Source: Mucisphaera calidilacus (lineage in GTDB: Bacteria > Planctomycetota > Phycisphaerae > Phycisphaerales > Phycisphaeraceae). Taken from it: a DNA stretch of 32,000 bases. Each line of letters starts with the position of its first letter. Position 1 is the stretch's first letter. Shown here piece by piece: positions 1 through 32,000 of the stretch. Under the pieces are notes generated by a model that saw nothing but the letters and a program-made list of their open reading frames with translations, was not told the origin of the DNA and did no database searches. The stretch is taken from assembly GCF_007748075.1 (NCBI RefSeq), contig NZ_CP036280.1, forward strand, positions 1,770,001-1,802,000, in the 5' to 3' direction. Position numbers and translations under genes: made by a program.

Positions 1-99
1 GTCCTCAAACGAGAACAGCAGCATGTCCGCCGACGCCGAGACCGTCAGTCCCGCGACCGCGATTGCGGCCAGTGCCATTACGTTTCTTTCTCCAAACAT
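1..99 (-). CDS. 5' end of a secreted-protein gene running off the left edge (partial)
   Basis: The reverse strand has ATG at 99..97, then MFGERNVMALAAIAVAGLTVSASADMLLFSFED... The A/L/V-rich core ending in ASA looks like a Sec signal peptide. AGGAGG (plus-strand cctcct, 105..110) lies 5 nt upstream of the ATG. It is absent from the ORF track because it is open at the window edge. Confidence 0.45.
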   Translation of the reverse strand, partial: MFGERNVMALAAIAVAGLTVSASADMLLFSFED

Positions 100-195
100 G
101 TGATCCTCCTTCATGGATTGGTGGCCCAAGACAGGCCTGTGACTCTGTGAAACGTGCATGAATCTATCCGAGAGCAACACGCTCCCGGCTCCTTG

Positions 196-1233
196 TCATG
201 GTTGGACGGGGGGCGGCCCGACGCTGAGCGAAGGCTCGATCGCGTAGGCGACCGCGCGCGGCGAACGTGTCGCCATCCCCTGGGTAATCTCGGCGTGGAG
301 TACCTCCACCGCCGCCTGCCCCACCTGTGCAAAGGGCGTGATCAACGTCGTCACGGGAAGCCCCGTGTGGTTGCGCATCATGTCCGACCCGAAACAGATC
401 AGCGACAGGTCCTCCGGAATCCGCAGCCCCAGGCTCGTCGCTGCATTCCAGATCGCGATCGTCTCGTGGCGCTCGTAGCAGATGATCGCCGTGGGCCGAT
501 CCGGCCCCTCCAGCAGAGCGCGGGCCTTGGCCGGAGCCTCACCGGTCACGAAGCCGTCCGAGATCTCGGTCTCGAAGGGATCGAACCCGGCCTCCTGAAC
601 CGCTGAGATAAAGCCGTCGCAGCGATCATGAACCGAGTAGTGGATATAGCCGTCCGCCGCGTGATAGCTAACGTAGGCGATCTTCTGATGCCCTTGCTCC
701 AGCAGGTGCTGGGCAGCTAGACGGCCGCCCGCGAAGTCGTTCGGATAGACACAGTTATGTGCTTTTTTGGCATTGAGCCAGACATACGGGATGCTCAGGT
801 CACGGATGCGCTGGAGCGTCGTGTCGGGCATCTCGTAGAGGTACTCGATCAGCAGGCCATCCACGGTGTACTCGTTAAGGACCTGCGGGATCGATTCCGC
901 GTCCTCGAACCCCTGCATCGGCAGCTCGCACATCAGCAGCCGATCGCCGGTCTCAGCCAGGCCGCGCTGGATGCCGTGCAGCAAGGAGACCTCGAAGATG
1001 TCGGCACCCGGCTCCGAGCAGCTCAGGAAGCCGATGCAGCCGAAACGCCCGGTCCGCACTGTTCGTGCCGCCTGATTGGGCCTGTAGCCATGATCGATGG
1101 CGATCTGGCGGATCAACTGACTCCGCTTCACGGCAGACGGGCGATTTTCCTTGTTCTTCCCGTTGAGCACACGCGAGACCGTCCCCGCGGAAACACCGGC
1201 CTTTTCTGCGATCTGTGCAATCGTGATGCTCAT
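196..1233 (-). CDS. LacI/GalR-family transcriptional regulator
   Basis: 345-aa ORF. The N-terminus MSITIAQIAEKAGVSAGTVSRVLNG... is the canonical LacI-type helix-turn-helix, followed by a ~280-aa sugar-binding-type body. It is divergent from the GH130/sulfatase pair. Confidence 0.93.
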   Translation of the reverse strand: MSITIAQIAEKAGVSAGTVSRVLNGKNKENRPSAVKRSQLIRQIAIDHGYRPNQAARTVRTGRFGCIGFLSCSEPGADIFEVSLLHGIQRGLAETGDRLLMCELPMQGFEDAESIPQVLNEYTVDGLLIEYLYEMPDTTLQRIRDLSIPYVWLNAKKAHNCVYPNDFAGGRLAAQHLLEQGHQKIAYVSYHAADGYIHYSVHDRCDGFISAVQEAGFDPFETEISDGFVTGEAPAKARALLEGPDRPTAIICYERHETIAIWNAATSLGLRIPEDLSLICFGSDMMRNHTGLPVTTLITPFAQVGQAAVEVLHAEITQGMATRSPRAVAYAIEPSLSVGPPPVQP

Positions 1234-1297
1234 GGGAATGACTCGATCCGAATGACTTGAAGCGACCTGCTGGTTCCCGCCTGCCGGCGGTACTTTT

Positions 1298-1311
1298 TGA
1301 AAACGTTTCTA
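1298..1311. promoter_or_regulatory. Candidate LacI-family operator (tgaaaacgtttcta)
   Basis: The AT-richer divergent intergenic region 1234..1562 contains TGAAAACGTTTCTA, with a perfect AAACGTTT core centred on CG. It is close to the generic LacI/CcpA-type pattern TGnnAnCGnTnnCA. Half-sites match 4/6 by hand. Confidence 0.3.
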
Positions 1312-1562
1312 TTTTGAATCACGGAACCACTTCTGTCAAGGCCATGCACCAAGAATATTCGCCATAAACGCTACAATTATAGATATTCTGAGCCACATTC
1401 CGCGTCCCGGTGCGCAGAATAACGAATATGACGCCTTAATCATCGATAACGATTGCAATTTCTCCCCTCTATGATAATCTCTTCATGGCAGACGACCGTT
1501 CGGACGGCATCCGCAGAATCCGTCTCTTGGCCAACAGGCTTCTTATTTAAACGAGTATCCCC

Positions 1563-2579
1563 ATGACGAATCTCGCAACCCCACCCCTCACCCCTTCGAA
1601 CGCCGCGGCACCGATCCCCTGGGAAGACCGCCCCGCCGTGTCCACTGAGGTCCTCTGGCGGTACTCCGCCAACCCCGTCATCCCACGCGACCTCATCCCG
1701 ACCTCCAACAGCATCTTTAACAGTGCCGTCGTGCGTTACGGCGACGCCTTCGCCGGCGTCTTCCGCGCCGACAGCAACACGCGCAAGATGCAACTCCACG
1801 CCGGACGCTCCGCCGATGCGGTCAACTGGGAACTCGACCACGAGCCGATAAGTTTTCTCTGCGACGACGACGAGGTCGGTAACTTTGTCTACGGCTACGA
1901 CCCCCGCGTCGTCTGGATCGAGGACCGCTACTGGATCACATGGTGCAACGGCTACCACGGCCCCACCATCGGCGTCGGCTACACCCACGACTTCAAGACC
2001 TTCCACCAGATCGAGAACGCCTACCTGCCCTTCAACCGCAACGGCGTGCTCTTCCCCCGCAAGATCAACGATGCCTACGTGATGCTCAGCCGCCCCTCGG
2101 ACAACGGGCACACGCCCTTCGGCGAGATCTTTGTCTCGCACAGCCCCGACATGATCCACTGGGGGCGACACCGCCACGTCATGAAACCCGAGCAGCCCTG
2201 GGAATGGACCAAGATCGGCGCCGGGCCCATCCCCATCGAAACCCCTGAGGGCTGGCTCATCTTCTATCACGGCGTCCTCACTTCCTGCAACGGTTACGTC
2301 TACAGCTTCGGCGCGGCACTCCTCGACCTCGACGAGCCCTGGAAGGTCCTCTATCGCGGGGCTCCCTACCTGATCTCGCCGCAGCGCGATTACGAGTGCG
2401 TGGGCGACGTCCCTAATGTCACCTTCCCCTGCGCCGCACTCCACGACGAACCCACCGGCCGCCTCGCGATCTACTACGGGGCCGCCGACACCGTCACCGC
2501 GCTGGCCTTCGGGTACGTCGACGAGGTCATCGACTTCGTGAAGTCCACCCATCAGGACAACCCGGTCAGCCAGGTCTGA
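1563..2579 (+). CDS. Glycoside hydrolase family 130 protein (beta-mannoside phosphorylase/hydrolase type)
   Basis: 338-aa ORF with no signal peptide. Motifs typical of GH130 (formerly DUF377): [87 protein letters not shown]. Strongly C-ending codon usage. Confidence 0.87.
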
Positions 2580-2659
2580 CCGCCCCGAATCATCAACAGG
2601 CGATGGGAGCGGGCCCGGCAAGGCTCGATGTCGCAGGCAACCACGAAGGAATACACGGC

Positions 2660-4462
2660 ATGCTTCGTCACAGCGCTCGCTGCGCAGCGACGGCGCTCAC
2701 CCTGACACTCGCCGTGTCAGGCTGCGTGTCGCACGACGCACAAACCGATGCGGATCAACGCCCCAACATCCTGCTCATCCTCACGGACGATCAGGGCTAC
2801 GGCGACCTCGCCCTCCACGGGAACCAGCACCTCGACACACCCAGGATGGACGCGCTCGGAAACGCGTCCGTCCGTCTTGACAACTTCCACGCTGCCCCCG
2901 TCTGCTCACCAACACGCGCTTCACTGATGACCGGACGCCAGTTTCTGAGCACGGGAGTCTGGGGTGTTCACGGCGGACGCGATTACCTGCATCTCGGCGA
3001 AACCACCATCGCCCAGCGACTCTCGGCCGCCGGCTACGCCACCTACATGATGGGCAAGTGGCATCTCGGTAAAAGTGCCGCCTACCTGCCCCATCAACGC
3101 GGCTTCGACGAGTCGTGGATGATCACGGACCGTCTCTACATGCACACGGACCCGGTCTTCAATCACAACGGGACCACCGAGAAGCCCAAGGGCTGGACCG
3201 CCGAGATCCTGACCGACCTCGCCATCGACTGCATGTCACGCGAACCCGACAAGCCATGGTTCATCTACCTTGCCCACCCGCTCATCCACGAACCCTATTT
3301 CGCGCCCGACGAGCTCGTCACGAAGTACCGGGCGATGGGCCTCTCCGAATCGCTGGCGACGCTCTACGCCATGACCGAACACCTCGACACCGAGGTGGGT
3401 CGCGTCGTTGACGCCGTCACCGACCGGCAGAATCAGCGTGAAACGATCGTCATATTCATGGGTGACAACGGCCCCATCGGCAACCCGTGGAACCTGCCCC
3501 ATCTGACCGTCGAGGAGATGCAACAGCGAAACCCCCGCGGCTGGCGCGGCACTAAGGGCAATCTCTACGAGAACGGGGCACGGGTTCCCGCTTTCGTCTA
3601 TGCCCCGGAACGCTACCAGCCACGCATCGAGCAGTCTGACACCGATGTCGTGGACATCGTGCCCACCATCCTCGATCTCGCGAGCCTGCCGCACAACGAC
3701 GCCACGTTCGACGGTCTCTCCCTCGTGCCCCTGCTCGAAGGCAAGCCCGACGCGCTTCCCGATCAACGCCCGCTCTTCATGGCCAACCACGACGCACGCT
3801 GGCCCTCGTGGTCTTACCTCTACAGCCACCTGCCCGATCGTGAAGCACTCCGATTTGAGGATCAGGCTGTCGCCGTGCGCGAGGGCCGCTACAAGTTCGT
3901 GCTCGGCTACGGTTCGTCCGCACTCTACGACCTGGCCCTCGATACCGCGGAGCAGCAAGATATCTCAGACCAGCAGCCCGACGTCCGCGACCGCCTCGAA
4001 TCCACGCTCCGGGCGTGGTGGGAAGAGCGGGTTGCCGCCATGCCCGCCAGCTACCACATGCCCACTTTCCAGATCGGTCTGGACAACGCCCCCAGCACCT
4101 ACCTCTACGCCTGCGCTCCGGTCACTGTCCGAGGCGGGGTCCGCACCGCCAGCCACGCCGTGCACGACTGGCAGCAGGATGGCGACGCGATCGGTCTGTC
4201 GGTCAACGTCCTGCGGCCGGGCGCCTACAGCTTGCGTGCCGATCTGGTCGCTGGTGACAACCCCTCAGGATCCCTCACGGTGCGCATCGGTGATGCCACG
4301 ACGACGGCACCGATCAGCGAAATACGCTGGCCAACGATCGGAACCCTCGAACTCCCCGCAGACGAAAACATCATGTGGATCAGCCTCGACCACCCCGGGG
4401 TCGCTGACTCGCCGGTCATTCAAGAGTTGCGTGGTATAGAAATCACCCCAGCTCCACGTTGA
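2660..4462 (+). CDS. Formylglycine-dependent sulfatase, probable lipoprotein, with extra C-terminal beta-sandwich-like domain
   Basis: The ORF track gives 2603..4462. The ATG at 2660 is preceded by GAAGGA and yields MLRHSARCAATALTLTLAVSGC, a signal peptide plus a lipobox-like LAVSGC. Sulfatase signatures are LLILTDDQGYGD and the C-x-P-x-R motif CSPTRASLMTGR (Cys codon 2903..2905). About 150 extra residues follow the catalytic fold. Confidence 0.92.
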   Translation: MLRHSARCAATALTLTLAVSGCVSHDAQTDADQRPNILLILTDDQGYGDLALHGNQHLDTPRMDALGNASVRLDNFHAAPVCSPTRASLMTGRQFLSTGVWGVHGGRDYLHLGETTIAQRLSAAGYATYMMGKWHLGKSAAYLPHQRGFDESWMITDRLYMHTDPVFNHNGTTEKPKGWTAEILTDLAIDCMSREPDKPWFIYLAHPLIHEPYFAPDELVTKYRAMGLSESLATLYAMTEHLDTEVGRVVDAVTDRQNQRETIVIFMGDNGPIGNPWNLPHLTVEEMQQRNPRGWRGTKGNLYENGARVPAFVYAPERYQPRIEQSDTDVVDIVPTILDLASLPHNDATFDGLSLVPLLEGKPDALPDQRPLFMANHDARWPSWSYLYSHLPDREALRFEDQAVAVREGRYKFVLGYGSSALYDLALDTAEQQDISDQQPDVRDRLESTLRAWWEERVAAMPASYHMPTFQIGLDNAPSTYLYACAPVTVRGGVRTASHAVHDWQQDGDAIGLSVNVLRPGAYSLRADLVAGDNPSGSLTVRIGDATTTAPISEIRWPTIGTLELPADENIMWISLDHPGVADSPVIQELRGIEITPAPR

Positions 4463-4572
4463 ATTCAGGTTCATCGAGACTGCAGATTCTGGCACGATCC
4501 ACGCCATGGGTTAGGCATGCTCCCACACAAGCGAGGACGCAACGCGAGATCCTGAAATCGATGGATCAGTTC

Positions 4573-5613
4573 CTAAATTGTGGCCTTGGGTCGGAGTTGT
4601 CGTTGATGGGTCGCAGACAACAACAGCATCAACAACGCGCCTCCAGGCTCGGGAACGGACGCTGCGTACTCGTTAGTTCTGGTCTCGATGGTAAGCCCGA
4701 GCTCGGTATCGGCATCCGGCGGGCTCGTCGCCAGGGGTGCCGCCCGCAGAAAATGACTGGCCAGAACAGAGAGATCCAGAAGGTCAACGGTCAGATCAAG
4801 ATTGAAGTTGGCACCGGCCCACCCGGCGGTCTGCTGGAAGTAGGTGGCAAGAAGTGAAAGGTCGAGGAGATTCACCTCACCGTCGAGGTTGGCGTCGCCG
4901 GGGATCGTGCCCAGCACCTCGGTGATCATGAAGGACAGGTCGTCGCTATCGACTACGCCGGAGTCATCGAGATCGAACGCGGGGTCTGGGCTGCCAGCGC
5001 GAATACCGGCAACCAGCAGGTCGATATCGCTGGCATCAACTTCGTCGTCCTGATTGAGGTCGCCCGGCAAGCCTGACAGCGGCGTCAGCTCGATCCAGCC
5101 GTCGATAATCGTCGGAACGATCGGTCCGAAGTTGGTGGGGTTGTTGATTGTCTGAGACAGGATCAGCGGGAACGGCCCGTCATCTGCGAAGAAGCCGTTC
5201 GTGTCGATCACCAGCGTCGCCAACAAACCGTCAGCAAGAACATTACTTGAGAGCGTGGTCGTCGAATAGAAGGCGACCTGAGGAACGAGAATACCTGAGG
5301 CCGAGCCAAGTCCCGTGTTATTGCTCTCGAAGATGGTGCCGGTGAGGATATCGACACCCGTGATGGAGGGCGCGTCCGTGCCCCCTGCTTCGGGTCCGCC
5401 GTCGCCGATCTGGATGTTGAGGTTGACCCCCTGCACACGGGTGACACTCGTCTGCGCATAGATCTCGAAGGTCTGACCGGTGGTGTTCTCCAGCAACTCG
5501 ATCGTGCCGATCTCGGTCACGCTGTCGGGTCCGTGGATCGTAATCTGGGCGTGGCCCGAACGGGCTGACGCGAGCAGGATAATGGTGGTCAGGATGCGGG
5601 TAAGCGTACTCAT
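4573..5613 (-). CDS. Secreted PEP-CTERM protein: signal peptide, cohesin-like beta-sandwich region, two pairs of dockerin-like Ca-loop repeats, PEP-CTERM anchor
   Basis: 346 aa. Signal peptide MSTLTRILTTIILLASARSGHA. Residues ~23-178 have a cohesin-like pattern (GQTFEIYAQTS..VQGVNLNIQ..., DGLLATLVIDTNGF..GPFPLIL); this call is weak. Dockerin-like repeats: GDLNQDDEVDASDIDLLVAGI, DLDDSGVVDSDDLSFMI, GDANLDGEVNLLDLSLLATYF, ANFNLDLTVDLLDLSVLASHF (nt 4750..5064). The C-terminus VPEPGGALLMLLLSATHQRQLR is a PEP-CTERM motif plus TM segment plus basic tail (nt 4576..4656). Its ATG overlaps the giant ORF stop. Confidence 0.85.
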   Translation of the reverse strand: MSTLTRILTTIILLASARSGHAQITIHGPDSVTEIGTIELLENTTGQTFEIYAQTSVTRVQGVNLNIQIGDGGPEAGGTDAPSITGVDILTGTIFESNNTGLGSASGILVPQVAFYSTTTLSSNVLADGLLATLVIDTNGFFADDGPFPLILSQTINNPTNFGPIVPTIIDGWIELTPLSGLPGDLNQDDEVDASDIDLLVAGIRAGSPDPAFDLDDSGVVDSDDLSFMITEVLGTIPGDANLDGEVNLLDLSLLATYFQQTAGWAGANFNLDLTVDLLDLSVLASHFLRAAPLATSPPDADTELGLTIETRTNEYAASVPEPGGALLMLLLSATHQRQLRPKATI

Positions 5614-8600
5614 CAGCGGCCTCTCCCTGCCACGAGGTTCTCAAGCCGATCGAGCACCTCTGTGTTGGCGTGACGCCATCGGTCGAAGGGCGTGACACGC
5701 AGCGTGTCAAACAGGCCGAGTCGACCGCCCCGCTCGCGGGCCAGGCGTACGGGCTGCGTCCTGTCCACAGATACCTCCGTGCGGCGGCTGAACCAGTCAG
5801 AGGCAAAGTCATCGGGCACATCCGGCTCATCAGGAGGCGGTGCCGCGGCCGCGTGGGTGGTCTCGGCTTCACCAGGCGGCGGGAAGACGAGCGTGTCGTT
5901 GTCGGCGATGAGGAAGGTGTCGTAGTCGTTGGTCTGCCCGATGAGGGTGGGCGTGATGAAGTAGTTGACACGCAAGATGCTGATGTTGCTGTTGCCGGAG
6001 GCGATGTCGTCGAGTTGGACGTAAGCAATCTCGGTCTCCTCGCGGAGCCTGTCATCGACGGGGTTGATAGAGAACGTGGCCGACGTGGACCCGGCGGGGA
6101 TCGTGACGCTCGTGGGCAGGTGGTAGTCGCTGCCTTCTGTGGCTTCGGGATAGAGCGAGATCAGCGGACGCGGCGCGTCCGAGCCCAGGTTGATGACGGT
6201 GTCGGTGGTGGAGACACGGCTCTGCGTGACGAGGAAGGACGCGGGGTTCCTGATGAACGACTCGGCCGCCTGATTGTCGGTCGCGGTGATCGAGACGGTC
6301 GCGGTGTCCTGATCAAAGATGGAAACGGCCTCGACCCGGTCGAGGTCAAAGTCGACGTTGCTCGGGCCGGAGAGGCCGGTCATCTCGATCCAGATTGTTT
6401 CCGTGCCCTCAACGATGTTGTCGTTCTTGATCGTGATGTAGAGGTCTACGGAATGCGTGTTTGCGGGGATGGTGATGGTGCCGGACGGCAGGACGAAGTC
6501 ACTCCCGGCGGTCGCGGTCGATTGGCTCGTGACGGTGTAGTTGATGGTTACGGGCGAGGCCACGGAGGAAGCCGCGAAGGTTGGCGGGTTGGAGCGTATG
6601 TGGAAGAGCCTGAAGGTGAAGCGTGCGCTGGTGCCGTTACCCCCCGAGCCGTTGGGGTCGATGCCGGCCCGCGAGTCCTCGACGAGGATGAAGTGGGGGT
6701 CGTCGTTGTCGGTGATGGAGACGCGCGAGCGGATCGTGAGGTCACCCTTGAGGTTCTCGTCCGGAATAAATATATTGTCGTAATCGAGCGTTGCGGTAGT
6801 GACGTTGATGTAGGCGAACTCGCTGGGTTCGACGCGTGTGTTCTCGATGACCTGGATGCGGATCGTTCCGCTGCTCTCGCCGCTTTCAAGAACCAGTGCC
6901 GCGTTGACAAGACTGATGTCCGGGTCCGTTTCGGAGAAGAAGATGCGGACCTCGGCGTCGTTCGGGACGGCGTCGGTCAGGAAGATGGGCACATCGACAA
7001 ATCCATCACCCTCACCGACGGTGATGTCCGGGAAGACGATCTCGAGGCTGCGGCAGCCGTCGGGCATGAGTCCCGGAAGGTCGAGGCAGCCGGAGGGGAG
7101 CAGGCGGGCGGTGCCGTTCTCGGGCGTGATGCCGGGCAGGTTGAAGAAACCCTGAGCGGTGAACTCGGCCGTGAGCAGCGAGCCGTTGATGAAGGCGACG
7201 TCGACGGAGACGAAGGTGTCGAAGAGGTTGAGGCCGAGGACCTGAGCGAACATCTCGGCCGAGCCGCCGATGGTCAGGCTCGTTCCGGAGGCGATGAAGT
7301 TGAGCGTGCCGACAAGGGTCACGTCCGTGTCGTCGACGATGCCCGGATCGATCAGGATCGAGCCATCAAGGTCGAGTTCGAAGCTGTTGGAACTGACGAA
7401 GTTGCCGTTGATCGTCCTGCCGGAACCGGTCGTGTTGAAACGGAAGTCGGCCGACCCGTTGGCCGTGACGAGCCCACCAAACATCGACGACGACGCATCG
7501 AATCCGACGTAACCGTAGAGATCGATCACACCGCTTGTTGTTCGTGAGACGGTGACGTCACCGAACGACCCGAGATCGATGTCGATGGACTGGTTTCCCG
7601 ACTGGGATGAGAGTGTGCTGGAGCCCGAACCCGGGAGTGTGGCACCGGCTCGGATGACGGTCGGGATCAGGCCGTCGAAGTGGTCGCGGATCTCATCGGG
7701 CAGCCGGGCCTCGATGCCGAGTGAGCCGCTGACGTTGAGCCCGCTGGTATCGGAGAGCGCGATGATCCCCGTACCGCCGAGGGAGAAGATGTCCTCGAAT
7801 AAATCGACGCGAGCATCGCGCAGGCCGAGTTCGATGTAGCTGCCCGACCGGAAACTGATGGTCACGTCGATGTTGTCGGTGATGAAGTCCGGGATGGATC
7901 CCAGACTGCGTCCCATGTTGAAGGCGAGGTACGCCTCGCCGGTGACCTCGGCGACGTTGCGTACGCCGAAGCGACTCGCCTTGACGCCGAGATACCCGCC
8001 AACCGACGGATTGCTGGAGGAACCGCCAATCTCAAGGTAGGCACGCGCCCCCGCGGATCCGAAGAAGCCCATATCCGCGTTGGCGTCGACGAGCAGGTCG
8101 ATCTCGAAGGCGTCGCCTGTGATGGCGATCTGCGTGGCAAACAACCCGTTGAGGCCGACGTCGTAGGGAAGCTGATTGAGTTCAAGATTCCCGCGAGCAA
8201 ACAGGCGGATCGATTGCTCATCGAGAGTAAGCAGGCTCTGGAGGTCACTAGGCAGCGAAACGGGCGTGATGCCCGAGCCTGCGGGAACGCCGTCGAAACT
8301 GAAATCAATCGTTTGTACGTTCGAGCTCGAGTTGAACCCGAAGGCAAGGGTGGTGCCCGCGGAGGCGATAGCGAGGTTGGCGTTGGTGTCGAAGAGGATC
8401 CCGCCGTAGATGCCGTCGTCGACGAGTCGGGGGATCGGCCGACCGCCGATGTCGATGAAGGTCAGCTCGGTGGCCTTCTGGAGGGCCGCCGCGAAGGTCA
8501 CGTCGATGCCGACACTGTCCTGGAAGTTCGGCCCGAGGAAGTCGGCGAGCCCGTTGTCGCTGAGCGACCCCTCGCCGAAGACGACGACCCCGTCGTCGTT

Positions 8601-11600
8601 CGAGCGGAACTGGAACAGCCCTTCAAGTGTGACGGTGCCGAGGTTGAGCGTTCCGTCGACCCAGAGCGTGGCGGAGTCGCGTTCCATCTGGACGCTGTGC
8701 GTCTGCCCGTCGACGGTGAAGGTGAGGGTGCGGGGGCCGTCGGTGTTGTTGACGAGCAGCCGGACGTCGGCGTTTGCGCCGATGTTGATGGTCCCCTCGC
8801 TGCCCAGACTCAGCGTCCCGGTGTCGAGGTCGATGTTGAGGACGCCGTAGTTGCCCTCGTTGGCATCGAGGGTGAGTGAGCCGAAGAGGTCGCCTGAGAT
8901 CCCGCCGCCGAGGCCTTCGAGCACGCCAACCGACCCAGATACGGTGAGGTTGGCAAAGGCGTTGTTGGCCCCGGTGTTCTTGACGATGCTCAGGCGGAGG
9001 TCTTCGGCGCGGAGCACGTCGTCGCTGACGAAGGGCAGCGCCAGCTTGTCGGCCGCAGCGAGGAAGGCAAAGTCAGGCAGGAAGAGGTCGAGCGGGTCAT
9101 TGGGGAACTGCGCCTCGAAGAGCCCGACGGCACCCTCGACGAATCCGGGGATGTTGAGCGTCGCCGAGAGCCTGCCGCCGCCGTAGCGCTGGATGTCGTC
9201 GTTCGTCAGCAGCGGCGGCTGGACGTAGCGCGGATCCGATGGGTCGTTTGTCGGGTGCAGGGGCGGCGTGTCGTTAAAGAAGGGGCTGTAGAACTCCACG
9301 CGGCTGGTCGCGCCGAGCGTCTGCGGGTTGCCCTGGCTGTCGGTGAAGACAAACAGGTCGCCGGCGTTCGGGCCGAAGGAGTCGACCAGCCAGTCCTGGA
9401 TGATGCCGAGATCGAAACCGGCATCGAGACTGACGACGGGGATCGCAAAGTTGAAGTCGCTGGTGAAGTCGAGCATCCCATTGAGGAAATCATCCGCCGC
9501 TCCCCTGCGGTTAGCGGGCAGCAGGGCCTCGATGATCGACAGCCCGCCGGTGATCCCGGTCAACGGGTTGTCGGCCATGTCCCGGATCATCTCGCCGACG
9601 CTGACCTGCGTCATTCTGAGGCCGGTGTTCAGGCTGACGCCAAGCGGGCCGGATTTCGCCTCGATGTTGAGCCCTTCAACGCCGGCGGTGACGCGGCCCG
9701 TACCCAGATCAAGACCGAGGAGGCGAAGATCGAGGAAGCCGTCGATGTAAGCCGAGGCGATCAGATCGGCGGCCTGGGCAGTGGTGTCGTCGAAGCTGAA
9801 GACCGGCGACGCGGGCGGGTCGTACAGGCCGTTGCCGAAGTCCAGGAACGGGTCGCCGAGGTCGTACTGGCCGTTGCCGTTGAGATCGGTGTAGCTCTCA
9901 GTCAGGCTCTCGGAGACGTCGCGCACACCGTTGCCGTTGACGTCCTGGAAGGGCTCGGGCCTTGTGTAAGCACCGTCGCCGTCTGCGTCGATGAAGAGTT
10001 CGCCGTCGGGCAGGCCGTTGCCGTTGAGGTCGTAGAGGATATCGACGCCGAGGTCGAACCGGCCGTTGCCGTTGGTGTCGCTGAAGCCCTCGCTGAGTCC
10101 GATGATCCGGTCGCCTGCGCTGTCGTCCGAGGCAGGTGTATAGCCGTCGGGTATGCCGCCGGGGGAGCTTGCCTCCTCATCGAGGAAGACAGCCAGACTC
10201 GGCAGGGAGGACGGGTCGGCGATCGCCTGGCCGGCGGTGTCGAGAATCGTCTCGTGGAAAGTGACGACGCCGGTCGCCGGGTCTGCCGACCAGTTCAGTT
10301 CGCCGTCGTTGTTCTCGTCGATGAAACCGAGGTCGTTGGCGGCGTCGAAGCCTGCGGCCGAGGCTTCGTCCAGCACACCATTGCCGAGATCTTCCGCGAC
10401 GTCACCGATGCGGTAGGCCGGGAACCCACTGACCAGACTGTAGTCGATCAGGACATCGCCCTGACCGAAGACGAGGTCGCCGACACCCGTGCCCGGGTTG
10501 ATGTCGTCTGCCCAGGCCGTCGTGCCATGGATCAGGATGTCGAAGTAAGGGTCGTAGAAGGCGTTTCCGTTCAGATCGGCGAAACTGAAGCCGGTGTTGT
10601 CGGCCGGGGTTGCTGGGGCAAACGCCGGGTTGCCCTGATCGTCGGTGCCGGTGATCAGGTCGAGGAGGATCCGCTCGCCACTGCCGTAGAGCGGTCCGAC
10701 GACCGCGGGGATGGCGTAGTCGATGAAGCCGTCGACGAGTGTCGCCGGGCTCGGCGCAAAGATCTGTAGCGTGCCGAGGGGCGTGCCGTCGGTGAGTAGT
10801 TCGTTCACGCCGACGAAGTAGGCCGCGATCAGGTCGATGAGTTCGAGACCGGGTTCGCCGAGCGCGAGGATCGAATTGAAGTCGTCAAGATTGAGGACCT
10901 CGGAGCTCAATGTGTCCCAGGGGTCTTCGAGGTCACTCGCGGTCTGAGTTGTCAGGTTCGCGAGTGCTGCGAGGACGGTGAAGGGATCGGTCAGCAGGTC
11001 GGGCAGGAGCAATTCACCGGTCACGAGCAGCCCGCCGAAGGCGGTCATGTTGTCGTAGTTGCTCTGGAGGTAGACCGGGATCATGTCTTCCTGACCGTTG
11101 GGCAGCTCCGTATTCTGACCGTTGAAGGCGAAGTCGTCGGCGTATCCGAAGTTGTAGACACCCTCGGCGAAGAGGGTTCCGCCGATCGCCTGGCCGTTGT
11201 TGTCGGTCTGCTGCGGGCCGAAGATGATCCCGCTCAGGCGAGCGAGGTCGATGCCGTAGAGCCCGATCGTGCCGGCGATCCGCCCTTCCCACCCGGTAAA
11301 CGGATTGAGCGCGTCACCGAAGGCGTCGGCGATCTGCTGCTCGGTGGCGTCGGGGTTGACGAGGACATCAATGAGCACGCCAGGCAGTTGTGCCGTGAAG
11401 CCGAGTTGGAGTCGGTCGGTGATGCCGGCTAGCTGGAACCCGGGGTTGAGCTTGCCGAGGAAGTCGGTGGTCGTGAGGTCGAGGGTGATCAGCCGCTTGT
11501 TGATGACGAGGTCAACCTCATCCGTCGGGTTGCCGATCGGGAACCCGAAGAGTGTCGGCTGGATGGCACCACGCAGCACGAAGGAGGGGTTGAATGCGTT

Positions 11601-14600
11601 GTAGACATCGATTAAGGCGTCGTCGAGGCTGGACAGCGCCCCCTCGAAGGTGTCGATGAAGGCGTCGCCAAGCGTCGACGCGAAGGTCAGCGTCGGATGG
11701 GTCGCGATGGCCTGCTGAGCCTCAAGCCAGAAGGCGGCGACGGTCTCGGTGACGAGGGCCCACTGACCGTTGAGCGGTGTGCCGGGTGGTGTCGGGACCG
11801 ATCCGCTGAGCGAGCCGAGTTGGCTGAGCATGGCGTTCAGCAGGCCTAAGCCGGTCACTGGCGTGTTTGTGGCGAGTCCCAGGCCGGTCATGAGGTCGTT
11901 GGTTCGACTGGCCAGCCGGTCGGCTTCCAGTTGGGCGGCCACCTCGTCCATCAGATCCATCAGCGCGCCGCTGCCGGCCTGCAGGGCACCGTCAAGGATC
12001 GTCTCAAGCCCGATGAACCACGCCTCGATCATGCCCTCGGTTCGGAGTGTGCCGGCGAGTTCGGCGCGAGCCGGGAAGAGGAAGGAGAGCGGGTTGTCAG
12101 CAGGCGGGACGGCAACACCAAAGCTGATCGTGGGATTGAGGACGTCGCGTGCGTCGACGAGCACGCCACCGGTCCCAAAGGGCAAACCAAGGAATCGGAT
12201 GTCACCGGTGCCGAGAATCGAGAGCCCCTGCCCGTCGATCGCCTGATCGAGTGACGGGAGCGTCGCCGCGAACTCACCATTGACCGAGATCAGGCCGGCG
12301 ACGGCCAGGCTGCTGAGCTGCCCCCGGATCGCCATCGTTGCCGGCAGAGACCAGACCGGGTCGAGTCCCGTGCCGTTCCAGAGCTGACCGAGGATGTCCT
12401 CGATGACGGCGATGTCGGTGAGGTCCCAGTCGGCCGGCGAGGGGATATCGGCCGGGTTGATGACCGGCTGGGAGGTGTCGACGTCGGCGAGCAGTTCCTG
12501 GCCGAAGACAATCGTGCCGCCGCCGCCGAGTGTCAGGGTCGTGGGGCCGAGCGGGATCGGGACACCGAAGTCGACCGATGCCGCGATCGGGCCTGCGGTC
12601 GTGAGAACGAGCGTGCCCCCGCCGCCGTAGCTGGAGATCTTGAGCGCGCCGGAGATGGCGAGGTAGTAGATGTCATCGACATCACGCTCGCGGTCGCTGT
12701 TAGCGTCCGCCCTGCCGACGGTGATCGCGCCACTGACGGCCAGGCCGTCACCCAGATCCAGGCCGATCGCGAGCCCAAGCCCGTTGAGATCGTCGAGATT
12801 GACGACCTCGCCAAGGTCAAGCAGCGAGAAAGGAAGTCCCTCGGCTTGAGCTTTGAGGAAAGCCGCCTCGAAGGCATCCAGCACGTCTTCGGGAGACGAG
12901 CTGTCGAGGAAGTCCTCGAACGTCGTGCCCGCGAGCTGACCGGCCCAGTCGAGGAACTGCTCGCCGAGGTCGGTGAGCTTGTCCAGGTCGAAGCCAACAT
13001 CCGAGTAACTCACCTCGGCGTCAATGCCGACGTCGTCGAGCGCGTCACCGAGGAATCCTGGCAGACCGATCGCGCCATCAGTCAGCAGCTTGATGGCGGT
13101 CGGGTCGGCGATGCCGATGACCGGCGGGTCGTCGTCGGATTCGCTGTCGGACTCCTCGAAGGCGAAGAAGCCGTCCTCGAAGGTGACGGTGATCTCGTTG
13201 GTGCGCAGCGGCAGGAACCAGTCCTGCAGGGTGTCGAGCATCGAGCCCTCGTCGAGGCCGATGGTCGCCGACTCGATCGCGCTGAAGTCGGGCAGGGCTC
13301 CTGCGAAGATCGTGATGTTGTTCAGGCTCCCGTAGAGACCGATCGCCGGCGAGGCCAGGGTCAGCGAGAGATTCTCGATAAGAGGCGTCTCGGGGTCATC
13401 CGAGAAGTTCAGGGTGAGTGCGTCGTCGCCCGTCCCGGTGATGCCGGCCTGGAAGTAGTCGCCCAGCCCGAAGGAGAGCCCGTTGGTCGTGGCGCTGAGG
13501 ATGGCGAGATCAAGCGAGCCGCCAGACAGATCGTTCTCCAGCGTCCAGTCGAGACTGCCGTTGAGGCCGAAGCTGTCGAGAACGATGAAGTTGCCGAAGC
13601 CGACGGTGCCGTCGAGGAAGACGCCGCCCGTGAGATTGACCCGGGTCGTGTTGTTCTCAACCAGAACAGACCCGCGCAGCTCGGCCTCAAGCCCGTTGAA
13701 GTCGAAGTCGACGATGACGTCCGCATCCGGCGCGTCACCATCGACGGCGAGTTGGCCGATGAACTGGTCGGCGAGTTGATCGCCGGGCGTGGTCGGGTTG
13801 GCGTCGACTGAGGCGTCGAGGTCATAGAGCAACGGGTTGCCGTCGCCATCGACGCCGTAGCCTAGAAGAACCAGATCGCCATTGGCGTCGAGACGGTAGC
13901 CGGCGAAGCCGAGCGATCCCTCGAAGCCGAAGCCGCCGAACTCGAAACCCTCGAGACCGATGACCACGTCCTGCAGGATCGGGATGACGGGGAAGGTGTC
14001 GCCGCTCAGGTCGAAGACGACGTCGAAGGCAAAGCGGTTCGCGGCGAGGTCGACGGCCTGCCCGCCTGAGTTCGTCCCGGCAAGCGGTGTCTGACCGATT
14101 GAGACGATCGGGTCGAAGGGGAGACCGGTGATGATCGAGAAGTCGAAACCACCCTCAACACCAACGGTGAAATCGAGGAGATCGGTGTACTGATCCGGCG
14201 TCGCCCCAAACACGACCGAGACCTGATCGAGGTCGAAAGGCAGGATGCCGCCGAGGCCGAGTGTCGTCAGGATGCCCTCGCTGTCGCCGGTCGTCGAGAG
14301 GACGAGTTCGCCAAGACCCAGCCGTGTCTCCAGACCGCTCCCGTCATCCACGAGGTTCAGCCGCAGCGCCAGGTCGCTGTTGGCTGGCGTCGGGTTGATA
14401 TCAAATGCGATTCCGCCGAACGGGCCCGCTGCATCGCCAAAGTCGAGTGACGCCTGCTCGATGGTGAGCAGGTCGGTGGCGGGATCGTCGTCCAGCACAA
14501 GCTCGGGATCGGTCAGCACGAGATCGAAGACCGAGCCGCCGTTGTCGAACTCGGGGCCGACTTCCAGTTCTAGACTCAGAGCACTGGCCCGGAAAGTCCT

Positions 14601-17600
14601 GTCGTTCGGGCGGAGCACAACAGCCAGTCCCGAAGCGACCAACTCGACGCCGGGCAGGTTGAGCTCGGTCGATACGGCATTGAGGAGGACGTCAGGCAGC
14701 CCGCCGGCGAGTGATCCGTTGCGGTAGGTCAACTCCGGGACGACCAGCGTGGCGTCGGTCAGCTCGAAGAGCGACCGGCTGTCGAACTCAGGGCCGAACG
14801 TCAGGTCGCCGACGCTGTTGATGGTAAGACCCGTGAAGGAGAAGCCGTCGATCACGCCATCGCTGTCGACGTCGTCGTAGAGCGTGACGTTGTCGACGGT
14901 GGTGCTGATGCCCTCCAGCCCCTCGATCAGGAACTGCAGGGAGGCGCCGTCGGCAGAGGCGATAACCGGTGCTGTGGCGCCGGAGAAGTCGATGTTGGCC
15001 TCTGGAATCGTGAGGCGGGCGAGGCCTTCGATCTCAAGGATCACCTGCTCGAAGCTCGCGCCGGTCAACTCCGGTGTGCCCGAAAGCTGCGGCAGCCCGT
15101 CAGCACCCGGGCTTGCGATCAAGTCCCAGACAAACGTGCCAGTGACCGTTCCGGAGGTAGAACCGCCGAGGAAGGTCAGGTCGCCGGTGACAGTCGCTTC
15201 GCCGTCGAAGCCGATGAGAACCCCCCCGCCGGGTTGGGGAGTAACCGATGCTGCAACGATCACGGTGCCACCGAGCACGCCGGCGTCGGTGTCGGCCGCC
15301 GCGGAGAGGCTCAGGATGGCCTGCGCGGCGGGCGTCACGCCGATCAACTCCGCGGGGATCAGGCTGTTGGGGATGACGCCGAGCGACCCGGCCGCATCGA
15401 CCGGCGGAATCAGCAGGTAGCCACCGAGCAGAAGCTCTTGGTCGCCGGGCAGGCCGACCCTGAAATTCTCCAGCCCGATGCGCAGGCCCGGGATATCGAC
15501 AGGACGAACACCGCCGTTGTCTACGGAAAGCGCGACCGTCAAAGCTCCACCACTGGATAGATCGGTGAGTACGCCAGCATCGTCGTACTCCATCAGCGAG
15601 ACAACAGGATCCGTGCCGAGCAGCAGGCCAAGCTGTGCTTCGAAGGCGGACGTATCAATCGTCGCGGTGGCGCTGATGACGAACGTGCCCAAGTCCACGG
15701 TGCCGTCGGGGAGGCTGTCGAACGTCGCGTTGAGGCTGGTGAGCGCCGCCGGAATGATGTCACCCAGACCGCTCTGGAACGACCAGGCGGGCGGGATATC
15801 CAGATCGACGGACGAGAAGGCAACACCCCCGCCATAACGCAAACCGAAACCGTTGAACGTCGCGGTCGGCGTGTCGTCACCAGCCGTGAGCAGGTTGGCG
15901 GTCAGTTGGATGTTGCCGAAGTCGATCAGCGAATCGCCATCAACAGCATCCGGATCAAGGTTGAGGCTCACAGCGGGGCCGTTCGCAGAGCCATCGATGT
16001 CGAGTTCAAACAGGTCGGCGATGACGGCGTCGATTGAGCGCAGCTGGATCGCGAGCGTCCCGTGTGCAAGATCGAGCTGTGCCTCGACCGCTTCGGTGTC
16101 GTCGCCGCTGTTGTCATCGGTGATGACCAGACTGAAGGGGCCCCCCGGCAGGAGCGTGCCGCCCTCGCTCGAGAGATTGATATAACCCGTGACCTGCCCG
16201 TTTCGGTTCGAGAGGGTGTTGACGGCCAGCGTGGCGGCCCCGAGTTGCAGCACGGTCTGGCCGCCGACCCTGAGCGGAAATGCGCCAAGACTCAGCGATC
16301 CACCAATGAGCTCGAATGATTCAATCGTGAGCGGATCGTCATCCTCATTGAAGAGCGAGACGCTCTGTATCGATGCGTTGGGATCGAGTGTGGCAAAGAT
16401 GCCCTTGAAGTCGAGATCGAACCCGGTCGCGGTGGCCACAAGGCCGTCGGGCCCGGGCGTCGGCAGGTAGGTCATGCCGTCGATGGTCAGCGTTGCGACG
16501 TTGGGCACATCGATGACGAAACGATCGGCCTGGATCGAGGTGACTTCGAATTCGCCGGTGTAATCAAGAGACCCATTGACCTCTTCGAGCCGGACCGGCC
16601 AGTCAAAACTCACCGTGACGTTGCCCGAACCAGAGACACCGAAGACCGAGAGGTCCGAGACGGCGAGTGTGGCCTGACCGGTGAGATCGATCGCGTGCAG
16701 GCCGTGGGTAATGGTCATCGCCCCACCAACCTGAAGCCCGCCCGTCACCGTGCCGAGGCTGCTGGCCGAGACGGCGGCGAGATCGAGGTAGACCTCGTGG
16801 CCGGCGAGCGGTGCGCCGAGCTCAGCGGGCAGAGGCTGGGGCTCGCCTTCCTCGTTGAAGCCGCCAAGGGTCAGCGTCCCGGCCAGTGTGAGCGTTCCGG
16901 CGCCTGACGGCAGAGGCACTTCAATGTTCGAGAGCTGAAGCCGGACTGGCGGCGTCGCCGTCATCTCGAACGCCCCTCCGGCGTAGGCAAGACCAAAACT
17001 CAGGGGGTTGTCCGGTCCGGTCGCAACGAAACCGCCACTGTCGGCGTTGTAAACCTCAACGCTCAGTGAGAGCGATGGCGACCCGAGCAGCGTGCCGAGC
17101 TTGGTCACGAGTGTGTCGGGCCGCGGGACACCGGTGACGGCAAAACTCATCACGCCTTCGTCGCCGGGCGTGTAACCGCCCTGTATCCGGGAAAGCTCGA
17201 AGGGCACGTAGCCGCCCAGTAACAGCTTCTTGCTCACGTTCGCGGGCACGGCTACGTCGAGCGTGAAGGCGCCGGTATTGATATCGATCGACCCGACGTT
17301 GGGGATGGGGATGGCGTCTGCCTCGACACCATCGGACTCGGGCAACACGCCACTCAGCCCGCCGGGGAGAAGACGGAAGTCCTGCGTGCTGAAAACGATC
17401 TCACCGGTCTGGATCGGCTCGCCGTCGGCCAGCGGCCGGAACGTGAAGCCGTTGACACCAAGGGTGAGTTCCCCCAGTGTCAACACCGGTGCTCCGCCGA
17501 TGCCCAGCGAGACATCGCCAACCGTAAAAGTACCTGAGAAACGAAAGCCGTCGACCTGACCGTCGCCGTTGTCGTCGAAGCCCTCGACGCTGCCAAGAGT

Positions 17601-18677
17601 GAGTTCGAGCGTGCCCGCCTCAACCAGCCCGAAGCCGCTCGGCAGGTCGTTGAACGTCGCCTTGGCATCGGTAATGGTGATCAGGGCGTCGGCGTCTCCC
17701 GATGGAGGTACAAAACCGCCGTCAAGCACAAACCAATCGCCGATCGCAATCGTGACGTCCTGCGGCGCGACAACCGAAGATGGATCGATCACCCTGAGGC
17801 GATCGAGAAAGGTGGTCTGGTGGGTCCGTGCGATCTGCTGGTCGTCGCCGTTCACCTGACCATCACGGTTGAAGTCGTGTGGATCCGTGACGAATCGCGG
17901 GATAAAGGGCGGCAACGACGTCGCACCGGCACGAGCCGCGAGTTCGTCGGAGGCATCGACAGTAAAGGAAGCGAGGTCATCACCCGCTTCACCCGGCGCG
18001 CTGCCGAGATAGAACACGTCGGCTTCCGGGAGCCCCGTCGCGAGCGTCGGCAAGACCGTGATCTCAAGCCAGGCTCCGACCACAGCCTCGTTGGGGTCAG
18101 CAACACCGTCATGATCGTTAGCCTGCCAGGCGAGAAAAACACGGTCAGCGCCGCCGAGACCCGCGCCCTCGTCAACAAGGAGGTCAAAGGGATCCTCGGC
18201 GACGCCCCAGCTCGCTGGCTGGTTATCGTTGCCTGACCTGAAGGTGAAATCACTGGCCGACAGTTCCGATGGATCGGCCAATCCCTCAATGTCAACCACG
18301 ACACCCGTCAGGCCGGAGACGAAACTCGAAACATGCGCAAAGGTCGCGGGGCCGCTGTCAGGCAGCAGTGCGGTCTTGTCGGTGGCGATGGCGTGATCGT
18401 CGCCTGGAACCGCTCCGGGTGTCGAATTATCCCACGAGGAGTCGTTGTAATAGAGATTGCGGTAGACCACAGCAGCGCTGCTATCGGCCTCATCGAGCAA
18501 TCCGAGTTGGAGGCTGTCGCCGCTCAGGAGCAGGCGGTCTTCGAGAGATTCGAGCGTGGGCTTGTCCGAAGGTGTCTCACAGACAACCCGCTCACCCGAC
18601 CACGTCGGTTCAAAATGGCTGCCGAACGCCTCCAGCCCCGCGCCACGCGGGTTGTGTCCCTTCTTCCTGTTGCTCAT
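5613..18677 (-). CDS. Giant (4354 aa) acidic extracellular/surface protein; only the termini are assignable
   Basis: Single uninterrupted 13,065-nt ORF with C-ending codon usage like the neighbouring core genes. Its parts are an N-terminal basic leader with LESLEDRLLLS, a dockerin-like loop, a ~3500-aa G/L/D/T/F-rich core with no family I can name, an EF-hand-like DxNGNG cluster, three Calx-beta-like domains and an Arg-rich tail. Confidence 0.9.
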   Translation of the reverse strand: MSNRKKGHNPRGAGLEAFGSHFEPTWSGERVVCETPSDKPTLESLEDRLLLSGDSLQLGLLDEADSSAAVVYRNLYYNDSSWDNSTPGAVPGDDHAIATDKTALLPDSGPATFAHVSSFVSGLTGVVVDIEGLADPSELSASDFTFRSGNDNQPASWGVAEDPFDLLVDEGAGLGGADRVFLAWQANDHDGVADPNEAVVGAWLEITVLPTLATGLPEADVFYLGSAPGEAGDDLASFTVDASDELAARAGATSLPPFIPRFVTDPHDFNRDGQVNGDDQQIARTHQTTFLDRLRVIDPSSVVAPQDVTIAIGDWFVLDGGFVPPSGDADALITITDAKATFNDLPSGFGLVEAGTLELTLGSVEGFDDNGDGQVDGFRFSGTFTVGDVSLGIGGAPVLTLGELTLGVNGFTFRPLADGEPIQTGEIVFSTQDFRLLPGGLSGVLPESDGVEADAIPIPNVGSIDINTGAFTLDVAVPANVSKKLLLGGYVPFELSRIQGGYTPGDEGVMSFAVTGVPRPDTLVTKLGTLLGSPSLSLSVEVYNADSGGFVATGPDNPLSFGLAYAGGAFEMTATPPVRLQLSNIEVPLPSGAGTLTLAGTLTLGGFNEEGEPQPLPAELGAPLAGHEVYLDLAAVSASSLGTVTGGLQVGGAMTITHGLHAIDLTGQATLAVSDLSVFGVSGSGNVTVSFDWPVRLEEVNGSLDYTGEFEVTSIQADRFVIDVPNVATLTIDGMTYLPTPGPDGLVATATGFDLDFKGIFATLDPNASIQSVSLFNEDDDPLTIESFELIGGSLSLGAFPLRVGGQTVLQLGAATLAVNTLSNRNGQVTGYINLSSEGGTLLPGGPFSLVITDDNSGDDTEAVEAQLDLAHGTLAIQLRSIDAVIADLFELDIDGSANGPAVSLNLDPDAVDGDSLIDFGNIQLTANLLTAGDDTPTATFNGFGLRYGGGVAFSSVDLDIPPAWSFQSGLGDIIPAALTSLNATFDSLPDGTVDLGTFVISATATIDTSAFEAQLGLLLGTDPVVSLMEYDDAGVLTDLSSGGALTVALSVDNGGVRPVDIPGLRIGLENFRVGLPGDQELLLGGYLLIPPVDAAGSLGVIPNSLIPAELIGVTPAAQAILSLSAAADTDAGVLGGTVIVAASVTPQPGGGVLIGFDGEATVTGDLTFLGGSTSGTVTGTFVWDLIASPGADGLPQLSGTPELTGASFEQVILEIEGLARLTIPEANIDFSGATAPVIASADGASLQFLIEGLEGISTTVDNVTLYDDVDSDGVIDGFSFTGLTINSVGDLTFGPEFDSRSLFELTDATLVVPELTYRNGSLAGGLPDVLLNAVSTELNLPGVELVASGLAVVLRPNDRTFRASALSLELEVGPEFDNGGSVFDLVLTDPELVLDDDPATDLLTIEQASLDFGDAAGPFGGIAFDINPTPANSDLALRLNLVDDGSGLETRLGLGELVLSTTGDSEGILTTLGLGGILPFDLDQVSVVFGATPDQYTDLLDFTVGVEGGFDFSIITGLPFDPIVSIGQTPLAGTNSGGQAVDLAANRFAFDVVFDLSGDTFPVIPILQDVVIGLEGFEFGGFGFEGSLGFAGYRLDANGDLVLLGYGVDGDGNPLLYDLDASVDANPTTPGDQLADQFIGQLAVDGDAPDADVIVDFDFNGLEAELRGSVLVENNTTRVNLTGGVFLDGTVGFGNFIVLDSFGLNGSLDWTLENDLSGGSLDLAILSATTNGLSFGLGDYFQAGITGTGDDALTLNFSDDPETPLIENLSLTLASPAIGLYGSLNNITIFAGALPDFSAIESATIGLDEGSMLDTLQDWFLPLRTNEITVTFEDGFFAFEESDSESDDDPPVIGIADPTAIKLLTDGAIGLPGFLGDALDDVGIDAEVSYSDVGFDLDKLTDLGEQFLDWAGQLAGTTFEDFLDSSSPEDVLDAFEAAFLKAQAEGLPFSLLDLGEVVNLDDLNGLGLAIGLDLGDGLAVSGAITVGRADANSDRERDVDDIYYLAISGALKISSYGGGGTLVLTTAGPIAASVDFGVPIPLGPTTLTLGGGGTIVFGQELLADVDTSQPVINPADIPSPADWDLTDIAVIEDILGQLWNGTGLDPVWSLPATMAIRGQLSSLAVAGLISVNGEFAATLPSLDQAIDGQGLSILGTGDIRFLGLPFGTGGVLVDARDVLNPTISFGVAVPPADNPLSFLFPARAELAGTLRTEGMIEAWFIGLETILDGALQAGSGALMDLMDEVAAQLEADRLASRTNDLMTGLGLATNTPVTGLGLLNAMLSQLGSLSGSVPTPPGTPLNGQWALVTETVAAFWLEAQQAIATHPTLTFASTLGDAFIDTFEGALSSLDDALIDVYNAFNPSFVLRGAIQPTLFGFPIGNPTDEVDLVINKRLITLDLTTTDFLGKLNPGFQLAGITDRLQLGFTAQLPGVLIDVLVNPDATEQQIADAFGDALNPFTGWEGRIAGTIGLYGIDLARLSGIIFGPQQTDNNGQAIGGTLFAEGVYNFGYADDFAFNGQNTELPNGQEDMIPVYLQSNYDNMTAFGGLLVTGELLLPDLLTDPFTVLAALANLTTQTASDLEDPWDTLSSEVLNLDDFNSILALGEPGLELIDLIAAYFVGVNELLTDGTPLGTLQIFAPSPATLVDGFIDYAIPAVVGPLYGSGERILLDLITGTDDQGNPAFAPATPADNTGFSFADLNGNAFYDPYFDILIHGTTAWADDINPGTGVGDLVFGQGDVLIDYSLVSGFPAYRIGDVAEDLGNGVLDEASAAGFDAANDLGFIDENNDGELNWSADPATGVVTFHETILDTAGQAIADPSSLPSLAVFLDEEASSPGGIPDGYTPASDDSAGDRIIGLSEGFSDTNGNGRFDLGVDILYDLNGNGLPDGELFIDADGDGAYTRPEPFQDVNGNGVRDVSESLTESYTDLNGNGQYDLGDPFLDFGNGLYDPPASPVFSFDDTTAQAADLIASAYIDGFLDLRLLGLDLGTGRVTAGVEGLNIEAKSGPLGVSLNTGLRMTQVSVGEMIRDMADNPLTGITGGLSIIEALLPANRRGAADDFLNGMLDFTSDFNFAIPVVSLDAGFDLGIIQDWLVDSFGPNAGDLFVFTDSQGNPQTLGATSRVEFYSPFFNDTPPLHPTNDPSDPRYVQPPLLTNDDIQRYGGGRLSATLNIPGFVEGAVGLFEAQFPNDPLDLFLPDFAFLAAADKLALPFVSDDVLRAEDLRLSIVKNTGANNAFANLTVSGSVGVLEGLGGGISGDLFGSLTLDANEGNYGVLNIDLDTGTLSLGSEGTINIGANADVRLLVNNTDGPRTLTFTVDGQTHSVQMERDSATLWVDGTLNLGTVTLEGLFQFRSNDDGVVVFGEGSLSDNGLADFLGPNFQDSVGIDVTFAAALQKATELTFIDIGGRPIPRLVDDGIYGGILFDTNANLAIASAGTTLAFGFNSSSNVQTIDFSFDGVPAGSGITPVSLPSDLQSLLTLDEQSIRLFARGNLELNQLPYDVGLNGLFATQIAITGDAFEIDLLVDANADMGFFGSAGARAYLEIGGSSSNPSVGGYLGVKASRFGVRNVAEVTGEAYLAFNMGRSLGSIPDFITDNIDVTISFRSGSYIELGLRDARVDLFEDIFSLGGTGIIALSDTSGLNVSGSLGIEARLPDEIRDHFDGLIPTVIRAGATLPGSGSSTLSSQSGNQSIDIDLGSFGDVTVSRTTSGVIDLYGYVGFDASSSMFGGLVTANGSADFRFNTTGSGRTINGNFVSSNSFELDLDGSILIDPGIVDDTDVTLVGTLNFIASGTSLTIGGSAEMFAQVLGLNLFDTFVSVDVAFINGSLLTAEFTAQGFFNLPGITPENGTARLLPSGCLDLPGLMPDGCRSLEIVFPDITVGEGDGFVDVPIFLTDAVPNDAEVRIFFSETDPDISLVNAALVLESGESSGTIRIQVIENTRVEPSEFAYINVTTATLDYDNIFIPDENLKGDLTIRSRVSITDNDDPHFILVEDSRAGIDPNGSGGNGTSARFTFRLFHIRSNPPTFAASSVASPVTINYTVTSQSTATAGSDFVLPSGTITIPANTHSVDLYITIKNDNIVEGTETIWIEMTGLSGPSNVDFDLDRVEAVSIFDQDTATVSITATDNQAAESFIRNPASFLVTQSRVSTTDTVINLGSDAPRPLISLYPEATEGSDYHLPTSVTIPAGSTSATFSINPVDDRLREETEIAYVQLDDIASGNSNISILRVNYFITPTLIGQTNDYDTFLIADNDTLVFPPPGEAETTHAAAAPPPDEPDVPDDFASDWFSRRTEVSVDRTQPVRLARERGGRLGLFDTLRVTPFDRWRHANTEVLDRLENLVAGRGR
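5895..7034 (-). other. Three tandem Calx-beta-like domains (res 3882-4261) of the giant protein
   Basis: Three ~112-135-aa units. Each ends with the typical Calx-beta pattern: ..IENTRVEPSEFAYINVT..ITDNDD; ..ATAGSDFVLPSGTITIPANTHSVDLYITIKNDNIVEGTETIWIEM..IFDQD; ..ATEGSDYHLPTSVTIPAGSTSATFSINPVDDRLREETEIAYVQL..IADND. Confidence 0.7.
9830..10330 (-). other. Cluster of EF-hand/dockerin-like Ca-binding loops inside the giant protein (res ~2780-2950)
   Basis: DENNDGELNW, DTNGNGRFD, DLNGNGLPDGELFIDADGDGAY, DVNGNGVRD, DLNGNGQYD. The plus strand shows ccgttgccgtt four times (from 9871, 9928, 10015, 10063), which is NGNG on the coding strand. Confidence 0.6.
17778..18554 (-). other. N-terminal module of the giant protein (LESLEDRLLLS motif, conserved planctomycete-type N-domain, single dockerin-like loop)
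   Basis: LESLEDRLLLS is residues 42-52 (nt 18522..18554). Residues ~70-265 read VVYRNLYYNDSSWDN...DDHAIATDKTALLPDSGPATFAHVSSFVSGLTGVVVDIEGL...SASDFTFRSGND...DRVFLAWQ...AWLEITVLPT...ADVFYLG. From memory, this resembles an N-terminal module common in large planctomycetal exported proteins. HDFNRDGQVNGDDQQIAR (nt 17826..17876) is a dockerin/EF-hand-like loop. Confidence 0.5.
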
Positions 18678-19051
18678 ACGCTCATCCGGGACGCCCGGAA
18701 CTCAGAGCGTCCTGCTTCCATCTTGAGAGTGGATAAGTAGTATCCCTTAAGCAATACACCCTAATGACGCGTCGGGTTTCGCTCAATAGGTTATGTGGCT
18801 TTTTATGAGAAAAACGCGCACCACAGCAGGTCTGGAATGGGTAAGAAGCTGGCCGGGCCCCTTGTCGTCCGTCGCCGTGGCATCCCGGAATCCTGAGTGT
18901 TGACCCGCTGTTGATTCTTAGCCTGTGCTGCTGAGAACAAACCCACCACGCCTGCCCAACACAGCTGTGACAACGGCCGCGGCCACTGTAATAAACCATT
19001 CCCTAGAAGTCACTTAGTCGCTGGGAGTCGCCCTCGGCCGGGCGGAGACAC

Positions 19052-19099
19052 AAGCGAGGGTGACGGGACTCGAACCCGCAACCTTCGGATCGACAGTCC
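19052..19099. repeat. Orphan 3' fragment of tRNA-Asp (putative distal att site), identical to 26062..26109
   Basis: aagcgagggtgacgggactcgaacccgcaaccttcggatcgacagtcc is identical at all 48 positions to 26062..26109. The flanking bases differ on both sides (19051 c vs 26061 t; 19100 t vs 26110 g). Confidence 0.92.
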
Positions 19100-19130
19100 T
19101 GAAGAGAATTCACGTAAGCCTATTTGCTGC

Positions 19131-19301
19131 ATGAGCTTGCAGAATGGCACTGACTCACCTGTAGTGAATCAGTCAGTACCTTCGCTGTCGCAGCTGGTTG
19201 CTACCTGGCAGAGATTGACGCGTGACCAAAGACGAATGTTGCTGCAGCTTGCCGAGAGTTTTATACGCAGACATAACTCAGAGAGCACAGCAAGGATCTG
19301 A
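19131..19301 (+). CDS. Possible 56-aa ORF next to the orphan tRNA fragment (hypothetical)
   Basis: ATG 19131 to TGA 19299..19301, reading MSLQNGTDSPVVNQSVPSLSQLVATWQRLTRDQRRMLLQLAESFIRRHNSESTARI. It is below the ORF-track size cut-off. I see no clear RBS and recognise no family. Confidence 0.2.
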   Translation: MSLQNGTDSPVVNQSVPSLSQLVATWQRLTRDQRRMLLQLAESFIRRHNSESTARI

Positions 19302-19594
19302 TCCATCAACCCGTAGATGAATCAGCTGTAACGTCCAATAGTTATGACATTCAGCTTGGAGAGAAGAACTCCAAGGTCGCCGAAAACCTCCATAATCCTT
19401 GGCTCTGATTGAAGATAGCGTTATTATCGCTTATCGCAACATTCGCATCAGTTCGCACGGGTTCGCGTTGTTCGTAGTATTCGCGATCCTGCACAGCTGA
19501 GACAGACACAGCCCAGTAGCCTGCGCAGACAATGGCCGCAGCAGCGCCGAGAACAAGCATCATCAATGGATCAGGATCCGGTGAGAGGCGCACC

Positions 19595-19790
19595 GGTTTC
19601 CAGCGGTTCCAGAGCCGTCCGTAGCGCAGCGAAGGGGATAAGTTAAGGGACACAGTTCAAAGCTTTACATGACGTCCCCACATCCCATCTTGGCGTGATT
19701 GGTGCATCCTGCCGCCTCGACACCTGAATGGCTAAATTTCGAACGACTTCGTCATTGAGAGGCTTGGATTCCAGGGGAGGTGCGATATAT
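19595..19790 (-). pseudogene. Degenerate relic of the 3' end of an IS3-family orfB
   Basis: The minus strand of 19595..19636 matches 25169..25210 (C-terminal codons of the IS3 orfB) at 36/42 positions by hand count. In the orfB-equivalent frame it reads AALRTALEPLE, versus ATLRTALEPLE in the intact copy. Upstream, tggggacgtcatgtaaag (19663..19680) parallels tggcgacgtcattacaac (ERWRRHYN), and LNDEVV parallels LNGELL. The relic is broken by frameshifts and deletions. Confidence 0.45.
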
Positions 19791-20010
19791 TGATATCGAC
19801 GATCCCAGACGGCTTAGTGGGACAGAGCTCCGATGGGAATTGTTAGCCTAGGGTTATTTCCAGCTTGTTATGTGGGTGAGATGAGCAAGATAGCGCATGG
19901 GCCGGGTCGGTTAGGCGTAGATAGGGTGCCACGCTCATGGGTTTCGGCGTGTGTCGGTTGTTGAGAGAGACCCGAGCCTTTGGATGAATGACCTGAGAGA
20001 GGGATTTGCG

Positions 20011-22305
20011 ATGGAGCGTTTGCTGATGCGTCGCGGTGTGTTGTTCTCTGCTTTTCTGGCCGGAGCGATGGGGACGACTGTCGGGGCGGCGGTGAAGAGC
20101 TTTGATGGGTCGGTGAGCGATCATTGGGGAGAGGCGGCGAACTGGACACCCTCTGGGCTGCCGCTGGTTGGTGATGATGTATTCATCGGGAATCTGCCGG
20201 GTGTTGAGAATGATTTTGTGAGGCTGGATATCGACGACACGGTGGCGAACCTGACGGTTAACGACGGGATTGGCTTGATCCTGGAGGGGAACCGGCTGGT
20301 GGTCTCGGGGACGACGACGGTGTCGGGTGAGAACGGGCCGATCAACAACACGATCTGGACGTCGCGGATTCAGGTGCGGCCGGTGGACGGGGGTTTGCCG
20401 GGCCTGGATACGGATGAGTTGATCATTGAGGATGAGGCCTCGGTGAGCGTCGGCAATCCGATCGGGAATGAGCTTGGCGTGTTGGAGGTGGATGTGCTGC
20501 TTGATGTGAAGTCGACGGCCGATGTCGGCGGGAACGGGTTGATCCGTCTGCGGGGCAACGGGAGCAGGAGCCTGATTAATGATGGCGCGATCGCGGCGCT
20601 ACCGGGGGGCCTGACGATCACGCAGTTGGGGACGGGCCTGATCGACCTGGACGGCAACTCGGGGAACGGGCAGATTTTCGCGAGCATCTCGGATCAGAAC
20701 GGCGAGGCGGCGAAGCTGACGATCAACGGGACGGGGTTGTGGGATTCGTTTAACGGCGAGATCCGTTTGACGCGTGGGGCTTTGCTCGACATGAACCTGA
20801 GCAACGGGTGGACGACGGGTACGGGTTCGTTGGTGCGTGTCACAGGCGGGGGTACGAGCCCCGATCGGACAGAGATTGCTGGGGGTCTTTGGACGCTGGC
20901 GGATGGCATCTTGGAGGTGGACGGCAACGCTGCCCAGGCGATGGTGACGGCGGATGTGGTGATCGAGCCTGGGGTGTTTGTGATTGTTGGCGTTGAGGAT
21001 GACCTGGAGTTTGATGGGGAGGCAGATATACAGGGCGGGACGTATAACCTGGCGAATAATGCTCGGCTGACTTTTGATGGGCCGACGACCGTGTCGGGTG
21101 GGTTGTTCAATATGGAGGATTTTTCTTTTGAGTTGGAGGACCGCGTGGCTTTTCGCGGAGCCACCAGTTGGCAGGGGAACACGACGTTTTTAGGGGGTGC
21201 GGTGCGGCAGTTGGGGGATGCGGTGGTTGTGCTGCCGACGACCATCAACGCGACGATCATTGATATGGATGGTTCGGGTGATACGGAGTGGGTGGTGACA
21301 AGCGAGTTGGTGATCAATGCGGATCAGATTGATCTATCGAATCAAGTGTTTAACGGACGGCTTGAGGTGGGGCCGGGGTTGTCGGCACGGGCGACGATTA
21401 ATCTTTCTGATCCACAGGATCGCTGGCGTATGGGTGGTGAGCTGGCGCTGATCGGAAATCAGCTGGGTTTTGTCACGCGGCTGGCGGGTTCGGAGGTTGA
21501 ACTGTTCGGTAGTCTGTTTCCGTCATTTAACTCGCAGATCACGGCTGACTTCAATTTTATCAGTGGCAGTCAGACTTCCTGGCGTTCGGCGTTTACGCGG
21601 CTGCGGATGCAGGGTGAGACGGAGGTTTGGGCGGGTGCCAATTTCATCGGTGGCGGCACCTTGGTGAATGGGACGGACGGCGAGATGGCGATCGAGCCGG
21701 GGATGGATTTCGGTGATTCGTCGTTAGAGAACGAGGGGGTGCTACGGATTGGCGGTGGTGTGGGTGTGGGGCAGGTGTCGGCGGCCGGTTTTGCACAGGA
21801 GGCGGATGCTGTTCTGAAGATGCAGATATTTGGTTCTGGTGAGAGTGACTTTGATCGGTTGTTTGTTCAGGGCGAGGTATCGGTGGCGGGCACGCTGGAG
21901 TTGCAGGTTCCGGGGGCTGGGTTCCTGACGTACGGGACGGTGATCCCGTTGATCGATGGTGTGACGCGGGTGGGTGCGTTTGATGAGGTGGTGGGTCAGG
22001 TGGTGTCGTCGGACTTTGCGTTGGCGGTGGTGTATCCGGAGAACGCGGTGTGGGCGGTGGTGGCGCTGCCTGGGGACGCGGACCTGGATGGGGATGTGGA
22101 CCTGGTGGACCTGTCGATCCTTGCGTCGAACTTTGAGGGGGGTGGGACGTGGACGGATGCGAACTTCAACGGGGATGACGTGGTGGATCTGCTTGATTTG
22201 TCGCTTCTGGCGACGAACTTCGGGACGGACCTTGGGATGCTGCCTGAGCCTTCGGGGGCGGTGGTTCTGGGGCTTGGTGCGGCGGGGCTGATGCGACGGC
22301 GGTAA
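20011..22305 (+). CDS. Large secreted PEP-CTERM protein with beta-helix-like body and C-terminal dockerin-like repeats
   Basis: The ORF is open from GTG 19951. The ATG at 20011 follows GAGAGAGGGA and gives MERLLMRRGVLFSAFLAGAMGTTVGAAV, a signal peptide. The N-terminal WGEAANWTPSGLPLVGDDVFIG pattern is common in planctomycete/verrucomicrobial beta-helix exoproteins. The C-terminus has GDADLDGDVDLVDLSILASNF...ANFNGDDVVDLLDLSLLATNFG, then LPEPSGAVVLGLGAAGLMRRR (PEP-CTERM, nt 22240..22302). Confidence 0.88.
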   Translation: MERLLMRRGVLFSAFLAGAMGTTVGAAVKSFDGSVSDHWGEAANWTPSGLPLVGDDVFIGNLPGVENDFVRLDIDDTVANLTVNDGIGLILEGNRLVVSGTTTVSGENGPINNTIWTSRIQVRPVDGGLPGLDTDELIIEDEASVSVGNPIGNELGVLEVDVLLDVKSTADVGGNGLIRLRGNGSRSLINDGAIAALPGGLTITQLGTGLIDLDGNSGNGQIFASISDQNGEAAKLTINGTGLWDSFNGEIRLTRGALLDMNLSNGWTTGTGSLVRVTGGGTSPDRTEIAGGLWTLADGILEVDGNAAQAMVTADVVIEPGVFVIVGVEDDLEFDGEADIQGGTYNLANNARLTFDGPTTVSGGLFNMEDFSFELEDRVAFRGATSWQGNTTFLGGAVRQLGDAVVVLPTTINATIIDMDGSGDTEWVVTSELVINADQIDLSNQVFNGRLEVGPGLSARATINLSDPQDRWRMGGELALIGNQLGFVTRLAGSEVELFGSLFPSFNSQITADFNFISGSQTSWRSAFTRLRMQGETEVWAGANFIGGGTLVNGTDGEMAIEPGMDFGDSSLENEGVLRIGGGVGVGQVSAAGFAQEADAVLKMQIFGSGESDFDRLFVQGEVSVAGTLELQVPGAGFLTYGTVIPLIDGVTRVGAFDEVVGQVVSSDFALAVVYPENAVWAVVALPGDADLDGDVDLVDLSILASNFEGGGTWTDANFNGDDVVDLLDLSLLATNFGTDLGMLPEPSGAVVLGLGAAGLMRRR

Positions 22306-22752
22306 GTCATTGATTTCGGAGCAGTGCACCAGCAGCACAGCAAGGTCGCTAGTGATCTGAAGGTGAATATGAGCTGACAGCTAGTCCCGAAGACTGAACT
22401 CTTCAAGAGTTAAACTGAGGATCATCGGATGATGGGCCTAAGCGGAGGCCGCTGGTGGTAAACGAGGATCAAGAAGAGTGTGGTGTTAGCCCTGACTCTT
22501 CCAAGCAAGCGTCGATGACCTTTGCCACAGAACCGAGTCCGTAGGAGTTTTGATCCGGCTCGATCGCTCTTCTTCAAGCCCGAGCTAAAACGGTGTAAGG
22601 ATCGTGAGTCGTTCGTCAAAACACTTGATGCCCAGCGTGCTGAGCGGTAGAGTATGTTGATCGCGTCTCGACAAACCGCTTCGCCTGCTGGGGTTGGTTA
22701 GCCACTACTGCTCGCGTGGTTAAGCGTGAAGAGTTGATACAGGAGGAACCCT

Positions 22753-23694
22753 ATGCATCGTGAGAAAGGTCATTGGTCTTCGCTGAGCGTGACGATCGTG
22801 TCGCTCACCGCCCTGGTCTGCGTTCAGCCCACCGTCGGGGCGGTGCTGATCGGCGTCGATCCTTTTGACGGTGCTCGAGGTCAGCTCTACACCCTGTCGC
22901 CGCGAGCTGCGTTCACAGACCCCCCCGAGACACCCGTCGCCTTCCGCGCCACGCTCCGCCGCCCCTTCGGCTCCGGCGATACCCGCGGCATCGTTGTGCA
23001 GGACCTCGCCTTCGACCCCTTCGGCGGCATCCTCTACGGCCTAGACGGCGCAAACGACGAACTCGTCACGATCAATCCCGACACCGGCATCGTCGAAGTC
23101 ATCGGCCCGATCACCGACATCGGTAGTACCAACGGCCTCGTCTATCTCCCATTCCTCAACAGCCTCGCGACCATCGACCTGTTCACATCTGACGGGATCA
23201 ACTTCTCCAACGGGCTCGTGCTCATCGACCCTGCCACCGCAGAGACGAATTTCATCGGCACCTTCGCCGACGCAACTTCGCCAACGACTTTTGACGGGCT
23301 CGGGGTCAACGGCCTGCTCTACCAGCAAGCCACCAATACACTCATCTCCGTAAGTGATGGCCCGTTAGGCTCCAACGGCGTCGTCGTCGCCTACGACCTC
23401 GACTCACTGGAAGCCTTCATCGTCGGCGGCACCTCCGGCCCGCAACTCAGCCTCGCGCAGACCCCCGACGGCAGCGTCTTCTCGACCGAGTTCCTCTCGG
23501 CTGGCCTGCTTAACGACTTCGAACTCGACCTGCTACCCGAAGTCGCGCCGGATTCGGCCAACATCGATCTCGACTTCGACTCCGGCACGCTCTTCCTCAC
23601 TGGCATCGCCTCGATCGAACTCATCCCCGAGCCAGCGACCGCGACGCTGCTGACTATCGGTTGCTTCACGCTCGCGCGTCGCCTGGGTTACTGA
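22753..23694 (+). CDS. Secreted PEP-CTERM protein (313 aa), function unknown
   Basis: AGGAGG lies 6 nt upstream of the ATG. The N-terminal hydrophobic segment is SLSVTIVSLTALVCVQPTVGA. The body has repeated LYGLDGANDELVTINPDTG-type beta-propeller-like strands. The C-terminus ELIPEPATATLLTIGCFTLARRLGY is a PEP-CTERM motif plus TM segment plus basic tail (nt 23623..23691). Codons are C-ending, like the core genes. Confidence 0.85.
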   Translation: MHREKGHWSSLSVTIVSLTALVCVQPTVGAVLIGVDPFDGARGQLYTLSPRAAFTDPPETPVAFRATLRRPFGSGDTRGIVVQDLAFDPFGGILYGLDGANDELVTINPDTGIVEVIGPITDIGSTNGLVYLPFLNSLATIDLFTSDGINFSNGLVLIDPATAETNFIGTFADATSPTTFDGLGVNGLLYQQATNTLISVSDGPLGSNGVVVAYDLDSLEAFIVGGTSGPQLSLAQTPDGSVFSTEFLSAGLLNDFELDLLPEVAPDSANIDLDFDSGTLFLTGIASIELIPEPATATLLTIGCFTLARRLGY

Positions 23695-24033
23695 TCGTCA
23701 ACGCGCCAGCACGCAAAAACACCATAACATGCTCATAGCCACGCGATTTGTTGCGCACCTCCCCGGATTCCGATCCATCTTGAATACTCGTTCTCGGTGA
23801 GGATTTGGACCTTGTTTGGCAGGGCGTTGTTGACGGAGAATCCAGATTTGCGACGGAGAAGATGGCGATCGTGTGCTGCAAGATACTACAGCTAAATTGG
23901 ACACGACCAAGAACTGCGGGGTCTCAGACCGCACGTATTTAATTGGTATGGCTGTCGGGATTGCTGACCTGCCCCCTCAATCTGATCCATTTCTTAGACT
24001 TAGTTCTGAGACATGGATCAAGGAGGATCAGGC

Positions 24034-24333
24034 ATGGGACGCAAGCGTCATTCAGCGGAGGAGATCGTGAACAAGCTTCGAGAGGCGGAGGTGTTGATGA
24101 GCCAAGGGTCCTCAGTGGCCGGGGCCTGCAAGCAGCTGGGCGTTCACGAGCAGACGTACTACAAGTGGCGACGAGAGTACGGGGGATTGAAGACCGACCA
24201 GGCCAAACGGTTTAAGGAGTTGGAGCAGGAGAACGGCCGGCTCAAGAAGCTTGTGGCGGAGCTGAGTCTGGACAAGCAGATCCTGGAGGAGGTCGCCAAG
24301 GGACGCTTTAGCGCTGCGCAGCACAACTTCTGA
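24034..24333 (+). CDS. IS3-family transposase OrfA (HTH + leucine zipper)
   Basis: AGGAGG at 24021..24026. The protein reads MGRKRHSAEEIVNKLREAEVLMSQGSSVAGACKQLGVHEQTYYKWRREYGGLKTDQAKRFKELEQENGRLKKLVAELSLDKQILEEVAKG, a classic IS3/IS911-type OrfA. Confidence 0.9.
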   Translation: MGRKRHSAEEIVNKLREAEVLMSQGSSVAGACKQLGVHEQTYYKWRREYGGLKTDQAKRFKELEQENGRLKKLVAELSLDKQILEEVAKGRFSAAQHNF

Positions 24334-25222
24334 GCCCGCGGAAGACGCGTCAGGCGGTCGCGGCGGTTCGTGACCGTCTGGGCGTGTCGGAGAGGCGGGC
24401 GTGCAAGACACTGGGACAGCCTCGTTCGACGCAGCGTTACGCGCCGAGCGAGCGTGATGACGAGAAGCCGCTGACACGTCGGATCATCGATCCGGCGGCG
24501 GCGTTCGGCCGTTACGGTTATCGAAGGATTACGGCGTTGCTCAGACGGGAAGGCTGGCGTGTGAACCACAAGCGTGTCGAGCGGATCTGGAAGCGAGAGG
24601 GCCTGAAGGTGCCGAAGAAGCAGCCCAAGCGCGGCCGGTTGTGGCTCAACGACGGTTCGTGTGTTCGGCTGCGACCGACGCACAAGGACCACGTCTGGGC
24701 GTACCCCCGGGATGGTCGGTCCATGATCTTCTTGTTCTAGCCTTCCGGGGGCGCATGCTGGCGATTGTGGATGAATACACCCGCGAATGCCTGGCGTTGG
24801 ACGTGGATCGACAGCTTAAGAGTGACGATGTCCTTGAGCGGTTGGCGTGGCTCATGGCGACGCGGAGCGTACCTGAGTACATCCGCTCAGATAACGGGCC
24901 GGAATTTACTGCGAAGGTCGTCCGGGGTTGGCTTAAGCGTGTGGGCGTCAAGACGCTCTTCATCGAGCCGGGGTCGCCTTGGGAAAACGGCTATGTGGAG
25001 AGCTTCAACGGCAAGCTGAGGGATGAACTGCTCAACGGCGAGCTCTTGTACACGCTCAAGGAAGCGAAGGTCCTCATCGAGCGGTGGCGACGTCATTACA
25101 ACACGATCCGGCCTCATTCGTCGCTGGACAACCGGCCACCCGCACCCGAAACCATCACTGCAGAGCCGCCCTCCGCTACGCTACGGACAGCTCTGGAACC
25201 CCTGGAGATCAGCCAGTGGTAA
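24312..25222 (+). pseudogene. IS3-family transposase OrfB (DDE/rve core), disrupted
   Basis: The -1 frame opens after TAG 24309..24311. It reads ...LLSPRKTRQAVAAVRDRLGVSERRACKTLGQPRSTQRY...RPTHKDHVWAY and then hits TAG at 24738..24740. The integrase core resumes in a different frame (RMLAIVDEYTRECLALDVD, IRSDNGPEFTA, PGSPWENGYVESFNGKLRDELL, RPHSSL) and runs to TAA 25220..25222. An extra frame break therefore sits near 24700..24745, where the first catalytic Asp region (W-x-Y-D-F-V type) should be. Confidence 0.8.
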
Positions 25223-25257
25223 GCGTTACGGCTGGCACAACAACCGGGGGCAGGTCA

Positions 25258-25649
25258 CCCTCGTGATCGTCCAAGTCCGTGATCGTGCGGCTCGTGCGCG
25301 GGCCCCCTTTTTTACGGCCCCCCGCGGCGGCCGGCTGAGCGCGGAGGCTCGAGCCGTCGATGTCGAACTACGACCAGTCGATGCGGCCCTGCTCATCGCG
25401 TTACAGTTGCAGCGTGCTGTGGATGCGTTCGATCAGTCCGTCACGCGTCCAGCATCAGTAGCGGTGATAGACGCACTGCCACTTGCCGTAGCGTAGCGGC
25501 ATGTCCCGCCAGGGCGCGCTGCTGTTGAGCACCCAGAACATGCCGTTGCGGGTGGTGCGGTGATCGTTCCAGCGCCTGCCCGGCTTGGGGGCGAGCATCA
25601 GCGGCCCGAGTCGCACCCACGCCTCGTCGGTCAGTTTGTAGCGTCGCAT
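25258..25649 (-). pseudogene. IS5-family (IS427/DUF4096-type) transposase pseudogene, 3'-truncated by the IS3 element
   Basis: From ATG 25649..25647 the frame reads MRRYKLTDEAWVRLGPLMLAPKPGRRWNDHRTTRNGMFWVLNSSAPWRDMPLRYGKWQCVYHRY. The same frame continues as *CWTRDGLIERIHSTLQL*RDEQGRIDWS*FDIDGSSLRAQPAAAGGRKKGGP..., which still follows the family pattern. It is interrupted by TGA (25455..25457), TAA (25401..25403) and TAG (25368..25370), translated by hand. The sequence stops abruptly at the IS3 right end (25257). Confidence 0.8.
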
Positions 25650-25652
25650 CGG

Positions 25653-25675
25653 TGACCTCCCTGTCAGGGAGGTCA
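25653..25675. promoter_or_regulatory. Perfect 11+1+11 palindrome covering the RBS of the IS5-type transposase
   Basis: tgacctccctg t cagggaggtca. On the minus strand the GGAGG inside the 3' arm lies 6 nt upstream of the ATG at 25649. Confidence 0.35.
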
Positions 25676-25750
25676 TCATCGCAGCCGCATCACACCAGCG
25701 CAAGCGCCTAACAAGCGCCGCGCAGACGAGCCGTAAAACTCGGCCTGGAG

Positions 25751-25813
25751 CTGAGTAATAGATCCAGGAGGATTAGCCATGGGACGCGAGCGTCATTTGA
25801 CGGAGGAGATCGT
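25751..25813 (+). mobile_element. Relic of the left (orfA 5') end of a second, diverged IS3-family element
   Basis: 25751..25813 aligns without gaps to 24006..24068 (RBS plus the first codons of orfA) at 53/63 identities by hand count: MGRERHLTEEIV versus MGRKRHSAEEIV. Similarity ends abruptly after 25813, and no terminal IR is present upstream. Confidence 0.5.
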
Positions 25814-26061
25814 CATCAAACCAGAGGAGAACAAGACGTCCGAACTCTACACAGCGACCCCGCCAGCCGTGGCCAACGAGGAAGTGTCCCAATCAGGCCA
25901 TTCGACCATCGGACCGCAGTCAGTGAAGACGTCAGTACTGGCGCAGGCCAACACGTTCAAGAACCGCCCTACCGACCCCGAAAATGCCATAAACACAGTA
26001 GAGCACCGGACATCTGGTCCGATGCGCTCGCATTTTCTAAGCGCAGTACTTACAGAGACTT

Positions 26062-26109
26062 AAGCGAGGGTGACGGGACTCGAACCCGCAACCTTCGGAT
26101 CGACAGTCC
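26062..26109. repeat. 48-bp repeat copy inside/adjacent to the intact tRNA-Asp (putative proximal att site)
   Basis: Identical to 19052..19099. It covers tRNA nucleotides 30-74 (5' strand of the anticodon stem through the discriminator) plus 3 nt of trailer. Confidence 0.92.
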
Positions 26110-26138
26110 GATGCTCTAACCAATTGAGCTACACCCCC
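26065..26138 (-). tRNA. tRNA-Asp (anticodon GUC)
   Basis: Hand-folded from the reverse complement: GGGGGTG TA GCTC AATTGGTTA GAGC A TCGGA CTGTCGA TCCGA AGGTT GCGGG TTCGAGT CCCGT CACCCTC G. All four stems pair, with two G-U pairs. It has a TTCGA T-loop, anticodon GTC and discriminator G. CCA is not encoded. Confidence 0.93.
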
Positions 26139-26277
26139 GACAGCGGCGAACCGCGTCGAGACGGAAAACTGTAACCGATCCCCGGCCCCTGTCAACTCGG
26201 CCAACAGGCTCGTTCAAAACCGGGCCAGATCGACTTCGGAGCACGCGGATCGGGCAAGTGGGGTAACCCCGCTGCGC

Positions 26278-26308
26278 AAGAAAAACCCCGGGCCGCGAGG
26301 GCCTGGGG
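26278..26308 (-). terminator. Rho-independent terminator downstream of the oxidoreductase gene
   Basis: The minus strand reads CCCCAGGCC-CTCGC-GGCCCGGGG followed by TTTTTCTT. The stem is 9 bp with one mismatch, and it starts ~27 nt after the stop codon at 26335..26337. Confidence 0.6.
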
Positions 26309-26334
26309 CACGGACGAGATCCTGATTAGCTGCA

Positions 26335-27543
26335 TTACTTCACTTCGCTGAGCTTCACCGCCGAGCGATGCTTTGCCGACAGCACCACCGCCTCCATGAC
26401 ACGCTGGGTCATGTACGCGTCCGCAAAATCCGGGATCGGCGCCGAGACCTTTTTCCCCGCAATCGCACGACACGTGTCGGCCAACTGGTTCACAAACCCG
26501 TGCTCGTAGCCCAGCCCGTGACCCACCGGCCACCAGTTGCCGACGTAAGGGTGACCCGCCGAACCGTCAGTCACATCAATCGTGCTCCAGCCCTGCAGAC
26601 CGGCTTCCAGCGTGTTGTCGTACCACTCAAGTTCGTTCATCCGGTTGAAACCAAAACGCACCGCACCCTTCTCGCCGTGGATCTCGATACGGTTGCCATT
26701 CTTGTCACCGGTCGACAAACGAGTCGCCTCGAACGTTGCGATCGCACCGCCCTTGAAACGAGCCGTAAACACACAGGCATCATCCACCGTGCTCCGGCCC
26801 ATCTTCGGCTTGCGCTTCCGCTTGCCTCCCCCCTTCAGCGACGCCGCCTTCGACGCCACGTCATCGACGATCGCCCGCTCCTTGATGAACGTCTCCATCA
26901 TCGCACCCGTCACCTCCGTGATCTCGTCGCAGGTGATGAAGCGTGACGCGTCAATGATGTGCGCCCCCAGATCGCCCAACGCACCGGAGCCGGCATCCTT
27001 ACCGCGGAAACGCCACAACAACGGCGTCTCGGGACCTCCCCAATCCTGCTTGTAAACACAACGCACGTGGTAGATCCGGCCGAGTTTCCCGCGCTCTACC
27101 AAGTGACGTGCAAACGCCACCGCGGGAACACGGCGGTAATTGAACCACACGAACGTCTTGCACTTCCGCGCCTTCCTCGCCGCCTCGAGCATCACCCGAG
27201 CATCGTCCAGCGTCCCCGCCAGCGGCTTCTCGCACGCCACGTGCTTGCCCGCCTCCAACGCCGCGATCGACTGATCCGCATGAAGATGATTAGGCGTGCT
27301 AACGTCCACCAGACCCACCTCAGGGTCCGCCACCGCCTCCCGCCAGTCTGTCGTCGTACGCTCCCAGCCCCACCGCTTGGCGAACGCACGCAGGTCCTTG
27401 GGATCACGGGCAGCAGCGATCAGCATCCGCGGGTTCAGAGGCAGCGAGAAAAACTTCGCGACGTTCAGATAAGCATTCGAGTGCGCCTTACCCATGAACT
27501 TCGAGCCGAGCAGGGCAACACCTAAGTCTGAGGATCTGGCCAT
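26335..27543 (-). CDS. Gfo/Idh/MocA-family NAD(P)-dependent oxidoreductase
   Basis: The track ORF extends to 27651. The ATG at 27543 has GGAG 8 nt upstream and gives MARSSDLGVALLGSKFMGKAHSNAY..., a Rossmann start. Family motifs: VDVSTPNHLHADQSIAALEAGKHVACEKPLA, plus a C-terminal alpha/beta dimerisation domain. Confidence 0.9.
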   Translation of the reverse strand: MARSSDLGVALLGSKFMGKAHSNAYLNVAKFFSLPLNPRMLIAAARDPKDLRAFAKRWGWERTTTDWREAVADPEVGLVDVSTPNHLHADQSIAALEAGKHVACEKPLAGTLDDARVMLEAARKARKCKTFVWFNYRRVPAVAFARHLVERGKLGRIYHVRCVYKQDWGGPETPLLWRFRGKDAGSGALGDLGAHIIDASRFITCDEITEVTGAMMETFIKERAIVDDVASKAASLKGGGKRKRKPKMGRSTVDDACVFTARFKGGAIATFEATRLSTGDKNGNRIEIHGEKGAVRFGFNRMNELEWYDNTLEAGLQGWSTIDVTDGSAGHPYVGNWWPVGHGLGYEHGFVNQLADTCRAIAGKKVSAPIPDFADAYMTQRVMEAVVLSAKHRSAVKLSEVK

Positions 27544-27594
27544 GATGACACTCCGGATGTGAGAAGCGAAATAACAACGTACACCTGAAGGGCG

Positions 27595-27634
27595 CAGAAT
27601 AACCCGCCGAGGCGGAATCATCACCTCAGGCGGG
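27595..27634 (-). terminator. Possible terminator hairpin after the 141-aa gene
   Basis: The minus strand reads CCCGCCTGAGG-(11 nt)-CCTCGGCGGG, about 10 bp with one bulge, followed by TTATTCT. Confidence 0.4.
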
Positions 27635-27658
27635 TCACACGCCCCCGACAATCAACCA

Positions 27659-28084
27659 TCACTTCACCTTGTAACGTCCGCCACGCTCACCCTTGGCCGC
27701 CACACGCACTAACTGCTTGTTCTTGACCAGACGCGTGATCGTGTTGTCCGCCTTGCCGCCACGGCCTTCCTTCTGCCAGTGCGCGTTGATCTCCTTCGCC
27801 GCGGGCGGCGTCTTGCAGCCCTTCACAAAGCCAAGGATCGACTCCTCGCCCGTCACCTTGAACGTGCCACGCTTGCGGCGACGGCCCGCTGGACGCCCGG
27901 GCTTGCGCCCCGGAGCCGAGGCGCGACGGCTGCCACCTCCCCGTGCAGTGTCAGAAACCTCCAGACCCAGTTGAGCGAACGTCTTGTCGATCTCCGCGAT
28001 CGCGGCCACGTGCTCCGAACGCTGCTGCTTCAGCGACCCGATCAGCTTCTGAAGTTCTGCCACACCGGTTACGGCCTTTGCCAT
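27659..28084 (-). CDS. Small basic DNA-binding-type protein (coiled-coil N-term, AT-hook-like Arg/Gly/Pro tract, H1/H5-like winged-helix-looking C-term)
   Basis: 141 aa with host-like codons. It contains MAKAVTGVAELQKLIGSLKQQRSEHVAAIAEIDKTFAQLG (heptad-like), GRKPGRPAGRRRKRG (GRP core flanked by basic residues) and ILGFVKGCKTPPAAKEINAHWQKEGRGGKADNTITRLVKNKQLVRVAAKGERGGRYKV. The function call is inference only. Confidence 0.7.
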   Translation of the reverse strand: MAKAVTGVAELQKLIGSLKQQRSEHVAAIAEIDKTFAQLGLEVSDTARGGGSRRASAPGRKPGRPAGRRRKRGTFKVTGEESILGFVKGCKTPPAAKEINAHWQKEGRGGKADNTITRLVKNKQLVRVAAKGERGGRYKVK

Positions 28085-28234
28085 GCCACACTCCTGTCAG
28101 GGGAATACAAAACCAGATCAGTACACTCAAAATATACTATCAAAAACAAGCGTGAAAGCATAACACGATTCTTACAGAATCGCACACACAGCCGCAACAG
28201 CCCCCAAAACACAACAACACGCAAGGCAAACAAC

Positions 28235-28708
28235 CTACAACGGCATGCCCGTCACACGACCCTCAAACACGATCGTGTCACCCACCAGGCCCTGTACATC
28301 ACAGATCGAGCGACGCTTGCGGAACTCAACCTCCAACGCAAGTATCACCAGCCGATCACCCGGCACCACCTGCCCGCGGAATCGGAAGTTGTCCGCGCCG
28401 ACGAACCCCAGAAAATCCACGCCCTCCATACGCATCAGGTACAGAAGGCTGCAGACCTGGGCCGCCGCCTCGATCATCAGCACGCCCGGGAAAATCGGAC
28501 GACCCGGGATGTGACCCGGACCCCAGAACTCGTCGTCGCGGATCTCGCGGATCGCCACCATCCGATCAAGACCGGGCGAGTGGTAGGCCACGTGGTCGAT
28601 CATGCGCATCACGCCGCGATGCGGATTGACCGCCTCGATCTGCTCCGCCGTCAAAGCAGGCTCGGGCGGATTCAGATCGGGAAGCTCGAAAAGAAGAGTC
28701 GGTGCCAT
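28235..28708 (-). CDS. fabZ: FabZ/FabA-like (3R)-hydroxyacyl-ACP dehydratase (hot-dog fold)
   Basis: 157 aa. NPHRGVMRMIDHV, then FWGPGHIPGRPIFPGVLMIEAAAQ, which matches the FabZ active-site region (H-F-P-x-x-P-x-x-P-G-V-L-x-I-E-A-x-A-Q). The start lies 11 nt after the Hc1-like gene stop. Confidence 0.8.
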   Translation of the reverse strand: MAPTLLFELPDLNPPEPALTAEQIEAVNPHRGVMRMIDHVAYHSPGLDRMVAIREIRDDEFWGPGHIPGRPIFPGVLMIEAAAQVCSLLYLMRMEGVDFLGFVGADNFRFRGQVVPGDRLVILALEVEFRKRRSICDVQGLVGDTIVFEGRVTGMPL

Positions 28709-28719
28709 GCGCTCGTTCG

Positions 28720-28899
28720 TTACTCAGCTTCGTTTCGGGTCTCCAGGACTTCCTTGCGAAGGTCCTGCGCGATGTTCTTCACGTCCTGCATCGACTTGCG
28801 AACACGCGTGCCCGCCGCCTTGTTACCCCCCGCGGCCTTGCGAACATCATCCTCGATGGATTCGATCATTTCCTTGAGACGCTGGTACGTATCGAGCAT
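28720..28899 (-). CDS. Hc1-type histone H1-like protein, N-terminal-domain-only (59 aa)
   Basis: The internal ATG at 28899 of the track ORF 28720..29085 gives MLDTYQRLKEMIESIEDDVRKAAGGNKAAGTRVRKSMQDVKNIAQDLRKEVLETRNEAE. From memory, the ...ES(I/V)..D..KA..GNKAA..RVR... core is the conserved N-terminal domain of chlamydial Hc1. The longer upstream extension is W/R/C-rich junk that overlaps the cobA-hemD 3' end. Confidence 0.72.
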   Translation of the reverse strand: MLDTYQRLKEMIESIEDDVRKAAGGNKAAGTRVRKSMQDVKNIAQDLRKEVLETRNEAE

Positions 28900-29002
28900 A
28901 TCTTTTCCCTGTATAGCAGGTGGACAGAAAGGCAGTTTGACGCCCCAGCCTAGCGAGCACCACGCACATCGGCAAGCAATAACACCCGACGCCCCCCCGA
29001 CC

Positions 29003-30553
29003 TCAACCCGATGCAGACGCCACCATCGCGCGAACCAGCCCCGCCACCGAAGCCTCCGTTGCCTCGACATCCGCGGGATAACCAAGCTCGTCCAGCGTCC
29101 GCGACGTCACCGGGCCGATCGAAACACGACGCGCCGACCCCATGCCCGCACCCGCACGCTCCAGGCAGGACACCAGATTCCGGGCCGTCGACGAGCTCGT
29201 AAAAGTCACCCAATCAACCCCCCCGCCCGCCAACGCCTCGACCACACCCTCCTCCAGTCGCTCTACCGGCTCCGTGAAGTAAGCCGGCACATCCTCCACC
29301 GTCCAGCCCGAGTCCCGAAGCAGACCGGGCAGCGTCGCGCCGCCTATATCCGCACGCCAGAGCAACGCACGCCCCGAACCCTCCGACGCCTCCAGCATCA
29401 CTGTTGCCAACGCACCCCCATGCGCCTCATCGGGCAGCACGTCGGCACGAACCCCCAGCCGCTCGCGCAAACTCCCCGCCGTCGCCGCACCGACCGCCGC
29501 CACACGCACTCCAGCCAGCGAACGCGCATCCAGCCCCACACGATCCATCACCACACGCAGCGACTCAACAGCATTCACCGACGTGACCGCCAGCCAGTCG
29601 TACGAACCCACCGCCGAAACGACACGATCGAGCATCGCCCTGTCCTCGTTCGGCCGAATCCGAATCGTCGCAGCTTCGACGACCTCAGCACCCAACGCTC
29701 GCAGCGCCGATGACAGTGACGACGCCTGTGCACGCGTGCGTGTCACCAACACACGCTGACCGAAAAGCGGCCGACCCGTGAACCAGCCCAGAGCCGGCTC
29801 GTCAAGGCCCGCAACCGACCCGATCACGATGATCGCAGGCGAACCCAGCCCCGCCTCAGACACCCGACGCTCAAGCGTCGCGACCGTACCCCGGACCGAA
29901 CGCTGCCGAGGCATCGCCCCCCACTGCACCAGCGCCGCAGGCGTCTCGCCCGAAACGCCATGCGACACCAACGCCGCCATGATCCCCGCCATCCGCCCCA
30001 CACCCATGTACACACACAGCGTCCCGCCCGAACGCACCATCCCGGCCAACGCCGCATAGTCCAGCTGCGTCGATGACTTCTCAGGCGTCTCGTGCCCCGT
30101 CAGCAGCGTCACGCTCGACGACATACCCCGAAACGTCGCCGGGATCCCAGCCAGCGCCGGGGCCGCCAACCCACTCGTCACACCCGGCAGAACCTCACAC
30201 ACCAGCCCACGCTCCGCCAGGTAAATCGCCTCCTCACCACCACGCCCGAACAGATAAGGATCACCACCCTTCAAACGAACCACAAACCGCCCCGCTTCCG
30301 CATGCTCCACCAGCAACGCGTTGATCTCGTCCTGCGTCAGCGTATGGTCTTTCGCACGCTTGCCCGCATCAATCAGAATCGCCTCCGGGCTAACCTCCTG
30401 CAGCAGCGAGGGATCCGACAACGCGTCGTAAATCACAACGTCCGCCTCACGCAGTCGCTCAAGCCCGCGAACCGTGATCAAACCCGGGTCACCAGGCCCG
30501 GCGCCAATCAGCGAAACGTCGCACGTCCGAATTTCCGGTCCTTCATCTTTCAC
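29003..30553 (-). CDS. cobA-hemD: Fused uroporphyrinogen-III C-methyltransferase / uroporphyrinogen-III synthase
   Basis: 516 aa. The N-terminal half has VSLIGAGPGDPGLITVRGLERLREADVVIYDAL...RLKGGDPYLFGRGGEE...VLPGVTS, a SUMT/TP-methylase fold. The C-terminal half (RPLFGQRVLVTRTRAQASSLSSALRALGAEV...) has the HemD two-lobed pattern. Confidence 0.9.
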   Translation of the reverse strand: MKDEGPEIRTCDVSLIGAGPGDPGLITVRGLERLREADVVIYDALSDPSLLQEVSPEAILIDAGKRAKDHTLTQDEINALLVEHAEAGRFVVRLKGGDPYLFGRGGEEAIYLAERGLVCEVLPGVTSGLAAPALAGIPATFRGMSSSVTLLTGHETPEKSSTQLDYAALAGMVRSGGTLCVYMGVGRMAGIMAALVSHGVSGETPAALVQWGAMPRQRSVRGTVATLERRVSEAGLGSPAIIVIGSVAGLDEPALGWFTGRPLFGQRVLVTRTRAQASSLSSALRALGAEVVEAATIRIRPNEDRAMLDRVVSAVGSYDWLAVTSVNAVESLRVVMDRVGLDARSLAGVRVAAVGAATAGSLRERLGVRADVLPDEAHGGALATVMLEASEGSGRALLWRADIGGATLPGLLRDSGWTVEDVPAYFTEPVERLEEGVVEALAGGGVDWVTFTSSSTARNLVSCLERAGAGMGSARRVSIGPVTSRTLDELGYPADVEATEASVAGLVRAMVASASG

Positions 30554-30635
30554 TGCTGAACCTTAACGCCTGAACAACCGATTCATCCGATATCAACGGT
30601 GGTCATACTTCACGATCACAGAGCGGAGGTTCACC

Positions 30636-31019
30636 ATGTCACAGACTACAGCTTCAAACCCACTTCGGCTCGCCGTCGATCAGCACGACGAACTCGACCC
30701 ACTCGTCTTCGAACGCCGGCAGAGTACACGACGTCGCATGCGGGGACAGGTCACGGCCCTCATCCGCTCCGCCGCCGAATCGCCCAAAGAGGCCCGGCAG
30801 CACAAGATCTGCGCCATGACTCTTCATGATATGTCCGACACCGGCATCGGCATGATGGCACAGGAGCCCATCGCCCTCGGCGACGAAGTCACCGTCTTCT
30901 TCCCGCCCCACGGGTCCGAACGCGGCTTCGACATCAACGGCACCGTCGTCCGCCAGAACCAGGCCAACGACCAGACCAGCATCGGCATCCGCTACGGCAG
31001 CCAGATCATGGCCGCCTGA
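30636..31019 (+). CDS. Single-domain PilZ (c-di-GMP receptor-type) protein
   Basis: 127 aa. GGAGG lies 6 nt upstream. Both PilZ signatures are present: RRQSTRRR (RxxxR) and DMSDTGIG (D-x-S-x-x-G). Confidence 0.75.
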   Translation: MSQTTASNPLRLAVDQHDELDPLVFERRQSTRRRMRGQVTALIRSAAESPKEARQHKICAMTLHDMSDTGIGMMAQEPIALGDEVTVFFPPHGSERGFDINGTVVRQNQANDQTSIGIRYGSQIMAA

Positions 31020-31046
31020 GCCGCAACACACATCCCAAGACCACAC

Positions 31047-31583
31047 TCAAGCCGGCCCCACGGGACCGGCTTGTTCTTTGGCCGTCAGTAGGTCCGCATA
31101 AGACGCCTCCAGAGCCTGCGGCATCACCCGCGCGTTACCCACCGTCTCCATGAAGTTCACGTCGCCCTGCCAGCGTGGCACCACGTGCACGTGCAGATGA
31201 CCCGGAACCGCCGCACCCGCACAGCGACCGATGTTCATTCCGATATTCACGCCCTGCGCGCACACCGCTCTGCGAATCAAAGCGTCCGCCCACGCCACCA
31301 ACTCCATCAAATCAGCACGCTCCGCCACCGTCAGGTCGCCGAGTTCGCCCACGTGCCGCACACTCGCCACCAGCAGGTGACCATTCGTGTACGGGTAACG
31401 GTTCATCAGCACCACCGCGGTCCGATACCTCGTCAGGATCAGACGCTCGCGACGCTCCTGATCCGACAACCCCTCCGCCCCCGCCTCACACAAAAAACAC
31501 CCGTCATCCGCACCCGATGAGAGCTCACCACGCAGGTACTCGATCCGCCAAGGTGCCCACAGCTTCTTATCGCCACTCATCAC
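31047..31583 (-). CDS. HIT-family nucleotide hydrolase/transferase (Ap4A phosphorylase-like)
   Basis: 178 aa. It has the N-terminal WAPWRIEYL pattern, NRYPYTNGHLLV, and the histidine triad GHLHVHVVPRW. Confidence 0.9.
   Translation of the reverse strand: MMSGDKKLWAPWRIEYLRGELSSGADDGCFLCEAGAEGLSDQERRERLILTRYRTAVVLMNRYPYTNGHLLVASVRHVGELGDLTVAERADLMELVAWADALIRRAVCAQGVNIGMNIGRCAGAAVPGHLHVHVVPRWQGDVNFMETVGNARVMPQALEASYADLLTAKEQAGPVGPA
31049..31080 (+). terminator. Hairpin + T-rich tract after the PilZ gene, embedded in the 3' end of the convergent HIT gene
   Basis: AAGCCGG-(10 nt)-CCGGCTT followed by GTTCTTTG. It starts 30 nt after the PilZ stop. Confidence 0.5.
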
Positions 31584-31699
31584 AACAGACTATCAACGCC
31601 CAGAGTCCGATGACGTCGGCGATATGCACTTTTCCGTAGGCACGCCACCACCGATGCCGATGAATCGCTAGAGTCTCCTCCGGAGCTACCGGGAACACC

Positions 31700-32000
31700 A
31701 TGAATAACGCCTGGATCATCCTGTTTGCTGTCCTCGCACCGCTCGTCACGGGCATGCTCACGCTGTTGTTGCCTCGGCAAGCGATCACCCTCAAAGTGCT
31801 CCTCGCAGCCCTCGGGCCCGTCGTCGCCTTCGCCTTCATCATCGCCGGCAGCAGCCGGATCAACACCGAATTCAGCCAGCACGCACTCGATCACCACGCC
31901 GACCACGCCACCGCGCACCTCGACGACCACCACCACGCCGGACACGACCCCTTCGCCGACATCCCACTACCCACAAGCGAGGTCATCCCCTGGATGCCCG
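31700..32000 (+). CDS. 5' part of a polytopic membrane protein (N-terminus resembles NuoL/MrpA/DabB-type antiporter-like subunits), partial
   Basis: ATG 31700, open to the window end: MNNAWIILFAVLAPLVTGMLTLLLPRQAITLKVLLAALGPVVAFAFIIAGSS... This gives two TM helices, then a His-rich loop, then ...EVIPWMP. Codons are C-ending. It is not in the ORF track because it is open-ended. The family call is tentative. Confidence 0.55.
   Translation, partial: MNNAWIILFAVLAPLVTGMLTLLLPRQAITLKVLLAALGPVVAFAFIIAGSSRINTEFSQHALDHHADHATAHLDDHHHAGHDPFADIPLPTSEVIPWMP

Follow-up and report, generated by a model that had tools for sequence, protein, structure and literature searches.

Adhesins of the LapA/SiiE/MpIBP type are very large, acidic, Cys-poor proteins that are type I secreted and calcium dependent. 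Their beta modules are arranged in tandem, with calcium sites where one module meets the next, and the domains that bind ligands are located toward one end. PEP-CTERM/exosortase sorting was reportedly linked to exopolysaccharide loci by Haft et al. in 2006. A recognized hallmark of the Planctomycetota is giant surface proteins that lack annotation, and over 90% of the giant genes of bacteria reportedly code for surface proteins or PKS/NRPS (PMC5177795). Noncellulosomal cohesin-dockerin assemblies, termed the "planctosome," have been proposed for the same phylum (PMC6461901). The LEPR-XLL giants of planctomycetes (PF07595, NF012209) form a class defined by a motif of 15 to 25 amino acids (aa) and by size, without common core domains. 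PMC8567305, which cites Studholme 2004, presents the consensus RRLxxExLExRxLLA as a presumed signal for export.

We analyzed a stretch of 32,000 nucleotides from the marine planctomycete Mucisphaera calidilacus, referred to here as the window, which encodes a giant protein with features of several of these systems. The protein resembles the LEPR-XLL giants in phylum, size, a probable N-terminal motif that replaces a Sec signal, the largely unannotated sequence, and the predicted surface location, and differs from them in its R modules and central region, which have no described counterpart in that class. Like the LapA/SiiE/MpIBP adhesins, it is very large, acidic, and Cys-poor and contains tandem beta modules, but its N-terminal signal differs from theirs. 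No RTX nonapeptide or BIg repeats were found in the protein with Pfam (E ≤ 1), and no type I secretion genes were found within the window.

The giant reading frame and its N-terminus

The giant open reading frame (ORF) spans positions 5613..18677 of the window on the minus strand, as do all features of the giant and its partner below. Our recount agreed with the 4354 uninterrupted codons reported in an earlier note on this DNA; a stop codon follows, and the predicted product is ~453 kDa with a pI of 4.05. Since ~0.029 stops are expected per random codon at 62% GC, the chance of a frame this long is approximately e^-127 by our own arithmetic. An intact 4359-aa ORF in Mucisphaera sp. is collinear with the giant ORF from end to end at 57% identity, with codon-position identities of 0.68/0.76/0.39; on this basis, the gene is judged to be real and under selection.

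The composition given in the earlier note was reproduced by counting. The three Cys residues are located at residues 33, 3864 (written there as ~3863), and 3875, the "very few" Lys number 22 (0.5% of the protein), and the sequence is strongly acidic (K+R-D-E = -470) and rich in the named residues (L, 12.3%; G, 11.9%; D, 9.8%; A, 8.8%; and T, 7.9% are the commonest, with F at 5.7%). The pI and the Cys and Lys counts fit a secreted calcium-binding protein. The claim of host-like, C-ending codons was correct in part. The third codon position is 55.5% C, a bias found also in the sulfatase gene and one PEP-CTERM neighbor, but G-ending codons prevail in the GFO oxidoreductase, HemD/CobA, and a further PEP-CTERM gene.

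The first ~60 residues contain no hydrophobic Sec-type segment, as the earlier note had stated. Despite the absent Sec signal, the N-terminus carries a probable match to the planctomycete-specific LExRxLLS cell-surface export motif, KPTLESLEDRLLLSGD, at residues 39 to 54 (18516..18563), preceded by the basic stretch MSNRKKGHNPRG, and relatives are laid out alike. The host phylum and the position of the motif near the N-terminus after a basic stretch are as in LEPR-XLL proteins, and LESLEDRLLLS fits LExLExRxLLA by eye. NF012209 scored 18.2 bits on a slice of residues 1 to 300 (cutoff, 17) and 14.9 bits on the whole protein, and the match to PF07595 was weak (12.1 bits, below the cutoff of 25.5). 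The motif is kept in the relatives P0004, P0005, P0007, and P0021 and at locus L003.

A conserved N-terminal module without a family match (residues ~70 to 229; 17991..18470) follows and is common, at 33 to 54% identity, to P0003, P0006, P0007, P0010, and P0020 and to unrelated large LEPRxLL proteins of loci L006 and L009. The module appears, on weak statistics, to end in a dockerin-like domain (residues ~230 to 292; 17802..17990), in which loop 1 is degenerate and loop 2, DFNRDGQVNGDD, is followed by a helix. The module profile (A7) matched 13 PDB type-I dockerin sequences with a best E value of 1.2e-3. Pfam Dockerin_1 (PF00404) was found in 4/9 of the module homologs (best E = 2.4e-4), with no match in the window copy.

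The core and the C-terminal half

The earlier note had stated that the core (residues ~300 to 3860) matches no recognizable family, and searches of Pfam, NCBIfam, and PDB sequences likewise returned no significant match. As judged by sequence searches, the ~3500-aa core is outside every curated family and solved structure searched. The accompanying view of the core as loose recurrences rather than clean tandem repeats was corrected: it opens with three tandem, diverged copies of a module of ~450 to 530 aa, here called R, that are 14 to 25% identical. The copies surfaced only with family HMMs and hhalign; self-BLASTP of the protein found no repeats at E < 1e-3, and TRF on the DNA found one trivial 21-nucleotide (nt) array only. 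Copy 1 (residues 337 to 777; 16347..17669) gave an HMM domain match of 1.7e-144. Copy 2 (residues 769 to 1268; 14874..16373) was matched at residues 769 to 886 and 911 to 1268, with an hhalign probability of 95 to 97% against copy 1. Copy 3, the most diverged (residues 1261 to 1791; 13305..14897), was matched at residues 1261 to 1442 and 1451 to 1791, with a probability of 85 to 93%.

The AlphaFold2 model of copy 1 (pLDDT, 83.8; pTM, 0.76) is all beta, with antiparallel strands of 15 to 20 residues, 20 being the longest, and one hydrophobic face; the strands alternate hydrophobic and polar faces, as in a soluble layered sheet. Copy 1 opens with the calcium-type loop DDNGDGQVDGF, and a DDxxDGxxDGF loop opens two of the three modules. 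Profile searches of Pfam and PDB sequences with the R module found nothing, and Foldseek found no match to the copy 1 model in the PDB or BFVD. The best TM score against the PDB was 0.19 (E ≥ 0.026), and the top nonsignificant matches were curved beta-sheet proteins.

The central region (residues ~1792 to 2640; 10758..13304) is highly conserved, and its identity to the Mucisphaera sp. ortholog peaks over residues 2001 to 2200 (12078-12677) at 86% and 78%, compared with a mean of 57%. It is common to P0004, P0005, and P0011 at 28 to 30% identity and includes the invariant motifs YGxxGxLxLTTAGP and DxRDxxNP. The helical stretch that the earlier note placed from residue ~2216 was recovered as predicted helices at ~2216 to 2361 (11595-12032) in a low-confidence AlphaFold2 model. 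Because the model of the central region is poor (pLDDT, 48), its Foldseek result is meaningless. A profile of the region found nothing among PDB sequences, and tblastn against plasmids returned no match. The region appears to be alpha/beta, and it may owe its strong conservation to an activity rather than to structure.

A regular expression located six EF-hand-like D-x-[DN]-x-[DN]-G loops at residues 2787 to 2936 (9870..10319), out of 10 such motifs in the protein, in agreement with the cluster noted earlier at ~2780 to 2950. The cluster is 61 to 75% identical to the Mucisphaera sp. ortholog. Only the loop motif is present; no Pfam EF-hand family matched residues 2700 to 3100 at E ≤ 10. A beta-rich region follows (residues ~2990 to 3860; 7098..9710), with no Pfam or PDB-sequence matches and a weak internal repeat that pairs residues 3260 to 3400 with 3720 to 3830 (hhalign probability, 86 to 88%). 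This region is common only to P0003, P0007, and L001. The second and third Cys residues delimit the loop CLDLPGLMPDGC (residues 3864 to 3875; 7053..7088), which is kept in P0003 and P0007.

The three Calx-beta-like domains that the earlier note assigned to residues 3882 to 4261 were confirmed with PF03160, which scored 46.8 bits over three stretches of the C-terminal slice and 36.2 bits on the whole protein (cutoff, 27). They lie at residues ~3880 to 3984, 4014 to 4128, and 4145 to 4249 (5931..7040). A local Calx-beta HMM found three copies each in the giant, P0003, and P0007, its match to the first copy covering residues 3917 to 3984. The C-terminal tail (residues 4262 to 4354; 5616..5894) is Pro/Asp-rich and then basic; it is present in the Mucisphaera sp. 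ortholog.

The family and the partner gene

Rather than an orphan, the giant is a member of a small unnamed family of giant proteins. An exhaustive search of 1.84 billion representative proteins revealed 27 relatives in Planctomycetota and picocyanobacteria, none of them characterized. A word index is poorly suited to such a composition; the word-index search with a slice of residues 2100 to 3100 yielded two partial relatives, and that with the R-module profile yielded one. A metagenome scan added one distant locus. Two orthologs share the module order, the Cys loop, and the three Calx-beta domains and are likewise uncharacterized: WP_428388470.1 of Mucisphaera sp. (annotated "Calx-beta domain-containing protein"), with 57 to 58% identity over the whole length, and the metagenomic P0007, with 49% identity over residues 831 to 4261. 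P0007 differs from the giant in an inserted lipase-like alpha/beta-hydrolase domain, whose matches are below Pfam thresholds, and it lacks both the C-terminal tail and a partner gene. Other relatives pair the R module with surface-protein domains, namely FG-GAP/VCBS in Fuerstiella and DUF4114 in cyanobacteria; they include picocyanobacteria such as Synechococcus lacustris.

The partner gene (4573..5613, minus strand, 346 aa), downstream of the giant and translationally coupled to it, has a start codon that overlaps the stop codon of the giant ORF by 1 nt (TGATG). Its product, an exact match to M. calidilacus QDU71552.1, consists of a Sec signal, a 155-aa N-domain, two dockerins, and a VPEP + hydrophobic + basic tail. 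Dockerin_1 (PF00404) matched over two stretches (2.4e-10, 40.9 bits; cutoff, 22.9), and PDB dockerins match both copies. The partner is 55% identical to the L003 gene that overlaps the Mucisphaera sp. ortholog by 4 nt, and synteny with Mucisphaera sp. ends at the pair of giant and partner. A coupled partner of the dockerin/PEP-CTERM-like type is found at three of the five family loci (the window, L003, and L001), that of L001 carrying a different N-domain. It was rejected as an obligate companion of the family because it is missing beside P0007 and beside the L004 homolog. At L006 to L009, proteins with partner-type N-domains adjoin other large proteins that carry the giant's N-terminal module.

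Dockerins on surface proteins without a link to cellulose degradation (the dockerin-like domain of the giant and the dockerins of the partner and of the neighbor at 19951-22305) recall the planctosome; unlike in that proposal, no cohesin was found. The partner N-domain looked cohesin-like, but its sequence did not support this: PDB sequences searched with a 16-homolog profile gave no cohesin match at E ≤ 10; Pfam found no cohesin in the homologs scanned. A resemblance to the PEP-CTERM/exosortase system is seen in the N-domain homologs, which are PEP-CTERM proteins of ~200 aa. PF07589 was found in 14/16 of the N-domain sequences scanned, in which the window entry was an N-domain slice without the tail. 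Two further PEP-CTERM-type genes are located upstream. Unlike proteins of that system, the giant itself has no PEP-CTERM, and the tail of the window partner, which ends in VPEPGGALLMLLLSATHQRQLRPKATI, is degenerate, with no PF07589 match at E ≤ 10; no exosortase gene was found within the window. The neighbors in the window comprise LacI, a sulfatase, PEP-CTERM proteins, an IS3 element, and an oxidoreductase, and an Rfam scan found a tRNA only.

A probable calcium-binding surface protein and its alternatives

Several features make it likely that the giant is extracellular or at the surface: its extreme acidity, its Calx-beta domains and dockerin-like module, the probable export motif, and a coupled partner with dockerins and a PEP-CTERM-like tail. 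This agrees with one half of the earlier suggestion of a surface fiber or adhesin of a new class; the other half is weakened, since giant surface proteins are already known in Planctomycetota. We favor, by a modest degree of confidence, an extremely acidic, calcium-binding extracellular protein of ~450 kDa that forms part of surface fibers or of a gel-like matrix, the fiber or adhesin role being what we infer from its architecture. The LExRxLLS motif, in place of a Sec signal, is thought in the literature to direct such proteins to the cell surface and would do so here, and the dockerin-like domain closing the N-terminal module would tether the giant to a surface partner. The long body of three R modules, an alpha/beta center, six EF-hand-type loops, and the beta-rich region would be folded and stiffened by seawater calcium, and, toward the C-terminal end, the three Calx-beta domains may bind matrix polymers, or further copies of the giant, in a calcium-dependent manner. 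The partner, Sec-exported and coproduced with the giant, would link it to the exosortase/exopolysaccharide envelope. M. calidilacus Pan265 grows as a viscous colloid in a dense extracellular matrix, with a "polar matrix or fibre" described (PMC8882080); the link of the giant to this phenotype is circumstantial.

The giant might instead be a secreted carrier of an enzyme or toxin, with a catalytic or self-processing center (residues ~1950 to 2650) that the beta modules present or deliver. Conservation of the central region stands well above that of the rest (86%/78% versus the 57% mean), relatives at 30% identity still keep its invariant Asp, Arg, and Asn residues, a sulfatase gene is nearby, and the lipase-like insert of P0007 indicates that the family scaffold can carry enzymes. 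However, the invariant residues lie in turns rich in Gly and Pro, as is usual for structural motifs, the hydrolase matches of P0007 are subthreshold, and neither single-sequence nor profile searches of Pfam, NCBIfam, and PDB sequences found an enzyme or toxin family at E ≤ 1, so that we consider this reading unlikely.

Less probable still is a role in a surface layer or in motility, as in swimming Synechococcus, in place of a matrix or adhesive function. The giant may resemble the SwmB-type giant surface proteins of those cyanobacteria, a resemblance that serves as a lead only. The R-module relatives in picocyanobacteria, S. lacustris among them, fit such a role, and Pan265 is motile (PMC8882080), but the cyanobacterial relatives share the R module only, and the window contains no motility genes.

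An AsmA/TamB-like conduit for lipids or polymers, with long curved beta sheets spanning the wide planctomycete periplasm, would account for the 15- to 20-residue antiparallel strands with one hydrophobic face and for the curved beta-sheet proteins among the nonsignificant Foldseek matches. We regard it as very improbable, since no AsmA, TamB, or DUF490 Pfam match was found at E ≤ 1, no Foldseek match exceeded a TM score of 0.19, the giant lacks an N-terminal membrane anchor, and its extreme negative charge, Calx-beta domains, and dockerin modules point outside the cell. An assembly artifact or decaying pseudogene is virtually dismissed, with nothing in its favor and the sole fragmented copy on a metagenome contig of 2.6x coverage (L001), by intact ORFs of 4354, 4359, and 4809 aa in three independent assemblies, by a third codon position far less conserved than the first and second, and by the exact match of the neighboring gene to the complete Pan265 genome.

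In a bolder form of the calcium-binding matrix reading, the R module and the central region would each have a new fold and together define an unrecognized class of calcium-dependent extracellular matrix proteins in Planctomycetota and picocyanobacteria. The giant would be a main cause of the unusual gel-like, contact-free matrix of M. calidilacus, tethered by a noncellulosomal dockerin/PEP-CTERM system encoded by the downstream gene. We hold this combination to be doubtful. If the function proves to be ordinary adhesion, the gain would be mainly better annotation. Giant genes that resist annotation abound in planctomycete genomes, and the Pan265 giant is a practical entry point to them because the genome is small (3.5 Mb), the type strain is cultured, and the viscous-colloid phenotype is striking and easily scored. 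The gene also hints that a dockerin together with a PEP-CTERM protein could anchor surface proteins. The R module, a new beta module of ~450 aa that is modeled with confidence, merits a Pfam entry and ties the giant proteins of Planctomycetota to those of freshwater and marine picocyanobacteria.

An intact giant gene and its unassigned core

The minus-strand open reading frame (ORF) at 5613..18677 comprises 4,354 codons and a stop codon; by our own arithmetic, the chance of an open frame this long at 62% GC is approximately e^-127. Among genomes sampled at one per species, a single relative turned up, in Mucisphaera sp. (locus L003), with an intact 4,359-aa ORF that is collinear with the giant gene and encodes a product 57% identical to it over residues 1 to 4349. 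In the codon alignment of the two, nucleotide identity was 0.68, 0.76, and 0.39 at positions 1, 2, and 3, and different codons were used for 58% of the identical amino acids, a pattern indicative of purifying selection on the protein sequence. The intact collinear ortholog and these codon-position identities establish the ORF as a real gene. The annotated ortholog (P0003, WP_428388470.1; RefSeq, 4,273 aa), described only as a “Calx-beta domain-containing protein,” begins with MHRSVFYNN, downstream of LEQRILLS. The longer L003 ORF (L003 4277-17356, NZ_CBDIIJ010000002.1) retains this conserved export motif, which argues that the start codon was probably annotated too far downstream.

The composition described in the earlier note was borne out: cysteines occur at residues 33, 3864, and 3875, there are 22 lysines, and the commonest residues are L, G, D, A, and T. 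With a predicted pI of 4.05, the protein carries a net charge of approximately −470. C occupies 55.5% of third codon positions. Codon usage in the window falls into two sharply different classes, independent of strand. Fourfold sites are C rich (0.51 to 0.55) in the giant gene, a sulfatase gene (2603-4462), and a 313-aa PEP-CTERM gene (22753-23694) and G rich (0.54 to 0.65) in the GFO oxidoreductase and HemD/CobA genes (between them, 26335-27651 and 29003-30553) and the 784-aa PEP-CTERM gene (19951-22305). The Mucisphaera sp. ortholog uses G-ending codons.

Calx-beta was the sole Pfam match for the whole protein, and NCBIfam returned a weak sodium/calcium-exchanger (Calx) match, the N-terminal LEPR-XLL motif, and nothing else. 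Searches with slices added no match in residues 300 to 3860 at an E value of ≤10. A phmmer search against all PDB sequences returned only the Calx-beta region at an E value of ≥0.1 and one chance-level match, and profiles of the R module (a ∼450-aa all-beta repeat) and of the central region (residues ∼1792 to 2640) matched no PDB sequence. None of the families or PDB sequences searched accounted for the core.

Domain architecture and a small family of relatives

As anticipated, the N terminus lacks a hydrophobic signal peptide. Residues 39 to 54 (KPTLESLEDRLLLSGD), which follow a basic stretch, fit the planctomycete motif RRLxxExLExRxLLA, which is presumed to be a new type of signal for exporting cell-surface proteins (PMC8567305, citing Studholme 2004). 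The NF012209 model scored 18.2 bits on the N-terminal slice (cutoff, 17) and below the cutoff on the whole protein; PF07595 was subthreshold. The same layout of basic stretch and export motif is present in the relatives P0004, P0005, P0007, and P0021 and in the L003 ORF. Residues ∼70 to 292 make up a conserved module, found at the start of unrelated large LEPRxLL proteins as well, whose last ∼60 residues are dockerin-like: its profile matched 13 type I dockerins in the PDB (best E value, 1.2e-3), and Pfam Dockerin_1 matched 4/9 homologous modules but not the window copy by itself.

When 1.84 billion representative proteins were searched exhaustively with HMMER, using residues 300 to 1300 as the query (E ≤ 1e-3), only 27 relatives emerged, in four groups: the Mucisphaera sp. 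ortholog; P0007 (4,809 aa; 49% identity over residues 831 to 4261 of the giant protein); P0004, P0005, and P0011, the last from a Planctomycetota metagenome-assembled genome (28 to 30% identity over ∼957 to 2592); and distant relatives in which the shared part is limited to the N-terminal repeat module. This last group contains P0021 and the cyanobacterial proteins P0013, P0016, and P0018, for which one cluster member is named Synechococcus lacustris. In the relatives, the R module is joined to other surface-protein domains; DUF4114 lies at the C-terminal end of P0013 and P0018, and P0021 is an FG-GAP/VCBS protein from Fuerstiella. Family members are unnamed or annotated as “hypothetical.” Three further, partial relatives (P0001, P0002, and P0030) and the loci L001 and L004 came from index searches and a metagenome scan. 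P0007 (L005 6001-20430) carries an inserted alpha/beta-hydrolase-like segment at residues ∼560 to 1000, between the N-terminal module and the R modules, with weak matches to LCAT, PGAP1, and DUF7379.

The earlier note had reported no clean tandem repeats, and none were found by BLASTP self-comparison or TRF; a family-built HMM nevertheless resolved three tandem R modules of ∼430 to 530 aa (337-777, 769-1268, and 1261-1791). The copies are only 14 to 25% identical pairwise, and hhalign with four-sequence windows related them at 85 to 97% probability. A DDxxDGxxDGF-type loop opens copies 1 and 3, with a degenerate version in copy 2. The AlphaFold2 model of copy 1, built from an alignment of 27 module-copy sequences (pLDDT, 83.8; pTM, 0.76), is nearly all beta: antiparallel strands, the longest reaching 20 residues, follow one another, and most have one hydrophobic and one polar face, as in a soluble layered sheet. 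Foldseek searches with this model returned nothing at an E value of ≤1e-3 in the PDB (best TM score, 0.19) or BFVD.

The central region is common to the 30%-identity relatives, with YGxxGxLxLTTAGP and DxRDxxNP among its invariant motifs. Conservation peaks at residues 2001 to 2200 (86% and 78% identity, versus a mean of 57%). The model of residues 1800 to 2990, from an alignment of only eight sequences, is unreliable (pLDDT, 48), and its Foldseek output was given no weight; it hints at helices at ∼2216 to 2361 after a beta meander, so the helical stretch proposed earlier recurs there, albeit in an unreliable prediction. The expected cluster of calcium-type loops was recovered, as 6/10 D-x-[DN]-x-[DN]-G motifs fall within residues 2787 to 2936. 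Residues ∼2990 to 3860 are beta rich with a weak internal repeat. The cysteine pair (CLDLPGLMPDGC), kept in both full-length relatives, is followed by three Calx-beta domains, as domain searches confirmed, and a C-terminal tail of 93 residues.

A coupled partner gene and the genomic surroundings

The 346-aa partner gene (4573-5613, minus strand) starts 1 nt inside the stop codon of the giant gene (TGATG). Its product combines a Sec signal with a 155-aa N-domain, a pair of dockerins, and a VPEP-hydrophobic-basic tail; it matches M. calidilacus QDU71552.1/WP_145445693.1 exactly, which assigns the window to strain Pan265. Conservation of the pair is partial: L003 has a 55%-identical partner ortholog with a 4-nt overlap, and L001 has a (split) dockerin and PEP-CTERM gene with a different N-domain directly after the homolog, whereas P0007 and the L004 homolog lack a partner-type neighbor. 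In L001 (ERZ26696514 ctg231475; 2.6× coverage), the giant homolog itself is broken by apparent frameshifts into four overlapping called genes; at such low coverage, errors in sequencing are the most likely cause.

Homologs of the partner N-domain are ∼200-aa planctomycete PEP-CTERM proteins. Partner-like genes are flanked by three genes each bearing the giant-type N-terminal module in L006 and L007 and by two in the shorter L008; one such gene directly follows the partner-like gene in L009, a protein of at least 2,960 aa is encoded upstream in L012, and nothing comparable is found in L011 and L013. In L006 (ERZ10759729 NODE_4813, 3-16175), the partner-like protein has 217 aa, and each of the three large genes encodes LEPRxLL and the dockerin-like module first and then unrelated domains. 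These contexts suggest, but do not prove, a functional link between small PEP-CTERM proteins and large proteins with an N-terminal dockerin-like module. A likeness of the partner N-domain to cohesin, noted by eye, found no support in profile searches.

Two genes for secreted PEP-CTERM-type proteins lie divergently upstream of the giant gene on the plus strand, at 19951-22305 (tail, LPEPSGAVVLGLGAAGLMRRR; with a dockerin pair) and 22753-23694 (tail, IPEPATATLLTIGCFTLARRLGY); a similar dockerin/PEP-CTERM gene is divergently upstream of the ortholog in L003. The 1.27 kb between the giant gene and the nearer of the two (18678-19950) is gene free and lower in G+C (0.53 to 0.60); a 105-aa ORF there (18682-18999) matched no family and looks spurious. 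Long ORFs at 1440-2621 (minus strand) and 27779-29713 (plus strand), with odd Arg/His/Gly-rich translations and no family matches, are probably not genes, since they overlap or are antisense to better-supported genes. An IS3-family element (24013-25222, plus strand; OrfA with HTH_Tnp_1 and OrfB, in a shifted frame, with HTH_21, rve, and rve_3) lies ∼0.8 kb from tRNA-Asp (26064-26138, minus strand), a pair that could be the boundary of a genomic island containing the giant gene. Synteny with Mucisphaera sp. is confined to the giant gene and its partner. Other window genes encode a LacI regulator, the sulfatase, the oxidoreductase, and HemD/CobA; no secretion-system or exosortase genes were found within the window.

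A candidate surface fiber or matrix protein

An extracellular location is indicated by everything that can be assigned. The giant protein has the export motif, a dockerin-like module, and Calx-beta domains; calcium-type loops occur where modules begin and in the cluster; the chain is extremely acidic and nearly devoid of cysteine; and the coupled partner is predicted to be envelope anchored. The source organism, Pan265 (class Phycisphaerae; 3.49-Mb genome, 63.9% G+C), has an unusual dense extracellular matrix without cell-cell contact, forms viscous colloidal cultures that are impossible to resuspend, and was reported to have a “polar matrix or fibre”; that report highlights one 13,493-aa gene only (threshold, >15 kb), and the 4,354-codon gene is absent from its discussion (PMC8882080). 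Given these features and the surface domains of the relatives, we lean toward a calcium-stiffened surface fiber or matrix protein, which would bind calcium, be tethered to the cell, and perhaps contribute to the Pan265 matrix.

The main alternative, an independent activity of the strongly conserved central region, appears unlikely. A surface-layer or motility role is somewhat more doubtful still, and a bridge-like conduit is highly improbable. An artifact, given the intact ortholog, is the least likely of all.

The favored surface fiber or matrix protein matches part of the earlier proposal of a new class of surface fiber or adhesin, but proteins of this kind are already known: giant genes are a recognized hallmark of Planctomycetota, surface proteins account for most of the giant genes in bacteria (PMC5177795), and noncellulosomal dockerin systems have been proposed for the phylum (PMC6461901). 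What is new is the R module and central region, which have no counterpart in Pfam, NCBIfam, or the PDB; the very small family across two phyla; and the coupled dockerin/PEP-CTERM partner.

Follow-up and report, generated by a model that had tools for sequence, protein, structure and literature searches.

A very large gene and a much smaller one overlap by a single base in the 32-kb stretch of Mucisphaera calidilacus (Phycisphaerae) DNA analysed here, which we refer to as the window. What, if anything, links the two products? An initial annotation of this locus had supposed that the smaller protein is anchored at the cell surface and holds the very large protein, hereafter the giant, through a cohesin-dockerin-like contact. 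Growing M. calidilacus is surrounded by a dense extracellular matrix (PMC8882080), which is consistent with a heavy outlay on surface and matrix proteins and is not specific evidence for such an anchor. Upon re-reading the minus strand, both open reading frames, the overlapping stop and start codons, and the Shine-Dalgarno-like box at the junction were recovered just as the initial annotation had described them:

5613..18677, minus strand: giant gene, an open reading frame for a 4354-aa LEPR-XLL protein, with orthologues in two other Phycisphaerae genomes (L001 and L002)
4573..5613, minus strand: 346-aa gene of the small protein (QDU71552.1 / WP_145445693.1), annotated as a hypothetical or dockerin domain-containing protein
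5611..5627, minus strand: junction of the two genes, with an GGGAGAGG box (5627..5620), the giant stop codon TGA (5615..5613) and the small-gene ATG (5613..5611)

The TGA and the ATG have one base in common, the minus strand reading ...GCAGGGAGAGGCCGCTGATGAGTACG..., and the Shine-Dalgarno-like GGGAGAGG lies 6 nt 5' of the small-gene ATG. Compact bacterial operons frequently contain overlaps of 1 or 4 bases, and scanning for promoters and terminators, both in the region of the junction and 5' of the giant gene, yielded nothing informative, with no such signal marking out the pair. Both points would fit a view in which the overlap has no functional meaning, and two surface-protein genes simply happen to share a transcription unit. 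However, the giant and small genes also occur together, with overlapping stop and start codons, in L001 and L002, where the overlap is ATGA and a purine-rich box (GGAGGTGG or GAGGAAG) lies upstream. The pair and its overlap are thus conserved at 55-59% protein identity (59% over about 3350 aa for the giant orthologues), while the downstream neighbours differ between genomes. Together with a linkage between one domain of each protein that extends across two phyla in several arrangements (see below), these comparative data make a meaningless adjacency very improbable.

The small protein has the architecture of a probable secreted protein with a candidate C-terminal sorting signal:

5548..5613, minus strand: probable Sec signal peptide, aa 1-22, MSTLTRILTTIILLASARSGHA followed by Q, judged from sequence
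5080..5547, minus strand: cohesin-fold domain ND, aa 23-178 (~155 aa), recognized with AlphaFold2 and Foldseek and unannotated in Pfam and NCBIfam
4909..5064, minus strand: dockerin module 1, about aa 184-235, Pfam Dockerin_1, with two Ca-loop/helix repeats and a match to the PDB dockerin 5lxv_B (E 0.001)
4750..4899, minus strand: dockerin module 2, about aa 239-288, the second Dockerin_1 stretch, matching the PDB dockerin 2y3n_B
4576..4656, minus strand: PEP-CTERM-like tail, aa 320-346, VPEPGGALLMLLLSATHQRQLRPKATI, a divergent copy with VPEP, hydrophobic and basic parts

The N-terminus, MSTLTRILTTIILLASARSGHA, looks like a Sec signal, and in homologues of the small protein the aligned N-terminus is hydrophobic too, ending in an AxA-type motif. 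The domain that follows, ND, was modelled with AlphaFold2 (aa 21-178) on an alignment of 119 sequences that covered only this domain; a full-length run with a 13-sequence alignment gave pLDDT 50-79 for ND and was excluded from the fold search. The resulting model (pLDDT 97.5, pTM 0.90) is all-beta, with 10 strand segments, in agreement with the nine-stranded beta-sandwich (jelly-roll) fold of cohesins. Every one of its best 34 PDB matches in Foldseek is a cohesin (prob 1.00, E 4e-5 to 1e-2), at moderate TM-scores of 0.47-0.63 and 6-16% identity; they include the anchoring ScaE cohesin 2zf9 (TMq 0.61) as well as the cohesin-XDoc complexes 4iu2 and 4iu3. The cohesin-like fold that the initial annotation had guessed at from the strand pattern is therefore borne out by the model. 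The profile searches of residues 23-178 that it had also recommended gave no cohesin sequence match in Pfam or PDB: ND has no Pfam match at E<=10 in 13 of 13 members, the cohesin profile PF00963 included, and the whole protein has no cohesin match at E<=1. NCBIfam, searched with the whole protein and with 13 ND members, likewise gave nothing informative on ND. Nor did the ND sequence or its profile find a cohesin among PDB sequences, the sole profile match being a tRNA 2'-phosphotransferase (E 1.7), which we regard as noise. As modelled, then, ND has a cohesin fold yet is missed by cohesin sequence profiles. The ND family is large, comprising 2437 clusters (50% identity) at E<=1e-3.

Both of the dockerin-like Ca-loop pairs previously noted in the small protein proved to be Dockerin_1 by Pfam. 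The protein matches this family (PF00404) in two stretches, aa 183-233 and about aa 237-290, with E 2.4e-10 and 40.9 bits (cutoff 22.9), or 42.3 bits when aa 179-293 are searched alone, and the two modules hold four canonical DxNxDGxVxxxD-type loops. Compared across homologous sequences, the two dockerins are a lineage-specific insertion, and most ND family members consist only of a signal, the cohesin-like domain, and PEP-CTERM. At least 10 M. calidilacus paralogues have the dockerin(+PEP-CTERM) C-terminal region in common with the small protein but differ in their unrelated N-terminal domains, among them serine hydrolase, aspartyl protease and GH16. ND could accordingly be a hub for the many proteins of this organism in which type-I-like dockerins immediately precede a PEP-CTERM tail, or the dockerins of the small protein could plug into another scaffold, in which case the giant would be an operon neighbour without direct contact; the canonical dockerins of the small protein and the divergent one of the giant (see below) would also fit. 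But most ND members and their neighbourhoods lack a canonical dockerin, and yet have the module of the giant that we call MOD, and three genomes retain the giant and small pair amid differing surroundings. We consider this arrangement distinctly unlikely.

The PEP-CTERM signal ascribed to the small protein is a candidate one. The order of VPEP, hydrophobic stretch and basic residues is present in VPEPGGALLMLLLSATHQRQLRPKATI, and two homologues, P0004 and P0013, pass TIGR02595 (21.2 and 23.4 bits; cutoff 16), but the small protein's own copy, in which the hydrophobic stretch is short and basic residues are few, stays below the thresholds of PF07589 and TIGR02595 and is called by neither. It aligns with the VPEP that is invariant across the homologues (alignment A1) and weakly matches the tails of PEP-CTERM families (E 0.06 and 0.18). 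More broadly, small ND proteins run directly into a tail of VPEP, a hydrophobic stretch and an Arg-rich end; among ND-bearing ORFs whose 3' end is complete, whatever their size, 46 of 78 have such a tail. No exosortase-like ORF was noticed within the 32 kb of the window. P0004 and P0013 also have weak floc_PepA matches (~28 bits; cutoff 80), which we did not count as evidence for ND because they come mostly from the PEP-CTERM tail. Two neighbouring proteins in the window that seem PEP-CTERM-like by eye are called by neither PEP-CTERM nor dockerin profiles.

The giant has the following features:

18519..18554, minus strand: LEPR-XLL / 'Planctomycete extracellular' motif LESLEDRLLLSG, aa 42-53, from NF012209, with a weak PF07595 match
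17787..18470, minus strand: conserved module MOD, aa 70-297 (~230 aa), which sits after the LEPR-XLL motif, from alignment A4 and an HMM
17787..17993, minus strand: dockerin-like tail of MOD, aa 229-297, from the family profile, hhalign and weak Dockerin_1 matches
6366..6563, minus strand: Calx-beta domain, aa 4039-4104, Pfam PF03160, 36.2 bits (cutoff 27)
5616..5717, minus strand: conserved C-terminal tail, GLFD..PFDRWRHANTEVLDRLENLVAGRGR, shared with the orthologues in L001 and L002; not a PEP-CTERM

NF012209 scores 18.1 bits on aa 1-322 of the giant, above its cutoff of 17, and 14.9 bits, under that cutoff, on all 4354 aa. The giant's exact sequence was not found in the protein collection searched, no classical signal peptide is present, and Pfam found no carbohydrate-active domain. 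In agreement with the earlier reading, the giant has no PEP-CTERM of its own, as no xPEP tail was found; its C-terminal tail is similar to the 'AVDxLL' tails found on other proteins with MOD.

Near its N-terminus, the giant had been credited with a dockerin-like loop. The loop, DFNRDGQVNGDD (aa 268-279), is present, but it does not stand alone: it is loop 2 of a divergent, two-loop dockerin-like stretch that ends MOD. Aligning 33 copies of this module (alignment A4) divides it into a ~155-aa domain, for which we found no Pfam or PDB sequence match, and a divergent two-loop dockerin; the MOD HMM matches the giant with E 1.6e-72 at 17781..18461. The first loop-helix of the giant, GEAGDDLASFTVDASDELAARAG (aa 229-251), is degenerate, and the second, DFNRDGQVNGDDQQIARTHQ... 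(aa 268-297), has the canonical DxNxDGxVxxxD pattern. A lone, isolated Ca loop was ruled out, since the module alignment reveals a second loop-helix repeat. Searched alone, the dockerin-like stretch of the giant has no Pfam match at E<=10. At the level of the family, 10 of the 11 PDB matches of the MOD profile are dockerins, the best of them (4fl4_A, E 5.8e-4) spanning both loops, and weak Dockerin_1 matches occur in 17 of the 33 copies (best 1.4e-4). Moreover, hhalign of the MOD tail with the dockerins collected in this analysis gave 78.5% (E 1.7e-5). By these comparisons at family level, MOD tails are homologous to dockerins, the giant's copy being a divergent, dockerin-like one.

Does MOD keep company with ND? 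The initial annotation had asked whether the gene pairing recurs, and it does, in two further Phycisphaerae genomes as the pair itself and across two phyla, Planctomycetota and Verrucomicrobiota, as ND and MOD that are adjacent or fused. At L004, L008 and L011, for example, ND homologues adjoin unrelated large genes in which MOD is the sole part in common with the giant, and the giant's MOD is 40% identical to the modules of such proteins. A search with ND led to 50 genome loci, 32 of them with MOD no more than 10 kb away and 17 with none. The distance is at most 1.5 kb in 26 of those 32 (binomial p 1e-16 versus uniform spread), the two lie on the same strand in 28 of 32 (p 2e-5), and in 12 loci they fall within one ORF. 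Of the ND proteins that reach 600 aa or more, 33 in all, 20 likewise contain MOD, often as ND-MOD-ND, and in fused chains ND and MOD are 5-10 residues apart. The association is one-sided: when the search starts from MOD, just 16 of the 80 resulting loci contain ND within 10 kb, which rules out an ND partner for every MOD gene.

Fused ND and MOD could make up one fixed structure in cis rather than dock onto each other. ND-MOD-ND might then be a structural cassette at the ends of large surface proteins that binds a third partner (exopolysaccharide, S-layer or peptidoglycan) and is split over two genes in Mucisphaera, making the small protein a co-expressed matrix component instead of an anchor. 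Such a role would account for the recurrence of ND-MOD-ND in single chains with 5-10-residue linkers and for the majority of MOD copies that lack a nearby ND. It would also suit an organism that makes a dense matrix, as PEP-CTERM proteins go with exopolysaccharide producers, an association reportedly general according to Haft et al. in 2006. In Mucisphaera, however, ~13 kb separates the ND gene from MOD, which lies N-terminally in the giant, so the linkage is between genes and fission at a domain boundary cannot explain it. Further, the tail of MOD shows homology to dockerins, and ND has the fold of the dockerins' natural partner. Finally, domains that are fused in some proteins and encoded by separate neighbouring genes elsewhere, as ND and MOD are, usually associate physically. 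We therefore regard the split cassette as unlikely, if less so than the hub.

From sequence comparison and structural modelling, we propose instead that the small protein probably anchors the giant by a cohesin-dockerin-type contact. Exported by its signal peptide, the small protein would act as a secreted cell-surface anchor, which its PEP-CTERM-type tail would tie to the cell envelope by the exosortase pathway. MOD of the giant would dock onto ND in a Ca-dependent contact of the cohesin-dockerin type, and through it the small protein would tether the giant to the surface, where we expect both to reside. The overlapping reading frames may help the joint production of the two proteins, through translational coupling. 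If this is correct, cohesin-dockerin assembly reaches far beyond the cellulosomes of Firmicutes, with an exosortase-type anchor, and thousands of unannotated proteins gain a fold and a testable ligand. It would bear on two gaps, namely the role of the many small PEP-CTERM proteins and the surface display of LEPR-XLL giants without signal peptides in Planctomycetota and Verrucomicrobiota. A cultured strain, M. calidilacus Pan265, could supply two short recombinant fragments for testing the claim, and annotation pipelines would gain two new domain models.

More tentatively, and with slightly less than an even chance in our estimation, the pair may belong to an undescribed, widespread surface-assembly system in Planctomycetota and Verrucomicrobiota that is cellulosome-like but not directed at cellulose. 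Such a system would comprise profile-invisible, PEP-CTERM/exosortase-sorted cohesin-fold anchors (2400 or more clusters at 50% identity), multi-copy scaffoldin-like proteins with several such domains each, and plugs made of a terminal domain and a divergent dockerin on giant adhesin-like proteins. It would link exosortase sorting to cohesin-dockerin assembly and account for how LEPR-XLL giants are held on the cell.

Several known systems resemble parts of this arrangement. PEP-CTERM/exosortase sorting (TIGR02595; Haft et al. 2006, 2012) uses a C-terminal VPEP, a hydrophobic helix and a basic cluster, mostly on small secreted proteins of unknown function; the small protein differs in that its passenger domain has a recognizable fold and a candidate ligand, and in that its tail is under the profile cutoffs. 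PEP-CTERM, cohesin and dockerin were not found treated together in the literature searched. Non-cellulosomal cohesin and dockerin modules were reportedly surveyed by Peer et al. in 2009. For Planctomycetota of the Nemodlikiaceae, the 'Planctosome' hypothesis proposes that cohesin and dockerin modules assemble non-cellulolytic surface complexes (Andrei et al. 2019, PMC6461901). The Planctosome has profile-detectable cohesins and a lamin-tail-domain anchor, and features no PEP-CTERM, LEPR-XLL proteins, ND or MOD.

A surface-anchoring cohesin and a dyad on a very large protein are also seen in Clostridium thermocellum, where the type II cohesin anchors SdbA, OlpB and Orf2p bind the X-Doc II dyad at the end of CipA. 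Those anchors use SLH repeats and serve cellulase organization, whereas the Mucisphaera pair has a PEP-CTERM-like tail and a giant lacking any detected carbohydrate-active domain. The conserved ~155-aa domain in front of the MOD dockerin-like tail is a candidate counterpart of the X module of XDoc dyads, which is Ig-like and packed against the dockerin that directly follows it.

The layout parallels that of ScaE from Ruminococcus flavefaciens, a small secreted anchor with one cohesin, whose C-terminal sorting signal directs covalent attachment to the envelope and whose gene is clustered with those of large proteins (ScaB, CttA) that dock by X-module-dockerin dyads (PMC5301203). By analogy, the small protein likewise combines a single cohesin-fold domain with a sorting tail, beside a large protein bearing a dockerin-like tail with a preceding domain. 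Yet ND is invisible to cohesin sequence profiles, MOD may lie at the N-terminus, as in the giant, or at the C-terminus, and the putative cargo is a 4354-aa LEPR-XLL/Calx-beta protein and not a cellulase scaffold. ScaE depends on LPXTG and sortase, whereas the small protein carries a PEP-CTERM/exosortase-type tail in a Gram-negative-type organism of the PVC group. Thus, in what may be a ScaE-like layout, PEP-CTERM and exosortase would take the place of LPXTG and sortase.

The giant gene and the small gene lie on the minus strand of Mucisphaera calidilacus (class Phycisphaerae, phylum Planctomycetota). The initial annotation described a stop/start overlap with a Shine-Dalgarno-like box inside the giant gene, and both are present on the minus strand as stated (junction GCAGGGAGAGGCCGCTGATGAGT), with one base common to the giant stop and the small start.

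Features of the gene pair
5613..18677 (-), giant ORF, 4354 aa, with its stop TGA at 5615..5613
5627..5620 (-), Shine-Dalgarno-like box GGGAGAGG, 6 nt upstream of the small-gene ATG
4573..5613 (-), small gene, 346 aa, with its ATG at 5613..5611
Giant protein aa 42-53, LEPR-XLL motif LESLEDRLLLSG

Scans found neither a promoter-like site within the final stretch of the giant gene nor a terminator-like site in 4300..5800. On the 3' side of the small gene, a sulfatase and a GH130 gene lie on the opposite strand, with a LacI regulator beyond; because these downstream genes are convergent, the giant and small genes close their transcription unit. When homologues of the small gene were placed on their contigs for neighbourhood comparison, the same pair was also found in a Mucisphaera sp. 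and in a Phycisphaeraceae MAG. The orthologous giants (4331 and 4281 aa) share 59% identity with the window giant over ~3350 aa, and the orthologous small genes share 55% with the window small gene. Both pairs have an ATGA stop/start overlap with a GGAGG-like box upstream, and their downstream neighbours differ.

The 346-aa product (QDU71552.1 / WP_145445693.1, 100% identity) is annotated as hypothetical or as 'dockerin domain-containing'. Its alignment with 12 homologues (A1) contains four regions: a hydrophobic N-terminus ending in AxA, taken from its sequence to be a signal peptide; a well-conserved domain of ~155 aa (small-protein aa 23-178), here called ND; dockerin module(s); and a VPEP tail. 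The two pairs of dockerin-like calcium loops noticed earlier are two Dockerin_1 modules (Pfam E 2.4e-10) with four canonical Ca loops. The number of such modules varies among A1 members (0, 1, 2 or 4), and those of the small protein are an insertion specific to its lineage. At the C-terminus, VPEP is invariant in A1, with a hydrophobic stretch and basic residues behind it. The PEP-CTERM signal proposed for the small protein stands as a motif layout (VPEPGGALLMLLLSATHQRQLRPKATI), in an atypical copy with a short hydrophobic stretch and few basic residues that neither PF07589 nor TIGR02595 calls; the homologues P0004 and P0013 pass TIGR02595 (21.2 and 23.4 bits, cutoff 16). These two proteins (aa 92-213 and 71-194) also weakly match NCBIfam floc_PepA, a flocculation-associated PEP-CTERM protein (E ~1e-6, 28 bits versus a cutoff of 80). 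The match reaches ~100 aa upstream of the tail, into ND, and its score probably comes mostly from the PEP-CTERM tail.

Nothing in Pfam, NCBIfam or the sequences of the PDB matched ND, profile search included, and as judged by sequence profile it falls outside the cohesin family. AlphaFold2 with a shallow alignment produced a poor ND model; with 119 family members, it produced an all-beta model (pLDDT 97.5, pTM 0.90). In a Foldseek search of this model against the PDB, all 34 of the top 34 matches were cohesins (prob 1.00, E 4e-5 to 1e-2, TM 0.47-0.63, identity 6-16%). Among them are cellulosomal cohesins of types I and III, the ScaE cohesin that anchors to the cell surface (2zf9), cohesin-XDoc complexes (4iu2, 4iu3) and non-cellulosomal cohesins from Archaeoglobus fulgidus and Clostridium perfringens. 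The cohesin-like beta-sandwich guessed at first reading, for which a fold prediction had been set in advance as a refutation test, thus finds support in the modelled fold.

The N-terminal 322 aa of the giant score 18.1 bits against the LEPR-XLL model (cutoff 17), and at least one Calx-beta domain lies near its C-terminus. No signal peptide is obvious in the giant and no xPEP tail was found, in agreement with the earlier view that it has no PEP-CTERM of its own. Large genes adjoining ND in distant lineages have bodies unrelated to the giant, yet share with it a segment (giant aa 42-314; ~40% identity, E 4e-47), here called MOD. When aligned, 33 copies of MOD (A4) share a conserved domain (FYNxSxFDG...AIAxDKxALLPG...NYTSYxxGINGxMVD...WLQVTV...) and, behind it, a tail in which a loop-helix unit occurs twice (GNAIGExGNSxxNAxVNATDExxARNN and, past a linker, YDxNRDxxVNATDxxIARxNxT); by sequence, this tail is probably a divergent dockerin. 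Ten of 11 matches of the MOD profile to PDB sequences are dockerins (best 4fl4_A, E 5.8e-4, with both loops spanned), weak Dockerin_1 matches occur in 17 of the 33 copies, and hhalign pairs the MOD tail with the bona fide dockerins of the small-protein family at 78.5% probability (E 1.7e-5). In the giant, loop 1 (GDDLASFTVDASD) is degenerate and loop 2 (DFNRDGQVNGDD) canonical; Pfam did not call the giant's dockerin-like stretch alone. The dockerin-like loop first reported near the giant N-terminus is real, and is not a lone loop: it is loop 2 of a divergent, dockerin-like two-loop tail closing a conserved module.

A scan with the ND alignment, one genome per species, gave 50 loci in Planctomycetota and Verrucomicrobiota, in which MOD and ND were located by HMM search of six-frame ORFs.

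Linkage of ND and MOD in genome loci
MOD within 10 kb of ND: 32 of 50 loci
ND-MOD gap of at most 1.5 kb: 26 of 32 loci (against ~5 under a uniform spread; binomial p 1e-16)
ND and MOD on the same strand: 28 of 32 loci (p 2e-5)
ND and MOD within one ORF: 12 of 32 loci

The Mucisphaera sp. pair (L014) is beyond the 32, the giant N-terminus, its expected MOD site, being outside the 10-kb flank. Most often, MOD closes or nearly closes a large protein (1200 to >3300 aa), and the very next gene is a small one of signal-ND-PEP-CTERM type; Mucisphaera and a few further lineages have MOD at the N-terminus, just behind LEPR-XLL. Conserved pairing of the giant with a PEP-CTERM partner, raised as a question by the initial annotation, is thus kept in both orthologous pairs and extends to further lineages as adjacency or fusion of ND and MOD; the anchor hypothesis has so come through both the fold test and the synteny test. 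Independently, the ND profile was searched exhaustively against 1.84 billion representative proteins, which gave 2437 ND-containing clusters at E<=1e-3. Among the matches listed, 20 of 33 ND proteins of >=600 aa also contain MOD, often as ND-MOD-ND, and these fusions bear on the main alternative, in which ND-MOD-ND would be one fixed structural unit for another ligand, merely split over two genes here. In some proteins ND occurs four or five times, a layout that resembles the multi-copy cohesins of scaffoldins; P0326 (2799 aa) and P0327 (1947 aa), with four copies each, no MOD and, in P0327, a regular spacing of 366 aa, look scaffoldin-like in sequence.

The reverse association is much weaker: ND lies within 10 kb in only 16 of 80 metagenome loci found via MOD, and there are therefore more MOD copies than ND copies, which leaves room for MOD to function without ND. 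In cellulosome producers, dockerins likewise outnumber anchoring cohesins. In one locus (L004 1..16175), a single small ND-PEP-CTERM gene (7672..8325) sits amid three distinct large genes that each carry a copy of MOD (N-terminal behind LEPR-XLL in two, ~190 aa from the C-terminus in one), and one anchor gene may serve several cargo genes there. Other loci (L132 1..11812; also L092, L112, L116 and L125) carry up to six tandem same-strand genes of ~670-960 aa, each closing exactly with MOD (...TALQLITVP, stop), and no ND was found within the locus.

C-terminal tails differ among these proteins. An xPEP motif occurs in the last 45 aa of 46 of 78 ND-bearing ORFs, large and small, with a complete 3' end; nearly all of the 46 are small stand-alone ORFs, and the last ND strand often passes directly into VPEP. 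In many of the large proteins with MOD, the chain stops 50-90 aa past it in a conserved tail, WLYEFE...(E/Q)AVDxLLxxYWP (L019, L025, L027, L048, L069, L078, L087, L103, L141 and many others), and the giant's own tail (GLFD..PFDRWRHANTEVLDRLENLVAGRGR; 5616..5717, minus strand), conserved in the two orthologues, resembles this motif, which may act as a C-terminal signal in its own right, for sorting or assembly. Another ending, (R/K)F(Y/F)R(V/L/F)..., seems to replace the PEP-CTERM or AVDxLL tail on some ND-bearing and some MOD-bearing large ORFs, in Verrucomicrobiota genome loci (L021, L045, L054) and unclassified metagenome contigs (L064, L066, L067, L091, L100-L102, L106). Elsewhere in the window, PEP-CTERM-like tails end a 784-aa protein divergent from the giant gene (19951..22305, plus strand; ...MLPEPSGAVVLGLGAAGLMRRR), with a dockerin-like double loop directly before the tail, and a 313-aa protein past it (22753..23694, plus strand; ...IPEPATATLLTIGCFTLARRLGY); Pfam and NCBIfam called none of these features at the thresholds used. 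A probable IS fragment is the ORF at 24641..25222 (plus strand), which in the ORF listing resembles the C-terminal portion of a DDE (rve-type) transposase (...ERWRRHYNTIRPHSSL...).

The small protein could be the envelope anchor of the giant, its ND making a cohesin-dockerin-type contact with the giant's N-terminal MOD. Such a contact fits because ND has a cohesin fold and MOD a dockerin homologue, and because the two adjoin or fuse in several arrangements in two phyla; an anchoring role fits because an exosortase-type sorting tail regularly stands behind ND. We regard tethering by this mechanism as, on balance, the likelier account. Beyond co-occurrence, we infer ND-MOD binding, its calcium dependence, processing by exosortase and display at the surface. 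M. calidilacus also has paralogues in which type-I-like dockerin(s) and PEP-CTERM form a C-terminal cassette behind unrelated N-terminal domains, including serine hydrolase, aspartyl protease and GH16 (P0011, P0012, P0016, P0018, P0021, P0031, P0032, P0034, P0039, P0053, P0061), and a second alternative is that these, rather than the giant, are the partners of ND.

Our literature search for PEP-CTERM, cohesin and dockerin together found no paper, and that for exosortase with cohesin a single, unrelated one. Cohesin and dockerin modules have already been noticed in Planctomycetota, in a 'planctosome' hypothesis whose anchor is of the lamin-tail type (PMC6461901). The closest worked-out analogue of the proposed tether by the small protein is ScaE of R. 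flavefaciens, encoded in the sca cluster, which has a single cohesin and an LPXTG sortase signal and binds the XDoc dyads of ScaB and CttA (PMC5301203).
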